Shown one piece after another: positions 1 through 64,000 of a stretch of DNA of 64,000 nucleotides. Where the stretch lies: contig AWNV01000001.1 in assembly GCA_000493965.1 (NCBI GenBank), positions 41,167 to 105,166 of the forward strand. The letters run 5' to 3'. The stretch's first letter is position 1. The number at the start of each line of letters is the position of its first letter. This DNA comes from Candidatus Aminicenans sakinawicola JGI OTU-1. GTDB lineage: Bacteria > Acidobacteriota > Aminicenantia > Aminicenantales > Aminicenantaceae. The notes below the pieces were generated by a model. That model saw only the letters and a program-made list of their open reading frames with translations. It made no database searches and was not told where the DNA came from. The translations under genes and the position numbers were made by a program.

Positions 1-654
1 ATGACTGATCTCTTTACAATAAATAAGGAATGGGTGACAGAACTATGTGAATGCATGATTGAAAGAAACCCTTATATTAAGTGGATATGTAACAGTCGAG
101 TAGATGGGGTAACTCCTGAATTGACAAAAATTATGTCAAAAGCTGGTTGTCAATTGATTTCATACGGCATTGAATCAGGTGATGAAGATATCCTTAAGAA
201 ATCAAAAAAACAGATTACACTGAAACAGGCTGAAGATGCCATCAGGTGGACAAGAGAAGCAGGTATTCTCTCTTTTGGGTATTTTATTATTGGACTGCCT
301 GGAGAAACATGGGAAACTGTAGATCGGACAATCGAGACTGCAATTCGAATTAATCCTGATTATGCATTTTTTCATCTGGCAACTCCCTTCCCAGGAACTG
401 ATCTCTATACATGGGTAAAAGAGAATAATTACCTTGTTTCAGATAATTGGGCTGATTATGATGAAGATGACGGACGTGCCATGAGAACTGAAGCAATGTC
501 ACTTGAAGATTTACAGAAAGCTAAACGACTTGCTACCAGGAAATTCTACCTGCGTCCCTCGAAGATTTTCCAATCTATCCGTCAAATCCGAGGTTCCTCG
601 GATTTATTATCAAAAAGCCAAGCTGCCCTAAAAATCTTAAAAAAAAACTTATAA
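1..654 (+). CDS. B12-binding radical SAM domain protein, C-terminal part (5' end lies outside the window)
   Basis: ORF open from the window edge; the translated region (FGYFIIGLPGETWETVDRTIETAIRINPDYAFFHLATPFPGTDLY) matches the C-terminal half of class-B radical SAM enzymes; stop at 652-654. Confidence 0.55.
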   Translation: MTDLFTINKEWVTELCECMIERNPYIKWICNSRVDGVTPELTKIMSKAGCQLISYGIESGDEDILKKSKKQITLKQAEDAIRWTREAGILSFGYFIIGLPGETWETVDRTIETAIRINPDYAFFHLATPFPGTDLYTWVKENNYLVSDNWADYDEDDGRAMRTEAMSLEDLQKAKRLATRKFYLRPSKIFQSIRQIRGSSDLLSKSQAALKILKKNL

Positions 655-712
655 AGCAAACAACCACATCCAAAGTTCATAGTTTTCAATTTTAAATAAA
701 AATTTCTTCTTT

Positions 713-734
713 AGATAGGGTCTACTGAAAAAAG
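713..734. repeat. Left terminal inverted repeat of the IS
   Basis: agatagggtctactgaaaaaag pairs with the reverse complement of 2266-2290. Confidence 0.65.
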
Positions 735-814
735 ATTTTAACTTTTTTTCAGTATATTCATTTTTTGTGTATATCACATTTTCTGTATCTATTTTTTATC
801 CGATTTCATTTATC

Positions 815-2134
815 CTATGCTCTATTTACTGCTGTTTTCAGATTCATGGCCAGGATTCCGGCTCTTACCCATATCTCAGATCCGTTCTCCCCAGAATACC
901 GCACCCGATCCAACCCGTAGTTACGCTTACCATTACCAAAGCTGCCTTCTATTCGGTTTCGCTCCTTCTGTTTCCTCTTAAACCATCGCTCATCTCTCTT
1001 CTCAATCTTGACTCTGCGTCCCAGTGGCTTAAACGACTCCCGCACCCCATGCTCTTTCAGTAAGTTCCGATTCTCCCGTGTGCCGTATTTCTGGTCAGCC
1101 GTAAAGTAGGGTGGCAACTTCCCAAACCGTTCTTTATAATCTTGAAGATGTTTAGCGGCTAACTTATCCTCTGCAAAAGCTCTATGCTTGAAATAATCCA
1201 AAAACAAATATCCATCCACATGCACCAGCGCCCCTTTACCTCCAAACTCCACACTCCGACCTACCTTTCCCCGTTTTATCGGCCTCACATACGGTCGATG
1301 AAAACTCACGATCCTCTCCGCTATCCGGTTCACCTTCCTCTTATACATCTCCAGCTGCTGCCAATAAATCTTGTCCGCTACCCCTAATTGCTCTATGATG
1401 GCGCTCTTAACCTTCTGGCCCTGCACCTTCATTTGCTCTATGGCTTCTTTTAACTGTTTGATATTGCGACGCACGTACTGCAGCATCTGTTTTTTGGCCT
1501 TGCGGATCGTCTTCTTTGTCTTGGTCCTCTTTTTGGAAAAATTGAGATGATCTTTCCTGGCTGTCCTGCTGTAGGTACGATACTTCTTGCCTACGGCTTT
1601 TCCTATTCTCTTAATGTTTCGCACCAGCCACTCCCTGACATCATTGAGTAAACCTACATCGTTCGGATATTTTATATCCTCAGAAAACACAGTAGCATCT
1701 ACCAGCATCCCTTTCGCCTTGATGATCTTCCTCTCTATCAATACCGTATACGTCTTCTTCTCCAGCCTCTTGAAGAACTCCAATCCTAAGCGCTCCCGCA
1801 TCTTCGATAAAGTGGAAGAGTCTAATATGTCGTCTGTGACAAACTCCCTAAACCCACAAAAGGCCTGCATGTATGGATTCTCGGTAACCTCAACCACCAC
1901 ATCCTCATCAGATAAGCCGGTCATGTGTTTTAAAAGCAGCAATCCAATCACAATCTGGGCATCGGTTCCAGGACGACCAACATCAGAAAAATACTGCCGG
2001 TATTCCTCCTCCAGCTCCTCCCACGGAATCAGTTCCGCGATCCGCAGCCAGCGGTTCAACTCGTTTAATTTCCCGCCAAAAGGGAATAGTTCCGGAAAAA
2101 GTGGTAGAGTTTTACGGTCTTTGCTTTTATACAT
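815..2134 (-). CDS. DDE transposase (IS4/IS5 superfamily, IS1182-like)
   Basis: The 470-aa ORF at 815..2227 has transposase hallmarks: an N-terminal basic/helix region, a K/R-rich linker and a C-terminal DDE region ending ..TADQKYGTRENRNLLKEHGV... The true start is probably Met32 (ATG at 2134-2132). A GGAGA Shine-Dalgarno sequence sits about 9 nt upstream, and a perfect 12-bp hairpin lies further upstream. Confidence 0.7.
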   Translation of the reverse strand: MYKSKDRKTLPLFPELFPFGGKLNELNRWLRIAELIPWEELEEEYRQYFSDVGRPGTDAQIVIGLLLLKHMTGLSDEDVVVEVTENPYMQAFCGFREFVTDDILDSSTLSKMRERLGLEFFKRLEKKTYTVLIERKIIKAKGMLVDATVFSEDIKYPNDVGLLNDVREWLVRNIKRIGKAVGKKYRTYSRTARKDHLNFSKKRTKTKKTIRKAKKQMLQYVRRNIKQLKEAIEQMKVQGQKVKSAIIEQLGVADKIYWQQLEMYKRKVNRIAERIVSFHRPYVRPIKRGKVGRSVEFGGKGALVHVDGYLFLDYFKHRAFAEDKLAAKHLQDYKERFGKLPPYFTADQKYGTRENRNLLKEHGVRESFKPLGRRVKIEKRDERWFKRKQKERNRIEGSFGNGKRNYGLDRVRYSGENGSEIWVRAGILAMNLKTAVNRA

Positions 2135-2265
2135 GGGTGAAATCTCCGATGAAAAGTGCAAGGTTTTTGAGGGGTTTTTGCGAAAAACCTTGCATTTTGA
2201 CCTTGAAATTCCACTGCAGCATATCATATAATTATAGTATTATCAAGAAGTTAATTGATGTTTTT

Positions 2266-2290
2266 GCTTTTTTCAGTAGACCCTAGATAA
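2266..2290. repeat. Right terminal inverted repeat of the IS
   Basis: gcttttttcagtagaccctagataa; the reverse complement matches 716-734 over 19 consecutive bases. Confidence 0.65.
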
Positions 2291-2339
2291 TAGATATCCC
2301 AAATAAGATGAATAGCAGTTTTAGATCATTGGAATAAGA

Positions 2340-3524
2340 ATGAAAATAGCCATAGCAGTTAATGGTCGGCCTCATGAAAGCGGAGTGACCACATATATTA
2401 ATACAGTTGCCGATGTCTTACGGAGTTATGACTGTGATGTGAGAGTCGTTACCATTTTCGGTATGTCCAAATATCGAGAGGTACACCAATCATTTAAGAA
2501 CAAGACGGATTCTATTTTAAAAGGACGCGAAGGCTTAACAAGGTTGACTTATATAGCAAGTAAAATAATTTTAAGCTTAAGATTGCTTTTAGAATATCTT
2601 AGGTCCAAATATGATTTAATATGGGCGAATGATATTTCTGTCGTTAACGCTGTATATCTCTGGTCAAAATTAATACGTATTCCTGTAACACTAATTGTAC
2701 ATTATCCTATAAACAGAGATCTGATTAGTCAGGAAAAAGTCAAAAATGACAGTCCAACACATCGATATTTCCTTGAAGAAGAAAAGCGGGGCTATAAAAG
2801 AGCTGATAGAATAATTTCGCTAAGTCATTATGTCGAGCAGTGGATAGAAAATCTTCAACCAGACCACGCACCGATTAGAATAATGCGCACTCCTATGGAA
2901 ACAAATGATTTCATTAGGAATGAAAGTCGGCATAATATCCGTGGTCGGCTAGGATTCGTTGAAGAAGATTTTGTGGTTATGTTCTGTGGTCGCCTAGTAA
3001 ACAGAAAAGGCCCAGAATTCCCAATCATGGCACTCAGCAGTATGGAGAAAGGCAAGCGTCAAGGAATCAAACTTATATATGTGGGAGATGGCCCTGATAA
3101 GGATAAGTTAAAAAATCTTGCAGCATCATCAGGTGTTAGCGAACAAGTTTTTTTTAAAGGTTTCGTCAAGCATCAATTGAAAACGGACTATTTTCTTACT
3201 GCCGATGTTGTATTAGTGACTTCAGTGAGGCACGAAGGTTTTGAGGATAATTCACCTAATGTGCTCTTTGAGGCGATGGCAGCTAAAGTACCACTTATTG
3301 CCTTTAAATCAGGCGGCATAGCCGAGTTAATCGAACATAAAAATACTGGTCTGGTCATTGAAGAGAGAAACGTTGCAGCTCTAGCAAATGCGTTGATTGA
3401 ACTCAAAACAAATAGACGGCTATGCAGGACTATTGCTAAAAATGCTTTTCAAAGACTCCAGGATGTTCACTCTTCTCAAATTATAGGACGACAAATTTTA
3501 GACTACTTTACAGACCTTATTTAG
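2340..3524 (+). CDS. Glycosyltransferase family 4 (GT-B, retaining)
   Basis: C-terminal EX7E-type motif: EGFEDNSPNVLFEAMAAKVPLIAFKSGGIAELIEHKNTGLVIE. Confidence 0.8.
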   Translation: MKIAIAVNGRPHESGVTTYINTVADVLRSYDCDVRVVTIFGMSKYREVHQSFKNKTDSILKGREGLTRLTYIASKIILSLRLLLEYLRSKYDLIWANDISVVNAVYLWSKLIRIPVTLIVHYPINRDLISQEKVKNDSPTHRYFLEEEKRGYKRADRIISLSHYVEQWIENLQPDHAPIRIMRTPMETNDFIRNESRHNIRGRLGFVEEDFVVMFCGRLVNRKGPEFPIMALSSMEKGKRQGIKLIYVGDGPDKDKLKNLAASSGVSEQVFFKGFVKHQLKTDYFLTADVVLVTSVRHEGFEDNSPNVLFEAMAAKVPLIAFKSGGIAELIEHKNTGLVIEERNVAALANALIELKTNRRLCRTIAKNAFQRLQDVHSSQIIGRQILDYFTDLI

Positions 3525-3565
3525 TCTATTTTTCTCTCATATTTTATTGAAATATTAACCGTTTT

Positions 3566-4786
3566 TTAGTTTTTTTCATTAAGAAGTTCTTGATAAAGTG
3601 CTTCATACCGTTTTGCAATTGAGGGTAGAGAAAAGCGGGAGACAATCCGTTCCCTTGCCGCTTTTCCCATCATGAACCGTTTTGCACTGTCCATCTTGAT
3701 GAAAGCCTCCAATCCATTCGCCAGTGCCTCATGATCTCTAGGAGGAACCACTCTTCCTGTTTCGCCAACAATTTCACGACAATCTCCTACATCAGTTACA
3801 ACGCTTGGCACACAACAGGCCATAGTTTCACCAATGACCAAGGGAAAAGACTCGGTCCTGGACGATGAAACATGAACATCAAGACCTGCCATAATTTCGG
3901 GGATATCCCTTCTATCACCCAACAAATGAAATTTCTCTGCAAATCCTGTATCCTGTATCATGGTAACCAAGCTGGTATTGGATTGAATCACTTCCCTGCC
4001 TGAAAAAACAAAATGCACATTAGGAAATTTACTTATTAATTTTTTTGCAGCCAGAATTAAATTTGCATAATCCTTCTCTGGATGAAAGCGAGCAATTCGT
4101 CCGATTAAAAATGTATCAAAGTCTAGTTCCAATGAAGAGCGTAGTTTGAGGCGTGCATTGCCACTGGATTTGAATTGATCACAGTCAACCCCATTCGGTA
4201 CAAGCAAGGAACGTTTAGAGGAAAATCCAAAATTTTCATGTTGTTCCATGCTGATTCTCGAATTGTAAAGAATGAAGTTGGGGAATAGAGATAGTTTTGA
4301 TTCTAGACGGATAAGCATTCGGGTCAACCAGTCCACTTTATTTAGCTCATGAAGGGAAGAATGGATGCTCCATAATAGCTTACTCTTACGTGGGAGCATA
4401 ATCCGTGCCAGAAAGGCGGCAAAATTGCCTTCATACATCCAGCCCTGAATGATTTCCGGCTTAAGCTGTCTGATAAGTTTTATTAAACGCCATCCTCCTT
4501 TAGGAGTTGGCCTGCCTGGAGACATACCCAGACAGAATACTGGGACGCCAAGATTCTTTATATATTCTGCTATGCTCCCCTCATCCTTCAATGACACAAC
4601 CACATGATCAAAGCGCTTAAGATTATTTGTAGAGAGCAGTTTGTAGAGCATCACTTCTGCTCCACCTGTGTTCAAGCCACTACTGATATGGCAGATTTTC
4701 AAAAAATTCTCCTTTGGAGAGTGTGCTATATTTAGCTGGTAACTCCTATATATTTTTAATTTCTGTAAATAATCCGTTGGATTCAT
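3566..4786 (-). CDS. Glycosyltransferase family 4
   Basis: ESFPLVIGETMACCVPSVVTDVGDCREIVGETGRVV motif; 406 aa; the only minus-strand GT in this block. Confidence 0.8.
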   Translation of the reverse strand: MNPTDYLQKLKIYRSYQLNIAHSPKENFLKICHISSGLNTGGAEVMLYKLLSTNNLKRFDHVVVSLKDEGSIAEYIKNLGVPVFCLGMSPGRPTPKGGWRLIKLIRQLKPEIIQGWMYEGNFAAFLARIMLPRKSKLLWSIHSSLHELNKVDWLTRMLIRLESKLSLFPNFILYNSRISMEQHENFGFSSKRSLLVPNGVDCDQFKSSGNARLKLRSSLELDFDTFLIGRIARFHPEKDYANLILAAKKLISKFPNVHFVFSGREVIQSNTSLVTMIQDTGFAEKFHLLGDRRDIPEIMAGLDVHVSSSRTESFPLVIGETMACCVPSVVTDVGDCREIVGETGRVVPPRDHEALANGLEAFIKMDSAKRFMMGKAARERIVSRFSLPSIAKRYEALYQELLNEKN

Positions 4787-4919
4787 AATTACTATATGTT
4801 ATTCGACTCGGGAAATTCAAGTACAAAATGTAAGATTTTCTCCACGAATCCCTTTATTCTGACCAAACAATAGAAAGATGCTAGTTTTTCATTATTAAAA
4901 ATTTTAAAACTGAAGAATT

Positions 4920-6419
4920 ATGAAAAAATATTTTACTAAAAAAGGTATAGAAGGAAGCATATATAATTATCTGGGCCAATTTGGATCTAGTTTATTTAAA
5001 TCTTTAATTTTAGTGTATGTCATAAAAAAATTATCAGTAGAAAGTTTTGGGATATACAATCTGCTTATCAATATATTAACTGTAGGTTTAATATTTTCTT
5101 CCTTCGGACTTCCTCAAACAATAGAAAGATATATCCCTGAGTTCAGATCGAAAAATGAATCTAATAAAATAAAAAATCTTTTTAGCGCAAGTATATTTTT
5201 AAGATTAAGTTTAGGTATAGTGTTTGTACTAATCATAAATATTTTTAGAAATGAATTATCTTCCATCTTAGGTTCCTCTGACAAATTAACAAAATTAATC
5301 CCACTTTTTTCCCTGGTTATTTTAGTGAACATTGAAAACCAGTTACTGGGAGATTCGTTCCTGCTGGCAAATCTCATGCATAAATATTGGAATACGGTCA
5401 GAATATCTTACTTTGCAATAAAATTTTGTTTATTCTTTCTGGTATTAAATAAAGGATTAAATTTATATTGGATTGTTCTTGCCTGGGCGTTCTCAGAAAT
5501 AACACTGTTTATTCTTTATTTATTTAAGACCACTCCCTGGATCTCCCTTGGAGCGATTAACTTTCAAATTTTTAATAAAAGGATATTACGGTTTATGTAT
5601 ATATCATTTCTGATAGTTATTGGAAATATCACCAGACAAATAACGGTAGATAACTTATTAATTTCTCATTATCTTGGGATTAAGCAGGTTGGTCTTTATT
5701 CTTTCATTTTTGGAATTCCCCTGATTTTATTAGAATGGTCCCCGGCGAAGATTTTTAAAAATCTTTTTCTGCCTATATTTATAAGAAGATATACCCAGAC
5801 TGATGATAAGGGAATGTTAGAAAGAATGTTTACTTTTTATAACAAAGTGATTTTTTTTTTAACCTTGCCCATGTTTATAGGAGTAGCTATCCTCTCCAAA
5901 CCCATTATTCAAATTGTATTTGATTCTTCTTATCTTGAAATTAATCACTTATTCCGAATAGCCCTGATATTTATTTTCATAAGAGCATTTATTTACCCTT
6001 TTGAAGTTGTTTTAAGAACAATAGAGAAAATAAATATAATGCTTTTAGCGACTTTATTCACTGTTTACAACATTTCATTAGGGATGATTTTGATACCCCG
6101 GCTTGGAATGACTGGGGCTTTAATTGCTTCCGGATCTACCGGTGTATTTATCTTGTTATTCTATAAGACAAGAGTTTCACGGTTTTTAAGGACAGAATAT
6201 CAATTCGGGGCATTTTTGAAAATATTAATAAATACAATACTCATGGGTATCTTTCTTTTTACTGTTAAGAGTTATGCCACTAATTTATGGTATTTGTTAA
6301 TAATAATGTTCTTAGGAGCTTTATTATTTTTGGCAGCGAGTAATCTGAATAAATGTTTTTCTAGAGAAGAAAGAAAAATTATCAATGAAGCTATCGGAAG
6401 AAAGGTTTTTGTGTTTTGA
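4920..6419 (+). CDS. Wzx-type oligosaccharide flippase (MOP/polysaccharide biosynthesis protein family)
   Basis: 499 aa, about 12-14 predicted TM helices, typical Wzx-like hydrophobic profile; located in a glycan cluster. Confidence 0.7.
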   Translation: MKKYFTKKGIEGSIYNYLGQFGSSLFKSLILVYVIKKLSVESFGIYNLLINILTVGLIFSSFGLPQTIERYIPEFRSKNESNKIKNLFSASIFLRLSLGIVFVLIINIFRNELSSILGSSDKLTKLIPLFSLVILVNIENQLLGDSFLLANLMHKYWNTVRISYFAIKFCLFFLVLNKGLNLYWIVLAWAFSEITLFILYLFKTTPWISLGAINFQIFNKRILRFMYISFLIVIGNITRQITVDNLLISHYLGIKQVGLYSFIFGIPLILLEWSPAKIFKNLFLPIFIRRYTQTDDKGMLERMFTFYNKVIFFLTLPMFIGVAILSKPIIQIVFDSSYLEINHLFRIALIFIFIRAFIYPFEVVLRTIEKINIMLLATLFTVYNISLGMILIPRLGMTGALIASGSTGVFILLFYKTRVSRFLRTEYQFGAFLKILINTILMGIFLFTVKSYATNLWYLLIIMFLGALLFLAASNLNKCFSREERKIINEAIGRKVFVF

Positions 6420-7759
6420 CTAATATTTTGTACCTTATCCCGTTTATTCTCATATTAGTTTTATGGGTTAAGGACGATATAAATAGAGCTTTATATGCTG
6501 TTGTCATTACTGAACTGACCATGGCATCCTCTGATTTGTTTTTTGGAGTGAGCCCCAGGAACTTATTTGTGCCTTATGCCATTCTTTTAGGGATAATCAA
6601 ATATTTTAAGGGCCCTTCTTATAGAATAAAACTGCCAACTTTAAATTCTGTAATATTTCTCACTGTATTCGTATATTATCTGTGGGCATTCTTTGTTCAG
6701 GTGTTAATTCATGGATATTCTATTTTCGATTATAGATTTCATATATTATTAGGTAAGTCTTTCTGGTTCATATCTACCGCCTTTTTAATACAATATTTTA
6801 TCACGGATGAACAAAAATTAAAAAGGTTCATAAATGTAGTCATAATCTTTTGCGGGATCTCCGCTGTAGTTGGTATTTTCCAGGTTTTTTTAGGGAGTAT
6901 TTTTGTAGATTTAAGAAATATACTGAGAAAAATTACTCCACTTTTAGTAATGAAAAAGCCATTGGCTACAGGATTCAAATTACTTAATTTTCCCTTTGCA
7001 TGTGATATGTTAATGGGGGCTTTTCTATCATTTCCAATTTGGATGAATATAAAAAGTAAAAAAAAATATATTAAAAACTGGTTGTTATTTTTGATTATTT
7101 TTGGGGGATTAATTTTTTCACTGACAAAATCAGCGATAGCAGCATTTCTTATCGGAATTTTGATGCTGGCAATTTTGTTAAAAAAAAGATTAATGATCCT
7201 CTTTTTAATAATAGCTCCCTTGAGTATTTTATTAATTTCGAATATTAATTACCTAGAAAGAAACACGGCTATTGCAAGAATAATGAATATATCTGGATAT
7301 AAAAGGGGTTTAAGCGTTCGGAAACCTTTTTCTATTATAGGATTAAAAATAATATGGAATGAACCATTTGGAATTGGAAATGAAAGATATGAGGAATATG
7401 TTAAAAAAAACTCAAATAAATTTGAAAATATTTCAGGATGGGAGAATGCAACAAAATCTGGGCCACATAATCACTTCTTATTAAATACTGTATATTTTGG
7501 CTGGATAGCGGGATTTATTTCCTTATTATTTATTATTGAATTATTCATTACCTGCAGAAGGATATATGTATCCGCGTCGTCTGAATTTGAAAAAGTGTTA
7601 GCCATTGTGATTGCGGCATTTTTCGCTGCATACAGTTTTAACATATTCTTTCATAATGCAGGATTTTTCAAGGGAGATGCATCTGTATGGATAGTTACAG
7701 GTATATTGCTCAGTTTAAATAACATTAGGGACCGGAAACAAAAAATAGAAATAGCATGA
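6416..7759 (+). CDS. O-antigen ligase/polymerase-like membrane protein (Wzy_C family)
   Basis: Polytopic protein; Wzy_C-type segment ..SLTKSAIAAFLIGILMLAILL.. and a large periplasmic loop; 4-bp overlap with the upstream gene. Confidence 0.65.
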   Translation: MTNILYLIPFILILVLWVKDDINRALYAVVITELTMASSDLFFGVSPRNLFVPYAILLGIIKYFKGPSYRIKLPTLNSVIFLTVFVYYLWAFFVQVLIHGYSIFDYRFHILLGKSFWFISTAFLIQYFITDEQKLKRFINVVIIFCGISAVVGIFQVFLGSIFVDLRNILRKITPLLVMKKPLATGFKLLNFPFACDMLMGAFLSFPIWMNIKSKKKYIKNWLLFLIIFGGLIFSLTKSAIAAFLIGILMLAILLKKRLMILFLIIAPLSILLISNINYLERNTAIARIMNISGYKRGLSVRKPFSIIGLKIIWNEPFGIGNERYEEYVKKNSNKFENISGWENATKSGPHNHFLLNTVYFGWIAGFISLLFIIELFITCRRIYVSASSEFEKVLAIVIAAFFAAYSFNIFFHNAGFFKGDASVWIVTGILLSLNNIRDRKQKIEIA

Positions 7760-8682
7760 AAACAAAATATAAATTTACTGTCTTTATGACAACTTATAAC
7801 AGAAGGAGCTATATGCAACGAGTTTATGAGTGTCTTGAAAGACAGACATATAAAAACTTCGAATGGCTTATAATTGATGACGGTTCAACTGATGGAACAG
7901 AAGAGGAGATCGAAAGCCTTAAAGAAAAATCTTCCTTCCCAATAACTTATATATGGCAGGAAAATGGAGGAAGACATCGTGCTCATAATCATGCTTTGAG
8001 ATATGCACAAGGTGAATTTTTTATGCATCTGGATTCTGATGACCTATTAACTGAGAATGCCTTGGAACGATTTATGTTTTATTGGGATTCTATCCCAGGA
8101 GACCAGCGCTCCAATTTTGCCGGAGTTGGTTCTTTGTGTGCAGGACCTTATGGCAAAATAATAGGGACTAAGTACCCAAAAGATTTAATCGATTCGAACA
8201 CAAATGAAATATATTGGAGTATGGGAGTAAAAGGTGATAAATCTTTTGTTTTTTTAACAAATATAATAAAACAATATCCTTACCCAGATTTTGATGGTGA
8301 ACCATGGATTCCTCCAGGCGTCATATATAATCAAATGGGCCGAAAATACAAGATGCGTTTTTTTAATGAAGTATTAAGAATTAAGGAATACCTTCCCAAA
8401 GGAATAAGTTCAAAAGGATATAGCAGGATTCTAAAAGCAATAAAAAGTGCAAATGGATATAGATTATCAAATATGCAGGCATTAGAATTTATTAATAGGA
8501 AGTCATTATGCCGACTTTTAAAGCAATCCGCATTAGTAGTCCGTTTTTCTCTTCATCTTGGTTATTCCTTAAAAGAACAATTAAGTCCCATAACTCATAA
8601 ATTCATTTATATTTTATCATCCCCGATTGGATTACTTTTATTCTTTAGAGATAGGATAATTTTAAAGAGAGAATCTCAGTGA
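7756..8682 (+). CDS. Glycosyltransferase family 2
   Basis: N-terminal GT-A signature ..VFMTTYNRRSYMQRVYECLERQTYKNFEWLIIDDGSTDGT.. and a DxD motif (HLDSDD). Confidence 0.8.
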   Translation: MKTKYKFTVFMTTYNRRSYMQRVYECLERQTYKNFEWLIIDDGSTDGTEEEIESLKEKSSFPITYIWQENGGRHRAHNHALRYAQGEFFMHLDSDDLLTENALERFMFYWDSIPGDQRSNFAGVGSLCAGPYGKIIGTKYPKDLIDSNTNEIYWSMGVKGDKSFVFLTNIIKQYPYPDFDGEPWIPPGVIYNQMGRKYKMRFFNEVLRIKEYLPKGISSKGYSRILKAIKSANGYRLSNMQALEFINRKSLCRLLKQSALVVRFSLHLGYSLKEQLSPITHKFIYILSSPIGLLLFFRDRIILKRESQ

Positions 8683-8715
8683 CCGTCTACACTGCCTGCC
8701 TCGGAAAAAAAGTAA

Positions 8716-9828
8716 ATGCATAGGAAATTAAAGATATTGATATTATCAAGCACTCTTGAAGGTGGCGGTACTGAAAAAAGGACTATTTATCTTCTCAAAT
8801 ACATTAACAGAGATATTTTTGAACCTATCCTTTGTCTGTGGGAAAAAAGAGGTGTGTATTTTAAGGATATCCCTCAATATACGAAATTATATGCAATCAA
8901 AAGGCGTTATAAACTTGGAACTCTTTTTAATATGTGTAAAGTTATTAAGAAAGAAAAGCCTGATATAGTTTTTGGTAATATGTGGGGTATTAACACAGCA
9001 GCTATAGTAGCACTCAAAATGATGTTTTTTAAAAGGCCAGTGAAACTGATAATAGGAGTAGTAACCAATCCATCTTATTTTAAACGCCAAAGTATTATTA
9101 GATTTTTGTACAGTTTTGCTGATCTTATTGTAGCAAATTCATACGGAATACGTGAATGTTTAATCTCGTCATGGAAGATTCCTGAAGAAAAGATTCGTGT
9201 TATTCATAATGGTGTAGATATTGGAAATATCGATAAGCTGTCTTTTGAAAAGGTAAATCATATCTGGATTAAGAATAATTATAATCTGATAATTTCAGTC
9301 GGACGTTTATTTAAACCAAAAGGGTTTCCAAATCTGTTAGATGCTTTAAAGATTGTCAACCAAAAAAGAACCGTTTATTTGATAATAATTGGCAAGGGTG
9401 AGGAAGAAAAAAGACTGAAAGTAATGGCTAAAGAAATGGATATTAATGATAGAGTGGATTTTATTGGTTTTAAACAAAACCCTTTTAAATATATTGCTAA
9501 TGCTGATCTCTTTGTCCTTTCTTCTCTGTGGGAGGGTTGTCCAAATGTTTTATTGGAGGCAATGGCATGTAGAACTCCTGTCGTGTCCACCGATGCCCCA
9601 TACGGACCTTCGGAGATAATAGAAGACGGTGTAAATGGCTATTTAGTGCCAGTGGCAGATTCAACCAGACTTGCCGAAAAAATACTTTATGTGCTGGAGA
9701 ATTTAGATAAGCAGGATAACGTAATTAGAGAAGCTAGACAGACAGTTGAAAAAAAATTTACTGTTGATAAGATGGCAAAAAATTATGAAAAGTTGTTTTA
9801 TTCTATTTGTCTTAAGAAAAGCCCTTGA
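8716..9828 (+). CDS. Glycosyltransferase family 4
   Basis: EGCPNVLLEAMACRTPVVSTDAPYGPSEIIEDGVNGYLV. Confidence 0.8.
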   Translation: MHRKLKILILSSTLEGGGTEKRTIYLLKYINRDIFEPILCLWEKRGVYFKDIPQYTKLYAIKRRYKLGTLFNMCKVIKKEKPDIVFGNMWGINTAAIVALKMMFFKRPVKLIIGVVTNPSYFKRQSIIRFLYSFADLIVANSYGIRECLISSWKIPEEKIRVIHNGVDIGNIDKLSFEKVNHIWIKNNYNLIISVGRLFKPKGFPNLLDALKIVNQKRTVYLIIIGKGEEEKRLKVMAKEMDINDRVDFIGFKQNPFKYIANADLFVLSSLWEGCPNVLLEAMACRTPVVSTDAPYGPSEIIEDGVNGYLVPVADSTRLAEKILYVLENLDKQDNVIREARQTVEKKFTVDKMAKNYEKLFYSICLKKSP

Positions 9829-10943
9829 AGATCCTTTACATATCAGATTCAACTATTCCGCAACGTACTGCCCACAGCATACATGTAATGAAGATGTGTA
9901 GTGCCTTTTCAAGAATAGGCCATGAAGTAGTTTTATTATCAATTAAAGCGCCTAGTTATCATGAAAAAGATGTTAAATGTGATTTTGACTTTTACGGAGT
10001 GGAGCCACGTTTTGAGATAAAAAAACTTCACGTGCCTCGAATAAAATATTCTATACTATTATACAGTCTCCGTTGTGCTATTGAAATTCTTAAAATAAAG
10101 CCAGAGATCGTTTACGGACGTTGTCTTTGGGGTGTCTGGGTGGCTGCAGTAATGGGATTTGATGTGATCTATGAAACGCATTTTCCAGTAAAACATATGA
10201 CACGTGGGGGAAAGATCTGTTTCACCAGTCTCACTAAAAGGAGGAGATTAAGACACCTGGTAGTTATATCGCATGCATTGAAAAAAATGATTGAAAATGA
10301 CGTTTCAGGGAAAAAAATAATTGTAGCTCATGATGGTGCGGACTTGATAGATTATAACAGCAAAAAAAAGCAGACAGCAGTATCTGACAAGTACGGAAAC
10401 AGAACCAAAGTCGGGTATGCAGGACACCTATATCCAGGCCGGGGAATAGATTTGATATTTAAAATTGCAATGGAGCTTCCCGATATTGACTTTCATATTG
10501 TCGGAGGCACGGAGGAAGACATAAAGGCAAGAAAAAGACGAATAGAAGGAAACAACATTTTTCTTCATGGATTTGTACCTCCATCCTTGATCAATAATTA
10601 CATTTGTAATTGTGATATATTGATAATGCCTCACAAAGGAAAAGTGACTACCTCTGGAGACAAATCAAGAGATATAAGCCAGTACATGTCACCGCTTAAG
10701 ATGTTTGAGTATATGGCCTCTGGAAAGCCCATCATAGCCTCTGATCTTCCAGTACTGAGAGAGGTTTTAAAGCAAGGCAAAAATGCAATCCTTGTAGACC
10801 CAGATGATACAGACGGTTGGGTGAGCGCAATACAATATCTTGCTGATGATGAAAAAGCCCGTGAAAGGATTGCACAACAGGCATTAATTGATCTGAAACA
10901 GTCCTATACATGGGAAAAACGTGCGCAGAGGGTCTTATTATGA
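9825..10943 (+). CDS. Glycosyltransferase family 4
   Basis: MSPLKMFEYMASGKPIIASDLPVLREVLKQGKNAILVDP; 4-bp overlap with the upstream gene. Confidence 0.75.
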   Translation: MKILYISDSTIPQRTAHSIHVMKMCSAFSRIGHEVVLLSIKAPSYHEKDVKCDFDFYGVEPRFEIKKLHVPRIKYSILLYSLRCAIEILKIKPEIVYGRCLWGVWVAAVMGFDVIYETHFPVKHMTRGGKICFTSLTKRRRLRHLVVISHALKKMIENDVSGKKIIVAHDGADLIDYNSKKKQTAVSDKYGNRTKVGYAGHLYPGRGIDLIFKIAMELPDIDFHIVGGTEEDIKARKRRIEGNNIFLHGFVPPSLINNYICNCDILIMPHKGKVTTSGDKSRDISQYMSPLKMFEYMASGKPIIASDLPVLREVLKQGKNAILVDPDDTDGWVSAIQYLADDEKARERIAQQALIDLKQSYTWEKRAQRVLL

Positions 10944-12112
10944 AAGTAATGAGCATTGTAGGGGCGCGTCCGCAATTTATAAAGGCTGCTCCTGTTATAA
11001 GAGCTATTGAGAGAAATAACGAAAAAAAACCGTTTATGATTCAGCACATTTTAATGCATACAGGTCAGCATTATGACAAGAATATGTCGAGGATATTCTT
11101 TGATGAGCTTGAAATACCGAGGCCTGAATATAACCTGGAGGTTGGCTCTGGAACCCATGGAGAACAGACTGCAAGAATGATGCAACGGATTGAGGAAGTC
11201 CTGATAAAGGAAAGACCAAGCATGACCATTCTTTATGGAGATACTAACTCAACTCTGGCAGGGGGGCTAGTAGCAGCCAAACTTAATATGCCAGTAGCTC
11301 ATGTAGAGGCGGGATTAAGAAGTTACAATAAGAGAATGCCAGAGGAAATAAACAGGGTTGTAACTGATCATGCCTCCAGTGTCCTCTTTTGCCCTACAGT
11401 AAATGCTGTTAATAATTTACGTAAAGAAGGTTTTGTGAATATCAGGGATATTACTAATGATATGAAAGCTGACCCTGGCAGAAGCTATGATTCTTCACGG
11501 CCGCTGGTTATCAATGTTGGTGATGTGATGTTTGACTCGATACTAGAGTATGCCGGGCGTGCTGATGTCCGCTCTGACATTCTTGCCAAACTTGATTTAA
11601 AGAATAAAGGATATATTCTTGTCACAATGCACCGTGCTGAAAACACCGATAATAAAGAGAGATTAAGAGGTATCTTTGAGGCATTAAAGAAAATAAATAA
11701 AGATATAAAGATAATACTTCCCATACATCCACGGACTCGAAAAGCTGTCAAGGAATCAAGGATCGATGTATCAGGCCTGAAGGTCATAGAACCAATTTCG
11801 TATCTGGACATGATTTGCCTTGAGAAGAACGCAAAGGTCATCTGTACGGATTCAGGGGGGATGCAGAAGGAGGCTTATTTCTGTAAGGTGCCATGTATTA
11901 CTATCAGAGATGAGACAGAATGGGAAGAAACGCTTGAGTCAGGCTGGAATAGACTGGTTGAAGCCGATCCTGACCGGATCCGAACTTGTATGGAGGATGT
12001 TATTTCTGATTCATGGGATACCAAGCCCCAGGTGAGCCAGTATGGTGACGGTAAGGCTGCTGAAAAGATATATAGAGTGATATCGAGTGTCTTAGAAAAA
12101 TCTGCAAAATGA
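10940..12112 (+). CDS. UDP-N-acetylglucosamine 2-epimerase (WecB/MnaA/NeuC family)
   Basis: N-terminus KVMSIVGARPQFIKAAPV and catalytic-region motif HVEAGLRSYNKRMPEEINRVVTDHASSVLFCPT. The ATG at 10940 overlaps the upstream stop; the ORF track shows a longer open frame from 10910. Confidence 0.8.
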   Translation: MKVMSIVGARPQFIKAAPVIRAIERNNEKKPFMIQHILMHTGQHYDKNMSRIFFDELEIPRPEYNLEVGSGTHGEQTARMMQRIEEVLIKERPSMTILYGDTNSTLAGGLVAAKLNMPVAHVEAGLRSYNKRMPEEINRVVTDHASSVLFCPTVNAVNNLRKEGFVNIRDITNDMKADPGRSYDSSRPLVINVGDVMFDSILEYAGRADVRSDILAKLDLKNKGYILVTMHRAENTDNKERLRGIFEALKKINKDIKIILPIHPRTRKAVKESRIDVSGLKVIEPISYLDMICLEKNAKVICTDSGGMQKEAYFCKVPCITIRDETEWEETLESGWNRLVEADPDRIRTCMEDVISDSWDTKPQVSQYGDGKAAEKIYRVISSVLEKSAK

Positions 12113-13299
12113 AAGTAGTTCATATCATAGGATACTTTCAACCCGAGTATGGTTATGAAGAATATTATACGGCCTTAAACCAGGCGAAAGTGGGACATGA
12201 GGTTCATGTCCTGACCTCAAACTGGATAGTTCCCATGTCAGGTCTTAAGAGACAGGAGAGAAAGAGAAAGATGGGCATTGAACATGTAGATGGAATTATT
12301 GTCCACAGACTTTTGGGTTTTGATATCCCGAGGGACATGATCTTTATGCCTGGAGCATTCAGTGAATTAAGAAAGATTAAGCCAGACGTGGTGCATTGCC
12401 ATGGAGCAAACCAACCTGTAAATTTCCTTGTCCCCCTGTTAAAAAAAAGATTAGGGTTTATACTGATATATGACCACCATGAGTTCTTTTATGATAGACA
12501 TTCCTATTCCTATAAGGGATTTAATCCTCTCAGATTGATTTTTAAGTTAGAATATTTGCTGTTTCGGAAACATGTAAATAAATGGGCCCTCTCTAGAGCT
12601 GATCATATTATCGCGGTCCTTGATGTTTGTTATGAACACCTTGTAAATTACCTTAGAGTTGACCCGACTAAAGTTACTCTTATAAGATTGGGGGTTGAAA
12701 CCTCGCTGTTCCGTAGAGATGAAGAAGCTGGCATGGAAATTCGAAATAAATGCGGAGTTGCTCCTTCAGACAGGGTTATTTTATTTCCGGGAACCTTTTC
12801 TAGAAGAAAGAAGATCGAACATCTCCTTGAAGTTCTCGTTGAACTTGAACCAAGATGTAAACTCCTTTTAGTAGGAGATGGAAAATCGGACTATATGAGT
12901 GAACTACTTCTTCAAATAAAGCAAAAAGGTCTGGGCAACAGAGTGTTTATTACAGGCAGGGTAGACATTAAAGACCTTTACAGGTATTATTCTGCCTGCA
13001 ATTATTCACTATTTTTAAACAGCTCGAGTGTCTCAATACTTGAGAGTATGAGTTGTGGAGTTCCTCCGATCATTTCACATAAACAGCAGTTTGCCTTTGT
13101 TGCCCAGAATGGCAATGGCTGGGTTTTGCATGGAGGGAACCTCTCTGAATGGGCTTCTGAAATTAAGGAAATTTTTCACAATGATGAAGAGTGGAAGATT
13201 AGGGGAAGAAAGTCGCAGAGATACATGGAAGAAAGTTATTCTTACAGAAATTACGCTAGACAGGTTCAGTCTGTTTATAACATGTTCATAGCCAGATAA
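12109..13299 (+). CDS. Glycosyltransferase family 4
   Basis: GT-B profile; ..SILESMSCGVPPIISHKQQFAFVAQNGNGWVLH..; 4-bp overlap with the upstream gene. Confidence 0.7.
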   Translation: MKVVHIIGYFQPEYGYEEYYTALNQAKVGHEVHVLTSNWIVPMSGLKRQERKRKMGIEHVDGIIVHRLLGFDIPRDMIFMPGAFSELRKIKPDVVHCHGANQPVNFLVPLLKKRLGFILIYDHHEFFYDRHSYSYKGFNPLRLIFKLEYLLFRKHVNKWALSRADHIIAVLDVCYEHLVNYLRVDPTKVTLIRLGVETSLFRRDEEAGMEIRNKCGVAPSDRVILFPGTFSRRKKIEHLLEVLVELEPRCKLLLVGDGKSDYMSELLLQIKQKGLGNRVFITGRVDIKDLYRYYSACNYSLFLNSSSVSILESMSCGVPPIISHKQQFAFVAQNGNGWVLHGGNLSEWASEIKEIFHNDEEWKIRGRKSQRYMEESYSYRNYARQVQSVYNMFIAR

Positions 13300-13307
13300 T
13301 AGCTTCA

Positions 13308-14438
13308 ATGAAAACCATACTATTCGTCGATCCTGTTTATTTACTTGGTGGAGCTGAAAAATGTGTCATACGTCTGGCTAATGCTATGTCGAGACGGGGT
13401 ATGAAAAGTATCTTTTTAACCTCTGAAGCAATAAGAAACTATCCAAAGCAGTTGTTTGATCCAGAGGTGGAACGTATTTACTGCTCCTCTTCATCTCCTT
13501 TCGCGCCTGCGATTTTTACAAATGTTTATAGTCTAATCCGGAAGAAAGCAGTAGATTTAGTGGTGCTTAACCAGGATCGCTCTGGTTTCTGGGGTCGTCT
13601 GGTTAAAGCCGTATTTCGACCACCTGTACCTTTTGTCTGGCTTATGCATTTGTTTTATGATGACATGATAAGTCACTGGCATTTTCCTAAAAAACAAATT
13701 TACAAGTTAGGATATTTGGCAACACTCCCATTCTGTGACTATATTGTTACAGTTTCAAGAGCAAATAAAGAAAGACTGATCCTGAAGCACGGTGTTTCCG
13801 AGGAAAAAATCCATGTGATTTACAACACAGTTGGTTACGAAGAAAGTAATAATAAAGCTGATGTTGATTTAAGAGATGTTTATAATATCAAAGCAGATGA
13901 AATTGTTATCGGGACTATTTGTCAGATGAGCAGGCAGAAAGGATTGCAATATCTTGTTGAGGCATTGGTTCCTATTTGTAAAACTTATAATGTGAAAACC
14001 ATTATTGCAGGGGACGGTCTGTCACGTAACGATATAATGCAACTTGTTAAAGAGAAGGGCTTGTCAGAAAAGATAATTATGCCTGGCTATGTACATAATG
14101 TGTCAGATCACATGAAATTGTTTGATATTTATGTTATGCCCTCAATTTATGAAGGATTCCCCATAGCCCTTGTCGAAGCAATCTCTAATAGGCTTCCTGT
14201 AATAGCCACTAACATCGATGGATGTAAAGAGGCGATAGAAAATGAAAAAACTGGTCTGCTTGTTACTAAAAAGGATCCCAAGTCTTTAGAGAGTGCTATT
14301 CGCAGATTGATACTGGATGTCCCCTTGAGGGAAAGACTGGGTAAAGAGGCGGGGATCTCTTACAGAAAGAGGTTTCATCCTGAGATCATATTTCAGCAAT
14401 ATACTGATTTCTTCAATTCAATACTTGCAAAAAAATAA
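13308..14438 (+). CDS. Glycosyltransferase family 4
   Basis: EGFPIALVEAISNRLPVIATNIDGCKEAIENEKTGLLV. Confidence 0.8.
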   Translation: MKTILFVDPVYLLGGAEKCVIRLANAMSRRGMKSIFLTSEAIRNYPKQLFDPEVERIYCSSSSPFAPAIFTNVYSLIRKKAVDLVVLNQDRSGFWGRLVKAVFRPPVPFVWLMHLFYDDMISHWHFPKKQIYKLGYLATLPFCDYIVTVSRANKERLILKHGVSEEKIHVIYNTVGYEESNNKADVDLRDVYNIKADEIVIGTICQMSRQKGLQYLVEALVPICKTYNVKTIIAGDGLSRNDIMQLVKEKGLSEKIIMPGYVHNVSDHMKLFDIYVMPSIYEGFPIALVEAISNRLPVIATNIDGCKEAIENEKTGLLVTKKDPKSLESAIRRLILDVPLRERLGKEAGISYRKRFHPEIIFQQYTDFFNSILAKK

Positions 14439-14459
14439 AGGGCAGAGATTCTCGTAAAT

Positions 14460-15602
14460 ATGTCATTTCTCAACCACGGAAACCATATATCCAGCGAGAG
14501 AGAAAAACCCAGGGTGCTTTTCCTGATTCCATCACTCCGTTTCGGTGGTACTGAAAGGCAGGTTGTAGAAATGGCTTTATTATTGAGGGAAAAATACAAT
14601 ATAGTCATATGTGCAGTTTATCCAGAAAACCGATTCCCGGAATTGGAGAAGCAGAGAGTCAGGGTTGTATCTCTGAATAAGAAAACTGGCAAACTCTATA
14701 ATTTACCATGCTTTCTTAAATTCTTAATGTTGGTAATAAAAGAGAAACCGGTAATCATTCATTCCTTTCTTATGTTTGCCAACTTATATGCCTGTGGTGT
14801 TAGTCTGTTACTTAGGTTTAAAAATGTCATTACATCTACCCGAACAAAAATTGATTTTTCAAGGTGCTATGGAGGCAACAGGTTAACATATTATCTGTTT
14901 AAAAATTTTTCAATATTTCACGTGGTGAATACCCGCTATAGTGCAGATCTACTGCTGGAAGAAATGGGTTACCGACAGGACCAACTTTTTTTAATAGAGA
15001 ACATGGTGGATACAGAAAGATTTAAGTATATTTCTGAAGGTGTGAGAATCCAAGGTGCTGTTTACCCAGCAAGAATTGAAACGCAAAAAAACCAGCTAAT
15101 ATTGATAAAAGCCATGAATATTTTAAAGCAAAGAAAATCACTGCCCGAAGGCTTCCAACTCTTTCTGGTTGGCGAAAAGAATGATAGGCAATATTTTGAG
15201 AGAGTGTTCGAGACTGTCAGGAAATATCAACTTGAGAAAAGCATAATATTCATTGATCCAACAATCCATATTGAAAGATATTATTCTATGTGTTCTTTTC
15301 TGGTTTTTCCATCTTCCTGGGAGGGATTGTCGAACACAATTCTTGAAGCCATGTCCTCCGGACTGCCGGTTGTCTGTTCACATGAGGCGAATCTGCCAGG
15401 GTTGATTAATGATGGTATAAATGGATACCTGTTTCCAGCAAACAATCCTGAGGCTTGTGCTGAAAGCCTCTATAAGATGATAAATACGGATGTCTTGAAA
15501 AGGAAAAAAATGTGTAAGATAAACAGGCAGAGAATCGAGAAGAGGTTTGCACGGCAAATTTTACAGAAAAAGCTGGAGACTTTATACGAGAGTTGTCTAT
15601 AG
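14460..15602 (+). CDS. Glycosyltransferase family 4
   Basis: EGLSNTILEAMSSGLPVVCSHEANLPGLINDGINGYLF. Confidence 0.8.
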   Translation: MSFLNHGNHISSEREKPRVLFLIPSLRFGGTERQVVEMALLLREKYNIVICAVYPENRFPELEKQRVRVVSLNKKTGKLYNLPCFLKFLMLVIKEKPVIIHSFLMFANLYACGVSLLLRFKNVITSTRTKIDFSRCYGGNRLTYYLFKNFSIFHVVNTRYSADLLLEEMGYRQDQLFLIENMVDTERFKYISEGVRIQGAVYPARIETQKNQLILIKAMNILKQRKSLPEGFQLFLVGEKNDRQYFERVFETVRKYQLEKSIIFIDPTIHIERYYSMCSFLVFPSSWEGLSNTILEAMSSGLPVVCSHEANLPGLINDGINGYLFPANNPEACAESLYKMINTDVLKRKKMCKINRQRIEKRFARQILQKKLETLYESCL

Positions 15603-15639
15603 TGAATTACAGGGCTAACAGAATTATACTGGATGGATT

Positions 15640-17007
15640 ATGGATCATAAAATAATATTATTTGCATTTATTATTTTGTTTTACTTTCTATTAATGATGC
15701 GATCAATGAAGTTGGCATTGCTCGTATATCTATTCCTGTGTCCTTTTAATATCTTTATTCCAGTCGGTGGGAGAAACATTAATTCTACTGAAGCAGTAGC
15801 AATGATGTTTATTGTTGTATGGATATCAGGTTTGTTAAGAAATGAAAGGCCGTGGGTTCCTGATACTGTATTTACAATACCCCTGTTTTTTTACTTTTTA
15901 GCATCGCTTACAATGATAATCAACACTGGTCTTACAGGTGATGTTATTCTTAGTATTATTAGACACTTCCAATTTTTTGGTGTCTTTATGATCTTTGTGA
16001 CTTACTTTAAGGATAGGAAAGACATATATGCGATTTCCAACACATTAATTGCATCCTTAGCAGTACTTTGCCTTATCGCAATTATTGAGTTTGTTTTCGT
16101 ATACGGAGGATACGGAATACCCTGGCAGAGGTCAATCTTGTGGAAAAAAGGACTGATTGATATAGGATTTTATCCTGGTACAGCTCTAGCGCTGAAAAGA
16201 TTGATATCTGTGTCAGCCAAGGCAGGACTTGGAGCCACTTTCCCGATTCATCACGCATTTGGTATTTATCTGGGTTCTCTGATATATCTACTTGTCTGGA
16301 GAATATATCTTTACAAAAAGCTGAATAGGAAGAAGATAGGCATGCTGTTATTGCTTATCATCTCTTTGGCTATCCTTATTTTTACTAAATCACGGACTGC
16401 GATTTTTTCTTTTTTGTTATCAATACCTCTAATGGTGATGCTTTTAAGAAATTGGAGATTGAGGTTCAAAATAATCTTAGTTGTTGCTGTTTCATTAATT
16501 ATAATACTTGCTTTTATTCCAGATATAATTATTGAACCGTCGGTAGAATGGATAGGGATTTTATATAAGAGTGGTTTTGCAGGTTTGAACGCAGGGGATC
16601 TTCATAGAATTGATTATTTTTTGGGCTCAGTGAATACATTTCTAAAGCATCCTTTAATCGGAGTTGGATATCGCATATTTAGTATGGATTTTAATCCTCA
16701 TACAGCAATTACACAAGCATTGGTATTAAAGGGTATTTTAGGTGGTATAACACTTTTATGGGTATTATTAAGGATGTTTAGAGTAAGTTATAGACACCTT
16801 AGGAAAATAAGGCACGAAAAAGCTGATAGGGAACATTTTCTATCAGTAGGGTGGTTATTAAGTATTACCATTTATTTGGGTGTGCAAAGTATAGGAGTTG
16901 GACTCTTTGGCTATGTTCTGACATGCATTCCGGCTATATCTGCAATGTCAATGTTTGTCATTTCAAGAAAATCATTTGCCGTTGAGAAGAGTCAGAACCT
17001 ACGATAA
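15640..17007 (+). CDS. O-antigen ligase/polymerase-like membrane protein (second Wzy_C-type protein)
   Basis: Polytopic; Wzy_C-like segment ..IFTKSRTAIFSFLLSIPLMV.. Confidence 0.65.
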   Translation: MDHKIILFAFIILFYFLLMMRSMKLALLVYLFLCPFNIFIPVGGRNINSTEAVAMMFIVVWISGLLRNERPWVPDTVFTIPLFFYFLASLTMIINTGLTGDVILSIIRHFQFFGVFMIFVTYFKDRKDIYAISNTLIASLAVLCLIAIIEFVFVYGGYGIPWQRSILWKKGLIDIGFYPGTALALKRLISVSAKAGLGATFPIHHAFGIYLGSLIYLLVWRIYLYKKLNRKKIGMLLLLIISLAILIFTKSRTAIFSFLLSIPLMVMLLRNWRLRFKIILVVAVSLIIILAFIPDIIIEPSVEWIGILYKSGFAGLNAGDLHRIDYFLGSVNTFLKHPLIGVGYRIFSMDFNPHTAITQALVLKGILGGITLLWVLLRMFRVSYRHLRKIRHEKADREHFLSVGWLLSITIYLGVQSIGVGLFGYVLTCIPAISAMSMFVISRKSFAVEKSQNLR

Positions 17008-17037
17008 AATCCTGCTGGCTACTTCAGGGAGTTATCC

Positions 17038-17991
17038 TTGACATTAAAAAGTGTTGTAAAAAAAGTTTTCAATTATATTAATGTTGCGAAAATAAAGAGG
17101 TTTGCAATAAATGATAACATGTATTTTATAGGTAATAGAGATTCACCTGGTGCAATAAACAGGGTGGTTTTATATTTTCCGGACTATGAGTTCATGCATT
17201 ACGGAGACCATTTGTTCTTTGAGCCACTGGCAAGATTTTTTAAATTAAAAAACTTCAAAGTAAAAGTAATGCCTGTAAAGCAGATGGAATTTTATTTCAT
17301 AAAAAACGGTTATCTGATAGGAAATCATGATGATGTAAAAAAGGCAGATTTATTAATTACAAGAACTGAATTTTATAAAGATGTTAAGAGATTGATTGAA
17401 AAAAACATCTTATTTATCAATACGTCATCTGCTAAAATTAATCAATTTTTGTGTAAGGATATCGTAAATAAAGTAGCCAACTTTTTTTCAATAGAAAGTG
17501 ATAATTTTTATACAAAGCCGTCGGGACTGAGAAATTGTCCGGAAAATATAAGGCTTGACTCAAGTTATAATTATGTAATTTTTAATAATTATATAGATTC
17601 GGGATTTTTCAGGGTTATAAAAAGAGACTATAAAAAGATCAATGACTTTGCTAAAAATTTCGCTAAAGAAAATAATTTAAAAGTTATTCACACAGGCACA
17701 CAAAAAGAAAAAGACAATGACAAGAAAACCTATGATTTTGTTGATATTGATTTAAGAGGGAGAACAGGTCCTGCAGACTTATTTTATCTGGCCTCACATG
17801 GTAATGTTAAATACAATATATCTTTTGACACTTTATTAATGCATATATTTTTTATCTATGGGAAAAAATCGTATATCATGTTCAGAGGGAGATTTTCAAG
17901 TTCAGCAAGGGATTACTTTATTAAAAATTATGTGATTCCACCATTCGATCCAGAACCGCATAAAATAAAAAATTTAATTGAGTATATATAG
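17038..17991 (+). CDS. Hypothetical protein, possibly a GT9 (heptosyltransferase-like) glycosyltransferase
   Basis: TTG start. N-terminal ..RVVLYFPDYEFMHYGDHLFFEPLARFF.. and C-terminal ..RTGPADLFYLASHGNVKYNISFDTLLMHIF.. weakly resemble GT9 motifs (GD.., DSG.mHLA). Confidence 0.35.
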   Translation: MTLKSVVKKVFNYINVAKIKRFAINDNMYFIGNRDSPGAINRVVLYFPDYEFMHYGDHLFFEPLARFFKLKNFKVKVMPVKQMEFYFIKNGYLIGNHDDVKKADLLITRTEFYKDVKRLIEKNILFINTSSAKINQFLCKDIVNKVANFFSIESDNFYTKPSGLRNCPENIRLDSSYNYVIFNNYIDSGFFRVIKRDYKKINDFAKNFAKENNLKVIHTGTQKEKDNDKKTYDFVDIDLRGRTGPADLFYLASHGNVKYNISFDTLLMHIFFIYGKKSYIMFRGRFSSSARDYFIKNYVIPPFDPEPHKIKNLIEYI

Positions 17992-18022
17992 AAAGTTCAT
18001 ATATACTACATGTTAAGGCTGC

Positions 18023-19372
18023 TTGAGTAAAATGCGTAAACTTATATCAAACTTTCTATTTTTATTTCTTGACATCATCTCTATCTGTACATCAATTATC
18101 TTAACCTACTTAATAAAATTTAAAAACCTGGACATGTTTTTATCGGAACAGCTTCCCCGCTCGCCATTTGATGACATTATCCTATGGGTAATCTTTATCC
18201 TTGTAATTTTTTATGTCCTGGAGCTCTACAGTCTCATTTTTTATGCGTCAGGAATTAAGATTATGCTGAGAATCTTAGCAGGTGTATTCACAGCAGGAGT
18301 CATGGTTGCTGTATTTACATATTTGTTCCTCCATGTATTTATTGGGCGAAGTTTGTTTGTTTTGCATATCTTTTTTATTGCGACGTTTACAACAATATGG
18401 AGGTTAGGGTTCAGCGTAATACAAGAACAGATTGATAAGAGCAGAAATATTCTAGTGGTTGGACCAAGAGGGGTAATTTCAAGTGTAGCCAATGAACTTA
18501 TAAAAACAAACAGGTTCTCTGTTAAGAAATATCAATATAGCTACAAGTCGAAGAATGCAAGTCCATTAGAAGAGGTTTCTAAAACTAAAAATCTGGATGT
18601 GATTTTTTTTGATGATCCGAAAATGCCTGATGAAGTCATGCAGGGTTTGATGCAATGCCGTGTAAGAGGTGTCCCTGTGAGGGAAATTGTAGATTTTTAT
18701 GAAGATGAGTGGGAGAAGATTCCTGTTTATCATCTAAGGGACCGATGGTTTGTCTATTCACATGGGTTTACCGTGATTCATCATATCTTTTATCAAAGGG
18801 TAAAAAGGATTTTTGATATTGGCCTATCGATCCTGACAATGATTGTTATGGGGCCCCTGATGTTTCTGACTGCAGTACTTATCAAAATTGAATCAAAAGG
18901 ACCTGTTTTTTATAAACAGAAGCGTATTGGTCTTAATGAGAGGACGTATAACTTGATAAAGTTCCGTTCCATGATCAAAGATGCGGAAAAAAATGGTGCG
19001 ATGTGGGCGGAAGAAAAAGACCCAAGACTAACAAAGGTAGGGAGAATTATAAGACCGTTCAGGATAGATGAATTGCCTCAAATATTAAATATATTAAAAG
19101 GAAATATGTCTTTTATAGGGCCAAGACCTGAAAGGCAAATCTTTATTGAAGAACTTAAAAAGGAAATTCCATATTACAGTTACCGCCATTTTGTTAAACC
19201 AGGACTGACAGGCTGGGCACAGGTAAACTATCCTTACGGTGCTTCTATGGAGGATGCAGTGCGGAAGCTGGAATATGATCTTTATTACATAAAAAACTCA
19301 AACTTTCTCCTGGACCTTCAGATTGTTTTAAGGACATTTAGGGTGATCCTATTTAGGAGGGGAAGCCGTTGA
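18023..19372 (+). CDS. Undecaprenyl-phosphate sugar phosphotransferase (WbaP/PglC-like bacterial sugar transferase), the priming enzyme
   Basis: N-terminal TM helices plus the C-terminal catalytic domain ..LPQILNILKGNMSFIGPRPERQ..KPGLTGWAQVNYPYGASMEDAVRKLEYDLYYIKN.. Confidence 0.85.
   Translation: MSKMRKLISNFLFLFLDIISICTSIILTYLIKFKNLDMFLSEQLPRSPFDDIILWVIFILVIFYVLELYSLIFYASGIKIMLRILAGVFTAGVMVAVFTYLFLHVFIGRSLFVLHIFFIATFTTIWRLGFSVIQEQIDKSRNILVVGPRGVISSVANELIKTNRFSVKKYQYSYKSKNASPLEEVSKTKNLDVIFFDDPKMPDEVMQGLMQCRVRGVPVREIVDFYEDEWEKIPVYHLRDRWFVYSHGFTVIHHIFYQRVKRIFDIGLSILTMIVMGPLMFLTAVLIKIESKGPVFYKQKRIGLNERTYNLIKFRSMIKDAEKNGAMWAEEKDPRLTKVGRIIRPFRIDELPQILNILKGNMSFIGPRPERQIFIEELKKEIPYYSYRHFVKPGLTGWAQVNYPYGASMEDAVRKLEYDLYYIKNSNFLLDLQIVLRTFRVILFRRGSR
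19313..19372. repeat. Direct repeat copy 1 (the last 60 bp of the priming transferase gene)
   Basis: gaccttcagattgttttaaggacatttagggtgatcctatttaggaggggaagccgttga; about 90% identical to 20475-20534. Confidence 0.8.
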
Positions 19373-19379
19373 AGGAAGT

Positions 19380-20471
19380 ATGAAGGTAGCAATTGTCCAT
19401 GACTATTTCAACAAGAAAGGAGGTGGAGAAAGGCTTGTACTGAATCTTGCAGAAGCCTTTGATTCAGACATAATCACAGGATTTGTTGAACATAAAAAGA
19501 CATATGATATTGGGAATTACAGAGTGCATGAGCTCTCCAAGCCCATCAATAACCCTATTCTCAAGATCATCACGCTACATAACAAGTTTAAGAAACTCCG
19601 TCTCAAAGGTTATGATGCTGTAATTCTCTCTGGTACCACATGCCTTGCAGCAGCAGAACACAACCACCCAAATATATGGTATTGCAATACGCCTGTTCGA
19701 CATCTTTACAGCCAGAAGGAATGGTTCTTTAAACAAATAAATCCTTTACAGAGGATGACGCTCAAGGTATTTCACCTTTGGCTTAAACCTATAGATCAAC
19801 GGAATGTACGCCATGTAGACAAGATTGTGTGCAATTCAGAAAACATCAAGAACAGGATAAGGAGATTCTACGGAGAGAAATTCTATAAAAATGCAACAGT
19901 CATTTACCCACCTGTTAAGACAAATAAGTTCGAACGGAAAGGTCAGAAAGACTTCTATCTTTCTTTTGGGCGTTTAGACAAGCTAAAAAGGATCCATCTA
20001 ATTGTTGAAGCATTCAAAGACATGCCTGACAAGAAGCTCGTGGTAGTTTCAGGGGGACCAGAGCTTGAGAACATAAAAAGAAAGACAAGTAACTATAAAA
20101 ACATAGACATCAAAGGTTATGTGAGTCAAGGAGAACTTGAAGAGCTCATTGGCTCATGTATCGCCACGATCTACATACCCATCGATGAGGATTTCGGTAT
20201 GAGTCCTGTAGAAGGGATGACTGAAGGAAAGCCATGCATAGGCGTAGACGACGGAGGATTGAAAGAGACAATCATTCATAAGAAGACAGGTTATTTATGT
20301 AACAAGGATATCAAAAAAGAAGACCTTATCCAAGCAGTGAGATGGATGAACAAAGCACAAACAAAGAAAATGAGACAAAAAAGTATCAGAGAAGCACAAC
20401 GGTTTCATCAAGAAGGCTTTCGAAAGAAGATGCAGAAGGAGATTCAGATGGTTGTAAAGAGTGGGATATGA
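19380..20471 (+). CDS. Glycosyltransferase family 4
   Basis: EDFGMSPVEGMTEGKPCIGVDDGGLKETIIHKKTGYL; the gene is bracketed by the 60-bp direct repeats. Confidence 0.75.
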   Translation: MKVAIVHDYFNKKGGGERLVLNLAEAFDSDIITGFVEHKKTYDIGNYRVHELSKPINNPILKIITLHNKFKKLRLKGYDAVILSGTTCLAAAEHNHPNIWYCNTPVRHLYSQKEWFFKQINPLQRMTLKVFHLWLKPIDQRNVRHVDKIVCNSENIKNRIRRFYGEKFYKNATVIYPPVKTNKFERKGQKDFYLSFGRLDKLKRIHLIVEAFKDMPDKKLVVVSGGPELENIKRKTSNYKNIDIKGYVSQGELEELIGSCIATIYIPIDEDFGMSPVEGMTEGKPCIGVDDGGLKETIIHKKTGYLCNKDIKKEDLIQAVRWMNKAQTKKMRQKSIREAQRFHQEGFRKKMQKEIQMVVKSGI

Positions 20472-20474
20472 TTA

Positions 20475-20534
20475 GACCTTCAGATTGTTTTAAGGACATT
20501 TAGAGTGATCCTATTAAGGATAGGAAGTCGTTAA
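20475..20534. repeat. Direct repeat copy 2 (non-coding duplicate of the 3' end of the priming transferase gene)
   Basis: gaccttcagattgttttaaggacatttagagtgatcctattaaggataggaagtcgttaa. Confidence 0.8.
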
Positions 20535-20541
20535 AATAGTA

Positions 20542-21918
20542 ATGAAAGATATAAAAGTTTTATTTTTTATTTTTATCATTTTTCAAGGTGTTTTCTATTT
20601 ATTACTTGTACCTCCATGGCAATCACCGGATGAAACTCATCATTTTGGTTGTGGAGCTTTATTATCCAAAAATGCTAAATTAGGATCTAAAAACCATAAA
20701 ATTGTTAGTAAAGAAATTGTTGAATCAATGGCTAATTTTCATGCCTGGCAATATCAAAATATTCCACGTCCTGAACCAATGCCTCAAACATTATCCGAGC
20801 TGCCCTATTACCAGGGTATTGAAAGTGTCTCCGGAAGAGAACCTCTTTATTATGGGATTAACTCATTTATTTTAAAGGTCTTTAATTTAAAGAAGAACAT
20901 CGATCAATTTTATTTAATCCGATTTCTTTCATTATTATATTTCATTGTTACTGTCTATTTTTTATATTTATCTTCGAAACTTGTATTTAAAGATAATATT
21001 TCTTATGTCTTTGCAACTGTTTGCTTTGTTGCTCTTTTACCTCAATTTTTGATCATTACCACTTCTGTTAATCCAGTGAATCTTGCTGTGGTGTTAGGAG
21101 CGGCCTTTCTTTATGTAATTCTTTATTCTTTATTTAAGGGGAAAAAATTAATTGCTCTTCTGTTAGGACCCATAATTATTGGATTGGCTTTTTTCAATCA
21201 TCGAGTTGCTTTGTTTATGATTCCCCCCTTTGTGGTTTTGTTGTTAATATATTTTGTTCGCTCATTGAAAAGTAAAAGGGAAATGATAAAAATCTTTGTT
21301 ATTACTTTGATTGTTTTACTGATATTTATATTCTTATTTTTTACGGCTCAGTATTTCTTTCCAGATCAATTTAAAAGAGTTGTTAGCATTTCAGGATTAA
21401 AACCTCGAATATATGAAATAAATGAATTTGGAAAATATATATCACCCGGAACTTCTCGATCTTTAACAAGTTTTTTAGATGGGTCTTTTAAGACTTTTTG
21501 GTTTTTTGCGGGATGGTTGAGATTTGGATATCATTTGGATATTTATTCTGTCTTGAAATTGATTTGTTTTCTTTCGGTTTTCGGTCTTTTTAAGTATTTA
21601 TACTTATATTTTTCTCGGAGAAAATATTCAATGGATGTGGATTTTTCTTCTTTTCTCATTCTTATTGCTGCAGGTCTGCCTATTATATTTGGAGCAATAA
21701 TTAGATATTATCCTACATCTATAGTAGCACAAGGAAGGTATGTTTACCCAGCAATAAGTGCATTAGCAATTCTTTTTATATTGGGATTAAAGGAAATTGC
21801 TCCAAAGAGGTTAGAAAAGTGGGTGCCAATATTCATTATTGGTGGCTTTATGGCACTGAATATATATACTATTTTTCATTCAATGTTCAGGGTTTTTTAT
21901 TATTTCACGAATGCCTAA
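20542..21918 (+). CDS. Polytopic membrane protein, GT-C-like (PMT/ArnT-related) candidate glycosyltransferase
   Basis: About 12 TM helices; first-loop motif ..LVPPWQSPDETHHFG..; its stop overlaps the start of the next gene (21911). Confidence 0.45.
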   Translation: MKDIKVLFFIFIIFQGVFYLLLVPPWQSPDETHHFGCGALLSKNAKLGSKNHKIVSKEIVESMANFHAWQYQNIPRPEPMPQTLSELPYYQGIESVSGREPLYYGINSFILKVFNLKKNIDQFYLIRFLSLLYFIVTVYFLYLSSKLVFKDNISYVFATVCFVALLPQFLIITTSVNPVNLAVVLGAAFLYVILYSLFKGKKLIALLLGPIIIGLAFFNHRVALFMIPPFVVLLLIYFVRSLKSKREMIKIFVITLIVLLIFIFLFFTAQYFFPDQFKRVVSISGLKPRIYEINEFGKYISPGTSRSLTSFLDGSFKTFWFFAGWLRFGYHLDIYSVLKLICFLSVFGLFKYLYLYFSRRKYSMDVDFSSFLILIAAGLPIIFGAIIRYYPTSIVAQGRYVYPAISALAILFILGLKEIAPKRLEKWVPIFIIGGFMALNIYTIFHSMFRVFYYFTNA

Positions 21919-23344
21919 GATATTCAAAAAGAAAAATATTATTCCTTTAACTTATATTGTTTTAATTATTTTTATCTCTGTTTTTTTTCTTTCAATTTCT
22001 CCTCCTACATTGATCGAAGTATATAATCAATCCCAGAATGATATTCCAGTGGGTGAAATATACGGAAGCATGAAGATTGGACAGACTTTTGAGGCAGATC
22101 ATAAAGATTTATCAGCCATAGAAGTTTTGCTGGCAACTTTTAGTAGAGTGAATGAAGGGACTTTCGTCTTTCATCTGAGAGATAGCTTAAAAAGTGAAGA
22201 TAATATGGTTTGGTACAACGTTAATATGAGAGAAGTTCAGGATAATAAGTTCTTTCGTTTCTCTATTCCCAAGATAAAAGATTATAAAGGAAAAAGAATA
22301 TTATTTTCAAAAGGGAAGAAATATTATTTTTATCTGGAATCTCCCCATGCAGAACCTGGGAATGCCATTACCATCTGGTCGAGTTCTGAGAACTTATATA
22401 AGGATGGTGAAAAAATTATCAATGGTGTGCCATCTCAAGGAGATCTAGTATTTAAAACGGAATATGAATTGGGATGGATGTTAAGTTATCATACTCTGTC
22501 AACAAGACTTATGAATATTCTGAATTTTTCCCTTAATCTTTTTAAGAATCAAGTTTTTTATTTTGTAATACTTCTTATGTCGTTTGTCTGGGCCTTTATC
22601 ACACTTGTAACAAAATTTGAAATCTTTCAAAGAAAAGGAGGTATTTTCTTTGTCTTCGGAATTGTGTTTTTTGTTGTATCCCTTTGGATCGTTCTGCTTT
22701 TTATGAAGAAAATAGAAGTTTACAATCAATTTGTCCCCAACAATGCGGCAGGGGAAATTTATGGAGGAAAAAAAGTGGGGCAGACTTTTACAGCCCAGCA
22801 TGACCATCTGATAGCTATTGAGGTATTAATGGGGACTTATAACAGAAAAAACACGGGTGAGTTGATCTTTCATATGAAAGGACAGGCAGGGGATATGATC
22901 GATTTACACCATTCCAGGGTGGATATGCTTAATATCAAGGACAACCGGTATCATCGATTTAAGATCTCTGAAATAAAAAACTCCAAGGGCAGAAAATATT
23001 TTTTTTATTTAGAAGCACCGCAGTCCCAATCTGGAAACACTATAACCATCTGGTGCAATGACGAAGAGGATAAGTACAGAGAGGGGGCGAAGGTTATTAA
23101 TGGCGAAGAGATGGAAGGAGATCTTGTTTTTAAAACCATCTATGCTGTAGGATTGGGAGGGAAAACCGGTTTATTTTTGGGAGAAATTACACGGAATAAG
23201 CCTTCACCTCTGAATACTAAATTGTTATATGTGGGGCTGATTGTTTCCTTCGTTCTCACATGTTCTCTGCTTTTGACCTACATCATTAGAGTTTTTGTGG
23301 AAACGTACGTTATAAAAAAGAAAGAGGGTCATTCTGAATATTAA
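21911..23344 (+). CDS. Membrane protein of unknown function with two tandem copies of a module (one TM helix plus a roughly 150-aa domain)
   Basis: Module 1 is about residues 10-195 and module 2 about 215-405; they align across their length. Example: GEIYGSMKIGQTFEADHKDLSAIEVL..FYLESPHAEPGNAITIWSS..GDLVFKTEYE versus GEIYGGKKVGQTFTAQHDHLIAIEVL..FYLEAPQSQSGNTITIWCN..GDLVFKTIYA. A third TM helix lies at the C-terminus. Confidence 0.6.
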   Translation: MPKIFKKKNIIPLTYIVLIIFISVFFLSISPPTLIEVYNQSQNDIPVGEIYGSMKIGQTFEADHKDLSAIEVLLATFSRVNEGTFVFHLRDSLKSEDNMVWYNVNMREVQDNKFFRFSIPKIKDYKGKRILFSKGKKYYFYLESPHAEPGNAITIWSSSENLYKDGEKIINGVPSQGDLVFKTEYELGWMLSYHTLSTRLMNILNFSLNLFKNQVFYFVILLMSFVWAFITLVTKFEIFQRKGGIFFVFGIVFFVVSLWIVLLFMKKIEVYNQFVPNNAAGEIYGGKKVGQTFTAQHDHLIAIEVLMGTYNRKNTGELIFHMKGQAGDMIDLHHSRVDMLNIKDNRYHRFKISEIKNSKGRKYFFYLEAPQSQSGNTITIWCNDEEDKYREGAKVINGEEMEGDLVFKTIYAVGLGGKTGLFLGEITRNKPSPLNTKLLYVGLIVSFVLTCSLLLTYIIRVFVETYVIKKKEGHSEY

Positions 23345-24749
23345 ACCACAGGTTATCATTCTAGGAGCAGGTATATCCGGAATAAGCTTAGCGTGGAGAT
23401 TGTGCAGTGAGGGAGTTAGAGTTTTGGTGATTGAATCCGCTAATGTTGTTGGAGGTTTAGCTGGAACGCTCCGAGAAAACGGATACTGTATGGATGTTGG
23501 CCCTCATTCTCTTTTTTCTGAGGACAAAGAGATTCTTGATATAATCCTCAATCTTTTTGATAACACATTAATAGCTAAACCGCGACAGGTCAAATTCTAT
23601 TACAGAGGTAAATATCTCGATTACCCTCTAACAGCATACAGCGTGCTTTTTCAGATGGGTATTTGGTCTGGTATGCGCGTTGGATTAAGCTTTTTGAAAA
23701 GCAAGTTTTTATCCAAAAAACATAAAACTCTTAATAGGGAAGAAGAGACTGTTGAGGATTGGGCAATTGCAAGTTTTGGGAAGCATCTTTATAAGACTTT
23801 TTTTAAGCCTTATACTGAACAATTCTGGAAGTTACCTTGTACAGAGTTATCGTCCCGCACTATTCCCACTCATACACGAATGAGCTTTATTAATACGCTG
23901 CGTCTGCTTTTACAGAAGCGATTCACCAAATCGGATGCGTCTCTTATCGAACGAGAAATGCTGCCTACTTATTACCCGAATTCAGGTTTTGGAGAAATCC
24001 CTGAGAGAATTGCTGTTGAAGTTAAGAAAAGGGAAGGGCAGATCTATACAAATTGCCGGGCTTTGAGAGTCAAAAAACTGCCAAGTGGGGGAATGAGTGT
24101 TTTGTATGAGCAAAACGGAAAACAAAAGGAAGTTAGAAGTGCTTATGTGGTTTCAACTATACCAATTAATGAATTTATCAAGATGCTAAATCCGCCGCCG
24201 CCTCCGGAAATTCTAGCGTCGGCTGATGGGCTCAATTATCGTGCGCTTACATCTCTGGGAATTGTGACAGAGAAGCAAAATATTCTTAATTGCAGTTATA
24301 TCTATGTTTTGGATCGTCCATACAACCGTATTTCTGAAATGAATGAGTTCAGCCAAACAACAAGTCATGCAGGAGATAATATCATTATGATCGAAATACC
24401 GTGTCACAGAGATAGTACTGTATGGACAGCTTCAAAAGAAAAACTGTTTGATATGTGCATTGGCAGCCTGGCAAAGGATGGTATCCTGGGGCCGGGAGAT
24501 GTAAAACATTTACTCGTAATAAGATCACCGCATGCCTATCCAATTTACAGTAAAGACTATGCAAAGAACCTGAATAAAGTCTTCGATTATATAAATGGAA
24601 GCAAAGGGATATCAATATTGGGGAGGACTGGTGAATTTATCTACTCGGATATTGATAAGTGTATGAAAAGAGCCTTTGATTTTGCCGATAGGTTTTTAAA
24701 GGATTATTGCATGGAGATAAAGTCCAAAAAAGGAGAACAGCATGCCTAA
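23340..24749 (+). CDS. FAD-dependent oxidoreductase, UDP-galactopyranose-mutase-like (Glf/amine-oxidase fold), paralog 1
   Basis: Rossmann motif VIILGAGISGISLAW..VVGGLAGT..DVGPHSLF and Glf-like C-terminal GRTGEFIYSDIDKC. The GxGxxG motif lies upstream of the first ATG/GTG/TTG codon (the TTG at 23400), so the start is probably ATT 23340 or CTG 23334, both preceded by AGAGGG. Confidence 0.5.
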   Translation: MKPQVIILGAGISGISLAWRLCSEGVRVLVIESANVVGGLAGTLRENGYCMDVGPHSLFSEDKEILDIILNLFDNTLIAKPRQVKFYYRGKYLDYPLTAYSVLFQMGIWSGMRVGLSFLKSKFLSKKHKTLNREEETVEDWAIASFGKHLYKTFFKPYTEQFWKLPCTELSSRTIPTHTRMSFINTLRLLLQKRFTKSDASLIEREMLPTYYPNSGFGEIPERIAVEVKKREGQIYTNCRALRVKKLPSGGMSVLYEQNGKQKEVRSAYVVSTIPINEFIKMLNPPPPPEILASADGLNYRALTSLGIVTEKQNILNCSYIYVLDRPYNRISEMNEFSQTTSHAGDNIIMIEIPCHRDSTVWTASKEKLFDMCIGSLAKDGILGPGDVKHLLVIRSPHAYPIYSKDYAKNLNKVFDYINGSKGISILGRTGEFIYSDIDKCMKRAFDFADRFLKDYCMEIKSKKGEQHA

Positions 24750-25959
24750 ATGTCGCATATGTAAGGCTAATTATGAACCTTTTGTTTTTTTTGGAAAAAT
24801 GCCTATTGCCAATGGATTTTTGTCTCCTGAGGAATTTGAAAATGAGTATTTTTTTGATTTAAAAGCAGGATATTGTTCTAACTGCAACATGGTTCAATTG
24901 GTGGAGCAACCCGACCGCGAAAAAATGTTTCATGAAAATTATGCGTTTTATTCTTCGACTTCAAAGCTGATGGCATTACATTTTAAACAATTCTCGGAAT
25001 CGGTCATTAAGAACCATTTAAAATCTTCTGATCCTTTTGTTGTTGAACTTGGCAGTAATGACGGTATAATGTTACAAAATTTTGCTTCCGCAGGGATTCG
25101 TCACCTGGGAATCGAGCCCTCTGCTAATGTTGCTCAGGTAGCAATAGATAAGGGCATTCATACAATGTGCGAGTTCTTTGATAAAAAAGTTGCCAAAAAA
25201 ATTATAAAAAGCTATGGACAGACTGATGCTTTTCTTGGGGCTAATGTAATGTGTCATATCCCTTATATCCATTCTATTGTGGAAGGAATCAAGAGTCTTC
25301 TTAAGCCTAATGGTTTCCTTCTTTTTGAGGATCCCTATTTAGAGGATGTTATTAAAAATACAACATATGATCAGATCTATGATGAACATGTATTTTTATT
25401 TTCAGTTTTATCTGTTAAGTATCTTTTTGAGCAGTATGATATGGAGGTTATTGATATTGAACCTCAAGAAACACATGGAGGGTCTATGAGGTATATTTTA
25501 GCTCATAAAGGAGCATATCCCGTTTCGAATAGAGTCAGCCGCCAGATAGAAGAAGAGAAGATATTTGGTTTAGATAAACCGGAGACTTATCGGCTTTTCC
25601 GTAAAAGCTGTGAATATTCCCGGGATAGCCTTATAGAGCTGTTAAATAAAATTAAGCAGAAAGGGCAGAAAATTGTCGGTTATGCGGCAACATCGAAAAG
25701 CACTACTATTATCAACTATTGTGGGATTTCTACAGATCATATTGATTACATATGTGATACTACTCCGCTCAAACAGGGAAAATTTACTCCAGGATCTCAT
25801 ATTCCAGTCCAGCCTTATGAGGATTTTGTTTCAAATTATCCTGAATATGCTCTTCTTTTTGCCTACAACCATAAAAAGGAAATTATGGCCAAAGAAGAAA
25901 AATATAAAGAATCCGGAGGAAAATGGATTCTTTATACACCAAAAGTGCAGATATTATGA
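24742..25959 (+). CDS. Sugar C-methyltransferase-like protein (N-terminal zinc ribbon plus class I SAM methyltransferase plus C-methyltransferase C-terminal domain)
   Basis: [33 protein letters not shown] zinc-binding N-terminus followed by [15 protein letters not shown], a SAM-binding motif, as in TylC3/NovU-type NDP-hexose C-methyltransferases. Confidence 0.6.
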
Positions 25960-27062
25960 TGATATTATGCAGTAATCCAAAAGCTCAATACCTTTCATAT
26001 AAAAGTGAAATAGATGCTGCTGTTTCCAGGGTTCTAAACAGTGGGTGGTATATTCTTGGTGAGGAAGTAAAAAAGTTCGAGGAAGAGTTTGCCGGATATA
26101 TTGGAGTAGCAAAGGGAGTTGGGGTTGCCAGTGGAACAGAAGCCCTGCATCTGGCCTTACTAGCCTACGGGGTAGGATCGGGTGATGAGGTTATTACTGT
26201 TTCTCATTCGGCAGTAGCCACTACTACAGCCATTTGTCTTTCCGGTGCCTTTCCTCGATTTGTGGATATTGAGCCGCAATTTTATACTATTGACCCAGAG
26301 AAAATAGTATCAGCTATCAAGCCTAACACAAAAGCTATTATCCCAGTCCATATCTATGGACATCCGGCAGATATGGATCCTATATTGGAAATCGCTAAAA
26401 AACATAATCTTTTGGTAATAGAAGATTGTGCTCAAGCGCATGGAGCAATGTACAAAGGAATGCGTGTAGGTTCGTTAGGCGATGTTGGATGTTTCAGTTT
26501 TTATCCAACTAAGAATCTTGGTGCAATTGGTGATGGAGGGATGATTGTTACAGATAATACTGCTTTGGCGGAGAAAGCAAAATTATTGCGTGAATATGGG
26601 TGGGTTGAGCGAAATGTTAGTTCTTATAAAGGATTAAATTCGAGATTGGATGAAATACAGGCAGCTATTTTGCGTGCTAAACTGAAACATCTTGATAAAG
26701 ATAATTTATTAAGAAAACACTTGGCAGATATATATAGCTCAGAATTAAAGAATACAAGTCTAATGTTGCCTCTTTTAAGAAAGGAGACATCGCATGTTTA
26801 TCACCTTTTTGTCATCCGGTCTAAAAAACGTGATATATTGTTTTCTTTCTTAAGAGAAAAGAGTATTGGAGTATCAATCCATTATCCTGTTCCTATACAT
26901 CTTCAGCCGGCTTACAGCCATTTTGGAAACAGAGAGCTTCTTCCAGAAACAGAAAAGGTTACAAAGGAGATTCTCTCACTGCCCATTTTCCCGGAATTAA
27001 AGACATCTGAAGTTAAACAGATAACACATGCCATAAAAGAATTTGAATCTAATGGAGGGTAG
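25956..27062 (+). CDS. DegT/DnrJ/EryC1/StrS-family PLP-dependent sugar aminotransferase
   Basis: ..[34 protein letters not shown]..; the ATG at 25956 overlaps the upstream TGA (ATGATGA). A longer open frame from 25923 is possible. Confidence 0.8.
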
Positions 27063-27522
27063 AACTGTGATCGAGGGAGTTATTATAAAAGAAATTAAGA
27101 GTCACATTGACGAGAGGGGATTTTTCAGTGAGATCCTTCGTGTAAATGAGGATTTTCATCCAGGCGATATTGGTCAGATTAGCCATTCTTTTGTTAAAAA
27201 GGGAGTTCTTAAAGCCTGGCATATGCATACATTTCAATCACAGTGGAATTATGTGGTATGCGGATTGATCAAAGTAGCTTTACACGATACTCGCAAAGAA
27301 TCACCCACTTTTCACCAGACAATTGAGCTTTTAACTGGTGATGATCAAGCTCCAAAAGTTTACTTTTTCCCTCCTGGAGTTGCGCATGGGTATATTTGTT
27401 TAAAGAGCCCTATGCATATTATCTATGTTACATCCGGAGTTTATGATATTTCTGATGAAGTCCGTATTCCTCATAATGATCCAGATATTGGGTATGATTG
27501 GCTGAAGAACAAAATAACATAA
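27043..27522 (+). CDS. RmlC-like cupin: NDP-4-keto-sugar 3,5-epimerase or 3,4-ketoisomerase (WxcM/FdtA-like)
   Basis: ..[12 protein letters not shown]....[19 protein letters not shown].. parallels RmlC ..DERGFF..RGLHFQ.., but the protein is short (159 aa), like the FdtA/WxcM isomerases. Confidence 0.6.
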
Positions 27523-27530
27523 TAAATAAG

Positions 27531-28508
27531 ATGTTATCCTATTTTTGCGGAAAAAAAATTTTAATAACAGGGGGAAATGGTTATATTGCGTCTAACTTAG
27601 TTCACAAACTTAAAAATATCGACTGCACTATTGTCCGAGCAGATAGAGCTTTTGATACACCCACAATAAACGGAAGAGCAAGCATAAGGGATGTGATTGG
27701 AGATATTAAGGATAAAAGTTTTTTTGAGGGAGTCTTGGAAAGTATTGATATTGTGTATCATTTTGCTGCACAGACCAGTCTATATCAAGCAGAAAAGAAC
27801 CCTATGGACGATTTTTCAGTTAATGTTGTTCCGATGCTTAATTTACTGGAAACTTGTCGATATAGAGGGTGGAAGCCAGCCATTATTTTCTCCGGCACTG
27901 TTACTGAGGTAGGTATTCCTAAGAATTTACCGGTTAATGAGACTTGCTGTGACTGTCCGGTTTCTATATATGATATGCATAAATTGATGGCTGAAAATTA
28001 TTTAAAATATTATTCCAAGCGGGGAATTGTGTTTGGTACGGTTTTGCGTTTGGCGAATGTATATGGGCCTGGCCCTAAGAGCAGCAGTAGTGACCGAGGC
28101 GTGCTGAATATGATGATTAGAAAGGCACTGGCAGAAGAACCTTTAAATATCTACGGCACAGGGGAATATTTAAGGGATTATATATTTGTAGAAGATGTAG
28201 TGCGGGCGTTTCTTGAAGCCGCTATTCATAAGGATCAAGTAAATGAGAAATATTTTATTATTGGCAGCGGAGAGGGGATAAAACTCAGTCAGGCTGTAAA
28301 TCTTGTTGCAGATAGAGCTGCTTTAAAAACAGGAAAGAGAGTGCCAGTCAGGCATGTTGATCCTCCATCCATTCTGCATCCAGTTGAGTTTCGAAATTTT
28401 ATTGCGGATCCGAAGTTATTTATGAATTCTACAGATTGGAAAATAAATTTTTCTTTGATCAAAGGAATAGACTGTACTATTGACTATTTTTCAGGCGCTA
28501 AAATATAA
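27531..28508 (+). CDS. NAD-dependent epimerase/dehydratase (extended SDR) no. 1
   Basis: KILITGGNGYIASNL Rossmann motif and YDMHK (YxxxK); the ATG at 27531 lies in a frame that is open from the TTG at 27498. Confidence 0.7.
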   Translation: MLSYFCGKKILITGGNGYIASNLVHKLKNIDCTIVRADRAFDTPTINGRASIRDVIGDIKDKSFFEGVLESIDIVYHFAAQTSLYQAEKNPMDDFSVNVVPMLNLLETCRYRGWKPAIIFSGTVTEVGIPKNLPVNETCCDCPVSIYDMHKLMAENYLKYYSKRGIVFGTVLRLANVYGPGPKSSSSDRGVLNMMIRKALAEEPLNIYGTGEYLRDYIFVEDVVRAFLEAAIHKDQVNEKYFIIGSGEGIKLSQAVNLVADRAALKTGKRVPVRHVDPPSILHPVEFRNFIADPKLFMNSTDWKINFSLIKGIDCTIDYFSGAKI

Positions 28509-28596
28509 TAGCAAAAAAGATGCTATTGAAAAAACAGAATATATATTTATTTTATTGAAGAGAGCTATTGTATTAAATCAATAAAAGTGATTAAAG

Positions 28597-29616
28597 ATGC
28601 TAAAAAGAATTGAGAAAAATAACATATCACTTCCTTCCTTAAAAGGCAGAAGAGTTCTTATCACAGGAGGGTTAGGTTTTATAGGAAGCAATCTGGCACA
28701 TAAATGTGTAGAGTTAGGGGCTGAAGTCACAATTTTTGATGTTTTAGATCCCCGGTCAGGAGGAAATCTATATAATATTCAGGGAATTCAGGATTCAGTA
28801 GAACTGCAATATTTTAACATTCTCGACTTTGGCCAAGTATCTCAAAGTGTAATAAAGAAGGATATTATTTTTAACTGTGCAGCATCAACATCTCATCCTT
28901 TTTCTATGATAGAGCCATGGATCGATCTGGATATAAACAGTAAAGGAGTGATTAATTTACTTGAGGCAATTCGTCGTTTTAACAGAGAGGTGAAGTTTAT
29001 ACATTTGGGTACAAGCACTCAGTTAGGAAAGCTACAATTTCAACCAGCAGATGAAAATCATCCTGAATTTCCTACTGATATCTATTCTGCAAACAAATGT
29101 GTTTCGGAAAAGTATACTTTGATATATTCAAGAGCAAGGCAGATATGTGGTTCTGTCCTTAGGCTGACGAATGTTTATGGCCCGAGAGCTAGTATACACA
29201 GCCCGGAGTTTACATTTAACAATTTTTTTATTGGATTGGCCTTACAAGGGAAAGAAATTACAGTATATGGTGATGGCAGCCAATTGCGAAACATAATTTT
29301 TGTTGATGATGTTGTTGAGGCTCTTATCCTTGCGTCCCAGTGTTCAAAGATAAATAATGAAACATTTTTTGTAGCCGGAGATTTTCATTACAGCATCTCA
29401 AATATTGCAGAAGAGATAGTGAAACATATGAAGAGAGGAAAAGTAAAATATGTGGAATGGCCAAAAGACAGAAAATCAATCGATTTTGGAGATGCCATAA
29501 TAAGTAATCAGAAGATCAAAAAAGTATTAAATTGGACTCCTCGAACTGATTTTAAAACTGGTTTAATTAAGACTAGGGATTATTATAAAAATTGTTTGGA
29601 AGAATATTTGAGGTGA
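28597..29616 (+). CDS. NAD-dependent epimerase/dehydratase (extended SDR) no. 2
   Basis: VLITGGLGFIGSNLAHK; YSANK catalytic dyad. Confidence 0.75.
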   Translation: MLKRIEKNNISLPSLKGRRVLITGGLGFIGSNLAHKCVELGAEVTIFDVLDPRSGGNLYNIQGIQDSVELQYFNILDFGQVSQSVIKKDIIFNCAASTSHPFSMIEPWIDLDINSKGVINLLEAIRRFNREVKFIHLGTSTQLGKLQFQPADENHPEFPTDIYSANKCVSEKYTLIYSRARQICGSVLRLTNVYGPRASIHSPEFTFNNFFIGLALQGKEITVYGDGSQLRNIIFVDDVVEALILASQCSKINNETFFVAGDFHYSISNIAEEIVKHMKRGKVKYVEWPKDRKSIDFGDAIISNQKIKKVLNWTPRTDFKTGLIKTRDYYKNCLEEYLR

Positions 29617-29620
29617 TATT

Positions 29621-30553
29621 ATGAAAATTGTGATTACTGGAGCTTTGGGGCATATAGGCTCAAAAGTTATCCGGGAAATCCCAGAAACTTTCCAAGAACC
29701 TGAAATTGTTATGATCGATAATATGTTGACTCAACGCTACTGTTCTTTGTTTAACTTACCTGCTCGCGGGAAATATTCTTTTATAGAAGCAGATGTATTA
29801 AATATGGAACTATGCCCCATTATTGAGGGAGCTGATTTTGTCCTGCATTTGGCTGCTATTACTGATGCCACAAGCAGTTTTAAAAACAAAGATCAGGTTG
29901 AAAATGTCAATTATAAAACAACAGTGAGGGTTTCCGAGGCTTGTAATGAAGTTGGATGCCCCATGATCCATTTTTCAACAACCAGCGTATATGGCACCCA
30001 ACAAAACGTTGTAGATGAAGATTGTTCTCCTGAGGAACTACGGCCACAAAGCCCCTATGCAGAGACAAAATTGAGGGAAGAACAATTTTTGCAAAATTTT
30101 GGCGCAGCAGAAAATTTGGATTTTTTAATATGTCGTTTTGGAACAATATGTGGGATTTCTCCTGGGATTCGCTTTCATACAGCGGTGAATAAATTCTGCT
30201 GGCAGGCTGTTATGAAGCAGCCGCTTTCTGTATGGCGGACAGCTTTATTTCAAAAGCGTCCCTATTTGGTTCTGAGTGATGCAGTGAAAGCCATTATATT
30301 TATAATTAAAAACAACTTGTTTGATAAAAGGATTTATAATGTCCTATCAGAAAATAGGACAGTACATTCCATTATTCAATGTATAAAACAATATATTCCC
30401 CAGTTAAATATTCAATATGTAAATGCCGAGATCATGAATCAGTTATCTTATGAAGTCTCAAACCTGCGCTTCAAAGAACAAGGATTTGAATTTTCAGGGA
30501 GTGTAGATAAAAGTATTCAAGAAACGATTCAATTACTTTTAACTGTGAAATAA
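29621..30553 (+). CDS. NAD-dependent epimerase/dehydratase (extended SDR) no. 3
   Basis: MKIVITGALGHIGSKV; YAETK. Confidence 0.7.
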   Translation: MKIVITGALGHIGSKVIREIPETFQEPEIVMIDNMLTQRYCSLFNLPARGKYSFIEADVLNMELCPIIEGADFVLHLAAITDATSSFKNKDQVENVNYKTTVRVSEACNEVGCPMIHFSTTSVYGTQQNVVDEDCSPEELRPQSPYAETKLREEQFLQNFGAAENLDFLICRFGTICGISPGIRFHTAVNKFCWQAVMKQPLSVWRTALFQKRPYLVLSDAVKAIIFIIKNNLFDKRIYNVLSENRTVHSIIQCIKQYIPQLNIQYVNAEIMNQLSYEVSNLRFKEQGFEFSGSVDKSIQETIQLLLTVK

Positions 30554-33186
30554 ACATCCGGTTTTCTATTCTTAATGGTTGTAATCAGAAATAGAAAAAA
30601 ATAAGATGCATATGATAGAGCCTTTAAATAGAATGTTATAAAATCAACCTTATGATAAAATTCTACAGTATGAAGACCTGGAGGTAAATTAATCCCCATG
30701 AAACCGCCTTCTAACACTTCTATCTTTCCAGGCACTTTATCTGTTCTTACTTTCCAATATTTATCATTGAACATTTCAAAATATAGAAATCTCCTAAAGC
30801 TTGTGTCTACTTTAATCCGCAGGTAATCTCCTCTAAATTCTTCAATTTTAATATCTCTCAATATTTTTTGGAAGCTTATAACTATTTTTTGCGGTCTATA
30901 ATCCCTGCTTAAGGAAATATTTAGAGTTTTTGCTTTCTCATAGTTTAGTTGGTACTGGCCTGCTTCGTAAAAATCATTATACCAAGTTTCTTTCAGAAGT
31001 TTATTATTGGACATAACCGAGATGTATATCCTGGTATCACTATAGGAATTAGTTGAATAATAATATGGAATTTGAGGATGAACCAGCTTATATATGTTTA
31101 TACCATACCTATCAAGGCTGCGGTGCAACTTAAATGCGGAAAAAGGGAAAGTCAAAACAGTCTCATCTTTTTCAGGATAGTAAATATGATCCAAAAAACT
31201 GCTTAAGTCAATATACTCTTGGTGGATTATTTTCTTATAGAAAGCATTCATAATTTCTTTATTTTTTACCAAACCGATTATCGGCTTATGCAATACCTTT
31301 TTTTTGATCTCTGCGTCAGGGATAGCATCTATACCTTTATAGAAAGGGAGCAGTTTTTTGTATGTTAGATCAACTAGATTCAATTCCGAAAACACCTTGC
31401 TGTATACAGTAAGATATCCCCTACATGTATCTATACGGTACTGCTTTGATAAATAACTAATAAAGGGTTCGAAGGAAGTATCTCGTGGCAACGAACTATC
31501 TTCCTTTCTTAATGGAGGAAGAGAGTATGGCTTCCAATAATCGACTTTGCGGTAGTAGTTACTTGTGTAATAGTAGTTCATCATTAGTTGAGAGAAGATG
31601 AGCATACCGAGAATCGGAAGTAGCATGTTTTTTCTCCATTTTTTATTTATGTTTGACTCTATAAAATACATGGCTAGAATCATCAGTATTAGCAACCCAA
31701 ATATCTGTATCAAAAAGGTGATCCAATTACCTGAATTCGAGCCGAGGATAATCAGAGTGAAGGAAGTGAAGCGATGTATATATCTCTGGGAGAGTGGACC
31801 TGCAAGGAAGGGAACAAGAATAAAAATAATCAATACCAAACTATATATTCTAGATTTCTTCGTTAAAATCTTCCCTGTTTTACGCAAATTATCAAAAATA
31901 CTATTTATCCCATATCCAATTAACACGATCAATGGTAATGCTGCATAATCAAATAAATAATTAATCCACCGTGTCTTTCTGAAAATTTCAAGTTGATAAA
32001 ACAATTTATATAGCCATGATTCACTTCCCATGCCGATATAAAATAACAATAGGAATAGAGACAAAAATAAATACTTTAATTTATTTTTTGAGAAGAGCAG
32101 GGCCATGCCAATAAAAAAAAGGCCTATGGATCCAATATAGGCACTCTGAGCCATTCTATCGTAGCCTTGTGTCTCTACAGGGTAGACATACTGCACTATG
32201 TCTTGTGGTTTGTAATCTACTGCCTCAGAAAGCAGAATGTATTGTCTATCGCTCCCTCCCCAACTCATGGGATTTGTATAAAAATCACTGAGGGATGGTA
32301 ACATTAAAAGCATCGGCAATGAGATTATGAGGAATGAAATAAAAAGGGAAAAAAAGTTAAAAGCATTGCCCTTGATAAAAATTAATGAATCCTTTGTTAT
32401 TTTTTTCAGAATACATACGAAATCATTAGATTTTTTGTATTCTATGATTCTCATAATGAGTAAGTAACTTATCAGGATGAAAACGAAAGTCGTGATATAA
32501 AAAAAGGCATGTATCATCATTCTACCGGAATACAATATCTGGCCAAGCAAAAAACCTTGAATAACATAAATATAAATAGAAGCCTTTTTATTTGATAAAA
32601 ATATTTTGATAAAAAATAGTGAAATCCAAGGAATAAACATAAATGCTGTTAATACATTATGTACTGCTTCAAGAAGGGAGAGTGACCAACCACTGAAGAT
32701 AACAAATAGAAGTGTACAAAACACAACCCTTTTATCTTTAATAAGATGCTTTAATAGAAAATAAAAACCACCTATGAAAATAAAGAAGTAACATAAGTAA
32801 ATAATATATATCTTATAAATTACGTGCACATCTAAATCGACTCCAATTGTCCGGAAAAAACGCATTATTTGCAGATAGCCCAAGAAGATAGGTGAATTGA
32901 TACAGTTTATATAAGAATACATAAGGAAGTTATGACCACCTATCACATAAGGTTCCCACGTTGGAATTTTTCCATAATTCATAAAATAACTTATTTGAAA
33001 TGAGAAAGTACCATAGTCATTGGTAGCATCAGCGAATTCAAGCCGATTGAAGTGATTTGAACCGATAAAGAAGTGATAGACAAGCAGTAAGAAAATAAGT
33101 GGAACAAGTTTCCTTGCGGTCTTGGTGAATTGCTCCTTAATTTTCCTCAATTTCTCTCGGCTGACATTTTTGGATGAGTGTATCAC
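30529..33186 (-). CDS. YfhO-family large polytopic membrane protein (GT-C-like)
   Basis: 885 aa with more than 15 TM helices; N-terminal ..YGKIPTWEPYVIGGHNFLMYS.. resembles the YfhO signature (PLWNPYIFGG.P); a large extracytoplasmic C-terminal domain. Confidence 0.55.
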   Translation of the reverse strand: MIHSSKNVSREKLRKIKEQFTKTARKLVPLIFLLLVYHFFIGSNHFNRLEFADATNDYGTFSFQISYFMNYGKIPTWEPYVIGGHNFLMYSYINCINSPIFLGYLQIMRFFRTIGVDLDVHVIYKIYIIYLCYFFIFIGGFYFLLKHLIKDKRVVFCTLLFVIFSGWSLSLLEAVHNVLTAFMFIPWISLFFIKIFLSNKKASIYIYVIQGFLLGQILYSGRMMIHAFFYITTFVFILISYLLIMRIIEYKKSNDFVCILKKITKDSLIFIKGNAFNFFSLFISFLIISLPMLLMLPSLSDFYTNPMSWGGSDRQYILLSEAVDYKPQDIVQYVYPVETQGYDRMAQSAYIGSIGLFFIGMALLFSKNKLKYLFLSLFLLLFYIGMGSESWLYKLFYQLEIFRKTRWINYLFDYAALPLIVLIGYGINSIFDNLRKTGKILTKKSRIYSLVLIIFILVPFLAGPLSQRYIHRFTSFTLIILGSNSGNWITFLIQIFGLLILMILAMYFIESNINKKWRKNMLLPILGMLIFSQLMMNYYYTSNYYRKVDYWKPYSLPPLRKEDSSLPRDTSFEPFISYLSKQYRIDTCRGYLTVYSKVFSELNLVDLTYKKLLPFYKGIDAIPDAEIKKKVLHKPIIGLVKNKEIMNAFYKKIIHQEYIDLSSFLDHIYYPEKDETVLTFPFSAFKLHRSLDRYGINIYKLVHPQIPYYYSTNSYSDTRIYISVMSNNKLLKETWYNDFYEAGQYQLNYEKAKTLNISLSRDYRPQKIVISFQKILRDIKIEEFRGDYLRIKVDTSFRRFLYFEMFNDKYWKVRTDKVPGKIEVLEGGFMGINLPPGLHTVEFYHKVDFITFYLKALSYASYFFLFLITTIKNRKPDVYFTVKSN

Positions 33187-33392
33187 ACGAAAAACGACTT
33201 AGGCAACTACTTTATAATGCAACATACAAAGTAATAGTTACTTTAGCAGCCATTTTAAAGCTTGATTGAGAATCTGAATTTATATTACGATGATAGTGCG
33301 AACTTGTCGCTCAAAAAATCATCTGAGAAATCAAAAACCATTTGTCGACGCACAGAAAATTAATTTGATTCCAATGTGGTTTTCATTTTAAA

Positions 33393-34199
33393 ATGAGGGG
33401 GCAAAGAAAATCTTTCATGGCTAAAGATGGCAATATATCTTATTCTCGGAAAGGGAAACATAAGTACTTAGAGGAAATAAATGATGCCATCTTGAGGCAG
33501 ATCCCAATTAATACGACGCACAATAAACGTATGGTGTTGGATGTTGGTTGTGGTATGGGCGCCCTTGCTGAGGCGATACAGAATAAAGGTTATATTGTAT
33601 GGGGTATAGACTTAAACGAAGAGGCAACCCAAATAGCCGCAAAGCGAATTGAAAAAATTATCAATGTTGATTTAACGGACATCACTTCTATAAAAGCAGA
33701 AATAGGAAATCAATGTTTTGACTATTTAGTTTTTGCCGATATTTTAGAACATATCTATGACCCTTCGAATATCCTAAAGGAGTATTTAGCACTTTTAAGA
33801 AATGGGGGTTATGTCCTAGTTTCTTTACCAAATACAGTAGCATGGACCAATAGAATTAAGTTCTTATTAGGTAAATTTGAATATGCCGACACAGGCATTA
33901 TGGATAGGGATCACATAAGGTTTTTTACATTTAAAACTGCAAAACGCCTAGTAACTTCTGCTGGGTGTTCCGTCATCAAGGTTGATTATATACCCTATTT
34001 TGTTAGAATTGCCCAGCCAATATTCAAAAAGATTCTTTTAAAAGGTAAAAAAGCAGAGGATACTGACAGGCGGCAATTACTAGACTCTCCATATTATAAA
34101 TGGTATATGAAATATATAAATCCCATAGAGTATTTTTTAGGTTACTTTTGTAAATCTTTATTTGCTTTTAAAATGATAATTGTAGGTAAAAAATTATAA
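33393..34199 (+). CDS. Class I SAM-dependent methyltransferase
   Basis: MVLDVGCGMGALAEAI motif I and ..FDYLVFADILEHI.. motif II; an alternative ATG start at 33417. Confidence 0.7.
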   Translation: MRGQRKSFMAKDGNISYSRKGKHKYLEEINDAILRQIPINTTHNKRMVLDVGCGMGALAEAIQNKGYIVWGIDLNEEATQIAAKRIEKIINVDLTDITSIKAEIGNQCFDYLVFADILEHIYDPSNILKEYLALLRNGGYVLVSLPNTVAWTNRIKFLLGKFEYADTGIMDRDHIRFFTFKTAKRLVTSAGCSVIKVDYIPYFVRIAQPIFKKILLKGKKAEDTDRRQLLDSPYYKWYMKYINPIEYFLGYFCKSLFAFKMIIVGKKL

Positions 34200-34207
34200 A
34201 ATCAGAG

Positions 34208-34972
34208 TTGTTTATGGATGCTAAACTTCATATAAATGAAGAAGTCGATGATTCTGTAAGTGTTATCATTAGTGCTTATAATGAGGTTGAGACTATTGAA
34301 CAGGAAATTCGTTCTTACTATAAAACAGTTGTGTCACAAATTCCCGGATCAGAGTTAATTGTGGCTGAAGATGGTAGTACCGATGGAACAAAACAAATTA
34401 TATCTCGTCTTGTGAATGAGCTCAATATTATCCATTCTACCGCTATGGTACGTAAAGGCTACGCGCTTGCATTACGAGATGCTGTCAATTTAACAAAATG
34501 TCCTTATATTTTCCTAAGCGATGCAGGTAATAAACACAATCCTAAAGATTTTTGGAGACTTTATCCATTCCGTAATGAATTTGGACATGTCATTGGAATA
34601 AAAAGTAATCGTACAGATCAATTGTATAGGCAATTTCTTACTTGGGGCTACAATAAATTTATATCTTTTTACTTTGGCATTAAAGTTAGGGATGCTGATA
34701 GCGGATTTCATATTTTAAAACAAGAAATAGCAAAAAAAGTTTTTAATGAAGAGTGGATCAATAAAGATCTCATAGCTTCAGAGATAACATTGCGAATTAT
34801 ATATAGTGGTGTTCCAGTAAAAGAAGTGCCAATTTCTTATGGTCAAAGAAAAGGAGAATCACGAGGATTGCCGCTGAACAGGATACCAGGTGTTATTTTA
34901 AGAGTTTTATATAATTTTTCTAAGCTTAAAAGAACATTATCAGATCCAAGCTATAAAAAGTCATATGAATAA
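34208..34972 (+). CDS. GT2 polyprenyl-phosphate glycosyltransferase (DPM1/GtrB-like)
   Basis: VSVIISAYNEVETIEQEI..LIVAEDGSTDGT; small soluble GT-A lying directly upstream of a GT-C protein. Confidence 0.7.
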   Translation: MFMDAKLHINEEVDDSVSVIISAYNEVETIEQEIRSYYKTVVSQIPGSELIVAEDGSTDGTKQIISRLVNELNIIHSTAMVRKGYALALRDAVNLTKCPYIFLSDAGNKHNPKDFWRLYPFRNEFGHVIGIKSNRTDQLYRQFLTWGYNKFISFYFGIKVRDADSGFHILKQEIAKKVFNEEWINKDLIASEITLRIIYSGVPVKEVPISYGQRKGESRGLPLNRIPGVILRVLYNFSKLKRTLSDPSYKKSYE

Positions 34973-36526
34973 TTGACATTAATAGAGTTGCAGATGAAGA
35001 ACAAATTTCTTTGTTTAATTATAGTTCTAGTCTTATTTATTGTCGCAATATATATTTTTCTTCCTATTAATCCATCAATCAAATACTGGTTAGATACTGA
35101 TGGAACTGGTTTTTTTTACATTGGGCAGCTAATACTAGATGGAAAAGCACCTTATGTTGATGTTTGGGATCATAAGCCACCAGGAATTCACTTTATTTAT
35201 GCTTTGGCAATATTACTTGGTAATGGTAGATGGGGTATATGGTTTTTGGGAATGATAAGTTTGTTTGTCTCATCACTTTTGGGATTTAAATTGATATTGA
35301 GATTTTACGGTATATTTCCTGCAATGAGTGCCACAATAATGTATTTTTCTGGATTTAATATACTGCGGAAGGGGGCTGATTATCCTGAAGTATTCGTATT
35401 ACCTCTTCAATTCGCTATCCTATATCTATTTATAAGCTCTGAACGCAAAAAATCCTTTTCTTTCAAGTATATGGCTATTGGTTTCATATCTGCTTTATGT
35501 TTTATCCTCAAACAAACATTGATTGGAATACCTTTATCTGTATTGATTTATTGGTTTTTTGTAAATAAGTCCTACAAAGATTTGTCCACGGTTATGGTTC
35601 GTATAGCTGGATTTTTCATAGGATTTGTATTTGGATTACTACCTGTATTCAGCTATTTAATTTACAAAGGTGCTATGAAGAGTTTTTGGAATAATACTGT
35701 CATATACAATATTTCGTACGTCGGGACATCAGTTTTAGATAAGGTTAGATCAATTTATAGACTTTTAAGATCATTAACCGATTCCTTTTTGCCAGTTCTG
35801 GCAATCCCTACATGGTTTGTCTCAATTATAACTTTAGGACGTCGTAAAGAACTTGATAAATCAGAGAAATTACCGCTAATTTATCTGATTCTTATAAGTT
35901 TACCTGTAGAGATATTTTTGGCTGGTATTAGTGGAAGAACATTTAAACATTATTTTTTGCCATTATTACCTACCTTGATGATACTTGCAGGATTCTTTTT
36001 CTACAAAGTACTTTCATTTGATAAAACGCAATTATTAACAAAAGGTATTAAAGAAAGAGGTATCTTTTTTAAAATTTGGATGGTTTCATTTATAACATTA
36101 TTCATTTTAGTATATCTAATTAGAGGAAATATTGGTGAGATTCATGATCGTGCTGCCAAATATAATCAATATGACAAGAAGTACGGTCAGTTAATCAAAT
36201 ATATAGAAAAAACCACAAGTTTAGATGATTACATTTGTTTTTTGGGGGAAAGAGTAACGTTTAATAACATAACCGGGAGGAAGTATCCAACTCGATTTAT
36301 TAATTATTTTGAGAGACACAAGGAAGAATTTATGGATGATTTGAGAACAAATAAACCTGAATTAATTGTTTTTAATAAGAAACCATATTGGGGATGGGGA
36401 CTTTGGGGAGAATTTCCCTCTGAATTAATGGAAACATTAAAACCCTACTTAGATTTAAATTATATTCAAATTAAGCCTCTGAGTCTAAATGATTTTGCCA
36501 TTTTTAGGTTAAGGCTAGAGAAATAA
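34973..36526 (+). CDS. GT-C glycosyltransferase, ArnT/PMT-like (GT39/GT83-type)
   Basis: Polytopic protein; first periplasmic loop carries ..YVDVWDHKPPGIHFIYA.. (a DxD..KPP motif typical of ArnT/PMT). Confidence 0.65.
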   Translation: MTLIELQMKNKFLCLIIVLVLFIVAIYIFLPINPSIKYWLDTDGTGFFYIGQLILDGKAPYVDVWDHKPPGIHFIYALAILLGNGRWGIWFLGMISLFVSSLLGFKLILRFYGIFPAMSATIMYFSGFNILRKGADYPEVFVLPLQFAILYLFISSERKKSFSFKYMAIGFISALCFILKQTLIGIPLSVLIYWFFVNKSYKDLSTVMVRIAGFFIGFVFGLLPVFSYLIYKGAMKSFWNNTVIYNISYVGTSVLDKVRSIYRLLRSLTDSFLPVLAIPTWFVSIITLGRRKELDKSEKLPLIYLILISLPVEIFLAGISGRTFKHYFLPLLPTLMILAGFFFYKVLSFDKTQLLTKGIKERGIFFKIWMVSFITLFILVYLIRGNIGEIHDRAAKYNQYDKKYGQLIKYIEKTTSLDDYICFLGERVTFNNITGRKYPTRFINYFERHKEEFMDDLRTNKPELIVFNKKPYWGWGLWGEFPSELMETLKPYLDLNYIQIKPLSLNDFAIFRLRLEK

Positions 36527-36587
36527 TATATATAGACAGTGAAGTTACTTATTAATTAGCTGAATTTTTTATAAAAGGGAAAGATAA

Positions 36588-37532
36588 ATGAAAATATTTA
36601 TTGCTGGAGGAGCTGGCTTTATTGGAAATTATACTACAGAATTTCTTTTAAGTGATAAAGAGAATAAAATCATAATCTTTGATAATTTTTCATCTCCTGG
36701 TTCGAGAAAGAACTTAGCCCATTTTAAAAACAATAACTTTTTAAAGATAATTGAAGGTGACATACAGAATTTGGAACTATTAGCCAAATCAATGAAAGGA
36801 TGCGAGAGAGTATATCATTATGCATCAAATCCAGATATAGCAAAAAGCATGACTCAGCCAGATTTAGATTTTTATCAAGGTACCCTTTTAACACAAAATA
36901 TTTTAGAGGCAATGCGAATCAATAATATAAAAATTATTATATATACTTCGGGAAGTGGAATTTACGGCGATCAGGGAGAGATGCCTATAGGGGAAGATTT
37001 TGCCCCTATGCTTCCTGTATCAACTTATGGAGCAAGTAAGCTAGCTTCTGAATCTCTAATTTCAGCTTATTGTCATATGTTCAATATGAATGCTTATGTT
37101 TTTCGGCCAGCAAACGTTGTCGGGAAGCGTCAAACTCATGGGGTTGCTTATGATTTTATAAAAAAGCTTAGAGCAAATCCTCACAAGTTAGAAATATTAG
37201 GTGATGGCTCTCAGAGTAAGTCTTATATTTACGTCAAAGATTTAATTGATGCTATCCATTATGTGATGGAAAATGATCATGATTTATTCAATTATTATAA
37301 TGTAGCTACTGATGATTATATTGATGTAAAAAGGATAGCTGAGATTGTAATTGAAGAGATGGGATTGAAAAATGTTAGTCTTTTATTTGGTCCTGAAAAA
37401 AGAGGCTGGAAAGGAGATGTCCCCATAGTCAGATTTAGTCTGGATAAAATTCATAAATTAGGCTGGTTTGCTAAGATGAGCAGTGAGGAAGCTGTAAGCC
37501 GCTCTGTTTCTGAAATGTTAAGCTGTACCTGA
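36588..37532 (+). CDS. NAD-dependent epimerase/dehydratase (UDP-hexose 4-epimerase-like SDR) no. 4
   Basis: MKIFIAGGAGFIGNYT; YGASK. Confidence 0.75.
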   Translation: MKIFIAGGAGFIGNYTTEFLLSDKENKIIIFDNFSSPGSRKNLAHFKNNNFLKIIEGDIQNLELLAKSMKGCERVYHYASNPDIAKSMTQPDLDFYQGTLLTQNILEAMRINNIKIIIYTSGSGIYGDQGEMPIGEDFAPMLPVSTYGASKLASESLISAYCHMFNMNAYVFRPANVVGKRQTHGVAYDFIKKLRANPHKLEILGDGSQSKSYIYVKDLIDAIHYVMENDHDLFNYYNVATDDYIDVKRIAEIVIEEMGLKNVSLLFGPEKRGWKGDVPIVRFSLDKIHKLGWFAKMSSEEAVSRSVSEMLSCT

Positions 37533-37540
37533 GAAAATAA

Positions 37541-38242
37541 ATGCAAGCAGTCATAATGGCAGGAGGATTGGCTACAAGGATTAGACCTCTAACCAATGAG
37601 ATTCCAAAGTCGTTAGTATCAATCGAAGAAAGACCTTTTTTACAGTATCAAATAGAATTACTTACTTGCTATGGCATAAAAGATATTATTCTGTGTGTGA
37701 GTTACATGGGTAAAAAAATTGAGAACTGTTTTGGTGATGGGAATAAATATAATGCAAGAATAATATATTCATATGAAAAAGAAAAGCTTTTAGGAACTGG
37801 GGGAGCTCTTAAATTAGCTGAAAAAAATCTTAAAGAAAATTTTTTTTTAATATGGGGAGATTCCTATGTTAATTTAAATTATAAAGAAATGCATGACTTT
37901 CATCTAAAGAATTCTGATAATTTCGATGTCACAATAGCAATTTTTTATAACATAAGAAATTATGATAAAAGTAATATTGTTTATAAGAGTGGAAAAATAA
38001 AAAAATATGAAAAAAATTCAACCGATAAAATGAAATATATCGATGCTGGAGTAATGGTTATAAATAAGAAGTTATTATTAAGAATACCTCCTGGAAAGGT
38101 TTTTCAAATAGAAAATTTATTTACTAAACTAGCAAAAGAAGAGAAAATAAAACCTTTTTTAATAAAAAAAAGATATTATGAGGTAGGGTCATTAAAAGGA
38201 TTAAATCAATTCACAAAATTCGTAAAGAGAAATCAAATTTAA
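37541..38242 (+). CDS. Sugar-1-phosphate nucleotidyltransferase (HddC/RmlA-like NTP_transferase)
   Basis: MQAVIMAGGLATRIRPLTNEIPKSLV N-terminal nucleotide-binding signature; 233 aa. Confidence 0.75.
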   Translation: MQAVIMAGGLATRIRPLTNEIPKSLVSIEERPFLQYQIELLTCYGIKDIILCVSYMGKKIENCFGDGNKYNARIIYSYEKEKLLGTGGALKLAEKNLKENFFLIWGDSYVNLNYKEMHDFHLKNSDNFDVTIAIFYNIRNYDKSNIVYKSGKIKKYEKNSTDKMKYIDAGVMVINKKLLLRIPPGKVFQIENLFTKLAKEEKIKPFLIKKRYYEVGSLKGLNQFTKFVKRNQI

Positions 38243-38262
38243 AAATCCGTTCAGTAAGAATA

Positions 38263-38340
38263 AAGTGCAAAGCTCGTGAAGCAAGATAAAGCTGCTAAGT
38301 GCAGTTTTACTTGCAGTAGTGTTATTTAGAGATTTAGATC
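38263..38340. repeat. Degenerate non-coding copy of the 5' end of the gene at 42769 (direct repeat, left copy)
   Basis: aagtgcaaagctcgtgaagcaagataaagctgctaagtgcagttttacttgcagtagtgttatttagag aligns with 42754-42836 (aatgtgcaaagcccttgaagcgatataaaac..gctgagtgcagttttacttgcagtagtgctatttaaag). The left copy carries a 9-bp deletion and an in-frame stop. Confidence 0.7.
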
Positions 38341-38351
38341 AGATTTTATAG

Positions 38352-39644
38352 ATGAGAATGAAGAGTAAAAAAGAAACTGCAATCTTAGGTGGGGGGCTGG
38401 CAGGTCTTTCAACCGCATATTTCATGAAGGATAACTGCATCGTTCTAGAAGAAAATAACGAATTAGGAGGGTTATGCAGAAGTTTTAAAAAAGATGGTTT
38501 TGTATATGATATAGGAGGACATATTCTTTTTTCTAAGAATAAAAAGATATTGTCAGAAATAGTAAGCTGGTTGAGAAATAATGTTCGAAGAAAGTACCGA
38601 AAGAATCAAGTCTGGTATAAGGATAGATTTGTGAAATATCCGTTTGAAAATGGACTTTATTCTTTAGATAAAAAAGAAATATATGATTGTTTAATAGGTT
38701 ATCTGATAAATGAGAATAAAGAACCTAAGAACTTAGAGGAATGGTGTAAATATACTTTTGGCAATGGAATAGCGGAAAAATACTTGATCCCTTATAACGA
38801 AAAGATTTGGAAACATGATTTAGAAGACATGTCAACTCATTGGGTTGAGAGAATTCCGAAGCCTCCAATGAAAGATATAATAAAATCTGCAATTGGAATA
38901 AGGACAGAAGGATACAGACATCAACTTTATTTTTATTACCCAAAAATTGGTGGAATAAATTCACTTATCAATTTTTTAAAAAATAATGTAAAGAATATAG
39001 AAAAAGGATTTAAAGTAACAGGAATAAAAAAGAAGAATAACAAATGGAAAGTTTCAAACGGTAGTAAAATAAAAGAATTTGATCGCATTATTTCTACAAT
39101 CCCAGTCTTTGATTTAATCAGTTGTTTAGATGGAGTTCCTGCTGAGGTAAAAGGAGCTCTCAAGAGACTAAATTATAATTCTTTGATTGTTGTCATGATT
39201 GGAATTAAAAATGAAACATTTAATAATAAAACAGCTATCTATATACCTGACCGTAATATTTTGCCTCATAGAGTATGCTTTATGAAATATTTCTCTAATA
39301 AAAATGCTCCTGAAGGCTGCTCTCATTTAATAGCTGAAATTACAGTTAAACCCAATGATGCTTTATTAAAGATAAATGATAGCACTATTGTCGAAAAAGT
39401 ATCCTGTCAATTGGAAAGAATTTGTGGATTTTCAAAGAATGAAATAATTTCTACTGATATACAAAGAATAAAATATGCATATGTGATATATGATAAAGAT
39501 TATTCAAAAAACACAGACATTGTTTTTGGTTATTTAAACGATCTTGGAATATATTGCACAGGAAGATTTGGTGCTTTTCAATACATCAACATGGACACTT
39601 GCGTAGAAATGTCAAAAAGATTAGTTCGATCTTTGAATAATTAG
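38352..39644 (+). CDS. UDP-galactopyranose-mutase-like FAD enzyme, paralog 2
   Basis: ILGGGLAGLSTAY..ELGGLCRSF..DIGGHILFSK and C-terminal CTGRFGAFQYINMDTCVEMSKRL (compare Glf GGRLAEYKYYDMHQVI). Confidence 0.65.
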   Translation: MRMKSKKETAILGGGLAGLSTAYFMKDNCIVLEENNELGGLCRSFKKDGFVYDIGGHILFSKNKKILSEIVSWLRNNVRRKYRKNQVWYKDRFVKYPFENGLYSLDKKEIYDCLIGYLINENKEPKNLEEWCKYTFGNGIAEKYLIPYNEKIWKHDLEDMSTHWVERIPKPPMKDIIKSAIGIRTEGYRHQLYFYYPKIGGINSLINFLKNNVKNIEKGFKVTGIKKKNNKWKVSNGSKIKEFDRIISTIPVFDLISCLDGVPAEVKGALKRLNYNSLIVVMIGIKNETFNNKTAIYIPDRNILPHRVCFMKYFSNKNAPEGCSHLIAEITVKPNDALLKINDSTIVEKVSCQLERICGFSKNEIISTDIQRIKYAYVIYDKDYSKNTDIVFGYLNDLGIYCTGRFGAFQYINMDTCVEMSKRLVRSLNN

Positions 39645-39692
39645 AAATTAAATAAAATCCGTGTAAGAAATTTTTCTTAACTGAGGGGTAAT

Positions 39693-40694
39693 ATGATTAT
39701 AACAAGAACACCTTTTAGATTTACTCTTGGAGGAGGAGGGACTGATCTACCATCATATTATTCAAAGTATGGAGGTTTTATTTTTGCAGCTGGAATCAAC
39801 AAGTATATGTTTATCAACGTTAACCGCACTATTGTGGATAATTTAGTTCGGGTTAAGTATTCTAAATCAGAGACAGTGACTCATAGAGACGAATTAAAGC
39901 ACCCCATTGCAAAGGAAGCAATGAGGATGACTGAAATTGAAAATTCTTTGGAAATTGTTTCGATAGCTGACATACCTGCTGGAACAGGCTTGGGTTCTTC
40001 AAGTTGTTATGCCGTAGGACTTCTCAATGCTCTTCACACCATGAAAAGGGAATACATTCCACTCCATGAGCTTGCTGAGGAAGCTTGTGACCTTGAGATA
40101 AATAGACTTGGGGAACCTATTGGAAAACAGGATCAATACATGGCTGCCTTCGGGGGGTTGACAGTATTGGACATCAAAAAGGATGGCAATGTGTATGTTA
40201 GGTCAGCAAAATTAGAGGATTCATCCATGGATGATTTAAACAGGAATCTCCTCATGTTTTACACCAACACAACTCGCAGTGCAAATAAGATACTTTCAGA
40301 GCAGAGTAAAGGGATAAAAGAAAAAAAGGAGAATGTTGTAAAAAGTATGCATTATATAAAAGAGATTGGATATAAGATGCTTGAGGCACTTGAAGGTGGT
40401 AATATCACTGATGTAGGACTACTGTTTGATAAACACTGGCAGTATAAGAAGATGATGTCTACTAAGATTTCAAATCCCTGGTTCGATGAGATTTATGAGA
40501 CTGCCAAGCAAAATGGCGCCCTGGGTGGGAAGATTTCTGGGGCTGGCGGGGGTGGTTTCTTTCTCTTTTATACGGAAGAAAATCATAGTAAATTAAGAGA
40601 AGCCATGAGAAAGTTGAATTTAAGAGAGATGCGGTATAGATTTGATTTAGAAGGAACAAAGGTAATTGTGAATTTTATGGAAGGTGTAAGGTAA
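39693..40694 (+). CDS. GHMP-family sugar kinase (HddA-like D-glycero-D-manno-heptose 7-phosphate kinase or galactokinase-like)
   Basis: MIITRTPFRFTLGGGGTDLPSYY N-terminus, PAGTGLGSSS ATP-binding motif and a C-terminal GAGGGGF motif. Confidence 0.75.
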   Translation: MIITRTPFRFTLGGGGTDLPSYYSKYGGFIFAAGINKYMFINVNRTIVDNLVRVKYSKSETVTHRDELKHPIAKEAMRMTEIENSLEIVSIADIPAGTGLGSSSCYAVGLLNALHTMKREYIPLHELAEEACDLEINRLGEPIGKQDQYMAAFGGLTVLDIKKDGNVYVRSAKLEDSSMDDLNRNLLMFYTNTTRSANKILSEQSKGIKEKKENVVKSMHYIKEIGYKMLEALEGGNITDVGLLFDKHWQYKKMMSTKISNPWFDEIYETAKQNGALGGKISGAGGGGFFLFYTEENHSKLREAMRKLNLREMRYRFDLEGTKVIVNFMEGVR

Positions 40695-40702
40695 TTTTTC
40701 AA

Positions 40703-41884
40703 ATGAAAAAGCGGATAGGGATTTTAACTGGTGGCGGTGATGTCCAAACTCTCAATTCTGTTATAGCTTCCGCTTACAATGCTGCTAATACCTTAAACAT
40801 TGAATTGGTAGGAATTATAAAAGGGTGGAAAGGAGCACTAGAGGCGAATTATGTTGATCTATCAAATCTTTCCATTGACCCAAAAATTGGAGGGTCAATC
40901 TTAAAGCACTCACGGGTTAACATAAGTAAAGTTGAAAATGGATACGAAAAGGTTTTGGATAATTTTAAAAGAAACAATATAACAGGTTTAATTGTTATTG
41001 GAGGAGAAGACACTCTATCTAATGCGTTTTTGATTAAACTAATTCCCCAAGTTCTTATTTCAAAGACAATAGATAATGATGTGGGTCAATTTGAATATAA
41101 TGATAAAGAATTCAGATTAGAGAATATTATTAACTATTTTACTTTAGGCTTCCCGACTGCGGCTGAAAAGATAACCTCTTTTGTTAGCTTGAAAGAAGGT
41201 CTGAGAACTACAGCTTATTCCCATGAAAGAATTATTATACTGGAGGCGATGGGAATGCATTCAGGTTGGCTTGCTCTTTCTTCGGGAATGGGTTACCCAG
41301 ATTTTATCATTATCCCTGAATTTCCATTGAAGTATGAATTGTTTCTAGACAAGGTTATAAAAAAATATGAATATCAAAGACATCTTATCATTGTTGTGGC
41401 TGAAGGCGCAAAAAGGCAAAATGGATCATATGTTTGTGCAGAAAAAGATGAAATTGAAGATTTTGACCATCCTCGTTTTGGTGGGTCGGCATATGCTCTA
41501 AGAGATCAATTAAAAAAAGATTTAGTAAAACATTTCAATCTAAGGAATATTAACGCTGTGAATCCTTCGTACTTATATCGCTCAGGAACCCCAAATGAGC
41601 TTGATCAATTTTGGGCAAAAAGGCTGGGAGAAAGAGCAGTCAAATTGTTAGCTGATGGAATGAATGAGACAAGTTTTCTTGCTATTCAAAAAAATAAATC
41701 AGGATTCAGAGTTAAAAATTTCCCTTTATCAAATTTCAACTCTATTGATGAATTACATAGGTTTGTTGATAATAGACTTTATGACCCGGAAGAATTTCAA
41801 ATTACTGAAAATGGTAAGAAGTACTTAAGGGAAATTGTTGAAGAAATTCCGGTTGAGAAATCATATGGAATAAAAGAGGGATAG
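40703..41884 (+). CDS. PfkA-family phosphofructokinase-like sugar-phosphate kinase
   Basis: KRIGILTGGGDVQTLNSVI (compare PFK IGVLTSGGDAPGMNAAI), ..GLIVIGGEDTLSNA..; 393 aa. Confidence 0.7.
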   Translation: MKKRIGILTGGGDVQTLNSVIASAYNAANTLNIELVGIIKGWKGALEANYVDLSNLSIDPKIGGSILKHSRVNISKVENGYEKVLDNFKRNNITGLIVIGGEDTLSNAFLIKLIPQVLISKTIDNDVGQFEYNDKEFRLENIINYFTLGFPTAAEKITSFVSLKEGLRTTAYSHERIIILEAMGMHSGWLALSSGMGYPDFIIIPEFPLKYELFLDKVIKKYEYQRHLIIVVAEGAKRQNGSYVCAEKDEIEDFDHPRFGGSAYALRDQLKKDLVKHFNLRNINAVNPSYLYRSGTPNELDQFWAKRLGERAVKLLADGMNETSFLAIQKNKSGFRVKNFPLSNFNSIDELHRFVDNRLYDPEEFQITENGKKYLREIVEEIPVEKSYGIKEG

Positions 41885-41929
41885 AAATTAAGATGAAATG
41901 GAAATCAATATGATAACAAAGGAGGAACA

Positions 41930-42622
41930 ATGGCCATATTTTTAGACACAGGTAAAATTGAAGAAATCAAAAAGTACATGAATATGGGCGTTCTAAGAGG
42001 AGTAACGACCAATCCGACTATTCTTTTAAAATCTGGAGTAAAAGGAGGAAAAAAGGCTATTAAGAATAGATCAATTGAAATTGCGAATATAATTAAACCC
42101 TATCCTCTATCAGTTGAGGTTACGACGAATGAGCCACAAGAAATGATTGAACAGGCGAGAGAGTTTTCTGAGTGGGCAGGAAATATTAATGTAAAAATAA
42201 CAGTCCATGGCCCTAACGGTGAACTTGATAACCTAGAAGTGGCGCACTTACTAGAGACCAAATACGATATTCGTGTCAATGTTACAGCCATGATGAGTGC
42301 GCAGCAATGCTTTTTAGCTGCTTTAGCTGGGGCCACATATGTCTCTTTATTCGGGGGAAGGGTGAACAACATGGGTTATAATGTTTGCATGGAAATAAAA
42401 AAACTTCGTAAGGTTCTTGACAATTTTGGCCTTAAGGCAAAAATTATTATAGGCTCAACACGGGAAGTTTTAAACGTTATAGAGTGGCTTGAGGCAGGTG
42501 CTCACATTGTTACTGTTATGCCTGAATTTCTTAAAGGAATGATTATTCATCCTTACAGCAAAGAAACGGTGCAGATGTTTCTTGATGATGCGAAAAAAGC
42601 TGAGGAGATGCTTAAGTCCTGA
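41930..42622 (+). CDS. Short transaldolase / fructose-6-phosphate aldolase family (TalC/FSA-like)
   Basis: MAIFLDTGKIEEIKKYMNMGVLRGVTTNPTIL, a near-canonical N-terminus of the 220-aa transaldolase/FSA family. Confidence 0.8.
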   Translation: MAIFLDTGKIEEIKKYMNMGVLRGVTTNPTILLKSGVKGGKKAIKNRSIEIANIIKPYPLSVEVTTNEPQEMIEQAREFSEWAGNINVKITVHGPNGELDNLEVAHLLETKYDIRVNVTAMMSAQQCFLAALAGATYVSLFGGRVNNMGYNVCMEIKKLRKVLDNFGLKAKIIIGSTREVLNVIEWLEAGAHIVTVMPEFLKGMIIHPYSKETVQMFLDDAKKAEEMLKS

Positions 42623-42768
42623 GATGTCCTTGATAACAGTCTGTTCCTGAGTAAAAAATCAAGCGAACTACTTTGATATAGCATGTTAATGAAGATGCAA
42701 AAGTACTTAAAAAAAAGATCGTATTTGGCCTTGACAATTAGACTACTTCAAAATAATGTGCAAAGCCC

Positions 42769-43734
42769 TTGAAGCGATATAAAACTATAGGAATCCTGCT
42801 GAGTGCAGTTTTACTTGCAGTAGTGCTATTTAAAGCAGATTTGGGCGAAGTGGCTGCGGCACTGCGAGGAGCAGATTACCGATATCTGCCATTAGCAGTG
42901 ACCATTTATCTGACCAGCTTCCTTCTCCGCTCATGGCGGTGGGGGGTCCTTTTGAGGCCAGTTAAGCCTGGTATAGACTTTGGGTGCATATTCTCCACGA
43001 TTATGATCGGCTTGACAGCCAACAATCTCTTGCCAGCCAGGATAGGGGAATTAGTGCGAGCTTATCTTATCGGTAAAAGGGAATCCATCAGCAAGAGCGC
43101 TTCTCTGGCAACTATAGTGGTGGAGCGAATCCTCGATGGTTTCACTTTACTTGCCTTTCTTTTTGCCGGTATACTGCTTATCGCCAATCCTTTGGTAGCT
43201 CTGGATTTTGGACTGTATGTGTTGGCTGCTTTTATAGTGGTTCTGGTCGTGTTGGTTATTATGACTTTCCGAGGAGCTATGTGCTTGACCTGTATAGAGA
43301 AAGCCACAAGGATTTTGCCTGCCAAGTTCTCGGCATTCGTAATAAGATTATTCAAATCATTCTTAGAAGGACTGGGATCGCTGCGAGATGCGCGACTGAC
43401 CTTAAAAGGGCTGGCACTGTCTTTGGGAGTATGGACTATTGAAGGCTTAGTATACTATATTATCCTTTGTTCGTTTGGAATTCCCCTTTCTGTCTACGCG
43501 ACAATGGTATTGCTTGCCGTGGTCAATGTAGGAGCTGTACTGCCATCGGCACCGGGCGCACTTGGTACGTTTCAATTCTTCTGTGTCTTAGGGCTTGGCT
43601 TTTTTGCTGTGGATAAGAGTACTGCACTGGCCTTATCGGTGGTCTTGCAGAGTGTTATGTGGCTTCCGGTAACTCTGTTGGGGCTAGGGTTTCTCTGGCG
43701 AATCCCGGCTGAACTGCGGTTTCGTATAAAATAG
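42769..43734 (+). CDS. Flippase-like membrane protein (lysylphosphatidylglycerol-synthase TM region / UPF0104 family)
   Basis: 8-TM protein, ..FLLRSWRWGVLLRP..LLPARIGELVRAYL..; TTG start; about 50% GC against about 32% in the flanking genes. Confidence 0.6.
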   Translation: MKRYKTIGILLSAVLLAVVLFKADLGEVAAALRGADYRYLPLAVTIYLTSFLLRSWRWGVLLRPVKPGIDFGCIFSTIMIGLTANNLLPARIGELVRAYLIGKRESISKSASLATIVVERILDGFTLLAFLFAGILLIANPLVALDFGLYVLAAFIVVLVVLVIMTFRGAMCLTCIEKATRILPAKFSAFVIRLFKSFLEGLGSLRDARLTLKGLALSLGVWTIEGLVYYIILCSFGIPLSVYATMVLLAVVNVGAVLPSAPGALGTFQFFCVLGLGFFAVDKSTALALSVVLQSVMWLPVTLLGLGFLWRIPAELRFRIK

Positions 43735-43861
43735 TAAGAGAAACACATTCATACTTCGAAATGTTTGTGTTTGGTTGTGCACAGTCTGTAACAGTTTTGG
43801 TTAAATTTTTTTGTCATAAAAATGTTGACGTGAGCAGACGTTAATTTTACAGGATTGAAAA

Positions 43862-45919
43862 ATGCTTTTTAGAAACTCTCGTATTCGAGCGTTTTTCTTG
43901 TTTTTCGCTGTAGTCTATTTAGTAATATTCTACTTTTTCTATTTAAGGTATGTCCCTCTGGTAACGCCTTTTCAGATAATACTTATTCCGATTTTATTTA
44001 TTCTTTTTGTTTTAACAATGACAAACATTCAATGGGGGATTCTGTTTTTTATCTTTGCCTTTCCATTAATAAATAATCTCCCCTATTTTTTTGGAATTTA
44101 CGGCCATATTCCACATGCTCCTACTGCTTTAGTTTTATTTTTGGCTTTTTTTGCAGGGTGGTTAGTTCATTCTGTTTTTTCTAAATCAGAGATTTCTTTT
44201 GAACATCCAATTTTTAAGCCCTTAATTTTATTATCACTGCTTATTTTTGTGTCCGGAATTATCACTTTCCTTAGATATTCAAACTTTTATCCTTTTCTAA
44301 GTGATTACGTATACGAGCTCATTACTAACACGAATGGAGTAACCGCAGGGGGAGCCATAATGAGTTCGGTGTTTTTCTCCCTGAATTACTTAACAGGATT
44401 TGCTTTCTTTTTTATTCTTTTGAACACGGTTAAAGAAAAGGAATTTATAATAAAAATATTAGTGGTTTTATTAATAAGCACTTCTATTTCCATTGCTTTT
44501 GGTTTCTTCCAGCATTACAAAGATATAGAAATTGCAAATAATCCTATCAGTTTTACTCAAGGATTTATAAATGGGACATTTAAAGATGCTATGTCTTTCG
44601 GGGGCTATTTAGCTGTTTTAATTCCCGTGATATTATCAATGATTTTTTTCTTTAAGGGTACGCTTAGAGTTTTTTCCTTTTTAGTATTCATATCTGCAGT
44701 ATTTATCCTTCCTAATACCGGTTCAAGAAGCGGCATTGTAGCTTTGGCTGTAAGTTTTGTGTTTTTTCTGGGTTTTTATTTAATAAGCCTGAAAAAACAA
44801 AAATCTTTCTCTTTAAAGAAAATAATGAGTTTTGGTGCAGCCTTTTTACTTATTTTTTCTGTTATTATATCGATTCTATTATTTTCAAAAGGTTCTATAG
44901 TGTATAAAAGATTAGATGAATTGTGGGTGTCATATAAAGAGGGCGGATTGGAGAAAGCATTAGCTGAACGAAGTGCAAGCCAATGGAAAATGGCAGCCAA
45001 AATGATTAAGGACTATCCATTTACAGGAGTAGGAATCGGGGCATTTATAATTGAGCTTCCTAATTATGCAGAAACAGATCAAATTCCTCTAAGAACCACG
45101 GATTCTGCAGAAAATTATTTTCTTCAAGTTGGATCAGAGCTGGGAATAATAGGTCTTTTTTTCGCGTTGTGGATTTTTTGGTTAATTTTCAAACAGATAA
45201 AAAAAGGATTTGATAAATATTTATCTCAGGACAGATGGAAGTATATTCGGATCGGATTTTTCTGCGGGATAATTTCTATGTTCATGATTTTCTTTGTACA
45301 TACTTATATTGGAAGTTATGAAATTAAGTATACTTTCTGGCTCTTGGTTGGATCGCTTTTTATTATGAATAGAAATGAAGCTGAGCCTGAAAGCAGAATT
45401 CATTTAAGTAAAAAATTTAAAATTTTTAGCCTGGCGCTAGTTCTAATCTTCAGCGGGCTGCATTTATGGAATTCAACCCGCTCTTTATCTTTGAAAAGCC
45501 GGACAAAACTGTATGATCTACAGCAAAATTTCGGTCTCTATCAGTTGGAGAAAAACCAGGAGGGAAGGGAATTCAGATGGACGCGAGGATATGGTGGATG
45601 GACCATTAAAATTGAAAAGCCGGTAATTGAGATTCCAATGCTAGCTTCTCATCCGGATATCGAAAAAAATCCACTCAGAGTCAAGATCTATTTGATAAAA
45701 AATTTCTTTAAAGAGAAAAGACTGCTAGATGAGGTTGTTTTGACAGAAAACTCATGGAAAACTTATGAATATTATATTCCAGAGGAAGTCAATCGTCAGG
45801 CTATTTTGCTGTTCAAAGTTAGCAGAACCTGGAATCCTCTGAAAACATTTGGAACTCCTGATCCAAGGAATTTGGGGATAGCTGTGGGGAAGATAAACTT
45901 TAAAACACTAAATCATTAA
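43862..45919 (+). CDS. O-antigen ligase-like membrane protein with a C-terminal extracytoplasmic domain (third Wzy_C-type protein)
   Basis: 685 aa; the polytopic N-terminal 470 aa carry ..LPNTGSRSGIVALAVSF.. (Wzy_C); a soluble C-terminal domain of about 190 aa. Confidence 0.6.
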   Translation: MLFRNSRIRAFFLFFAVVYLVIFYFFYLRYVPLVTPFQIILIPILFILFVLTMTNIQWGILFFIFAFPLINNLPYFFGIYGHIPHAPTALVLFLAFFAGWLVHSVFSKSEISFEHPIFKPLILLSLLIFVSGIITFLRYSNFYPFLSDYVYELITNTNGVTAGGAIMSSVFFSLNYLTGFAFFFILLNTVKEKEFIIKILVVLLISTSISIAFGFFQHYKDIEIANNPISFTQGFINGTFKDAMSFGGYLAVLIPVILSMIFFFKGTLRVFSFLVFISAVFILPNTGSRSGIVALAVSFVFFLGFYLISLKKQKSFSLKKIMSFGAAFLLIFSVIISILLFSKGSIVYKRLDELWVSYKEGGLEKALAERSASQWKMAAKMIKDYPFTGVGIGAFIIELPNYAETDQIPLRTTDSAENYFLQVGSELGIIGLFFALWIFWLIFKQIKKGFDKYLSQDRWKYIRIGFFCGIISMFMIFFVHTYIGSYEIKYTFWLLVGSLFIMNRNEAEPESRIHLSKKFKIFSLALVLIFSGLHLWNSTRSLSLKSRTKLYDLQQNFGLYQLEKNQEGREFRWTRGYGGWTIKIEKPVIEIPMLASHPDIEKNPLRVKIYLIKNFFKEKRLLDEVVLTENSWKTYEYYIPEEVNRQAILLFKVSRTWNPLKTFGTPDPRNLGIAVGKINFKTLNH

Positions 45920-45940
45920 TCTAATAACGTAAGAAATTAG

Positions 45941-45991
45941 CTGCTCCCAGAGCAATGTCCGTTAAGGACTTTTGCTGGGAGCATTTTTTTT
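45941..45991 (+). terminator. Rho-independent terminator between convergent genes
   Basis: Stem ctgctcccagagcaa (45941-45955) / ttgctgggagca (45972-45983) followed by an 8-T run (45984-45991). Confidence 0.6.
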
Positions 45992-46874
45992 ACATAAAAA
46001 TATCAGGCCAGGTATCTGTTGCTCCATGAAAGGTCAGGCGTACGGCTTCTCCTTCCTTTACAGGCTTGATATAAATTTCATAATCACTCATATAGCGGTC
46101 AGCAGAAGGACTGGCGGCAAAAACAATATATTTCCCATCGGTTGACCATCTTGGGAAATAGCAGTGGGGACGTCCGGGAATTGAGTCCTCAAAAACAGTT
46201 TTATGATTCCCATCTGGAGTGCCGATATATATGTCGTGAATGCCGCCGTAGACCCAGACTAAATTCAGGCTGTCAGGACTGTAGTGCGGCATGCAGCCGC
46301 GGGAATAGATAGAATGACTGCTTCCGTCCAGCTTCACTATGTGGACGCTCCATGGATTTGGATAGTCAGAACTGAAAGAGAGCCATTTGCCGTCCGGAGA
46401 AATTGATGGATGCCTCAACCCTTTACCCTTAAACTCAGGAAGCTTGGCAGGAATGATCTCTTCTGGTTTCTGTTTTTCTATATCATAAAGCATAATGGAG
46501 TTCCCTGATTCTTTTTGAATAACGTAAACAATCTTTGAGCTGTCCTCAGTAATATCAAATGAAAAACCATCTGCTACAACCAGTTGGAAATCTGATCCAT
46601 CAGGACGCATCCTGTAAATATCATCATTTCGTTGATAATAAATCCATTTTCCATCTTTAGACCAGACAGGGTGTTCGTTTCTTTCCCGGTCATTTGTAAG
46701 ACGCACTTTTCCGGTGCCGTCAGCTTTCATCTTGTAAATTTCCCATGTGCCATGTCTTGAGGTAGACCAGACAATGGTTCCAGGGATCTTCCCCCTGATT
46801 GATGCCAGAACTTTCATTTCCTTAAGGGTAGGTGTAGTCTGAAAACTGCCTTGAAGAAATAGTGGAATGAACAA
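45990..46874 (-). CDS. Periplasmic TolB-like beta-propeller (PD40/WD40-like repeats) protein
   Basis: Repeated ..DG..I.Y..DIY.. propeller blades (RHGTWEIYKMKADGTGKVRLT, SKDGKWIYYQRNDDIYRMRPDGSD, and others). The signal peptide KYKYRLVILLFIPLFLQGSFQ begins upstream of the first canonical start, so the real start is unclear (46874 TTG, or non-canonical at about 46907). Confidence 0.6.
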   Translation of the reverse strand: MFIPLFLQGSFQTTPTLKEMKVLASIRGKIPGTIVWSTSRHGTWEIYKMKADGTGKVRLTNDRERNEHPVWSKDGKWIYYQRNDDIYRMRPDGSDFQLVVADGFSFDITEDSSKIVYVIQKESGNSIMLYDIEKQKPEEIIPAKLPEFKGKGLRHPSISPDGKWLSFSSDYPNPWSVHIVKLDGSSHSIYSRGCMPHYSPDSLNLVWVYGGIHDIYIGTPDGNHKTVFEDSIPGRPHCYFPRWSTDGKYIVFAASPSADRYMSDYEIYIKPVKEGEAVRLTFHGATDTWPDIFM

Positions 46875-46927
46875 TAGGATGACAAGTCTGTATTTATATT
46901 TATTTATGATATTTCATCCCTCTTTTT

Positions 46928-47806
46928 TTATTGGCTTTTATATGCAGCTTTATTGAGCCAGGATATTCCCAGAAAACAAAAATTCATCACAAGAAGAAGT
47001 TCAAGAACTTCAGAATGTAATGGAAATTCTGGATATTTTAAATAAAGCCACCCGAACATATCCCGAAATATAGAAGCCCAGATAAGCCCTATAATTAAAC
47101 CCGGGAGGAGGATTCTACCAAGGCTTAAAAGATTTTTCCTGGCTAAAGCCGCTATTAGAAACATAAAAATTATAGTTCCCATACTAAACCATAAAGGTTT
47201 CCTCAGGGGATTGGCAGCTTCTAGCCCGCTGAAAACCTTTAATATAACAACCAGATTAACACACAAGCCTAATGCGACAAGTGAAGTGATTATCCATAAA
47301 ACCATTGAAAATGAACGAAGAGTTCCCTTGATTTCACTCTGGCCTCGTAAAAAGAAAGATGAGGGAAAATTTTTCTTGATTTGTTCTCCATTAGAAATAA
47401 AAATAAGTGTTCCTAAAAACCCCAAGAGTAATGTTCCCAGGCTGAATAGAATTGGTGACTTAAAAGCCCAATTAAGTCCCTGGAATCTGTTCAACAAGCC
47501 TTGAATGATAACATTCATTCCTGCACCAAGTAAAAAACCATATATAGCAAGCGCCAAATATTTAATGAACCAAGCAGAAATTATAATCTCAGCAGCAAAA
47601 ACTCCCAAAATAAAAAATGTTGCAAGCAGAAGAGCAATCCAAGGCCAGGACCCTGAGGTTCTTGCCTTGAAGAATACCGCTGCCCAACATGTTATAAGAT
47701 TAATTAGAAAATAGATTATTCTGAATTGAGAAGGATGAAAAAGCGCGTTAGATGGACAGAAACATCTTTTTTTGCTATTAGTTACACTCATTTTAAGAAA
47801 AAACAT
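46928..47806 (-). CDS. Hypothetical integral membrane protein (8-9 TM helices)
   Basis: Hydrophobic profile only; no recognisable motif; co-oriented with the TolB-like gene. Confidence 0.4.
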   Translation of the reverse strand: MFFLKMSVTNSKKRCFCPSNALFHPSQFRIIYFLINLITCWAAVFFKARTSGSWPWIALLLATFFILGVFAAEIIISAWFIKYLALAIYGFLLGAGMNVIIQGLLNRFQGLNWAFKSPILFSLGTLLLGFLGTLIFISNGEQIKKNFPSSFFLRGQSEIKGTLRSFSMVLWIITSLVALGLCVNLVVILKVFSGLEAANPLRKPLWFSMGTIIFMFLIAALARKNLLSLGRILLPGLIIGLIWASIFRDMFGWLYLKYPEFPLHSEVLELLLVMNFCFLGISWLNKAAYKSQ

Positions 47807-48069
47807 TTTTTAATTATAGCAATGAAAATTTTTCATTTCAAGTCACTATAATATGATGAGTTTCACTGACTGTTTTAAGAAGGTCAAACTTGACTTAAAA
47901 AAGCTGTTTGGGCTACTTTATCATCTCGATCAGCCTAGGATCATTCCTGATATTGATATCTTAAGAATATAAATCAGTGTGAATAAGCAAAAGATTTTGA
48001 AATTGAAGGTTTGAAAAGGATTTTATAAAAAAAATTGCAATAACTTAACAAATATGTTAAATAAATAGT

Positions 48070-48708
48070 ATGAAATGGGAAGAATTTGTTAAAAAGATGG
48101 GTAATTTAGCTGTTATTGATACAGAGAATCTTCTTGCAGGTAAGGGAGACGATAATTCTGTAAAGGTGCAGATCAGCCGCTGGCTAAAAGCAGGACGTCT
48201 GATTCAGCTTAAACGAGGCATTTATGTTTTTGCCGAACAATATACAAGGATTAATGCTTTTGAGCCTTATATTGCGTGGGTATTAAAGAATCCTTCCTAT
48301 ATCAGTGTGGAGAAAGCATTGGAATACTATGATTTAATTCCGGAAGCAGTGCCTGTATATTGTTCAGTCACTACTAAAAGAGCAGGGGAATTTACTTCTG
48401 AGGTGGGGACTTTTTCATATAGGCATATTAAAAAAGAGCTTTTTTGGGGATATAAATCAATTACTTTAAATAAGCAAACCGGTTTTATTGCGCATTCGGA
48501 AAAGGCGCTTCTTGATTTAATATATTTAAAACATATAAAACCAACATTAGGATATCTAGAAGAATTACGATTACAGAATGTGGAAAAGTTGAATATCGAT
48601 ACATTATTTGAATATGCACAGAGATTTGAAAAACCTAAAATTCTACGCTCTGCAGAAGTGATTAAAGAGTATATCCTTTCTTATAAGAGAGAGGAGAAAA
48701 CGTTATGA
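48070..48708 (+). CDS. AbiEi-family antitoxin / transcriptional regulator (type IV toxin-antitoxin system)
   Basis: 212 aa; N-terminal wHTH-like region ..VKVQISRWLKAGRLIQLKRGIYVF.. typical of AbiEi; 4-bp overlap with the downstream toxin gene. Confidence 0.6.
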   Translation: MKWEEFVKKMGNLAVIDTENLLAGKGDDNSVKVQISRWLKAGRLIQLKRGIYVFAEQYTRINAFEPYIAWVLKNPSYISVEKALEYYDLIPEAVPVYCSVTTKRAGEFTSEVGTFSYRHIKKELFWGYKSITLNKQTGFIAHSEKALLDLIYLKHIKPTLGYLEELRLQNVEKLNIDTLFEYAQRFEKPKILRSAEVIKEYILSYKREEKTL

Positions 48709-49511
48709 AGGATTATTTGTTAGAGCTAACTGCATCTAAAAGAGGCTTTAATGCAAAATTGAATAGTATGCGAGAATATCTTCAAGCGTATATCTTGAAA
48801 ATATTTCATGATCAAGGGCTGTTCCGAACTACAGCTTTCTTGGGGGGAAGCGCCTTGCGATTTTTACATGGACTTCCGCGTTTTTCAGAAAATTTAGATT
48901 TTTCACTTACAGTAAACAAAACCTATTCATTTGTTGATATCATCAAGAAAGTTGAGAAGGAATTTGAGTCGATGGGCTATAAGGTTTCTATTAAATATAA
49001 TGATGAGAAGATAGTTTATTATGCTTTCGTGAAGTTTGAAGGCTTGATGTATGAAGCAGGAATTTCGAATCTTCCTGATCAGAATTTTACAATTAAGATT
49101 GAGATTGATACCAATCCTCCTGAAGGAGCTGTAACAGAGACAAGAGTAGTCAATAAATATTTCCCTATTGCCTTTTTATCGTATGAACTTACGTCACTGT
49201 TTTCAGGAAAATTACATGCTTTGTTAAGCAGAAAGTATACAAAGGGAAGAGATTTCTTTGATTTGGGATGGTATATTTCACGTTGGAAAGCTATCTGTCC
49301 TAACATTTCATTGCTTCATAACGCACTCAAGCAAACCGATTATAAAGGTGAATTGCCATTAGAGGATAATTGGAGGAAGTATATTTATGCGGTAGTAGAA
49401 AAAGAGGATTGGAAGAAAGTTAAGGAAGATGTAGAGAACTTTCTCGAAAATCCTTCGGATTTGGATATTTTTACAAAGGAAAATGTGCTCAATCTTGTTA
49501 GGGGAATATAA
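48705..49511 (+). CDS. AbiEii/AbiGii-family nucleotidyltransferase toxin (DUF1814)
   Basis: ..FLGGSALRFLHGLPRFSENLDFSL.. matches the DUF1814 hallmark (GGTAL..RFSEDxDF). Confidence 0.7.
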   Translation: MKDYLLELTASKRGFNAKLNSMREYLQAYILKIFHDQGLFRTTAFLGGSALRFLHGLPRFSENLDFSLTVNKTYSFVDIIKKVEKEFESMGYKVSIKYNDEKIVYYAFVKFEGLMYEAGISNLPDQNFTIKIEIDTNPPEGAVTETRVVNKYFPIAFLSYELTSLFSGKLHALLSRKYTKGRDFFDLGWYISRWKAICPNISLLHNALKQTDYKGELPLEDNWRKYIYAVVEKEDWKKVKEDVENFLENPSDLDIFTKENVLNLVRGI

Positions 49512-49562
49512 TCGAGAACTACAAACCTTATGTCACACCCGAGGTGACATAAAAGATTAAAA

Positions 49563-51509
49563 ATGAAGATTGTCGATCACTTTTATGAAAGGTTTATTTT
49601 AATTGCTCCTGTTATAATTGTACGAATTAGGACTATTTATACACGCGAAGGAATATTTGGACTGGTTAAATATATTATAAGGAGATTTTATCGAAAGATA
49701 CTTTATGTATTAGATACTGATATATTTGGAAGGCTTCAATTCAAAGATTGGCAAAAAAATATTGAAAGAAGATATTTTAATAAACAATATATAGAAGACA
49801 TTAGTTATACTGTGGGCGATGATGTAAAATTCTCAATAATTTTTCCCGTCTGGAACAAACCACAAGCTATAATTCATAAGGCATTATCCTCTGTAGTAAA
49901 TCAATATTATAAAAACTGGGAGTTGTGCATATCAGATGGTTCCACCGAAAAGGTTGAGGAAACACGAGAATTTCTAAAAGGGTTTCAGAAGGAAAATCCT
50001 GATAAAGTTAAACTAAATTTTCTCAAGAATCCTTCAGAGATAAATTTAATTGAAAATTCAAATAGTGCAATTGCGATGGCAGAGGGAAACTTCTGTATTT
50101 TTTTGGACTGCGATGACGAGATTTCTCTTAACTGCCTGCTTGAACTAGCTCTTGCAGTTAAACAAAAGCCAGAAGTCGATTTCATTTATAGTGATTTTGA
50201 TAAGATAGATTTGGAGGGAAACAGATTCAATCCGTTTTTTTGGCCGGATTGGTCCCCTCATACAATTCTTTCTCAAATGCACACAACTCATGTAACTTGT
50301 TATCGGACAGAACTAATAAAAAAACTTGGCGGGCTTAGGAAAGGAACTGAGGGAGCTCAGGATTGGGATTTGGTCTTAAGACTCAGTGAGCAAACTAACA
50401 AAATTGTTCATATCCCAAAGATTCTATATCATTGGAGGGTTTATAAAGGATCAACTGCGCGAAAAAATAGTGGCGCAAAGGATTGGGTGGATAAAGCACA
50501 GAAGAAGGTTTTAACAGATTGGATTAAAAGAAATAACCTAAAAGCTGAAGTTATAGAAGGTGCCTTCCAAGGCTCCTGGAGAATTAAATACAGCATAAAA
50601 AATTCTCCTGGGGTCTCAATAATAATTCCTTTTCGTGATAAGGTAATCTATTTAGAAAAATGTGTGAAAAGTATCTTAGAAAAAACAATATATGATAACT
50701 ATGAAATTGTCATTATAAACAATCGATCTATAAAGAAAAGTACCTTGGCATACTTGGAAACTATATCAAAGATGGAAAAGATTAAAGTTTTGAATTACGA
50801 CGAAGCATTCCATTTTGGGAAATTAAATAACTGGGCTGTAGAACATGTTGATTGTGAATATGTTTTACTCTTAAATAATGATGTGGAAGTAATAAATGAG
50901 GAGTGGTTAAATGCAATGCTTGAGTATGCTCAATTACCGGAGGTTGGGGAAGTTGGGGCAAAACTTCTTTATCCAGATGGGAAAATTCAGCATGCTGGAA
51001 TTGGCGTTGGGTTGGGAGGAGCAGCAGCCCATCCTCACAGGATGCTCAGTGGCGATGGTTTTGGCTTTCAGGGTTGGTTGGTAAATCCTCGTAATGTAAT
51101 AGCTGTAACAGCCGCCTGTATGATGATTAAACGTAATTTGTTTTTAGAAATAGGGAGTTTTGATCCACAGTTTGATCCGGCATATCAAGATGTTGATTTT
51201 GGCATAAGGCTTTATGAAAAGGGATATTGGAATGTTTATACTCCTTATGCCAGGCTCTGCCATTATGAATCAGTGACACGCTTTGCCAGTGATTATACTG
51301 ATACACTCACAAAAGATGCAGAAAACGCTGTAAAGCTGAGGAAAAAGTGGCCTCAATATGTTGGTATTGACTTCGGGGCAGATCCTTTTTATAGCCCAAA
51401 CCTTTCTTATGACCATGAAGATATGCGTTTCAGGACATATTGGTACCCAGAAGATTGGGGAAAACGAGTGGGTTTAATTTATGATTTTGAAAAAAATAAG
51501 AGCTCTTAA
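49563..51509 (+). CDS. Two-domain GT2 glycosyltransferase (tandem GT-A domains)
   Basis: Domain 1 FSIIFPVWNKPQAIIHKALSSVVNQYY..LDCDDE; domain 2 VSIIIPFRDKVIYLEKCVKSIL..LLNNDVEV. Confidence 0.75.
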   Translation: MKIVDHFYERFILIAPVIIVRIRTIYTREGIFGLVKYIIRRFYRKILYVLDTDIFGRLQFKDWQKNIERRYFNKQYIEDISYTVGDDVKFSIIFPVWNKPQAIIHKALSSVVNQYYKNWELCISDGSTEKVEETREFLKGFQKENPDKVKLNFLKNPSEINLIENSNSAIAMAEGNFCIFLDCDDEISLNCLLELALAVKQKPEVDFIYSDFDKIDLEGNRFNPFFWPDWSPHTILSQMHTTHVTCYRTELIKKLGGLRKGTEGAQDWDLVLRLSEQTNKIVHIPKILYHWRVYKGSTARKNSGAKDWVDKAQKKVLTDWIKRNNLKAEVIEGAFQGSWRIKYSIKNSPGVSIIIPFRDKVIYLEKCVKSILEKTIYDNYEIVIINNRSIKKSTLAYLETISKMEKIKVLNYDEAFHFGKLNNWAVEHVDCEYVLLLNNDVEVINEEWLNAMLEYAQLPEVGEVGAKLLYPDGKIQHAGIGVGLGGAAAHPHRMLSGDGFGFQGWLVNPRNVIAVTAACMMIKRNLFLEIGSFDPQFDPAYQDVDFGIRLYEKGYWNVYTPYARLCHYESVTRFASDYTDTLTKDAENAVKLRKKWPQYVGIDFGADPFYSPNLSYDHEDMRFRTYWYPEDWGKRVGLIYDFEKNKSS

Positions 51510-51616
51510 CCATTTTAAATTGAGAAGAGCTGGATTTCGCATTTTATAGACATGAATGACTTTTTTTGTTATTATTTTGTCCTATTTATTAACAGAAATC
51601 CAGGATTGAATAGAAA

Positions 51617-52555
51617 ATGAAACTTATCGTACAAATCCCTTGTTATAATGAGGCAAATTATTTGCCATTGACCCTGAAAGATATCCCTAAGGAAATAACG
51701 GGAATAGATATAATTGAAATCCTCATTATAGATGATGGTAGTTCTGATGGCACAGCAGAAGTAGCAGAAAAAAATGGAGTACACCATGTTGTGCGTTTCA
51801 AGAAACACAGAGGACTGGCAGCTGCCTTTTCTTCCGGCCTCGAAGCTTGCTTGCTTAATGGAGCAGATATCATTGTAAACACGGATGCAGATAATCAGTA
51901 CAATGGTGCTGATATACCCAAGCTTATTAACCCTATTTTAAAGGGAGAAGCTGATATTGTTATTGGTGACCGTCAGACTCAAAACGTACCTCATTTTTCA
52001 TGGATAAAAAAGATACTACAAAAGTGGGGAAGTTATATTATTAAACTCCTATCAAAAACGAATATTCCGGATGCCCCGAGTGGATTTCGTGCAATAAATC
52101 GAGAAGCCGCCTTTAAGCTCAATATTCTTTCAGATTTCTCGTATACATTAGAAACACTTATTCAAGCTGGAAATATAGGCCTTGAAGTAAAAAGTGTTCC
52201 CATAAGAACTAACGAAAAGATAAGAGATTCCCGGCTGTTTAATAATATGTTCTCTTTTCTAAAACAATCAGGCTCTACTATTCTTCGGACTTATACAATG
52301 CATAAGCCCTTAAAAATATTTTTAATTTTTGCTGTGATATTTTTTATTTTAGGATTTATTTTAGGTGTTAGATTTTTATATTTTTTCTACGCTGTACATT
52401 CCCAGGGTCATATTCAATCGTTGATATTGAGTGCGATTTTGTTGATTGCAAGTTTTCTATTAGCAGTTGTTGCAATTTTATCTGATCTGATTGCTTCGAA
52501 TAGAAAACTTATCGAAGAAACTTTACGGCGAATTAGAAGAATAGAAAGCAAGTAA
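51617..52555 (+). CDS. GT2 polyprenyl-phosphate glycosyltransferase with C-terminal TM anchor (GtrB/ArnC/DPM1-like)
   Basis: MKLIVQIPCYNEANYLPLTL..ILIIDDGSSDGT..; two C-terminal TM helices. Confidence 0.75.
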   Translation: MKLIVQIPCYNEANYLPLTLKDIPKEITGIDIIEILIIDDGSSDGTAEVAEKNGVHHVVRFKKHRGLAAAFSSGLEACLLNGADIIVNTDADNQYNGADIPKLINPILKGEADIVIGDRQTQNVPHFSWIKKILQKWGSYIIKLLSKTNIPDAPSGFRAINREAAFKLNILSDFSYTLETLIQAGNIGLEVKSVPIRTNEKIRDSRLFNNMFSFLKQSGSTILRTYTMHKPLKIFLIFAVIFFILGFILGVRFLYFFYAVHSQGHIQSLILSAILLIASFLLAVVAILSDLIASNRKLIEETLRRIRRIESK

Positions 52556-52591
52556 ACTGATAATAGTTTTGATTGATTAATCGAGGTTCTT

Positions 52592-53899
52592 ATGACAAAA
52601 GTTATTATTTTAGGAGCTGGGCTGTCAGGATTAAGTGCGGCTTATCATTTAAAAGAAAATTATGAAATATTCGATAAAGATGAAAAGGTCGGAGGCTTGT
52701 GTCGCTCAATAAAAATAGGCGATTTTATTTTTGATTACGGTCCTCATATTCTTTTTCCAAAGGATGAATACATTGCTAAACTAATCAGAAGACTTTTAAA
52801 TAGAAATTTTCATCATCAACGAAGGGAAGCCTGGATTTATCACAAACTTTATGATATTTATACACGTTTTCCTTTCCAATCGCACCTTTACGGTTTACCT
52901 GTCTCAGTTGTAAAAGAATGTATTTTAGGCTTTTTTAATGCACTAAAGAACCCGGATAAAAAGCCTGAGGATTATGAAGAATGGATTATTTGGAATTTTG
53001 GAGAAGGTATTGCCGAATATCTAATGATTCCATATGCAAAGAAAATATGGACTATGCATCCAGGCAATATGAGCTTCGAATGGGTTTGGAATAGAGTCCC
53101 TCGACTTTCTTTAGAAGAATTATTAGAGGGAGCACTTCATGATAATCCAAAATTGTTCGGATTTAACACGGAATTTTGGTATCCGCTTCACGGTGGTATA
53201 GAAGCTCTTCCGCTTGCTTTTCTTTCTGAAGTTAAAAATGTAAACTTGAAGATGGAAGTAAGCAAGGTTTATTTAAGTAAAAAATGTGTTGAATTTAACA
53301 ATAATAAGAAAGTCTTGTTTGAAAAACTTATTTCTACTCTACCTCTTCCTGAAATTATCAAATATATTGATGATGTTCCAAATGAAGTAAAAAAAGCCTC
53401 TCAGGAACTTGAAAATAATTCTGTCTACTGTGTAAACTTAGGAATAGAACGGGAAAGGATAAGCCCTTACCACTATGTCTATTTCTATGAGCCTGATTTT
53501 TTATTTCATCGGATCAGTTATCCAATGAATTTCTCAAAACATACAGTTCCCAAAGGATGTAGTTCAATTTCTACGGAAACTTCTTATTCCAAATATAAGA
53601 AGATTAGCAAGGAAAACATAATAGAAAGAGTTGTTGAGGATTTAATAAAAGCAAAAATTTTGTTTCCAGACGATAAAATTGTCGTTTCAGATGCTACAGA
53701 TCTTAGATATGCCTATGTCATATATGACAGAAACCACAGAAAAAACGTAAATAAAATACATGATTTTTTGCGCAAAAACAGCATTTTCCCTTGCGGCAGA
53801 TTTGGTGAATGGGAATATTTTAACATGGATCACAGTATCGCTAGTGGGAAAAGAATCGCAGAAGAAATTAACACCATTTATAGTAAAGGAATTCTTTAA
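52592..53899 (+). CDS. UDP-galactopyranose-mutase-like FAD enzyme, paralog 3
   Basis: VIILGAGLSGLSAAY..KVGGLCRSI..DYGPHILFPK; C-terminal CGRFGEWEYFNMDHSIASGKRIA. Confidence 0.65.
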   Translation: MTKVIILGAGLSGLSAAYHLKENYEIFDKDEKVGGLCRSIKIGDFIFDYGPHILFPKDEYIAKLIRRLLNRNFHHQRREAWIYHKLYDIYTRFPFQSHLYGLPVSVVKECILGFFNALKNPDKKPEDYEEWIIWNFGEGIAEYLMIPYAKKIWTMHPGNMSFEWVWNRVPRLSLEELLEGALHDNPKLFGFNTEFWYPLHGGIEALPLAFLSEVKNVNLKMEVSKVYLSKKCVEFNNNKKVLFEKLISTLPLPEIIKYIDDVPNEVKKASQELENNSVYCVNLGIERERISPYHYVYFYEPDFLFHRISYPMNFSKHTVPKGCSSISTETSYSKYKKISKENIIERVVEDLIKAKILFPDDKIVVSDATDLRYAYVIYDRNHRKNVNKIHDFLRKNSIFPCGRFGEWEYFNMDHSIASGKRIAEEINTIYSKGIL

Positions 53900-53900
53900 A

Positions 53901-55199
53901 TTGAACCCGATTTCTATTTTAGGGGCAGGGCCAACTGGTTTAAGCACTGGCTATTATTTAAGAAAAAATTATTCAATTTTGGAAAAGAACAATGAAGTTG
54001 GTGGAGGCTGCCGTACAGAAAAAATAAATGGATTTAGTTTTGATCATGGGGGACATATTTTTTATCCAAAAAAAAAAGAGATACAAGCACTAATTAATAA
54101 ATTCGTAAAAGATAATTTAAAGTGTATGCCAAGAGAAGCCTGGGTGTATTCAAAGGACATCTATACGCGTTATCCATTTCAAGCAAATCTATATGGTCAT
54201 TCTATTCAAGTTGTTAAAGAATGTCTTTTGGGATTAATGAAGGCAAAATTAAAATTCGGAGAAAAACCTAATAACTTTACTGATTTTGAGGATTTTATAT
54301 ATAAGGTTTTTGGAGACGGGATTGCGAAACACTTTATGATCCCATTTAATTTGAAACAATGGGCAGTGCCTTTAAACAAAATGACATTAGAATGGATGGG
54401 AAAATTTATTCCACTGCCAACATTAGAAGAAGTTTTGGATGGAAGCTTGAAAATGTCTCCCCGCTGCATGGGAATCAATGCAAATTTTATCTATCCTCAA
54501 AAAGGAGGGATTCAATCTATCTTCGACTCTTTCATTCCCTTCCTACAGAACCTTCATATAAAATCTGAAGTAACTTATGTTTCATTAAAAAACAAATCGT
54601 TTGAAATAAATGGACAGAAAAAATGCTTCTATGAAAAGCTCGTTTCAACTATTCCTTTACCAGAGTTGGTTCGAATTATTAAATCTATTCCTTCAGAAAT
54701 TAGGTTGGCCTCTGAAAAATTAAGATGGACATCGCTTTTTGTGGTCAATATAGGAATTGATCGGCCTGCAATTTCAAATAAACATCGTGTATATTACCCG
54801 GAGGAAAAATATATTTTTCACAAACTTGGTTACTATCAGAATCAATCTCCATATATGGTTCCAAATGGTAAAAGTGCGGTTAGCGCAGAAATATCTTTTT
54901 CTAAAAATAGGCTTATCAATGAAGACACATTAATTGAAAGAACTATAAAAGATTTAATAAAAGCCAGAGTACTTTATCCAGATGATAAAATTGTATTGAC
55001 TCATATCATAACTATTCCTTATGCATATGCAATTTATGACCATCAGAGAAAGAAAGCCGTCTCATTTATAAAACAATTTTTGGAAAAGAATGATATTTAT
55101 CTTTGTGGAAGATATGCTCAATGGGAATATCAAAATATGGAGCAGAACATTCTTGCAGGAAAAGCAATGGCTGAAAAATTGAATGCAGAGATTGAATAA
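53901..55199 (+). CDS. UDP-galactopyranose-mutase-like FAD enzyme, paralog 4 (tandem with paralog 3)
   Basis: The TTG at 53901 lies 2 nt after the upstream stop and gives MNPISILGAGPTGLSTGY..EVGGGCRTE..DHGGHIFYPK; C-terminal CGRYAQWEYQNMEQNILAGKAMA. The longer upstream extension (53760) overlaps the previous gene and was rejected. Confidence 0.6.
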   Translation: MNPISILGAGPTGLSTGYYLRKNYSILEKNNEVGGGCRTEKINGFSFDHGGHIFYPKKKEIQALINKFVKDNLKCMPREAWVYSKDIYTRYPFQANLYGHSIQVVKECLLGLMKAKLKFGEKPNNFTDFEDFIYKVFGDGIAKHFMIPFNLKQWAVPLNKMTLEWMGKFIPLPTLEEVLDGSLKMSPRCMGINANFIYPQKGGIQSIFDSFIPFLQNLHIKSEVTYVSLKNKSFEINGQKKCFYEKLVSTIPLPELVRIIKSIPSEIRLASEKLRWTSLFVVNIGIDRPAISNKHRVYYPEEKYIFHKLGYYQNQSPYMVPNGKSAVSAEISFSKNRLINEDTLIERTIKDLIKARVLYPDDKIVLTHIITIPYAYAIYDHQRKKAVSFIKQFLEKNDIYLCGRYAQWEYQNMEQNILAGKAMAEKLNAEIE

Positions 55200-55354
55200 A
55201 AAAAATAGGATCATAAAAGGAGCTATTTTCCTTAAATATCGCGCCAGAATCTGTTTTCTATTCGAGAAAGAAAGCAGGATAAGTAATCACAAGTAAATAT
55301 GTAAACTTTTTTCATTAGAAAGAATTACTGAATTTCAGCTTTTACTTTATAGAG

Positions 55355-56200
55355 ATGTCCATGAGATCAATTAATAGAATATTTCCAAGAATATTAATAA
55401 GACAATTTTATAGATACCTCACGGATTGTAGGATGACAGAAATCGACGAAAATGATTTGAAACAATCTGCGGTTGTTTTCTCACCGCACCCAGATGATGA
55501 GACACTTGGTTGTGGTGGTATCATTATTTGCAAAAAGAGAGAAGGAGCAAATGTAAAAATAATCTTTATGTGTGATGGTTCTGGATCTCACTTGAATCTT
55601 TTCACGGCAAGTAAATTGAAGGCTGTACGTACACAAGAAGCATTAGCAGCAGCTCAAATGCTTGGAGTTGAGAAAAGGGATGTCACCTTTCTTGGATTTA
55701 AAGATAAAGAATTAATAAAACACCAGAACGTAGCTATCAACAGAGTAATAGAAATCGTTGAACGCTACAAACCTTGCCAAATCTACATTCCATATTATAG
55801 AGATGTACTAGCAGATCATATTGTTACAAACAGGATTGTAACATCTGCACTTCAAATTTGTAGATCAAAGGCAATCATCTATGAATATCCCATATGGTTC
55901 TGGCGTCACTGGCCTTGGGTAAGTATACCAATCAGTTTCCGTAGAGAAACTCTGTATCGCTTGGCATATAGTCTTGTTGAAGGTATGGGTTTGCGATTAC
56001 TGCGGGATTTTGGATGCTTCGTTTCCATCAAAGCAATTTTAGAACTTAAACGTGCAGCGTTAGATCAACATAGATCGCAGATGAAAGGGCTCATATATGA
56101 TCCAAATTGGCTGACCTTAGGTGATGTATCGAATGGAGAGTGGCTGGAATGCTTTTTTCAAGACCGGGAAATTTTTCGTCGATACAGGCTTTTGACTTAA
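55355..56200 (+). CDS. PIG-L/LmbE-family N-acetylglucosaminyl deacetylase
   Basis: ..AVVFSPHPDDETLGCGGII.. metal-binding motif. Confidence 0.75.
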   Translation: MSMRSINRIFPRILIRQFYRYLTDCRMTEIDENDLKQSAVVFSPHPDDETLGCGGIIICKKREGANVKIIFMCDGSGSHLNLFTASKLKAVRTQEALAAAQMLGVEKRDVTFLGFKDKELIKHQNVAINRVIEIVERYKPCQIYIPYYRDVLADHIVTNRIVTSALQICRSKAIIYEYPIWFWRHWPWVSIPISFRRETLYRLAYSLVEGMGLRLLRDFGCFVSIKAILELKRAALDQHRSQMKGLIYDPNWLTLGDVSNGEWLECFFQDREIFRRYRLLT

Positions 56201-56384
56201 ATGAAAGCCTTAATTTGTTGGGTAAGATCTTAGTTGAGGCAACAGTATGCTTATGGTAAGATTTACTCTTGAGGCAGTGAGGTTAAAAAAATAGTTGACG
56301 TAAGTCATTCACTATTAAGTCACATAATTTCTGTGGATTCAGGTCCTTTTATTGTTGCCAGAAAGATATACACTATAAGAGATA

Positions 56385-57554
56385 TCAAAGATTCCTAAAA
56401 ATTTTGATGATATTATCTACTGACTTATCAATGCTGAACCTTGAACCAAATGAAGCAATTAATTTAGATTGCCACTTTCTATGGCATGCCCAAGCAATCC
56501 CATGAGCTAAATCTAGGCTACTTCCGACGGGAACAAGGATACCATTTAAATCTTTATTTATTACCCTGCTTGCAATACCAACGGAGGTAGCAATAATAGG
56601 TTTGCCACAACACATAGCCTCAATAACGTTCAAGCCATACTCCTCATGATAAGAAGGAGAGCAAAATAAGTCGCAAGCATTTAACCAATATTGTACTTCA
56701 TTGTGTGGCTTTGAACCCACCAACAGTACATTCTCAGAAAGACCTTGCTTTTTTATTTTCTTTTCTATCTTAGTTCTTAATGGGCCATCTCCAACTATTA
56801 CTAGATACAGGTTTTCTTCCTTGTAGATTTTTCTGAAAGCATCTATCAATAAATCAAAACCTTTCTCAGGTGATAATCTACCTAATGCCATAACGATTTT
56901 TTTATCCTTCGGCAAATTTAGCTTGGAACGTTGGTACATCATGTCTAAAGGTTTAAATATATTTATATCAATTCCATTGAAAGTGAGTTCTGTTTTTTGA
57001 TAAGGAACTCCAAAGAGCCTATTTAAAGCTTTTTTCATAGAACTGGTTAAAACTAATACTTTATCTACTCGCTTGACTGTATAATTTATAAAAAGTTTTT
57101 CTAAATTTATCTTCCCATATCCAATGCTTTTTTGTCCATGGATAACAAGTACTACCTTTTTCTTTAATTTTTTTGCTAATCTTAATGCAATATATGTATC
57201 CGGAAATACCCAATGAGTAAAGAAAATATCACACTCTGTAGCAACTCTATATATTAAATCCTTATTTTTAATAATGCTTCTATGAAGTGTAATAAACTCT
57301 ATCCATTTGATATATTTAGGAAAAGACAGAAATCTCGGTCGAAGGATTTTAAAATTTCCTTGCGATTCTTTAAAAGGAATCTTTTTAATGCCTGAAAATG
57401 TGCTAAAAAAATCCATGAATGGAAAGATTGGCAGCGGTGCAACTACAGATACATCGACTTTTTTTGACATAGCAGCTGCTATTTCCTTTATAAATATTCC
57501 ATATGTAGACCTAACTTGATTTGGAAATATATGGCTAAAAAACAATATTTTCAT
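56385..57554 (-). CDS. Glycosyltransferase family 4
   Basis: EEYGLNVIEAMCCGKPIIATSVGIASRVINKDLNGILVP. Confidence 0.8.
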   Translation of the reverse strand: MKILFFSHIFPNQVRSTYGIFIKEIAAAMSKKVDVSVVAPLPIFPFMDFFSTFSGIKKIPFKESQGNFKILRPRFLSFPKYIKWIEFITLHRSIIKNKDLIYRVATECDIFFTHWVFPDTYIALRLAKKLKKKVVLVIHGQKSIGYGKINLEKLFINYTVKRVDKVLVLTSSMKKALNRLFGVPYQKTELTFNGIDINIFKPLDMMYQRSKLNLPKDKKIVMALGRLSPEKGFDLLIDAFRKIYKEENLYLVIVGDGPLRTKIEKKIKKQGLSENVLLVGSKPHNEVQYWLNACDLFCSPSYHEEYGLNVIEAMCCGKPIIATSVGIASRVINKDLNGILVPVGSSLDLAHGIAWACHRKWQSKLIASFGSRFSIDKSVDNIIKIFRNL

Positions 57555-57570
57555 GAAAATTATATATAGA

Positions 57571-58599
57571 TTATAAAAGTAATTGATAGTTCGATCTATC
57601 TCCTAATCTAACAGCCATTACACAGCGATTACAAATAAAATCTGAGGGGCAATGACCATATATTCTTTTGCGAATATTCTGATATTCCTTCGAATTCCAT
57701 ATACTATGAATAGAGGATTTATTAAGATTTCCAAGCAAAACTTCTCTATGCCAATCGTAGCAACATAGAACTACATCACCATTAAAATGGACTGCCATAT
57801 ATCGGAGAGGATAATCAAATGTACATCCTACAATTCTACCCTTATTTTTTGCTTTCCAAACAATATAATTGTTATCAGGAAGTGATTCAGCCCTGTCATT
57901 ACTTTGTTGAATTTCAATGGGAACTCCTTTGTCTTCCCAATATTTTAGAGCTTCCAGAAATTCTGCCCTTGGAAGTAAATTTTGTAAGATTGCTATTTTA
58001 ACCTTTACGTTTTTATTCACTGATAAAAAATAGTTAATTCTATCTAGAGTTTTATAGAAGTGCAGCCCTACCATATTTTTTTCATAGGTCTCTTTGATTA
58101 ATCCATGAACACTGAAGCAAATTCGATCTAGTCCAGAATTAGCTAATCTTTTTGCACGCTCTTTGTCTAGAAGAGAGCCATTGCTAATGATGGAGATATA
58201 GGAAGATGGGCATTTTTCTCTAATGTATTCTATCTTTTTCTCTAATTCAGAATCCATAAGGGGTTCATTCAAAAACTCAGGTGAGATTTCTTTAATTCCA
58301 TATTGGCTGCATTCGTGGATTATTTTGTAAAAAAGCGAATCAGTCATCTTCCCCTGAGGAATACTTTTTCTATAACTCTGATAGCGTAGGGGACATACGA
58401 CACAGCGAGCATTGCATCTCGATTGAGTCTGGATAAATAGCCCATTTGGAAATGAGCCAAGGCGTACGGATGAATATATTTTGGGGCTGATTTTCATTGC
58501 CGAAAGTTTAGCGTTAAATAAAATTTTCCGCAGACGATTTTTCTGTAAAAAATAATTTTTGATCCTTATAAAATTCTTCATTAATTTTGTTCCTCTCAA
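57571..58599 (-). CDS. Radical SAM protein with cysteine-rich C-terminus (SPASM/twitch-like)
   Basis: CNARCVVCP (CxxxCxxC) near the N-terminus; C-terminal ..CCYDWH..CPSDFICNRC.. auxiliary cluster-like cysteines. Confidence 0.65.
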   Translation of the reverse strand: MRGTKLMKNFIRIKNYFLQKNRLRKILFNAKLSAMKISPKIYSSVRLGSFPNGLFIQTQSRCNARCVVCPLRYQSYRKSIPQGKMTDSLFYKIIHECSQYGIKEISPEFLNEPLMDSELEKKIEYIREKCPSSYISIISNGSLLDKERAKRLANSGLDRICFSVHGLIKETYEKNMVGLHFYKTLDRINYFLSVNKNVKVKIAILQNLLPRAEFLEALKYWEDKGVPIEIQQSNDRAESLPDNNYIVWKAKNKGRIVGCTFDYPLRYMAVHFNGDVVLCCYDWHREVLLGNLNKSSIHSIWNSKEYQNIRKRIYGHCPSDFICNRCVMAVRLGDRSNYQLLL

Positions 58600-58648
58600 T
58601 TCTTCTTAGCCATTATAACAGTTAATAAAAACAAAAAATGCTAACTTT

Positions 58649-60082
58649 TTATTCTCTACTGGATGATGTTTCCTTAAATAATGATGCGCCCCCCAATAAA
58701 TAAAGAATTGTAAAATATATTACTATACTAACAGCAATCATAATAAAAAAATTAATTAAAGAATTGAAATAAATTATAAAAAGTCCCATAGACAAGCCTG
58801 CAATTAAAGCTTTCAATGAAAATTTAGCTGAAGGTAATGTTAGACTTACTTTCTTAGCAAAGATAATAATTTGAAAAATTATCATAACAACCTGAGCGAT
58901 AACAGTTGCTAGAGAAGCTCCTAAGATACCTTGACTAGGTATAAGAAGAAAATTTAAAACTATATTAAATGCTGTGCCAATTCCTATTGAGATAGCCAAG
59001 GCTTTCTGTTGATGGCAAGCCACCAAAGAGTAACTATAATTAGCTGCTAATAATGCTATCATTGCACTCCAGATCAAAATCTGAAAAGCAACTTTACTAT
59101 CAGAAAATGCTGATCCAAACAGAATTACCATGATAGGACGACTGAGAATAGTGCCACCTATGGCCATGGGGATAGTAATTGCTATTGATATACCGAGAGT
59201 CTTTTTCAAAAGCTTACTAACCTCGAATGGCCTTTCTCGATAAAGCTTAGAAAATCTAGGGTAGGTAGCTTCCATTAATACGGTGCTAAGCGTTATTATT
59301 CCCATAATAACCCGATAGGCAGCATTATAAATTCCTACTTCTTTCTCTCCCCGATAGAAGCCGAGCATCAGAGTGTCTAAATTATAATAAATCTGCAGAA
59401 AAAAAAGTATAGTTATAGCAGGAATAGCACTACGAAGAAATTTCCAATTATCTTTTATCGATATATATAACTTAGGCAAGCCCCATTGGTGAATGTAATT
59501 CTTTAAGAGATATAGACTGAAAACCACATAACTTATGGTAAAAATGATAGGTATTATCAGTATCTGACTGGGGCTTTTAACGAGTAATATAATTAAGGCA
59601 AGATAAAGAGTAATTTGAATAAGATCGCTGACTGCGACAATCTTCATTTGTTCAACACCCCTAAAGACCCAAGCAAGGTTTAATCCTATAGGAATCAGAA
59701 CAAAACTAAACAAGATTAATATATTTTTTGTTGCTGTTGAGGTAGTGAAAAATGGTGCAAAAGTTAGCAGGATCATCATGGAAACAATAATGAGAACCAG
59801 TCGAATTGTAAGTATTTTGCCCACTATTTGATTCTTGTTTTTAGACGCCATTGCAATCTCTCTGGTACCAGATGCTTCTAAGCCACAATCAATGAAAAGA
59901 ATAAAATAGGCCAATACAGCTTGAGCAAGGGAAAGTTGGCCTAATCCAAGTGGACCAAGCATCCGTGCTAGATAAAGAGATGCGGTCAAACGCATGATTA
60001 TCTTTGCAACACTGCCAGCAAAAAGCCAGGAAAAATTACTAAATAACTTGGTTCTTATGGCGCGAATAATTATTCTCTTCAT
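58649..60082 (-). CDS. Wzx-type polysaccharide flippase (second MOP-family transporter)
   Basis: 477 aa, about 14 TM helices, typical polysaccharide_biosynthesis-protein profile. Confidence 0.7.
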   Translation of the reverse strand: MKRIIIRAIRTKLFSNFSWLFAGSVAKIIMRLTASLYLARMLGPLGLGQLSLAQAVLAYFILFIDCGLEASGTREIAMASKNKNQIVGKILTIRLVLIIVSMMILLTFAPFFTTSTATKNILILFSFVLIPIGLNLAWVFRGVEQMKIVAVSDLIQITLYLALIILLVKSPSQILIIPIIFTISYVVFSLYLLKNYIHQWGLPKLYISIKDNWKFLRSAIPAITILFFLQIYYNLDTLMLGFYRGEKEVGIYNAAYRVIMGIITLSTVLMEATYPRFSKLYRERPFEVSKLLKKTLGISIAITIPMAIGGTILSRPIMVILFGSAFSDSKVAFQILIWSAMIALLAANYSYSLVACHQQKALAISIGIGTAFNIVLNFLLIPSQGILGASLATVIAQVVMIIFQIIIFAKKVSLTLPSAKFSLKALIAGLSMGLFIIYFNSLINFFIMIAVSIVIYFTILYLLGGASLFKETSSSRE

Positions 60083-60500
60083 ATTTACGTATTCCGATTA
60101 ATCTGGTCACTGATTCCAAATTTATATGGCCACTTGTCGGAGCAAATCTATGCTGGGTTTTCATTATACCTTCTTGTGGCCTGAATAAGTCAAGGGAGAT
60201 TTGCATTTTCTCATCGATTCTCCTTTTCATTCCAGCCTATAGGCATTATGAATGACTCTATCCATTATAGGTTGTTGAAGCATGAGTTTCTCCTTATTGA
60301 TTTTATACAAGTCTTTATTTTTGATCCAAAAGGCAGGGAGCCTCATTTTTTCGGCTAACTTGGCCAATAGGTTTTTAATGGATAGAAACAGGAAAAATAT
60401 AAGAAAAAGTGGTAATATAAAAAAGCCTTCAATGCACCTTAAACAAGGCTATTTTTTTCAAACAATGGGAGAAGGCTCGGAACAAGGATTTTAAGTTGCT

Positions 60501-61670
60501 ATGAAAACTAATAAGAGGAGATATTCAATTTGTTTTTTTGGTACCTACGAAAGTTCATTCCCTCGTACGATTACCTTAAAAGAAGCAAGCCGACTAAAAA
60601 AATTTAAAATTATCGAATGCCATGTACCTTTTTGGGAACATGTTAGAGAAAAGACAGAATATTTTTCTTTAAAATCAATGATAAAAAATTTTTTTAAATT
60701 AATTTTCACATATACTTCATTAGTGATTCAATATATGAAATTAGAAAATCATGATGCTGTTATTGTTGGTTACAATGGTTACTTTGATATGCCGTTGGCT
60801 AAATTATTAACTAAGATTAGGAAAAAACCTTTGATTTTTACACCCGTGTTCCCTTTATATGAAACACTGGTAGAAGATAGAAAATATATAAATATTACTT
60901 CGATAAAATCTAAAATAATTCATCTTATTGATGAGACAAGCTGTCGTTTGGCAGATTTTATCATTATAGAAACAGATAGCTATATCAATTATTACTGTGA
61001 AGAATTCAAAATTCCCAGGGAAAAATATTTTAAAATACCTTTAGGAGCTGATGAAACAAATTTTTTCCCACGGAAGCATAAAATTCAAAAAAAAGACCCA
61101 AATATTCTAAAAATTTTATTTTATGGAAAATTCATACCGCTTCAAGGAATCTCTTATATAGTAAAAGCTGCCAAGCTTTTGGAGAAAGATAAAGAAGTCG
61201 AGTTTGAAATAATAGGTTCAGGTCAATTATCCAATAATATTAGAAATTTGGCTGATAAATTGGACATTAAAAATGTTAAATTCATAGACTGGGTAAATTA
61301 TAGTGAATTGCCTGAGCATATCCTGAATGCAGACGTTTGCTTGGGTATTTTTGGCGATAGCCCTAAAGCCCAAAGAGGGATTCCCATTAAAGTTTACGAA
61401 GCATTGGCTATGAAAAAGCCAGTAATAACAGGAGATACTCCTGCAGCAAGGGAAGTTTTTACAAATAAAGTTAATGCTGTTTTATGCGACATAGGCAATC
61501 CTGAAGCTCTTGCGGAATCTATTATTTTACTCAAAGAAAATAATGAATTAATAATGAATATAGCAGAAGCAGGATTTAAATTATATAAAGAACTTTTTTC
61601 ATCAAAACAAATAGCTGACCGATTTGAAATAGCTTTATATAAATGCCTTCATAAAATAAAAGGAAAATAA
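60501..61670 (+). CDS. Glycosyltransferase family 4
   Basis: ..RGIPIKVYEALAMKKPVITGDTPAAREVFTNKVNAVL.. Confidence 0.75.
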   Translation: MKTNKRRYSICFFGTYESSFPRTITLKEASRLKKFKIIECHVPFWEHVREKTEYFSLKSMIKNFFKLIFTYTSLVIQYMKLENHDAVIVGYNGYFDMPLAKLLTKIRKKPLIFTPVFPLYETLVEDRKYINITSIKSKIIHLIDETSCRLADFIIIETDSYINYYCEEFKIPREKYFKIPLGADETNFFPRKHKIQKKDPNILKILFYGKFIPLQGISYIVKAAKLLEKDKEVEFEIIGSGQLSNNIRNLADKLDIKNVKFIDWVNYSELPEHILNADVCLGIFGDSPKAQRGIPIKVYEALAMKKPVITGDTPAAREVFTNKVNAVLCDIGNPEALAESIILLKENNELIMNIAEAGFKLYKELFSSKQIADRFEIALYKCLHKIKGK

Positions 61671-61671
61671 G

Positions 61672-62538
61672 GTGCTAATTTCTGTAATAATTCCGGCCTA
61701 TAATGCAAAATCAACAATAATAAAAACACTTACATTCCTACATCAACAGGATTATAACGACGAAATAGAAATAATTGTGGTTAATAGTTCTCAGGATAAT
61801 ATAAAAGAAATTATCCAGAGTAAATTCCCTGCTGTAGATGTTATTCAATTAGAAAAAAGGGCATTTACAGGAGATGCTAAAAATGTTGGCCTGAAAAAAG
61901 CCAGAGGAAATATCATTGTATTTATAGACTCGGATTGTATTGCTGAAAAAAATTGGCTTTCTACAATAAAGAAACTGTATACACAAGGATATAAACTCGT
62001 TGGAGGCTCAATCGGGAATATGAATCCTGGAAATATAGTTAGCAAAGCAGAGTATTTTCTTGAATTGATTCAGCTTTCTCCTGGAAGTCGAGCAAGGTAT
62101 GTTTCACTCATCTCAACTGCCAATTGTTTTTTCGCAAGAGAGATATTTGATAAACATGGTAATTTCCCTACGATTCGTAAAGGAGTCGACATGCTTTTCT
62201 CCTATAATCTGATAGAAAAAAAGGAAAAGATACTATTTTTTCCTGAAATGAAAATTTATCATGCTTGCACTACAAATTTTTTGAAATACTTGAAGAAACA
62301 GGTATTACACGGAGAATATTCAATATTAGCTCGAAAAGAAGCTGGAATGCCCGGATCTTTTCTATCGAATAATTTAATTTTTATTCCATTTTTACCTTTC
62401 ATAAGGACTTTTTTTGTCTTAAAACATATTATATTATTAGATAATAACTTAATAAAAGACTTGTTCCAGAGCTTGCCAGTATTTTTAATTGGAACTTTGG
62501 CCTGGTCATTTGGATGTGCAAAAAGTATAGTAAAATAA
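61672..62538 (+). CDS. Glycosyltransferase family 2
   Basis: GTG start; LISVIIPAYNAKSTIIKTLTFLHQQDY..FIDSDC. Confidence 0.75.
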   Translation: MLISVIIPAYNAKSTIIKTLTFLHQQDYNDEIEIIVVNSSQDNIKEIIQSKFPAVDVIQLEKRAFTGDAKNVGLKKARGNIIVFIDSDCIAEKNWLSTIKKLYTQGYKLVGGSIGNMNPGNIVSKAEYFLELIQLSPGSRARYVSLISTANCFFAREIFDKHGNFPTIRKGVDMLFSYNLIEKKEKILFFPEMKIYHACTTNFLKYLKKQVLHGEYSILARKEAGMPGSFLSNNLIFIPFLPFIRTFFVLKHIILLDNNLIKDLFQSLPVFLIGTLAWSFGCAKSIVK

Positions 62539-62563
62539 AAAATATGCCTAAGGAATAATTCAA

Positions 62564-63316
62564 ATGAATAATTTTAAATCAAAGCAGGCAACAAGTATTC
62601 ATTTTGAACTTCAAGATGAGCACAAGTCTTCATTTGGAAAGTATAAGAATTTAACCATAGGGGAAAAAGGCATTTTTTTTCTTTTAAAATATGAGCTTAT
62701 TATTTCATTATTTGGGAACTTTCCTGGAGCTGCCGGATATTTTTTAAGAAGTAGATTTTATAATTCATTGTTAAAAAAGGTGGGAAAAGGAGTTATCTGG
62801 GGTAGGAGTGTTACATTAAGACATCCTCATAAAATTGAAATAGGAAGAGGTGTTGCTATTAATGATTTTGTTGTTCTTGATGCTTATGGAGGAAAAGAAA
62901 GCCATATCAAAATCGGAGATGAAAGCCTTATCAGTAGAAATGCGGTTTTAAACAGTAAAGGTGGCTCCATTGAAATTGGAAAGATGACAAACTTGGGAAT
63001 GATGAGTACAATATTTTCAAGAGATTGTAGGGTTCGTATTGGAAATAATGTATTAATCTCAGCTTACTGCTATTTCATGGGAGGGGGTAGTCATTCAATA
63101 GAACGGACCGATATCCCTATTTCCGAGCAGGGAGCTGAATGTAAGGGAATAGATATAGGTGATAATGTATGGTTCGGAGCAGGAGTGAAAGTTCTTGACG
63201 GATGTTCAATCGGAAGAGATAGTGTTATTGGAGCAAATTCCTTTGTTAATCACGACATCCCAGAATTTGCTATTGCAGCCGGTTCTCCTGCTAGAATTAT
63301 TAAAATGAGAAAATAA
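62564..63316 (+). CDS. Hexapeptide-repeat (left-handed beta-helix) O-/N-acetyltransferase
   Basis: ..IGDNVWFGAGVKVLDGCSIGRDSVIGANSFVNHDIPEFAIAAGSPARII.. Confidence 0.75.
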   Translation: MNNFKSKQATSIHFELQDEHKSSFGKYKNLTIGEKGIFFLLKYELIISLFGNFPGAAGYFLRSRFYNSLLKKVGKGVIWGRSVTLRHPHKIEIGRGVAINDFVVLDAYGGKESHIKIGDESLISRNAVLNSKGGSIEIGKMTNLGMMSTIFSRDCRVRIGNNVLISAYCYFMGGGSHSIERTDIPISEQGAECKGIDIGDNVWFGAGVKVLDGCSIGRDSVIGANSFVNHDIPEFAIAAGSPARIIKMRK

Positions 63317-63367
63317 ATTAAATCGGTAATGATTTTTTGAGTTTAAAATGGATAAAAAAACAGTTAA

Positions 63368-64000
63368 ATGATTAGTAAATTAAAAGAGATTTATAGATTT
63401 AAATACTTGGTTTATAGTCTTGTTTCAAGAGATTTGAAGGTAAAATATAAAGGTTCAATTTTAGGGTTTTTCTGGTCTTTGTTAAATCCATTAGTAATGT
63501 TGATTGTTTATACTGTAGCGTTTAAATATATAATCAGGATAAGAGTTGAAAATTTCCCTATTTTTTTCTTATGTGCTTTCTTGCCTTGGAGTTTCCTCAG
63601 CTCTTCGCTTTCTATGTCAGTAGGTTCGATCAAAGACAATGCGAATTTGGTAAAAAAAGTTTACTTTTCAAGAGAAGTCCTTCCTCTCTCAATAGTATTA
63701 TCTAATTTGGTTCAATTTCTACTGACCTTTATTATCCTTATTCCAGCCCTTCTGTTTTTCAAAATAAAGCTAGGTATTCCTCTCGCTGCCTTGCCGTTTA
63801 TCATCCTTTTTCAAACTGCCTTTACAATTGGATTATCATATATTGTTTCGTCCCTGAATGTCTTTTTTAGCGATGTAAAACATTTGCTGGAAATTTTTTT
63901 ACAGGTATGGTTTTGGTTAACACCCATTATTTATCCTGCCAACTTTGTTCCGGAAAGATTTCAATCATTATACAGATTGAACCCGGCCGTATTGTTTGTT
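63368..64000 (+). CDS. ABC-2 type polysaccharide-export permease (Wzm/TagG-like), 3' end truncated by the window
   Basis: MISKLKEIYRFKYLVYSLVSRDLKVKYKGSILGFFWSLLNPLVML, a classic ABC-2 N-terminus; no stop codon before the window end. Confidence 0.75.
   Translation, partial: MISKLKEIYRFKYLVYSLVSRDLKVKYKGSILGFFWSLLNPLVMLIVYTVAFKYIIRIRVENFPIFFLCAFLPWSFLSSSLSMSVGSIKDNANLVKKVYFSREVLPLSIVLSNLVQFLLTFIILIPALLFFKIKLGIPLAALPFIILFQTAFTIGLSYIVSSLNVFFSDVKHLLEIFLQVWFWLTPIIYPANFVPERFQSLYRLNPAVLFV

What the first reader, a model, noticed from the sequence alone, without database searches (positions are those of the whole stretch)
19313..20534. GT4 gene flanked by 60-bp direct repeats derived from the 3' end of the priming transferase gene
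The last 60 bp of the WbaP-like gene (19313-19372) recur at about 90% identity immediately after the next gene (20475-20534), where they are non-coding. The GT4 gene at 19380-20471 is therefore a cassette flanked by direct repeats. This fits insertion by homologous or illegitimate recombination into the 3' end of the priming gene. It may also make the GT4 gene deletable, as a phase-variable presence/absence.
Basis: seen in the sequence. Interest (0 to 1): 0.65.

Follow-up and report, generated by a model that had tools for sequence, protein, structure and literature searches.

The report
Recombination scar beside an inserted glycosyltransferase gene
A sugar-adding enzyme gene was spliced into a cell-surface polysaccharide gene cluster just behind the gene that starts sugar-chain assembly, leaving a 60-base non-coding copy of that gene's tail as a scar; this is an ordinary way for such clusters to diversify and there is no sign that the gene switches in and out.

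Summary
Window 19313-19372, the last 60 nt of the Bac_transf priming-transferase gene, recurs at 20475-20534 right after the GT4 gene. Identity is 54/60, the first 29 nt are exact, and no other copy exists in the window.

Copy B is a dead relic of a priming-transferase gene end; it still reads LDLQIVLRTFRVILLRIGSR*. Together with its TAA stop, its 7-nt spacer and the next gene's start, it matches the native Bac_transf-to-458-aa-gene junction in five related loci that lack GT4. So GT4 was inserted, probably by homologous recombination on one side and an illegitimate join on the other.

The scar is old and decaying. It is full length here, heavily substituted in L010, cut to a 13-nt stub in five loci, and absent in L015. 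In L011 a GT9 gene has replaced GT4, leaving nested scars.

The phase-variation idea is not supported. All near-identical assemblies keep GT4, the predicted excision chimeras are absent from about 15 billion proteins, and sister lineages keep GT4 without a usable repeat. The repeat is not a terminator, Rfam family or dispersed element.

One oddity remains. The window's two copies are more alike than neutral decay predicts, which suggests gene conversion or constraint. This is a new example of a known kind, and interest is low to moderate.

The parts
18032..19372 (+). Priming polyprenyl-phosphate glycosylphosphotransferase gene (446 aa from the ATG at 18032; the mechanical ORF starts at the TTG at 18023)
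   Evidence: PF02397 Bac_transf, E=8e-67. TIGR03025 scores 365 bits against a cut-off of 296; TIGR03013 scores 387 against 393; WbaP model TIGR03022 scores 163 against 403. The exact 446-aa protein is on 20 contigs.
19313..19372 (+). Copy A: the functional last 19 codons plus TGA stop of the priming gene (DLQIVLRTFRVILFRRGSR*)
   Evidence: All GT4-bearing clade-I alleles have a TGA stop here.
19373..19379 (+). 7-nt spacer AGGAAGT carrying a Shine-Dalgarno-like AAGGAAG for GT4. This spacer type precedes GT4 in all clade-I alleles
   Evidence: It is not homologous to the spacer after copy B (2 of 7 bases match).
19380..20471 (+). Inserted GT4-family glycosyltransferase gene (363 aa)
   Evidence: PF00534, PF13439 and PF13692. 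Absent from the same slot in L007, L009, L019, L020 and L021. A 65%-identical homologue sits in an unrelated glycan locus without Bac_transf (L016/L017).
20472..20534 (+). Copy B: non-coding relic of the resident priming gene's 3' end, still reading LDLQIVLRTFRVILLRIGSR* with a TAA stop. The repeat proper is 20475-20534
   Evidence: Its stop codon type, following spacer and next-gene start match the empty-site junctions of L019, L020 and L021.
20535..20541 (+). Native 7-nt spacer AATAGTA (AATAATA in empty-site alleles L019, L020 and L021)
20542..21918 (+). 458-aa membrane protein gene (weak PMT_2 / DUF2142-type, GT-C-like). It is the native downstream neighbour of the priming gene
   Evidence: PF13231 at 27.2 bits against a cut-off of 26.1. 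Homologues are annotated DUF2142/PMT_2. It follows Bac_transf directly in the five empty-site loci.

Best explanation
The 60-nt downstream copy (copy B) is a recombination scar. It is the orphaned original 3' end of the priming-transferase gene, left behind when a GT4 glycosyltransferase gene with its own ribosome-binding spacer was recombined into the slot between the priming gene and its native neighbour, the 458-aa GT-C-like gene.

The most likely route is as follows. Donor DNA carried a homologous priming gene followed by GT4. It crossed over homologously inside the priming gene on the left. On the right it joined illegitimately, just after the GT4 stop codon, to a point 60-63 nt before the end of the resident priming gene. 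This is homology-facilitated illegitimate recombination; a Campbell-type single crossover of a circular fragment gives the same product. The result is an intact priming gene (copy A), then GT4, then the duplicated dead gene end (copy B), then the native spacer and neighbour.

The effect is one more glycosyltransferase step in a Wzy-dependent exopolysaccharide or O-antigen-like pathway.

The scar has no demonstrated function and is being lost at different rates in different lineages. The same slot has since been re-used: GT9 replaced GT4 in L011.

Shown: the repeat; its coding origin; empty-site alleles; the allelic series of decay; nested scars; and the absence of terminator, Rfam or mobile-element features. 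Inferred: the direction (insertion rather than ancestral presence), the donor origin of copy A, and the exact recombination mechanism.
For: - Repeat real and non-random.
- Copy B keeps the frame and stop of a PF02397 C-terminus.
- Copy B + TAA + AATAGTA + ATGAAAGATATAAAA matches the native junction of the GT4-less loci. L019 has TAA AATAATA ATGAAAGATATAAAA; L020 and L021 have the same stop and spacer.
- Five empty-site loci share the same 7-nt gene spacing.
- In the Bac_transf tree rooted on 55%-identity outgroups, GT4-bearing loci form one clade at 95% bootstrap and empty-site loci form a separate 77% group; that group joins GT4-bearing L015 in a weakly supported sister clade (55%).
- The junction 'GT4 stop + TTAGACCTTCAGA' is shared by the window, L008, L011, L012, L013 and L014, and in decayed form by L010, so it arose once. 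The L010 spacer is similar to copy B at p~0.003, and at p~1.5e-4 over the first 32 nt.
- Decay series: full length (window), substituted (L010), 13-nt stub (L008, L011, L012, L013, L014), none (L015).
- In L011 a GT9 gene sits between retained 5' and 3' GT4 fragments.
- The GT4 and Bac_transf trees disagree, showing frequent recombination.
- A GT4 homologue exists in unrelated loci.
- A second, mirror-image gene-end relic lies in the same window at 38258-38345.
- Gene remnants are a recognised anomaly in O-antigen clusters: 9 noted across 178 E. coli serogroups, read as signs of relatively recent events (PMC7685785).
- Homology-facilitated illegitimate recombination is established in transformable bacteria: de Vries & Wackernagel 2002 and Prudhomme et al. 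2002, seen in the reference list of PMC3784515. Otherwise this rests on my own knowledge.
Against: - Polarity is not proven. The only outgroup context obtained (L022) has an unrelated gene downstream. A precise excision between the repeats would recreate an empty site indistinguishable from an ancestral one.
- By synonymous divergence, empty-site L019 (dS 0.3-0.4) is nearer to the window than GT4-bearing L014 (0.4-0.7) or L010 (~1.5). Differences in base composition (GC 0.35 against 0.40-0.41) confound this.
- No microhomology or donor context could be examined, so the mechanism is inferred from topology alone.
- A two-step alternative gives the same product: two loci fuse, each with its own priming gene, and most of the second copy is then deleted.
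- If the scar were purely neutral and as old as the L014 or L010 split, copy B should carry about 13-46 substitutions. It has about 4.
Confidence: 0.8

Rival explanations
1. Contingency or phase-variation cassette. The direct repeats exist to let GT4 be deleted by recombination, giving GT4-plus and GT4-minus cells within a population.
For: A 29-nt perfect block inside a 60-nt 90% repeat, 1162 nt apart, is near the minimal length for RecA-dependent recombination (own knowledge). Excision would restore a functional, empty-type junction. GT4-less alleles do exist in related lineages.
Against: There is no polymorphism in the clonal population: six loci are 100% identical over 3.9 kb, all with GT4. 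The exact GT4 protein is on 32 contigs, and the predicted excision chimeras are absent from the protein collection. The three JGI contigs holding the 29-mer all have an occupied slot. Sister lineages retain GT4 after losing the repeat. Empty-site loci form their own clade. A deletion cannot be reversed.
Confidence: 0.05
2. The relic is kept similar to the live gene end by intrachromosomal gene conversion (concerted evolution), or by selection on the 60-nt element itself. Selection might act on it as a homology handle for swapping glycosyltransferase genes or as an RNA or translation element for the downstream gene. This is an add-on to the scar model rather than a replacement for it.
For: Copy B has no change in its first 45 nt relative to the clade-I consensus and about 4 changes in the last 15 nt. 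With the junction shared with L014 (GT4 dS 0.42) and L010 (dS 1.55), neutral decay predicts about 13 to 46 substitutions; P(4 or fewer) is 0.005 and 1e-15 respectively. L010's own relic no longer resembles its own copy A (p=0.6). That fits conversion stopping once identity is lost.
Against: Measured against the nearest relatives (L012, L008; dS 0.23-0.27), the preservation is not significant: P=0.18 and P=0.09. The test assumes a molecular clock and comparable base composition. The relic is dispensable, being deleted in six loci. There is no conserved RNA structure (0 compensatory pairs, covariation term +0.4), no Rfam hit, and only a mild fold z-score of -2.3. The part nearest the downstream start codon is the least conserved part.
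Confidence: 0.3
3. GT4 is carried by a mobile element or integron-like cassette, and the repeats are target-site duplications or attachment sites.
For: Direct repeats flank a single gene. GT4 homologues occur in unrelated loci. L015 has GT4 with different junctions.
Against: No transposase, integrase or recombinase gene lies within 10 kb on either side. There are no terminal inverted repeats or attC-like palindromes. Sixty nt is far longer than typical target duplications, and it is plainly the coding end of the neighbouring gene. The repeat is absent from other genes.
Confidence: 0.03
4. Copy B is a shared regulatory element, such as a terminator, REP-like element or leader, that happens to overlap the end of the priming gene.
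For: It sits in an intergenic gap directly upstream of a gene. The fold z-score is mild at -2.3.
Against: Only two copies exist in 64 kb. There are no terminator-like sites in 17000-22000, and promoter-like sites are below shuffle expectation. No Rfam family matches at E up to 1. No covariation. The element is deleted in sister lineages with the downstream gene intact.
Confidence: 0.02

Closest known systems
Gene remnants at recombination junctions in O-antigen and capsule gene clusters (E. coli, Salmonella and Shigella O-antigen clusters; pneumococcal cps loci)
   Same: A non-coding fragment of a cluster gene lies at the edge of a segment that is present in some relatives and absent in others, in a Wzy-dependent polysaccharide locus. 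It is read as the footprint of a past recombination event (PMC7685785: 9 gene-remnant anomalies across 178 E. coli serogroups).
   Different: Here the remnant is a duplicate of the end of a gene that is still intact next door, so it forms a direct repeat around the inserted gene. The lineage is uncultured and low in GC (a relative is labelled Acidobacteriota). A full allelic series is visible in metagenomes: empty, full scar, decayed scar, stub, none, and a replaced gene with nested scars.
Homology-facilitated illegitimate recombination (one-sided homology anchor plus illegitimate join), as described for Acinetobacter, Pseudomonas stutzeri and Streptococcus pneumoniae transformation
   Same: The topology fits: a conserved anchor gene (the priming transferase) on one side, a foreign gene brought in, and a non-homologous join at the other end.
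   Different: The mechanism is inferred only. No donor sequence, microhomology or competence system was examined. The classic experimental products usually delete recipient DNA rather than duplicate 60 nt of it.
Campbell-type single-crossover integration, which duplicates the homology segment on both sides of the insert
   Same: It produces exactly this layout: homology copy, insert, homology copy. It also leaves the insert excisable by the reverse event.
   Different: It needs a circular intermediate carrying about 60 nt of the gene end plus GT4, for which there is no evidence. A 60-nt homology would be very short for such an integration.
[quoted passage not shown] 2001, cited in PMC3784515)
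   Same: Direct repeats in a polysaccharide locus could in principle mediate loss of a segment.
   Different: No within-population polymorphism was found, no reversibility is possible, and the repeat has been lost in sister lineages that keep the gene.

Membership tests
Gene remnant / recombination scar in a polysaccharide gene cluster | Non-coding fragment homologous to part of a real gene of the cluster | tested here: met
   Copy B is 54/60 identical to the last 60 nt of the PF02397 gene and keeps its frame and stop. Its peptide matches the C-termini of homologues P0001-P0010.
Gene remnant / recombination scar in a polysaccharide gene cluster | Lies at the edge of a segment that is present or absent among related loci | tested here: met
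   GT4 is absent in L007, L009, L019, L020 and L021. It is present in L008, L010, L012, L013, L014 and L015, and replaced by GT9 in L011.
Gene remnant / recombination scar in a polysaccharide gene cluster | Decays (substitutions, deletions) where not under selection | tested here: met
   L010 is heavily substituted. L008, L011, L012, L013 and L014 are cut to 13 nt. L015 has none. The window copy is unusually intact.
Repeat-mediated phase-variable (contingency) locus | Both states co-occur within one strain or population | tested here: not met
   Six near-identical assemblies all carry GT4. The predicted excision chimeras are absent from about 15 billion proteins, while the wild type is on 20 contigs. 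The limits of this test: it is a protein-level exact match and uses assembled contigs only.
Repeat-mediated phase-variable (contingency) locus | Switching is reversible | not testable with these tools
   By logic, a deletion between direct repeats removes GT4 permanently unless it is re-acquired.
Repeat-mediated phase-variable (contingency) locus | Repeats long and identical enough for frequent recombination | tested here: inconclusive
   The longest perfect block is 29 nt and the total is 60 nt at 90%. That is near the minimal processing segment known from E. coli (own knowledge). The rate in this organism is unknown.
Mobile element or integron gene cassette | Transposase, integrase or recombinase nearby | tested here: not met
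   Genes within 10 kb on either side are glycan-synthesis genes or genes with no Pfam hit; there are no recombinase domains.
Mobile element or integron gene cassette | Terminal inverted repeats or attC-like palindrome at the cassette ends | tested here: not met
   Only short AT-rich chance inverted pairs, none at the boundaries.
Intrinsic terminator or dispersed regulatory repeat | GC-rich hairpin plus T-run, or many copies downstream of unrelated genes | tested here: not met
   0 terminator-like sites in 17000-22000. Only 2 copies in the window. In JGI metagenomes the 29-mer was found only in Bac_transf gene ends. No Rfam hit.
WbaP (undecaprenyl-phosphate galactose phosphotransferase) family | Scores above the curated cut-off of the WbaP model | tested here: not met
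   TIGR03022 scores 163 bits against a cut-off of 403. TIGR03025 (EPS_sugtrans) scores 365 against 296 and is met. TIGR03013 scores 387 against 393, just below. The gene is a large PF02397 priming transferase but not demonstrably WbaP.
Homology-facilitated illegitimate recombination product | Homologous anchor on one side and microhomology join on the other, with an identifiable donor | not testable with these tools
   The topology is compatible, but the donor context is unknown. The nearest non-locus GT4 homologue (L016, 65%) has different neighbours.

The most novel reading that the evidence does not exclude
The orphaned gene end may not be inert. In this lineage it may be kept nearly identical to the live end of the priming-transferase gene by gene conversion or by selection. 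If so, conserved gene ends would act as reusable homology handles that make the slot behind the priming gene a modular exchange point for glycosyltransferase genes. The nested GT4/GT9 scars in L011 and the second gene-end duplication at 38258-38345 would then be products of the same handle-based process.
Probability: 0.15. Interest if true: 0.55.

Novelty: new member of a known kind. Interest (0 to 1): 0.3.

Why it matters
The locus gives a clean, dated-by-decay example of how surface-polysaccharide gene clusters gain and swap single glycosyltransferase genes in an uncultured, low-GC lineage. It shows an empty site, a fresh-looking scar, a decayed scar, a stub, a clean junction, and a second-generation replacement with nested scars, all at one slot directly behind the priming-transferase gene.

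For annotation, it warns that the 70-nt gap after GT4 is a pseudogene fragment and not a regulatory element. It also shows that presence or absence of GT4 among related loci reflects old recombination rather than switching.

The only point that could interest a specialist beyond this is the apparently slower-than-neutral divergence of the two copies. If real, it would be a small-scale case of concerted evolution between a gene and its own relic.

Tried and rejected
1. RNA element. The single-sequence fold is only mildly stable (z=-2.3). The consensus fold over the window's copy B and four native junctions has no compensatory pairs and a covariation term of +0.4. Rfam gave no match at E up to 1. 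Rejected.

2. Terminator or promoter. There are no terminator-like sites, and promoter-like sites are no more frequent than in shuffles. Rejected.

3. Read-through extension of GT4. Copy B is in frame with GT4 after its TGA. However, the stub alleles (L008, L012, L014) and L015 have no such extension, and the longer GT4 variants P0248 and P0249 are just frame variants through the stub. There is no support.

4. Recent import of the relic plus the 5' end of the 458-aa gene from an empty-type donor (a 'refresh' by recombination at the stub). Sliding-window identities show no segment where the window is closer to empty-site alleles than to L012. The first 45 nt of copy B also carry clade-I-specific states rather than clade-II states. 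Not supported.

5. Polarising the ancestral state with the outgroup P0009. Its downstream gene is an unrelated TPR protein. Uninformative.

6. Mobile-element features. None found. The base composition of GT4 is unremarkable.

7. Organism identification from accession numbers in the literature. No hits. Only indirect labels are available: 'Acidobacteriota bacterium' for L014/P0003 and 'uncultured Eubacteriales bacterium' for L007. From memory, unverified, the GCA_0004xxxxx AS** assemblies are single-cell genomes of candidate phyla.

8. My first tree and tblastn runs used a wrong frame for Bac_transf and for L015. They were redone.

9. Budget limits.
Full report
**1. The observation**

The last 60 nt of the gene at 18023/18032-19372 (copy A, 19313-19372) recur at 20475-20534 (copy B). 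Copy B starts 3 nt after the TGA stop of the gene at 19380-20471 and ends 7 nt before the ATG of the gene at 20542.
- The two copies align without gaps at 54/60, and the first 29 nt are identical.
- Allowing 3 mismatches, the 29-mer occurs only at these two sites in the 64-kb window. It gave 0 matches in 100 dinucleotide shuffles.
- A whole-window repeat scan lists this pair as the longest direct repeat.
- The upstream gene is a PF02397 'bacterial sugar transferase' (E=8e-67). The bracketed gene is a GT4-type glycosyltransferase (PF00534/PF13439). The downstream gene is a 458-aa membrane protein with a weak PMT_2 hit.
- Copy B still reads LDLQIVLRTFRVILLRIGSR* against LDLQIVLRTFRVILFRRGSR* for copy A, so the frame and the stop position are intact.
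The similarity the tool extends to 72 nt is, past the stop codon, only the ATGAA of the next gene. The 7-nt spacers (AGGAAGT and AATAGTA) share 2 of 7 bases.

**2. Setting**

The surrounding 25 kb is a Wzy-dependent polysaccharide cluster. It holds several GT4 genes, Epimerase_2, Wzy_C, the priming transferase, sugar-nucleotide modification genes and a C-methyltransferase.

NCBIfam places the priming enzyme in TIGR03025 (EPS polyprenyl glycosylphosphotransferase; 365 bits against a cut-off of 296) and just under TIGR03013. The WbaP model scores 163 against a cut-off of 403. 'WbaP-like' is therefore only loosely true.

The exact GT4 protein is found in four draft or single-cell assemblies and in several ENA metagenome assemblies. 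Six fetched loci are 100% identical to the window over the 3.9 kb from the priming gene to the 458-aa gene. Related proteins carry the source label 'Acidobacteriota bacterium'. I could not identify the organism more precisely.

**3. Related loci give an allelic series at this one slot**

| State | Loci | Detail |
|---|---|---|
| Empty site | L007, L009, L019, L020, L021 | Priming gene stop, 7 nt, then the 458-aa gene; no GT4 |
| Full-length relic | Window and its clones | Copy B as described |
| Same-length, heavily substituted spacer | L010 | 68 nt against 70 nt; similar to the window's copy B (global p~0.003; first 32 nt 20/32, p~1.5e-4); not similar to L010's own gene end (p=0.6) |
| 13-nt stub | L008, L011, L012, L013, L014 | TTAGACCTTCAGA or close variants, directly before the next gene's ATG; in L014 recruited into the N-terminus of the next gene |
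| No relic | L015 | GT4 stop overlaps the next ATG; an unrelated 79-nt spacer lies upstream of GT4 |
| Replacement | L011 | A GT9 (PF01075) gene sits between the first ~24 nt and the last ~75 nt of GT4 (the latter with an in-frame stop), followed by the 13-nt stub |

The junction 'GT4 stop + TTAG(A/G)(C/T)CTTC' is the same wherever a relic or stub survives, so it arose once.

**4. Which copy is the original**

Copy B carries a TAA stop, the spacer AATAGTA and the following start ATGAAAGATATAAAA. This matches the native junction of empty-site alleles: L019 has TAA AATAATA ATGAAAGATATAAAA, and L020 and L021 have the same stop and spacer.

Copy A carries TGA and an AGGAAGT-type spacer with a Shine-Dalgarno-like AAGGAAG. 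That is the form seen before GT4 in every clade-I allele.

So copy B is the resident gene end that stayed attached to its native neighbour. That copy A arrived with GT4 from a donor in which a homologous priming gene preceded GT4 is my inference from stop and spacer type. A resident duplicate that later changed is not excluded.

**5. Phylogeny and polarity**

A neighbour-joining tree of the priming enzyme was built with 300 bootstraps and rooted on 55%-identity homologues.
- The window, L008, L012, L014 and L010, all GT4-bearing, form one clade at 95%.
- The empty-site loci form a 77% group within a sister clade.
- L015 joins that sister clade weakly, at 55%.
- The GT4 tree disagrees with the Bac_transf tree in several places, so recombination within the locus is frequent.
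- A 65%-identical GT4 homologue lies in an unrelated glycan locus without any PF02397 gene.

The simplest reading is a single insertion in the ancestor of the GT4 clade, plus later exchange. The caveats are these. The one outgroup context obtained is uninformative. By synonymous divergence, empty-site L019 (0.3-0.4) is nearer to the window than L014 (0.4-0.7) or L010 (~1.5), possibly because of GC differences. A precise excision would look exactly like an ancestral empty site.

**6. Mechanism**

The layout is: intact gene with copy A, then spacer with RBS, then GT4, then copy B, then native spacer, then native neighbour. This is what a recombination anchored by homology inside the priming gene and closed by an illegitimate join 60-63 nt upstream of the resident stop codon would give. 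That process is homology-facilitated illegitimate recombination. It is known from transformation studies; the references were seen, and otherwise this rests on my own knowledge.

A Campbell-type single crossover gives the same product. So does a two-step route in which two loci fuse and most of the second priming gene is then deleted. None of the three can be told apart here.

No recombinase gene, terminal inverted repeat or attC-like site is present, and GT4's composition is unremarkable. A mobile-element origin is therefore unlikely.

**7.

*Phase-variable excision.* I built the two Bac_transf proteins that a crossover between the copies would create (…RVILLRIGSR and …RVILFRIGSR) and looked them up by exact sequence. 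Neither is in the collection of about 15 billion proteins. The wild-type protein is on 20 contigs and GT4 on 32. A scan of JGI metagenome contigs for the 29-mer returned three contigs, all with an occupied slot. Lineages that have lost the repeat still keep GT4. Excision would also be irreversible. Not supported.

*Common regulatory element.* The element has only two copies, no terminator-like site, no promoter enrichment, no Rfam hit and no covariation.

**8. One thing that does not fit a purely neutral scar**

Relative to the clade consensus, the window's copy B has no change in its first 45 nt and about 4 changes in its last 15 nt. The junction is shared with L014 (GT4 dS 0.42) and L010 (dS 1.55). 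Under a clock, a neutral 60-nt relic should then have collected about 13 to 46 substitutions in the window lineage. P(4 or fewer) is 0.005 for L014 and about 1e-15 for L010.

Measured against the nearest relatives L012 and L008, the preservation is unremarkable (P=0.18 and 0.09).

Gene conversion from copy A is the most economical explanation. It could persist while a perfect block of at least about 25 nt remains, and stop once identity is lost, as in L010. Selection on the element, or clock and composition artefacts, remain possible. I rate this add-on at about 0.3.

**9. Comparison with what is known, and verdict**

Gene remnants at recombination junctions are a recognised feature of O-antigen and capsule clusters. 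The E. coli review lists nine remnant anomalies across 178 serogroups and reads them as marks of relatively recent events (PMC7685785).

This case is a new example of that kind. It has a tidy allelic series, and it is unusual in that the remnant duplicates the end of a still-intact neighbour. A second, mirror-image example lies in the same window: 38258-38345 copies the leader and first ~25 codons of the LPG_synthase_TM gene at 42769, bracketing a four-gene block. This suggests the process is common in this genome.

Interest is low to moderate, at 0.3. The most novel reading not excluded is that conserved gene ends are maintained as homology handles for modular glycosyltransferase exchange. 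I give that a probability of about 0.15.

Noticed in passing
window 38258-38345 versus 42752-42845: A second gene-end relic. The intergenic gap between the NTP_transferase gene (37541-38242) and the amine-oxidase-like gene (38352-39644) contains a copy of the leader and first ~25 codons of the LPG_synthase_TM gene (42769-43734). The 40-nt core is 93% identical, with an 11-nt deletion and an 8-nt insertion, and it still reads ..LLSAVLLAVVLF. The four-gene block 38352-42622 (amine oxidase-like, GHMP kinase, PFK, transaldolase family) is thus bracketed by a duplicated gene start, the mirror image of the GT4 case.
   Followed up: partly
L011 (SDBS01087001.1) 1418-2700, minus strand: A GT9 heptosyltransferase-family gene (351 aa, PF01075) occupies the GT4 slot. 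It lies between the retained first ~24 nt and last ~75 nt of GT4, plus the 13-nt Bac_transf stub. These are nested scars of two successive gene replacements.
   Followed up: yes
L015 (Logan SRR25638254_8589) 1180-2420: GT4 sits on a Bac_transf backbone that groups weakly with the empty-site clade. An unrelated 79-nt spacer precedes GT4, and an ATGA stop/start overlap follows it. This is either an independent way of acquiring the same GT4 gene or a cleaned-up junction.
   Followed up: partly
L014 2498-2540: The 13-nt stub of the relic has been recruited into the coding sequence of the downstream 458-aa homologue. Its start has moved to an ATG that overlaps the GT4 stop, giving MNRSSGWEKNIKV....
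   Followed up: partly
L001, L004 and L005 versus window about 25300-46000: Three single-cell assemblies with identical genes differ structurally from the window and from L002/L003 downstream of the cluster. The differences include a truncated C-methyltransferase, an inverted Wzy_C/LPG_synthase block, and an inverted GT block. These may be real rearrangements or amplification chimeras.
   Followed up: no
window 17038-17991, 21911-23344 and 30529-33186 (minus strand): Three sizeable ORFs in or beside the glycan cluster (317 aa, 477 aa and 885 aa) have no Pfam hit; the 317-aa and 477-aa ORFs were also scanned against NCBIfam, again without a hit. The 317-aa and 477-aa genes are syntenic in all related loci, flanking the priming gene and the 458-aa gene.
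   Followed up: no
window 23400-24749 and 38352-39644: Two amine-oxidase / UDP-galactopyranose-mutase-like flavoprotein genes lie in the same window, one in each glycan sub-cluster. They may be paralogues involved in furanose sugar formation.
   Followed up: no

What the first reader, a model, noticed from the sequence alone, without database searches (positions are those of the whole stretch)
20542..23344. Translationally coupled pair: PMT/ArnT-like polytopic membrane protein plus a protein with two tandem copies of a module (one TM helix and a roughly 150-aa domain)
The gene at 21911 encodes two tandem copies of a module made of one TM helix followed by a roughly 150-aa domain. The copies align residue by residue: GEIYGxxKxGQTFxAxHxxLxAIEVL...FYLExPxxxxGNxITIW...GDLVFKT. 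I do not recognise the fold. The start of this gene overlaps the stop of a 12-TM GT-C-like protein that carries an SPDE loop motif. Structurally this looks like a membrane glycosyltransferase with a duplicated periplasmic accessory or carbohydrate-binding subunit. This pair is the best candidate in the window for an undescribed component of a glycan assembly or modification system.
Basis: partly seen in the sequence, partly recalled or inferred. Interest (0 to 1): 0.8.

Follow-up and report, generated by a model that had tools for sequence, protein, structure and literature searches.

The report
Membrane glycosyltransferase with split sugar-binding-like partner
Two overlapping genes in a polysaccharide-synthesis cluster encode a membrane sugar-transferase and a four-helix membrane protein carrying two copies of an uncatalogued beta-sandwich domain, which in other bacteria is fused directly onto such transferases, so the second protein is most likely the enzyme's detachable substrate-holding subunit.

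Summary

The domain is repeatedly fused to GT-C families. One protein, P0096, is a full-length A homologue fused to the second half of B. Stand-alone versions sit beside GT-C genes.

The best reading is that B is a non-catalytic, probably acceptor-glycan-binding or chain-regulating subunit of A. It is a split version of the GT-C plus CBM design known from GT136, EmbC and AftD, and resembles lactococcal WpsI/WpsH. I rate it a new variant of a known kind. The function is inferred, not shown.

The parts
20542..21918 (+). Gene A: GT-C-fold polytopic membrane glycosyltransferase (458 aa, 11 TM). It lies between Pfam PMT_2 and DUF2142.
20611..20634 (+). PPWQSPDE motif (aa 24-31) directly after TM1: the candidate catalytic acidic pair D30/E31 in the first extracytoplasmic loop.
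   Evidence: P24, P25, P29, D30, E31 and F35 are invariant in 23 homologues. The same motif is present in the fused proteins P0096, P0124, P0134, P0145, P0155 and P0085.
21730..21741 (+). QGRY motif (aa 397-400) before TM10; Q397, G398 and R399 are invariant.
   Evidence: For comparison, R349/Y350 are functionally important in GT136 ORF12 (PMC11127046). Whether the two motifs are equivalent was not tested.
21911..21918 (+). 8-nt overlap ATGCCTAA between the stop of A and the start of B.
   Evidence: The junction is conserved in L007, L020 and L021.
21911..23344 (+). Gene B: 477-aa, four-TM protein carrying two extracytoplasmic beta-sandwich domains.
   Evidence: The identical protein is on record in 55 blocks of the assembly collection and on 28 contigs.
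21938..21994 (+). B TM1 (aa 10-28), preceded by MPKIFKKKN (4 K, no acidic residue), so the N-terminus is cytoplasmic.
   Evidence: Hydropathy and charge count.
22013..22480 (+). B domain copy 1 (aa 35-190).
   Evidence: HMM domain limits. BLASTP against copy 2 gives 46% identity, E = 1e-46.
22553..22699 (+). B TM2 (aa 215-233), short basic cytoplasmic loop (TKFEIFQRKGG) and TM3 (aa 245-263). F225, W227, K242 and G244 are invariant.
22712..23158 (+). B domain copy 2 (aa 268-416). This is the copy kept in the single-domain relatives and in the fusions.
23174..23215 (+). Conserved juxtamembrane motif FLGEITRNKPSPLN (aa 422-435).
   Evidence: F422, L423, I426, P431 and P433 are invariant in 13 full-length homologues. 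The fusion P0096 carries SITQNKPFPLN in the same place.
23231..23287 (+). B TM4 (aa 441-459), followed by a basic C-terminal tail.
34208..34972 (+). Candidate polyprenyl-phosphate sugar synthase (GT2, 254 aa). It is a possible source of a lipid-linked donor for the GT-C enzymes of the cluster. This link is inferred only.
   Evidence: Pfam Glycos_transf_2. The best PDB sequence match is ArnC, E = 1.2e-5. GT2 genes lie near the GT-C/B pair in L016, L019 and L022.
43862..45919 (+). 685-aa Wzy_C protein. It lies directly downstream of B homologues in other genomes and is a possible alternative partner of B.
   Evidence: Pfam Wzy_C E = 1.3e-18. It is adjacent to or overlaps B homologues in L011, L012/13 and L019, and lies 1.2 kb away in L014/15.

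Best explanation
A and B form a two-subunit extracytoplasmic glycosylation unit inside a polysaccharide (O-antigen or capsule type) gene cluster.

A is a GT-C-fold transferase. It would take a sugar or oligosaccharide from a polyprenyl-phosphate-linked donor at the outer face of the cytoplasmic membrane, using the invariant D30/E31 loop after TM1, and add it to a glycan acceptor.

B is its non-catalytic partner. Four TM helices anchor two CBM-like beta-sandwich domains in the periplasm. There they most likely bind the acceptor polymer and hold or feed it to A, raising local substrate concentration, processivity or control of chain length.

B is the split, duplicated equivalent of the single C-terminal beta-sandwich module that related GT-C enzymes carry in the same polypeptide. 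The overlapping stop and start codons are consistent with translational coupling, which would help make the two proteins in matched amounts.

Shown here: the folds, the topology, the repeat, the gene pairing and the fusions. Inferred: glycan binding, physical contact between A and B, translational coupling itself, and the identities of donor and acceptor.
For: A has the GT-C fold and an invariant acidic motif.

B's domain model is a jelly-roll beta-sandwich. Its neighbours are phage baseplate and tail-spike domains, a PBCV-1 capsid protein and many CBMs. The phage 812 paper describes beta-sandwich domains of its baseplate tripod protein as CBM16/61-like or lectin-like (PMC13433997); I did not establish that the matched chain is that protein.

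Fusion evidence. Of 64 long proteins carrying the domain, 11 are YfhO, 10 DUF6541, 7 DUF2142, 6 DUF1616 and 5 PMT_2; others carry DUF7657, DUF6798, GT1/WsaF or GT2 domains. Thirteen proteins carry both the A-family profile and the B domain. The best is P0096: A profile positions 2-454, E = 1e-96, followed by the B domain, the ITxNKPxPLN motif and a TM helix.

Gene-order evidence. A B-family gene lies directly after an A-family gene in the window, L007, L012, L020, L021, L023 and L024. It lies within 2-3 kb of one in L014 and L019. It lies directly after or overlaps other GT-C types in L016/L022 and L025. The 8-nt overlap is conserved in four loci.

Both copies are equally conserved (mean identity 0.59 and 0.60), and orthologous copies cluster together, so both are under selection.

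Precedent. The C-terminal CBM of GT136 ORF12 binds the unmodified O-polysaccharide, and the CBMs of EmbC and AftD bind acceptor (PMC11127046).
Against: The domain keeps many polar residues nearly invariant (G-Q-T-F, Y..G, G-D-L) although it is attached to very different GT-C families. This is unusual if its only job were to recognise variable glycans. These residues may be structural, may bind a metal, or may bind a common ligand.

In L012 the B homologue is 53% identical to B, while its GT-C neighbour is only 33% identical to A. B is therefore not strictly co-evolving with one GT-C subtype.

The CBM of GT136 ORF12 was dispensable for activity under the conditions tested.

B homologues are also often followed directly by the 685-aa Wzy_C gene.
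Confidence: 0.6

Rival explanations
1. A is a GT-C-type polymerase that joins polyprenyl-phosphate-linked repeat units. B is its Wzz-like co-polymerase or chain-length regulator, as proposed for lactococcal WpsI (DUF2142, 11 TM) with WpsH (two TM helices flanking a large extracellular loop). In this reading B sets polymer length rather than simply tethering an acceptor.
For: A-family members hit DUF2142 and have 11 TM helices. Each B unit has the TM-loop-TM topology of WpsH and Wzz. The WpsI/WpsH model is described in PMC9574508 and PMC12599335. The pair lies next to an initiating phosphoglycosyl transferase (Bac_transf) in the window, L012 and L023.
Against: The cluster already has Wzx and Wzy_C genes that could carry out polymerisation. 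B's domain is an all-beta sandwich, not the helical Wzz fold, and there is no Pfam Wzz hit. The WpsI/WpsH roles are themselves inferred from bioinformatics and gene inactivation. Homology between B and WpsH could not be tested.
Confidence: 0.2
2. B works with the conserved 685-aa Wzy_C protein (an O-antigen ligase or polymerase type), not with A. Its position next to A would then be a by-product of locus layout.
For: B homologues are immediately followed by, or overlap, the Wzy_C-685 homologue in L011, L012/13 and L019, and lie 1.2 kb from it in L014/15.
Against: In the window the two genes are 20 kb apart. No Wzy_C fusion appears among the listed families for the 64 long domain-bearing proteins, whereas GT-C fusions dominate. 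Wzy_C-685 is far more conserved (82, 69 and 59%) than A or B across the same loci, as expected of a conserved gene flanking a variable locus. L020, L021, L023 and L024 have the A-B pair without Wzy_C-685 next to it.
Confidence: 0.08
3. The domain does not bind the variable glycan. It recognises something common to all these systems, such as the lipid-phosphate-linked donor head group, a metal ion, peptidoglycan, or a conserved surface of the GT-C itself. It would act as a structural or regulatory lid on the active site.
For: The polar motifs are strongly conserved across fusions to unrelated GT-C families and even to an acyltransferase-3 protein. B is more conserved than its GT-C neighbour in L012. 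Calcium-dependent CBM36 and CBM6/35 are among the structural neighbours.
Against: The nearest folds are glycan-binding modules and phage baseplate or tail-spike domains. Where such modules have been tested in GT-C enzymes they bind the acceptor glycan. Without model coordinates I could not map where the conserved residues lie.
Confidence: 0.1
4. The pairing has no functional meaning: B is an unrelated envelope protein that happens to sit downstream of A.
For: None beyond the absence of experiments.
Against: The junction is conserved, the pairing recurs across distant homologues, and natural fusions of the two exist.
Confidence: 0.02

Closest known systems
GT136 founding member ORF12 of Citrobacter youngae O1 (Kelly et al. 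2024, PMC11127046)
   Same: It is a GT-C enzyme with 11 TM helices, a small helical periplasmic domain after TM1 carrying essential acidic residues (D31, E34), and a roughly 150-residue beta-rich module at the C-terminus that binds the unmodified O-polysaccharide. The fused relatives of A (for example P0096 and P0124) have exactly this layout.
   Different: In the window the beta module is on a separate gene, is duplicated, and is anchored by four TM helices of its own. I did not look for the phosphoribose synthase or MATE flippase that belong to the GT136 pathway.
Lactococcal WpsI/WpsH (PSP polymerase and co-polymerase model; PMC9574508, PMC12599335)
   Same: It pairs a DUF2142-type GT-C that has 11 TM helices with a small membrane protein whose large extracellular loop is flanked by membrane segments, and both are encoded in a cell-surface polysaccharide locus.
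   Different: WpsH has one loop and B has two. Homology was not tested. The roles of WpsH and WpsI are themselves proposed rather than shown biochemically, and the two names are even swapped within one paper. The organism here appears to be diderm, judging by OMP beta-barrel genes in syntenic loci.
Mycobacterial EmbC/EmbA/EmbB and AftD with lectin-like CBMs (PMC3044687; AftD bioRxiv 10.1101/2019.12.22.885152)
   Same: They are GT-C transferases whose extracytoplasmic beta-sandwich CBMs bind the acceptor polysaccharide and improve product length or yield.
Pfam PMT_2 (PF13231) and DUF2142 (PF09913), with ArnT and PMT as the nearest solved GT-C enzymes
   Different: A profile of the A family finds no PDB sequence at E <= 10. 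A lacks the MIR domain of PMTs. It is therefore a distinct GT-C subfamily marked by PPWQSPDE…HF, LPQF and QGRY.
Wzz/PCP chain-length regulators
   Same: They have two TM helices flanking a periplasmic domain and partner with a polymerising membrane enzyme.
   Different: The Wzz periplasmic domain is helical and oligomeric. B's is an all-beta jelly roll with no Wzz Pfam hit.
Virus structural beta-sandwich domains: phage 812 baseplate protein 9euf_0, Bxb1 tail spike gp29, PBCV-1 capsid protein P1v1
   Different: Sequence identity is 9-12%. There is no PHROG hit and no tblastn hit in 50,697 phage records. The similarity is at fold level only.

Membership tests
GT-C fold glycosyltransferase superfamily (gene A) | Polytopic membrane protein with 7-13 TM helices that shares the conserved GT-C core fold | tested here: met
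GT-C fold glycosyltransferase superfamily (gene A) | Conserved acidic residue(s) in the first extracytoplasmic loop after TM1 | tested here: met
   D30 and E31 in PPWQSPDE are invariant in 23 homologues.
GT-C fold glycosyltransferase superfamily (gene A) | Uses a polyprenyl-phosphate-linked sugar donor outside the cytoplasm | not testable with these tools
   The only support is indirect: a GT2 gene whose best PDB sequence match is ArnC lies in the window, and GT2 genes lie near the pair in L016, L019 and L022.
Pfam PMT_2 (PF13231) | Score at or above the gathering threshold | tested here: met
   27.2 bits against a cutoff of 26.1, which is marginal. 7 of 23 family members match at E <= 0.01.
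Pfam DUF2142 (PF09913) | Score at or above the gathering threshold | tested here: inconclusive
   A itself has no hit at E <= 0.1. 8 of 23 homologues do hit, best E = 3.4e-17. Fused relatives range from strong DUF2142 hits (P0101, 247.6 bits) to none (P0096).
GT39 (PMT) / GT83 (ArnT) sequence families | Detectable sequence homology to characterised members | tested here: not met
   A profile of 23 A-family sequences finds no Pmt, ArnT or other GT-C chain in the PDB at E <= 10.
Carbohydrate-binding module (B domain) | Beta-sandwich or jelly-roll fold | tested here: met
Carbohydrate-binding module (B domain) | Found appended to carbohydrate-active enzymes | tested here: met
   It is fused to YfhO, DUF2142, PMT_2, DUF6541, DUF1616, GT1/WsaF and GT2 proteins and to A-family GT-C enzymes.
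Carbohydrate-binding module (B domain) | Sequence membership of an established CBM family | tested here: not met
   No Pfam hit at E <= 10 for either isolated copy or for stand-alone relatives. No NCBIfam hit on either domain; the two weak whole-protein matches (E 0.0024 and 0.035) fall far below their curated cutoffs and outside or across the domains. No credible PDB sequence hit: the only match below E 0.01 is a designed coiled-coil protein with no stretch that passes on its own.
Carbohydrate-binding module (B domain) | Demonstrated glycan binding | not testable with these tools
   This needs pull-down or array experiments with the purified domains.
Wzz/PCP co-polymerase | Two TM helices flanking a periplasmic domain | tested here: met
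   Each B unit, and the roughly 220-aa stand-alone relatives, are TM-domain-TM.
Wzz/PCP co-polymerase | Helical Wzz-type periplasmic domain (Pfam Wzz) | tested here: not met
   The model is all-beta, and there is no Pfam hit.
Lactococcal WpsI/WpsH pair | DUF2142-type GT-C with about 11 TM helices, encoded with a bitopic protein that has a large extracellular loop | tested here: met
   for the window pair.
Lactococcal WpsI/WpsH pair | Sequence or structural homology of B to WpsH | not tested
GT136 (ORF12-type) | Sequence homology to ORF12 and its C-terminal CBM (residues 503-652) | not tested
   The records named in the paper's supplement (BK026208.1, CP099034.1) are not in the collections.

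The most novel reading that the evidence does not exclude
The roughly 145-residue 'GQTF' beta-sandwich, typically flanked by TM helices when it stands alone, is an unrecognised and very widespread dedicated partner module of GT-C glycosyltransferases, present in at least about 5,900 clusters at 50% identity. It forms obligate complexes with them, either fused or as separate subunits such as B. Through its invariant polar motifs it recognises a feature common to all these reactions, such as the lipid-linked donor or the growing chain end, rather than a specific glycan. That would make it a general processivity or chain-length factor for extracytoplasmic glycan assembly.
Probability: 0.2. Interest if true: 0.7.

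Novelty: new variant of a known kind. Interest (0 to 1): 0.5.

Why it matters
GT-C enzymes build or decorate O-antigens, capsules, teichoic acids, arabinans and glycoproteins. How they hold long acceptor polymers is understood for only a few of them (EmbC, AftD, GT136).

This locus points to a large domain family with no matching model in the Pfam, NCBIfam or PHROGs libraries searched here. The family is linked to many GT-C families, sometimes fused to them and sometimes as a separate membrane-anchored subunit. Naming and modelling it would improve annotation of thousands of 'hypothetical' proteins in polysaccharide loci. It would also flag GT-C partners that Pfam misses, such as the 460-aa and 429-aa proteins with no Pfam hit in L020, L023 and L024. 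And it would give an easily testable system: a soluble domain of about 150 aa for binding assays, plus natural split and fused versions of the same enzyme.

It also offers a sequence-defined candidate for the 'co-polymerase' role assigned by analogy to WpsH-type proteins.

Tried and rejected
Sequence searches for the B domain found nothing useful.
- The PDB sequence profile search gave only chance-level hits.
- Pfam at E <= 10, NCBIfam and PHROGs gave nothing relevant.
- tblastn of domain copy 2 against 50,697 phage records and 72,556 plasmid records found no match.

For A, the PDB sequence profile search also found nothing, so the GT-C assignment rests on the predicted fold.

Several tool calls failed or yielded little.
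- The search for related loci with the domain alignment failed because there was no conserved 7-10 column stretch. The full-length alignment worked but returned only 5 loci.
- The afdb50 fold library was unavailable.
- The third homologue search, with the domain profile, returned only 13 mostly fragmentary proteins and no useful names.

I tried to reach GT136-type or WpsH sequences for a direct comparison and could not. BK026208 and NZ_CP099034 are not in the collections, and the original WpsH paper is not held.

The identical proteins occur in assemblies GCA_000398225.1, GCA_000405725.1, GCA_000405425.1 and GCA_000405305.1.

Ideas I rejected.
- The repeat is a compositional artefact. Rejected: 46% identity, E = 1e-46, and orthologous copies cluster separately.
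- B is a Wzz-family protein. Rejected: all-beta fold and no Wzz hit.
- B is phage-derived. Rejected: the similarity is at fold level only.

Full report
WHAT IS THERE. The region holds two same-strand ORFs. A is 20542..21918 (458 aa) and B is 21911..23344 (477 aa). B's ATG lies inside A's last codons (…ACG AAT GCC TAA), giving an 8-nt overlap. They sit in a long, same-strand polysaccharide cluster. Upstream are Wzx, Wzy_C, several GT4 genes, a Bac_transf initiating transferase and another GT4. Downstream are an FAD amine-oxidase/GLF-like gene, a C-methyltransferase, a DegT aminotransferase, a dTDP-sugar isomerase and several epimerase/dehydratase genes. The identical B protein is on record in 55 blocks of the assembly collection, including four NCBI assemblies. 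It is therefore a real gene, not an assembly artefact.

THE REPEAT. BLASTP of the two halves of B aligns aa 35-188 with the second copy at 46% identity, E = 1e-46. An HMM built from the two copies delimits the domains at 35-190 and 268-416. Hydropathy shows four TM segments, not two: aa 10-28, 215-233, 245-263 and 441-459. The basic stretches are the N-terminus (MPKIFKKKN), the 234-244 loop and the C-terminal tail. By the positive-inside rule both domains are therefore extracytoplasmic. The duplicated unit is TM-domain-linker-TM.

Thirty-six full-length homologues keep both copies. Copies 1 cluster with copies 1, and copies 2 with copies 2. Both are equally conserved (mean identity 0.59 and 0.60, against 0.51 between copies). 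So there was one old duplication and both copies are under selection. A roughly 300-aa subfamily (P0037-P0047) keeps the four-TM scaffold but only the copy-2-type domain. The scaffold has its own invariant features: F225, W227, K242 and G244, and a juxtamembrane motif FL.EIT.NKP.PLN before TM4.

THE DOMAIN. Neither the whole protein nor the isolated copies match any Pfam model, even at E <= 10. They match no NCBIfam or PHROG family and no PDB sequence. An AlphaFold model of copy 2, built with a 48-sequence alignment, is confident (pLDDT 88.9, pTM 0.85) and all-beta.

HOW WIDESPREAD. An exhaustive profile search of 1.84 billion representatives finds 5,946 clusters at E <= 1e-3 and 2,621 at E <= 1e-10. 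Among the best 150, about half are short proteins of roughly 145-300 aa. The ones I inspected are typically N-terminal TM or signal anchor, then the domain, then a C-terminal TM. Sixty-four are 450-1,018 aa long, with the domain at one end.

Pfam scanning of those 64 gives YfhO (11), DUF6541 (10), DUF2142 (7), DUF1616 (6), PMT_2 (5), DUF7657 (3), DUF6798 (3), GT1/WsaF (2), GT2 (1) and PA14 (1). One further fusion is to an acyltransferase-3 protein. The main fusion partners are polytopic membrane proteins. PMT_2 and YfhO are GT-C-type, and to my recollection Pfam places several of the others in the same GT-C clan. A third architecture (P0048-P0058) has one domain nested inside another.

Invariant residues are P24, P25, P29, D30, E31, F35, R127, S130, P167, G324, W325, Y335, Q397, G398, R399 and G415. 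The acidic pair directly after TM1 is in the position of catalytic residues in known GT-C enzymes. With the N-terminus inside and 11 TM helices, the C-terminus is outside.

THE LINK BETWEEN A AND B. Three lines of evidence connect the two genes.

(i) Gene order. A B-family gene lies directly after an A-family gene in these loci:
- the window;
- L007 (B 70% identical);
- L012/13 (115-nt gap);
- L020 and L021 (the same 8-nt overlap);
- L023 (a 213-aa single-domain form);
- L024 (a 429-aa A-family protein, profile E = 1.4e-39, followed 3 nt later by a 219-aa domain protein only 32% identical to B's domain).

In L014/15 and L019 a PMT_2 gene lies 2-3 kb upstream, with inserted genes in between. 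The nested form follows a different GT-C-like gene (weak Mannosyl_trans and GT87 hits) in L016/17 and L022. A 293-aa form overlaps a 1,118-aa YfhO in L025.

(ii) The junction AATGCCTAA/AATGCCTGA, which encodes …FTNA* and MP…, is conserved in the window, L007, L020 and L021.

(iii) Rosetta-stone fusions. Thirteen proteins carry both the A-family profile and the B domain. P0096 (673 aa) matches the A profile end to end (positions 2-454, E = 1.1e-96). It then continues into the B domain (aa 468-608), the SITQNKPFPLN motif and a final TM. In effect it is A fused to the second half of B. P0134, P0124, P0155, P0145 and P0085 are similar (E = 1e-43 to 1e-31), and all have the PPW..PDE motif.

MECHANISM. 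These data fit a two-subunit unit. A is the catalytic GT-C. B supplies, in trans and in two copies, the extracytoplasmic beta-sandwich module that relatives carry in cis. Since A's C-terminus is outside, a fused domain needs no extra anchor. The split version needs TM1 to bring the chain out again, which explains B's topology.

The best-documented precedent is GT136 ORF12 of Citrobacter youngae. It has 11 TM helices, essential D31 and E34 after TM1, and a C-terminal CBM (residues 503-652) that binds the unmodified O-polysaccharide. That CBM was dispensable under over-expression. The CBMs of EmbC and AftD behave similarly (PMC11127046). The closest split precedent is lactococcal WpsI (DUF2142 GT-C, 11 TM, proposed polymerase) with WpsH (two membrane segments flanking a large extracellular loop, proposed co-polymerase) (PMC9574508, PMC12599335).

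I therefore favour acceptor binding or presentation by B (confidence 0.6). A chain-length or co-polymerase role is the main variant (0.2).

The donor is unknown. A 254-aa GT2 whose best PDB sequence match is ArnC lies at 34208-34972, next to a second PMT_2-like gene. GT2 genes lie near the pair in L016, L019 and L022.

COMPLICATIONS. B homologues are often followed directly by a homologue of the window's 685-aa Wzy_C protein (43862-45919): L011, L012/13 and L019, with L014/15 at 1.2 kb. That protein is much more conserved than A or B across the same loci: 82, 69 and 59% identity, against 53, 53 and 40% for B and 33, 52 and 35% for A. It is also absent next to the pair in L020, L021, L023 and L024, and in the window it lies 20 kb away. 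I read it as a conserved gene flanking the variable locus, but I keep it as a rival (0.08).

Second, the domain's polar motifs are nearly invariant across fusions to very different enzymes. In L012 the B homologue is more conserved than its GT-C neighbour. This leaves room for a ligand other than the variable glycan (0.1).

NOVELTY. A GT-C enzyme with a CBM-like module is a known design, and a GT-C with a bitopic partner has been proposed. What is new is threefold. The domain family is large yet absent from Pfam, NCBIfam, PHROGs and the PDB by sequence. In this locus the module sits on a separate, duplicated, four-TM subunit whose start codon overlaps the stop codon of the GT-C gene. And the fused and split versions of the same enzyme can be lined up residue by residue. 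I rate it a new variant of a known kind, with interest 0.5.

LIMITS. I could not run a multimer prediction, had no access to model coordinates, and could not reach the WpsH or ORF12 sequences. All functional statements about binding, complex formation, translational coupling, donor and acceptor are inferences.

Noticed in passing
window 34208-36526 (+): This is a second candidate GT-C system. A 254-aa GT2, whose best PDB sequence match is the undecaprenyl-phosphate transferase ArnC (E = 1.2e-5), is followed with no gap by a 517-aa polytopic protein. That protein has a sub-threshold PMT_2 hit (23 bits against a cutoff of 26.1) and is labelled Competence-induced Ccs4_N in precomputed Pfam. No B-type gene lies next to it.
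   Followed up: partly
window 43862-45919 (+); L011, L012/13, L014/15, L019: In other genomes the 685-aa Wzy_C protein lies immediately downstream of B homologues, followed by the same PD40/Tricorn-like, unknown, OMP beta-barrel and GT2 genes. Relative to L012, the window carries about 20 kb of extra sugar-nucleotide and glycosyltransferase genes (23400-43734) between B and this conserved flank.
   Followed up: partly
window 30529-33186 (-): An 885-aa ORF on the opposite strand in the middle of the plus-strand cluster has no Pfam hit at E <= 10. It is called as 817 or 885 aa in the identical loci.
   Followed up: no
window 17038-17991 (+): A 317-aa ORF with no Pfam hit lies between the Wzy_C gene and the Bac_transf gene. 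It is present in all identical loci, where it is called as 290-317 aa.
   Followed up: no
window 23400-24749 (+) and 38352-39644 (+): Two FAD amine-oxidase-like proteins are present. The first lies directly downstream of B and has a just-sub-threshold UDP-galactopyranose mutase (GLF) hit (25.3 bits against a cutoff of 26.3). It may be a sugar mutase or oxidase for an unusual, perhaps furanose, sugar.
   Followed up: no
L003/L018, L004, L005 versus window about 27500-46000: The NCBI assemblies that carry identical A and B genes show the downstream genes in different order or orientation than in the window. For example, Wzy_C-685 is inverted directly after the dTDP-sugar isomerase in ASLH01000002.1. 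These may be real rearrangements or assembly or amplification chimeras.
   Followed up: partly
P0048-P0058; L016/L017, L022: This is a nested architecture. The N-terminal third of one domain is followed by a complete domain and then the remaining two-thirds, so one copy is inserted into a loop of another. These proteins lie directly after (overlapping by 4 nt in L022) a GT87/Mannosyl_trans-like polytopic gene, in loci that also hold GT2, DUF2304 and an 800-aa PMT gene.
   Followed up: partly
window 22283-22306 (B aa 125-132): An 8-residue insertion (YKGKRILF) occurs in domain copy 1. In the 13-sequence alignment it is seen only in the window protein and two close relatives (P0005, P0008), and it is absent from copy 2 and from more distant homologues.
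   Followed up: no
L020 4617-6008, L023 3540-4922, L024 3708-4997: These are A-family GT-C proteins (profile E = 1e-203, 3e-196 and 1e-39) with no Pfam hit at all at E <= 1. This GT-C subfamily is largely invisible to current Pfam models.
   Followed up: yes

Follow-up and report, generated by a model that had tools for sequence, protein, structure and literature searches.

Which sugar is made by a compact set of six tailoring genes lying within a large surface-polysaccharide locus, and from which precursor? The ORF listing and the Pfam assignments for the window, i.e. the whole 64 kb stretch of DNA analyzed here, reveal six contiguous intact genes on the forward strand that span positions 24742–30553. 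The initial annotation had described this block as a zinc-ribbon C-methyltransferase, a DegT aminotransferase, an RmlC-like cupin and three SDR enzymes, and both the ORF coordinates and the Pfam families agree with that description. We propose, with a probability only somewhat above one half (about 0.55), that these genes form a horizontally mobile cassette that serves the surface-glycan locus around it by turning an NDP-4-keto hexose into a branched sugar of the 3-amino-3-C-methyl type. The product would most likely be vancosamine-like (3-amino, 3-C-methyl) and reached by a route unlike those of the antibiotic pathways. Sugar genes are also numerous elsewhere in the window, which contains several genes for Wzy/Wzx and a second block with SDR, NTP-transferase and kinase genes.

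Nearest relatives and active-site residues

The first gene (24742–25959, + strand, 405 residues) encodes MT, a zinc-ribbon, SAM-dependent sugar methyltransferase of the KijD1/TcaB9/EvaC type. It contains the zinc-binding domain Methyltransf_13/PF08421 (3e-18), the class I SAM domain PF13489 (2e-13) and Methyltransf_14/PF08484 (2.7e-53); the last of these, the C-methyltransferase C-terminal domain whose absence would have spoken against C-methylation, is present over 159 of its 160 profile positions. The closest solved relatives are sugar C3-methyltransferases, namely KijD1 (5t64; 442 bits, 46% identity over a gapless alignment of 403 residues) and TcaB9 (409 bits), whereas the mycarose C3-methyltransferase 4rv9 reaches only 255 bits, so that the proposed C-methyltransferase stands. 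The zinc-ribbon cysteines C4, C7, C45 and C48 and the stretch Y213-D-E215-H216 are invariant in 13 homologues; the latter aligns with the YDEH of KijD1, and we take Tyr222, Glu224 and His225 of TcaB9 to be the counterpart of this Tyr/Glu/His motif. The substrates of KijD1 and TcaB9 are 3-amino-4-keto sugars, and the ranking of the nearest homologues suggests that MT may likewise methylate C3 of an NDP-3-amino-4-keto sugar. Homologues of MT carry the JGI label "methylation protein EvaC".

The reading frame of the aminotransferase AT (25923–27062, + strand, 379 residues) overlaps that of MT by 37 nt, and this overlap is conserved among loci. AT belongs to DegT_DnrJ_EryC1 (2e-120), as had been claimed, and its Schiff-base lysine K197 (SFYPTK197) is invariant in 64 orthologues, which marks it as a true aminotransferase, unlike the ColD-type dehydratase. 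Its best matches in the PDB are 7b0d (411 bits), 7n63 (357), QdtB (355), DesV (333) and 5u1z (311), presumably WlaRG. Named C3-aminotransferases (QdtB, DesV, WbpE) rank well above C4-aminotransferases such as perosamine synthase (206 bits), DesI (132) and PseC (112). On the other hand, the top NCBIfam models are C4-aminotransferases (PseC 265 bits, ArnB 251 bits), all scoring under their own cutoffs. On its ranking against solved structures, AT is probably a PLP-dependent aminotransferase that acts at C3 of a sugar.

The cupin CUP (27067–27522, + strand) is shorter than its mechanical ORF (27043–27522), the start at 27067 (151 residues) being that chosen by gene callers on identical contigs. 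It matches dTDP_sugar_isom PF00908 (2e-24), with no more than 63 bits to RmlC structures and 41 bits to EvaD. H60, H62, R84, H115 and Y128 are invariant in 40 orthologues, H60 and Y128 aligning with the catalytic His base and Tyr acid of RmlC. The enolate-stabilizing Lys of RmlC (about K73) was not found in CUP, where it aligns to N69/W68 and is W or N among orthologues; the C-terminal Asp of the RmlC His-Asp dyad (presumably near D170) is likewise missing, as CUP stops before this region (159 vs. 183 residues). Assignment as an RmlC equivalog was rejected on these two residues and on a TIGR01221 score of 71 bits against a cutoff of 156. CUP probably epimerizes a 4-keto sugar at C5 (or at C3 and C5). 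It is optional, since 8 of 47 cassettes that are intact in all other respects lack it.

The three remaining genes encode Epimerase/GDP_Man_Dehyd extended SDRs on the + strand: SDR1 (27531–28508; 5e-47), SDR2 (28597–29616; 8e-41) and SDR3 (29621–30553; 6e-31). For SDR1 the mechanical ORF is 27498–28508, and the start at 27531 (325 residues) is that of gene callers on identical contigs. A 4,6-dehydratase, which the initial annotation suggested seeking among the three, is not there: in alignments, none of SDR1, SDR2 and SDR3 has the Asp/Glu acid/base pair. SDR1, a putative terminal C4-ketoreductase, conserves T134, Y158 and K162 but not E137. SDR2 resembles RmlB in its extended-SDR fold, its Tyr-x3-Lys, its NAD-type Asp (D48, invariant) and its best matches, which are dTDP-glucose 4,6-dehydratases (2hun, 118 bits). 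It differs in that T139-S140-T141 stand where 2hun and 6bi4 have the catalytic Thr-Asp-Glu, the Asp-Glu pair being replaced by Ser-Thr in 51 of 51 orthologues; given this replacement and a TIGR01181 score of 147 bits, far under the cutoff of 365, membership of the RmlB family was rejected. SDR2 thus appears to be an RmlB-derived enzyme that may supply AT with its 3-keto (or 3,4-diketo) substrate, although no SDR that serves as a 3,4-ketoisomerase is known to us. SDR3 is closest to 6vo6, which we take to be the C4 dehydrogenase Cj1427, with 86 bits from the single sequence and 122 bits from a 37-sequence profile, C4-epimerases following at a small distance (115 and 113 bits). Invariant in 52 sequences are D33, an NAD-type Asp following strand beta-2, and the residues of a Ser/Thr-Tyr-Lys triad (S119/T121/S122, Y146 and K150). 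As far as sequence comparison can tell, SDR3 may be an NAD-dependent, Cj1427-like C4 dehydrogenase that makes the 4-keto group needed by MT.

Distribution of the cassette and gene replacements

At least 444 species genomes encode a close homologue of MT, hundreds of these species being environmental; the earlier remark that such sugars are rare in surface glycans therefore holds for characterized glycans only. Of 56 informative loci of other species, drawn from about ten phyla and with flanking DNA long enough, 23 contain orthologues of all six genes, a grouping far beyond chance, and these stand in the gene order of the window wherever loci were inspected. Versions of the cassette are also found on two viral (phage) contigs. 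Gene order and content are kept across about ten phyla and the phage contigs at 50–75% identity, and this conserved synteny indicates that the six genes work together. It also makes it highly improbable that two or more unrelated sugar pathways are mere neighbors in a locus crowded with glycan genes, as the wealth of other sugar genes, Wzy/Wzx and the second SDR/NTP-transferase/kinase block might suggest, the conserved MT/AT overlap arguing in the same direction. The upstream flavoenzyme behaves differently. This FAD enzyme (23340–24749, + strand; called ORF 23400–24749), whose GxGxxG is encoded in frame upstream of the called TTG start, has an orthologue upstream of MT in only one other locus (L016, 63% identity) and is probably accessory, outside the conserved cassette. 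It had been called Glf-like, which is loosely right at best: it matches the GLF model with 25.3 bits, under the threshold of 26.3, and its family is Amino_oxidase/PRK07208.

Variant cassettes share a constant core of MT, AT and SDR3; SDR3 accompanies MT in 51 of the 56 loci and on both viral contigs, and SDR2 and SDR3 are always adjacent. SDR1 and a second aminotransferase, AT2, are mutually exclusive (32 loci vs. 13, none with both). The best match of AT2 is a C4-aminotransferase, GDP-perosamine synthase (238 bits), and an LbH protein adjoining it is closest to PerB and VioB, which acetylate C4 amines; on both viral contigs an RmlD-like SDR occupies the place of SDR1. Replacement of SDR1 by AT2 together with the PerB/VioB-like acetyltransferase, or by the RmlD-like SDR, implies a 4-keto sugar as the last intermediate. 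A similar displacement concerns SDR2: FdtA (PF05523; 3e-46 and 2e-43) occurs only in loci devoid of SDR2, in 5 of 9 vs. 0 of 47 with SDR2 (Fisher p = 3e-5, a value that overstates independence since descent and transfer link the loci to one another), and the two viral loci, with FdtA and without SDR2, fit the same exclusion. In variant cassettes SDR2 would thus be replaced by the 3,4-ketoisomerase FdtA, and it is from such replacements that we infer the roles of the enzymes. FdtA adjoins AT orthologues in L027, L059 and the viral contigs, which implies a 3-keto sugar as substrate of AT.

A tblastn search with FdtA found no counterpart in the 64 kb window, nor does the window hold a 2,3-dehydratase, rmlA/B or gmd. 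No rmlA/B was seen in the neighborhoods inspected, and no EvaA-type 2,3-dehydratase among the recurrent neighbor families of the 56 loci or in three Pfam-annotated contexts. The proposal of a branched, C-methylated amino deoxyhexose is largely upheld, by MT and AT for the C-methyl and amino groups and by synteny for the joint action of the six genes, whereas "deoxy" is not established and rests on genes outside the window.

Proposed route and its alternatives

The pathway would most likely start from dTDP-4-keto-6-deoxy-D-glucose provided by rmlA/rmlB elsewhere in the genome, an entry that has to be assumed because rmlA/B are missing from the window and from the inspected neighborhoods. SDR2, a descendant of RmlB minus the dehydratase acid/base pair, would form the 3-keto isomer, the job of FdtA in the variants, and AT would then transaminate C3. 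Transamination of a 3-keto sugar leaves no carbonyl, yet a carbonyl is needed both by MT and by the C4 reductase or C4-aminotransferase, which calls for an oxidase; SDR3 is taken to be this oxidase, as the only constant candidate, and would re-oxidize C4 with NAD+. MT would deprotonate C3 beside the new 4-keto group and methylate it with SAM in the way of KijD1 and TcaB9, after which optional C5 epimerization by CUP and C4 reduction by SDR1 would yield an NDP-3-amino-3,6-dideoxy-3-C-methylhexose with its 2-OH retained. Domain identities, conserved catalytic residues, synteny and displacement patterns are direct observations; regiochemistry, step order, nucleotide carrier and 6-deoxy status are interpretations of them. 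As to the carrier, the best matches of AT2, the LbH protein and SDR3 are GDP-sugar enzymes, which argues against dTDP.

The same product chemistry could be reached by a self-contained route from a primary NDP-hexose, a rather unlikely alternative but the strongest, in which 2-OH and 6-OH are kept and no 6-deoxysugar arises. Here SDR3 would oxidize C4 without dehydration, in the manner of Cj1427, SDR2 would produce a 3,4-diketo sugar by oxidation at C3, and AT would convert this directly to the 3-amino-4-keto sugar for MT, the cupin and SDR1. Such a scheme gives each enzyme one action, accounts for the absence of rmlA/B, gmd and any dehydratase from the traveling cassette, suits the invariant NAD-type Asp of both SDR2 (D48) and SDR3 (D33), encoded by genes that are always adjacent, and agrees with the resemblance of SDR3 to a dehydrogenase retaining 6-OH; it also parallels the Eva pathway, which proceeds by 3,4-diketo logic. 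However, SDR3 would need to act twice in the FdtA variants, FdtA and, on the viral contigs, the RmlD-like enzymes are hallmarks of dTDP-6-deoxyhexose pathways, and SDR2 would have to oxidize C3 of an NDP-sugar, for which we know of no example among SDRs.

Very unlikely, to our mind, is a 4-amino-3-C-methyl sugar, in which MT would act on a 3-hydroxy-4-keto sugar like TylC3 and AT would subsequently aminate C4. Kansosamine- and sibirosamine-type sugars are known from mycobacterial glycolipids, and the NCBIfam models ranked highest for AT would fit; these scores are nevertheless all sub-cutoff, compared with 311–411 bits to C3-aminotransferases in the PDB and 112–206 bits to C4 enzymes. Moreover, variant cassettes hold a separate Per-like C4-aminotransferase beside AT, FdtA next to AT orthologues implies a 3-keto substrate, and MT is nearer to amino-sugar methyltransferases than to 4rv9. 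Less probable again is a 2,3,6-trideoxy-3-amino-3-C-methyl sugar of the antibiotic type (vancosamine, kijanose) with its 2,3-dehydratase encoded elsewhere. MT, AT, the cupin and one SDR can be paired with EvaC, EvaB, EvaD and EvaE, which we take to be their counterparts, and the JGI label agrees, but the dehydratase is absent from the window, the recurrent neighbors and the annotated contexts alike, and two extra SDRs, or FdtA with SDR3, are conserved though superfluous in an Eva route.

Comparison with known pathways

The route through a 3-amino-4-keto-6-deoxy sugar that we favor can be compared with three known pathways. With the dTDP-L-epivancosamine pathway of Amycolatopsis (EvaA–E, chloroeremomycin) and those of D-kijanose and D-tetronitrose (KijD1, TcaB9), the cassette would share a C3-aminotransferase, a zinc-ribbon SAM C3-methyltransferase with the conserved Tyr/Glu/His, an epimerase related to RmlC and a ketoreductase acting at C4. 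In the Eva pathway EvaA, an NDP-hexose 2,3-dehydratase, supplies the 3,4-diketo substrate; the cassette has neither a 2,3-dehydratase (EvaA/KijB1), so that 2-OH should be retained, nor an N-oxygenase, and would reach its 3-amino-4-keto intermediate through SDR2 and SDR3. The settings differ as well, a surface-glycan locus of uncultured bacteria in one case and antibiotic gene clusters in the other.

The pathways to dTDP-Fuc3NAc and dTDP-Qui3NAc of S-layers and O-antigens (FdtA/FdtB/FdtC, QdtA/QdtB/QdtC) include QdtB, the closest named enzyme to AT (355 bits), and share with the variant and phage cassettes a genuine FdtA beside the AT orthologue. The cassette of the window differs in having SDR2 in place of FdtA and in lacking an N-acetyltransferase of the QdtC/FdtC type, and it would go beyond these pathways by C4 re-oxidation, C3-methylation and C4 reduction.

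Finally, the capsular heptose module Cj1427/Cj1430/Cj1428 of Campylobacter jejuni joins two SDRs, one a C4 dehydrogenase and the other a C4 reductase, with a cupin epimerase resembling RmlC and involves no dehydration; the net result of Cj1427 is oxidation at C4, its NADH staying tightly bound and being recycled by alpha-ketoglutarate (PMC10680097). Its substrate is a GDP-heptose and, unlike the cassette, the module lacks both an aminotransferase and a C-methyltransferase; the cassette nevertheless appears to follow the same logic, the match of SDR3 to its nearest structure, 6vo6, being modest (86–122 bits).

Layout of the cassette and its surroundings

Positions 24742–30553 are filled exactly by six plus-strand ORFs in the ORF listing, which confirms the six contiguous genes of the initial annotation. 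In order, these genes encode a C-methyltransferase (MT) with a zinc ribbon (PF08421), a class I SAM domain (PF13489) and a C-methyltransferase C-terminal domain (PF08484, 2.7e-53), a DegT aminotransferase (AT, 2e-120), a short cupin of the RmlC family (start 27067, 2e-24) and three extended SDRs, SDR1 (start 27531), SDR2 and SDR3, where the starts of the cupin and SDR1 follow gene calls made on public contigs of identical sequence. A 37-nt overlap joins MT and AT, spacings of 4–9 nt are found for AT/cupin, cupin/SDR1 and SDR2/SDR3, and the gap between SDR1 and SDR2 measures 88 nt. The top promoter-like match of the region (28480–28509; 11/12, TTGACT, 18 nt, TATAAT) spans the SDR1 stop (28508) and directly precedes this gap, the point where other loci carry inserted genes; match and insertion point fit a two-module layout, in a promoter and terminator scan that as a whole showed no enrichment over shuffles.

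The host glycan region extends over at least 45 kb, for the most part on the plus strand, and includes Wzx flippases, three Wzy-like proteins, many GT4 and GT2 glycosyltransferases, WecB, an initiating phosphoglycosyl transferase and PMT_2-like proteins. Neither rmlA, rmlB, gmd, a PF02719-type dehydratase nor a 2,3-dehydratase occurs within the 64 kb window, which also lacks the GT2 that trails the cassette in 25 loci and the CmcI-type methyltransferase. Many metagenome assemblies contain the identical sequence, as does the single-cell genome GCA_000398225.1. In a single-cell assembly (ASLH01000002.1, L004), the start of SDR1 is followed directly by sequence from beyond the 685-aa Wzy-like gene in reverse-complement orientation (L004 12799–12818; window 27540–27559 and 45983–46002), an apparent 18 kb inversion that would split the cassette; the junction consists of A/T-rich microhomology alone, without a real inverted repeat, four metagenome assemblies support the window arrangement, and the junction sequence points to a probable amplification or assembly chimera instead of a true inversion.

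Upstream of the cassette, the gene product initially annotated as Glf-like is indeed a flavoenzyme, of the Amino_oxidase/PRK07208 type, its GLF match lying under threshold. The ORF is called from TTG 23400, and its frame is open upstream to a stop at 23313 and includes ILGAGISG (FAD/NAD GxGxxG); no in-frame ATG, GTG or TTG lies between this stop and the TTG, and an RBS-like GAAAGAGGG (23320–23328) stands ahead of two ATT codons (23331, 23340). A non-canonical start is probable, the gene being truncated by gene callers. Four PRK07208-type paralogues are found in the window (23400, 38352, 52592, 53760). On the minus strand, an 885-aa ORF (30529–33186) runs towards the cassette and shares 25 nt with the stop region of SDR3. 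Neither Pfam nor NCBIfam gives a match for its product, whose first 500 residues contain at least 10 hydrophobic segments, with a large C-terminal part after them. The ORF is retained in the remaining assemblies of the organism and may encode a GT-C-like transferase or a polymerase. A second sugar block (36588–42622) encodes SDR4, a MurU/HddC-like nucleotidyltransferase, a flavoenzyme, an HddA-like GHMP kinase, a PFK-like kinase and an FSA/TalC-like aldolase, with GmhA and GmhB absent from it; homologues of SDR4, kinase, nucleotidyltransferase and aldolase lie 4–9 kb upstream of the cassette in a related locus (L010, about 1300–6000). An AbiEi/AbiEii type IV toxin-antitoxin pair (48070–49511) is located between glycan gene blocks, and a minus-strand DDE transposase (815–2227) stands beside a radical-SAM gene clipped by the window start.

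Sequence relationships of the encoded enzymes

MT aligns with KijD1 without gaps over 403 residues (442 bits, 46% identity) and scores 409 bits against TcaB9, compared with only 255 bits against the mycarose C3-methyltransferase, a hydroxy-sugar enzyme. The four zinc Cys are invariant among MT homologues, and so are Y213/E215/H216, the counterparts of the catalytic Tyr/Glu/His of TcaB9. AT retains the Schiff-base Lys, and its closest named PDB entries are the C3-aminotransferases QdtB, DesV and WbpE; in the PDB comparison, C3-aminotransferases score 270–411 bits whereas C4 enzymes score 112–206 (311 bits for 5u1z, presumably WlaRG). The cupin has the base His and the acid Tyr of RmlC, but neither the Lys nor the Asp region at the C terminus, and is RmlC-like only.

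The 4,6-dehydratase for which the initial annotation had proposed a search was not recovered, the dehydratase acid/base pair being absent from all four SDRs of the window. In SDR2, T139-S140-T141 occupy the positions of T-D-E in two RmlB structures, and these positions are S/T in 51 of 51 orthologues; SDR2 fails both the motif test and the score test and is thus not an RmlB. A GMD/UXS-like dehydratase role for SDR1, prompted by T136-E137, was discarded as E137 is not conserved. SDR3 carries S-T-T-S-V-Y-G at the dehydratase-motif position, and its best solved relative is 6vo6 (86 bits with the single sequence, 122 bits with a 37-sequence profile), presumably the structure of the GDP-heptose C4 dehydrogenase Cj1427; C4-epimerases come next. 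C4 oxidation is the first chemical step of every top SDR3 match, and the C4 dehydrogenase biochemistry of Cj1427 has been described (PMC10680097).

Distribution and gene displacement among related loci

Homologues of MT number in the thousands at E < 1e-30, the best 120 having 65–77% identity and coming from many candidate phyla, and a pattern scan using one genome per species placed relatives in at least 444 species. The earlier statement that such sugars are rare in surface glycans thus holds for characterised glycans only. The GenBank phage collection and plasmids contain no close homologue (46% identity or less), the closest on plasmids of cultured bacteria being Streptomyces antibiotic-cluster enzymes (46%). 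The best 80 of these loci (58–71% identity) were taken for comparison and derive from Planctomycetota, Syntrophales and other Deltaproteobacteria, Nitrospirota, Elusimicrobiota, Bacteroidota, Acidobacteriota, Omnitrophota, Verrucomicrobiota, Chloroflexota and the archaeon Methanoperedens. ORFs were called, searched with the window proteins and their neighbours clustered; 56 loci with at least 9 kb downstream of MT were informative. All six genes are present by ortholog cluster in 23 of the 56 (40–75% identity), in the order of the window where order was inspected. MT, AT and SDR3 form the constant core, SDR3 being found in 51 of the 56 loci. Recurrent additional families are GT2, a second DegT aminotransferase (AT2), a PglD_N/hexapeptide acetyltransferase, and CmcI-type and other methyltransferases; no recurrent nucleotidyltransferase, dehydratase or 2,3-dehydratase was seen among locus neighbours or in three Pfam-annotated contexts. 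The unit for a C-methylated amino sugar that was initially proposed is well supported by homology and strongly by comparative genomics.

Two displacements bear on the roles of the SDRs. SDR1 without AT2 occurs in 32 loci and AT2 without SDR1 in 13, both together in none. The nearest match of AT2 is GDP-perosamine synthase, and that of its partner acetyltransferase (the LbH protein) PerB and VioB, all of which act at C4. This exclusion and the C4 action of these relatives indicate that the last intermediate is a 4-keto sugar, and on the displacement pattern we assign SDR1 as the putative terminal C4 ketoreductase. The variant in which the PerB-like acetyltransferase and the perosamine-synthase-like aminotransferase replace SDR1 (L009, L014, L024, L032, L037, L044, L064, L069, L073, L079, L080 and L087, the CmcI-type methyltransferase often being added) is predicted to yield a 4-N-acetylated 3,4-diamino-3-C-methyl sugar. 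A genuine FdtA 3,4-ketoisomerase (PF05523, 3e-46) is encoded in five loci, each of a different lineage and each without SDR2, in two cases next to the AT orthologue (L027, L059), and in 0 of 47 SDR2-containing loci (Fisher p = 3e-5, a value that overstates independence, the loci being related by descent and transfer). From this mutual exclusion, SDR2 is assigned the job of FdtA, which it could perform either as a redox isomerase with bound NAD or as a C3 dehydrogenase yielding a 3,4-diketo sugar. The cupin is absent from 8 of the 47 SDR2-containing cassettes and is thus optional, as expected of an epimerase that sets stereochemistry alone. Its invariant H60-x-H62 had prompted a trial as 3,4-ketoisomerase, rejected as a main role since these eight otherwise complete cassettes lack FdtA too.

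Two viral IMG/VR contigs (L089 1551–7249 and L090 1003–6735) carry a compact version in the order GT2, C3-methyltransferase (54–56% identity), AT (54%), FdtA, short RmlD-like SDR, SDR3 (50–52%), GT2, GT9, and one of them has a phage adaptor-protein (SU10-adaptor-like) ORF. With FdtA in the place of SDR2 and the RmlD-like reductase in that of SDR1, both displacements recur, and these contigs provide an independent confirmation of them. The sugar may thus be phage-specified, surface-antigen conversion being one example of a use. A divergent SDR2 (~40% identity) and a divergent AT (~42%) occur together in yet another variant of the cassette. On contigs of Elusimicrobiota, CPR3 and Saganbacteria (L086, L087, L088), NeuB, CMP-synthetase, NeuC-like and PglD-like genes adjoin the cassette, together with pairs of GFO_IDH_MocA oxidoreductases. 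Nonulosonic-acid genes appear in all three Pfam-annotated contexts; as a core feature this link was rejected, NeuB lying within 10 kb in just 10 of the 80 loci.

Proposed route and comparison with known systems

A methyltransferase of the KijD1/TcaB9 type needs a carbonyl beside C3, and the terminal reductase or C4-aminotransferase requires a 4-keto group. A pair of the FdtA/FdtB type converts a 4-keto sugar to a 3-amino sugar without a carbonyl, so that an oxidase is required in between, for which SDR3 is the candidate, being the sole constant one and having relatives that all oxidise C4. In the route we prefer, dTDP-4-keto-6-deoxyglucose, supplied by rmlAB elsewhere, would be converted by SDR2 to the 3-keto sugar, by AT to the 3-amino sugar and by SDR3 to the 3-amino-4-keto sugar; MT would then add the 3-C-methyl group, the cupin would give the C5 epimer and SDR1 the final 4-OH. 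Reaching the 3-amino-4-keto intermediate by isomerisation and re-oxidation implies that the 2-OH is retained in the product. In the main rival, the cassette would be self-contained, a primary NDP-hexose being oxidised first at C4 by SDR3 and then at C3 by SDR2, and the product would not be 6-deoxy. As to the nucleotide carrier, MT, AT, cupin, SDR2, FdtA and the RmlD-like enzyme side with dTDP, and AT2, the LbH protein and SDR3, with GDP-sugar enzymes as best matches, side with GDP. Of the initial label, the C-methylated amino part is well supported, and 'deoxy' hangs on genes outside the window and is unproven.

The cassette is a widespread, experimentally tractable unit and not a new principle; its product is probably a new sugar, and two of its SDRs may be new in role. 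Neither the cassette nor a 2-hydroxy 3-amino-3-C-methyl sugar in a glycan is described in the searchable literature, the coverage of which is incomplete. That both hold together, a sugar class unreported from glycans or natural products (2-hydroxy 3-amino-3-C-methyl hexose) and SDR2 as a new enzyme type, is a tentative reading to which we give roughly three chances in ten. If true, this sugar would decorate cell surfaces in hundreds of bacterial lineages without cultures and in at least one archaeon (Methanoperedens), as well as some phage-specified glycans, SDR2 would be an RmlB-derived NAD-dependent sugar 3,4-ketoisomerase or C3-dehydrogenase in place of the cupin isomerase FdtA, and SDR3 a dedicated C4 re-oxidase enabling C-methylation without 2-deoxygenation. 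Confirmation would bring a new monosaccharide to the bacterial glycome, functions for three very common 'NAD-dependent epimerase/dehydratase' annotations, enzymes for 2-hydroxy analogues of vancosamine-type sugars (glycodiversification) and, for environmental bacteria, a marker of how surface antigens vary and how phages and hosts interact.

Branched 3-amino-3-C-methyl sugars are known chiefly from antibiotics (vancomycin-type glycopeptides, kijanimicin, tetrocarcin), where they are made with a 2,3-dehydratase, through which the actinomycete Eva/Kij/Tca pathways arrive at a 3-amino-4-keto intermediate. The cassette would share this intermediate but reach it by isomerisation and re-oxidation, and, lacking EvaA, it falls outside the Eva pathway. 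It works like a hybrid that joins the 3-amino-3,6-dideoxyhexose synthesis of the Fdt/Qdt pathway, the C3-methylation steps of Eva/Kij/Tca and the oxidise-epimerise-reduce module of Cj1427/Cj1430/Cj1428, and suggests a second, dehydratase-free answer to the same chemistry, used for the surface glycans of a large share of uncultured bacteria.
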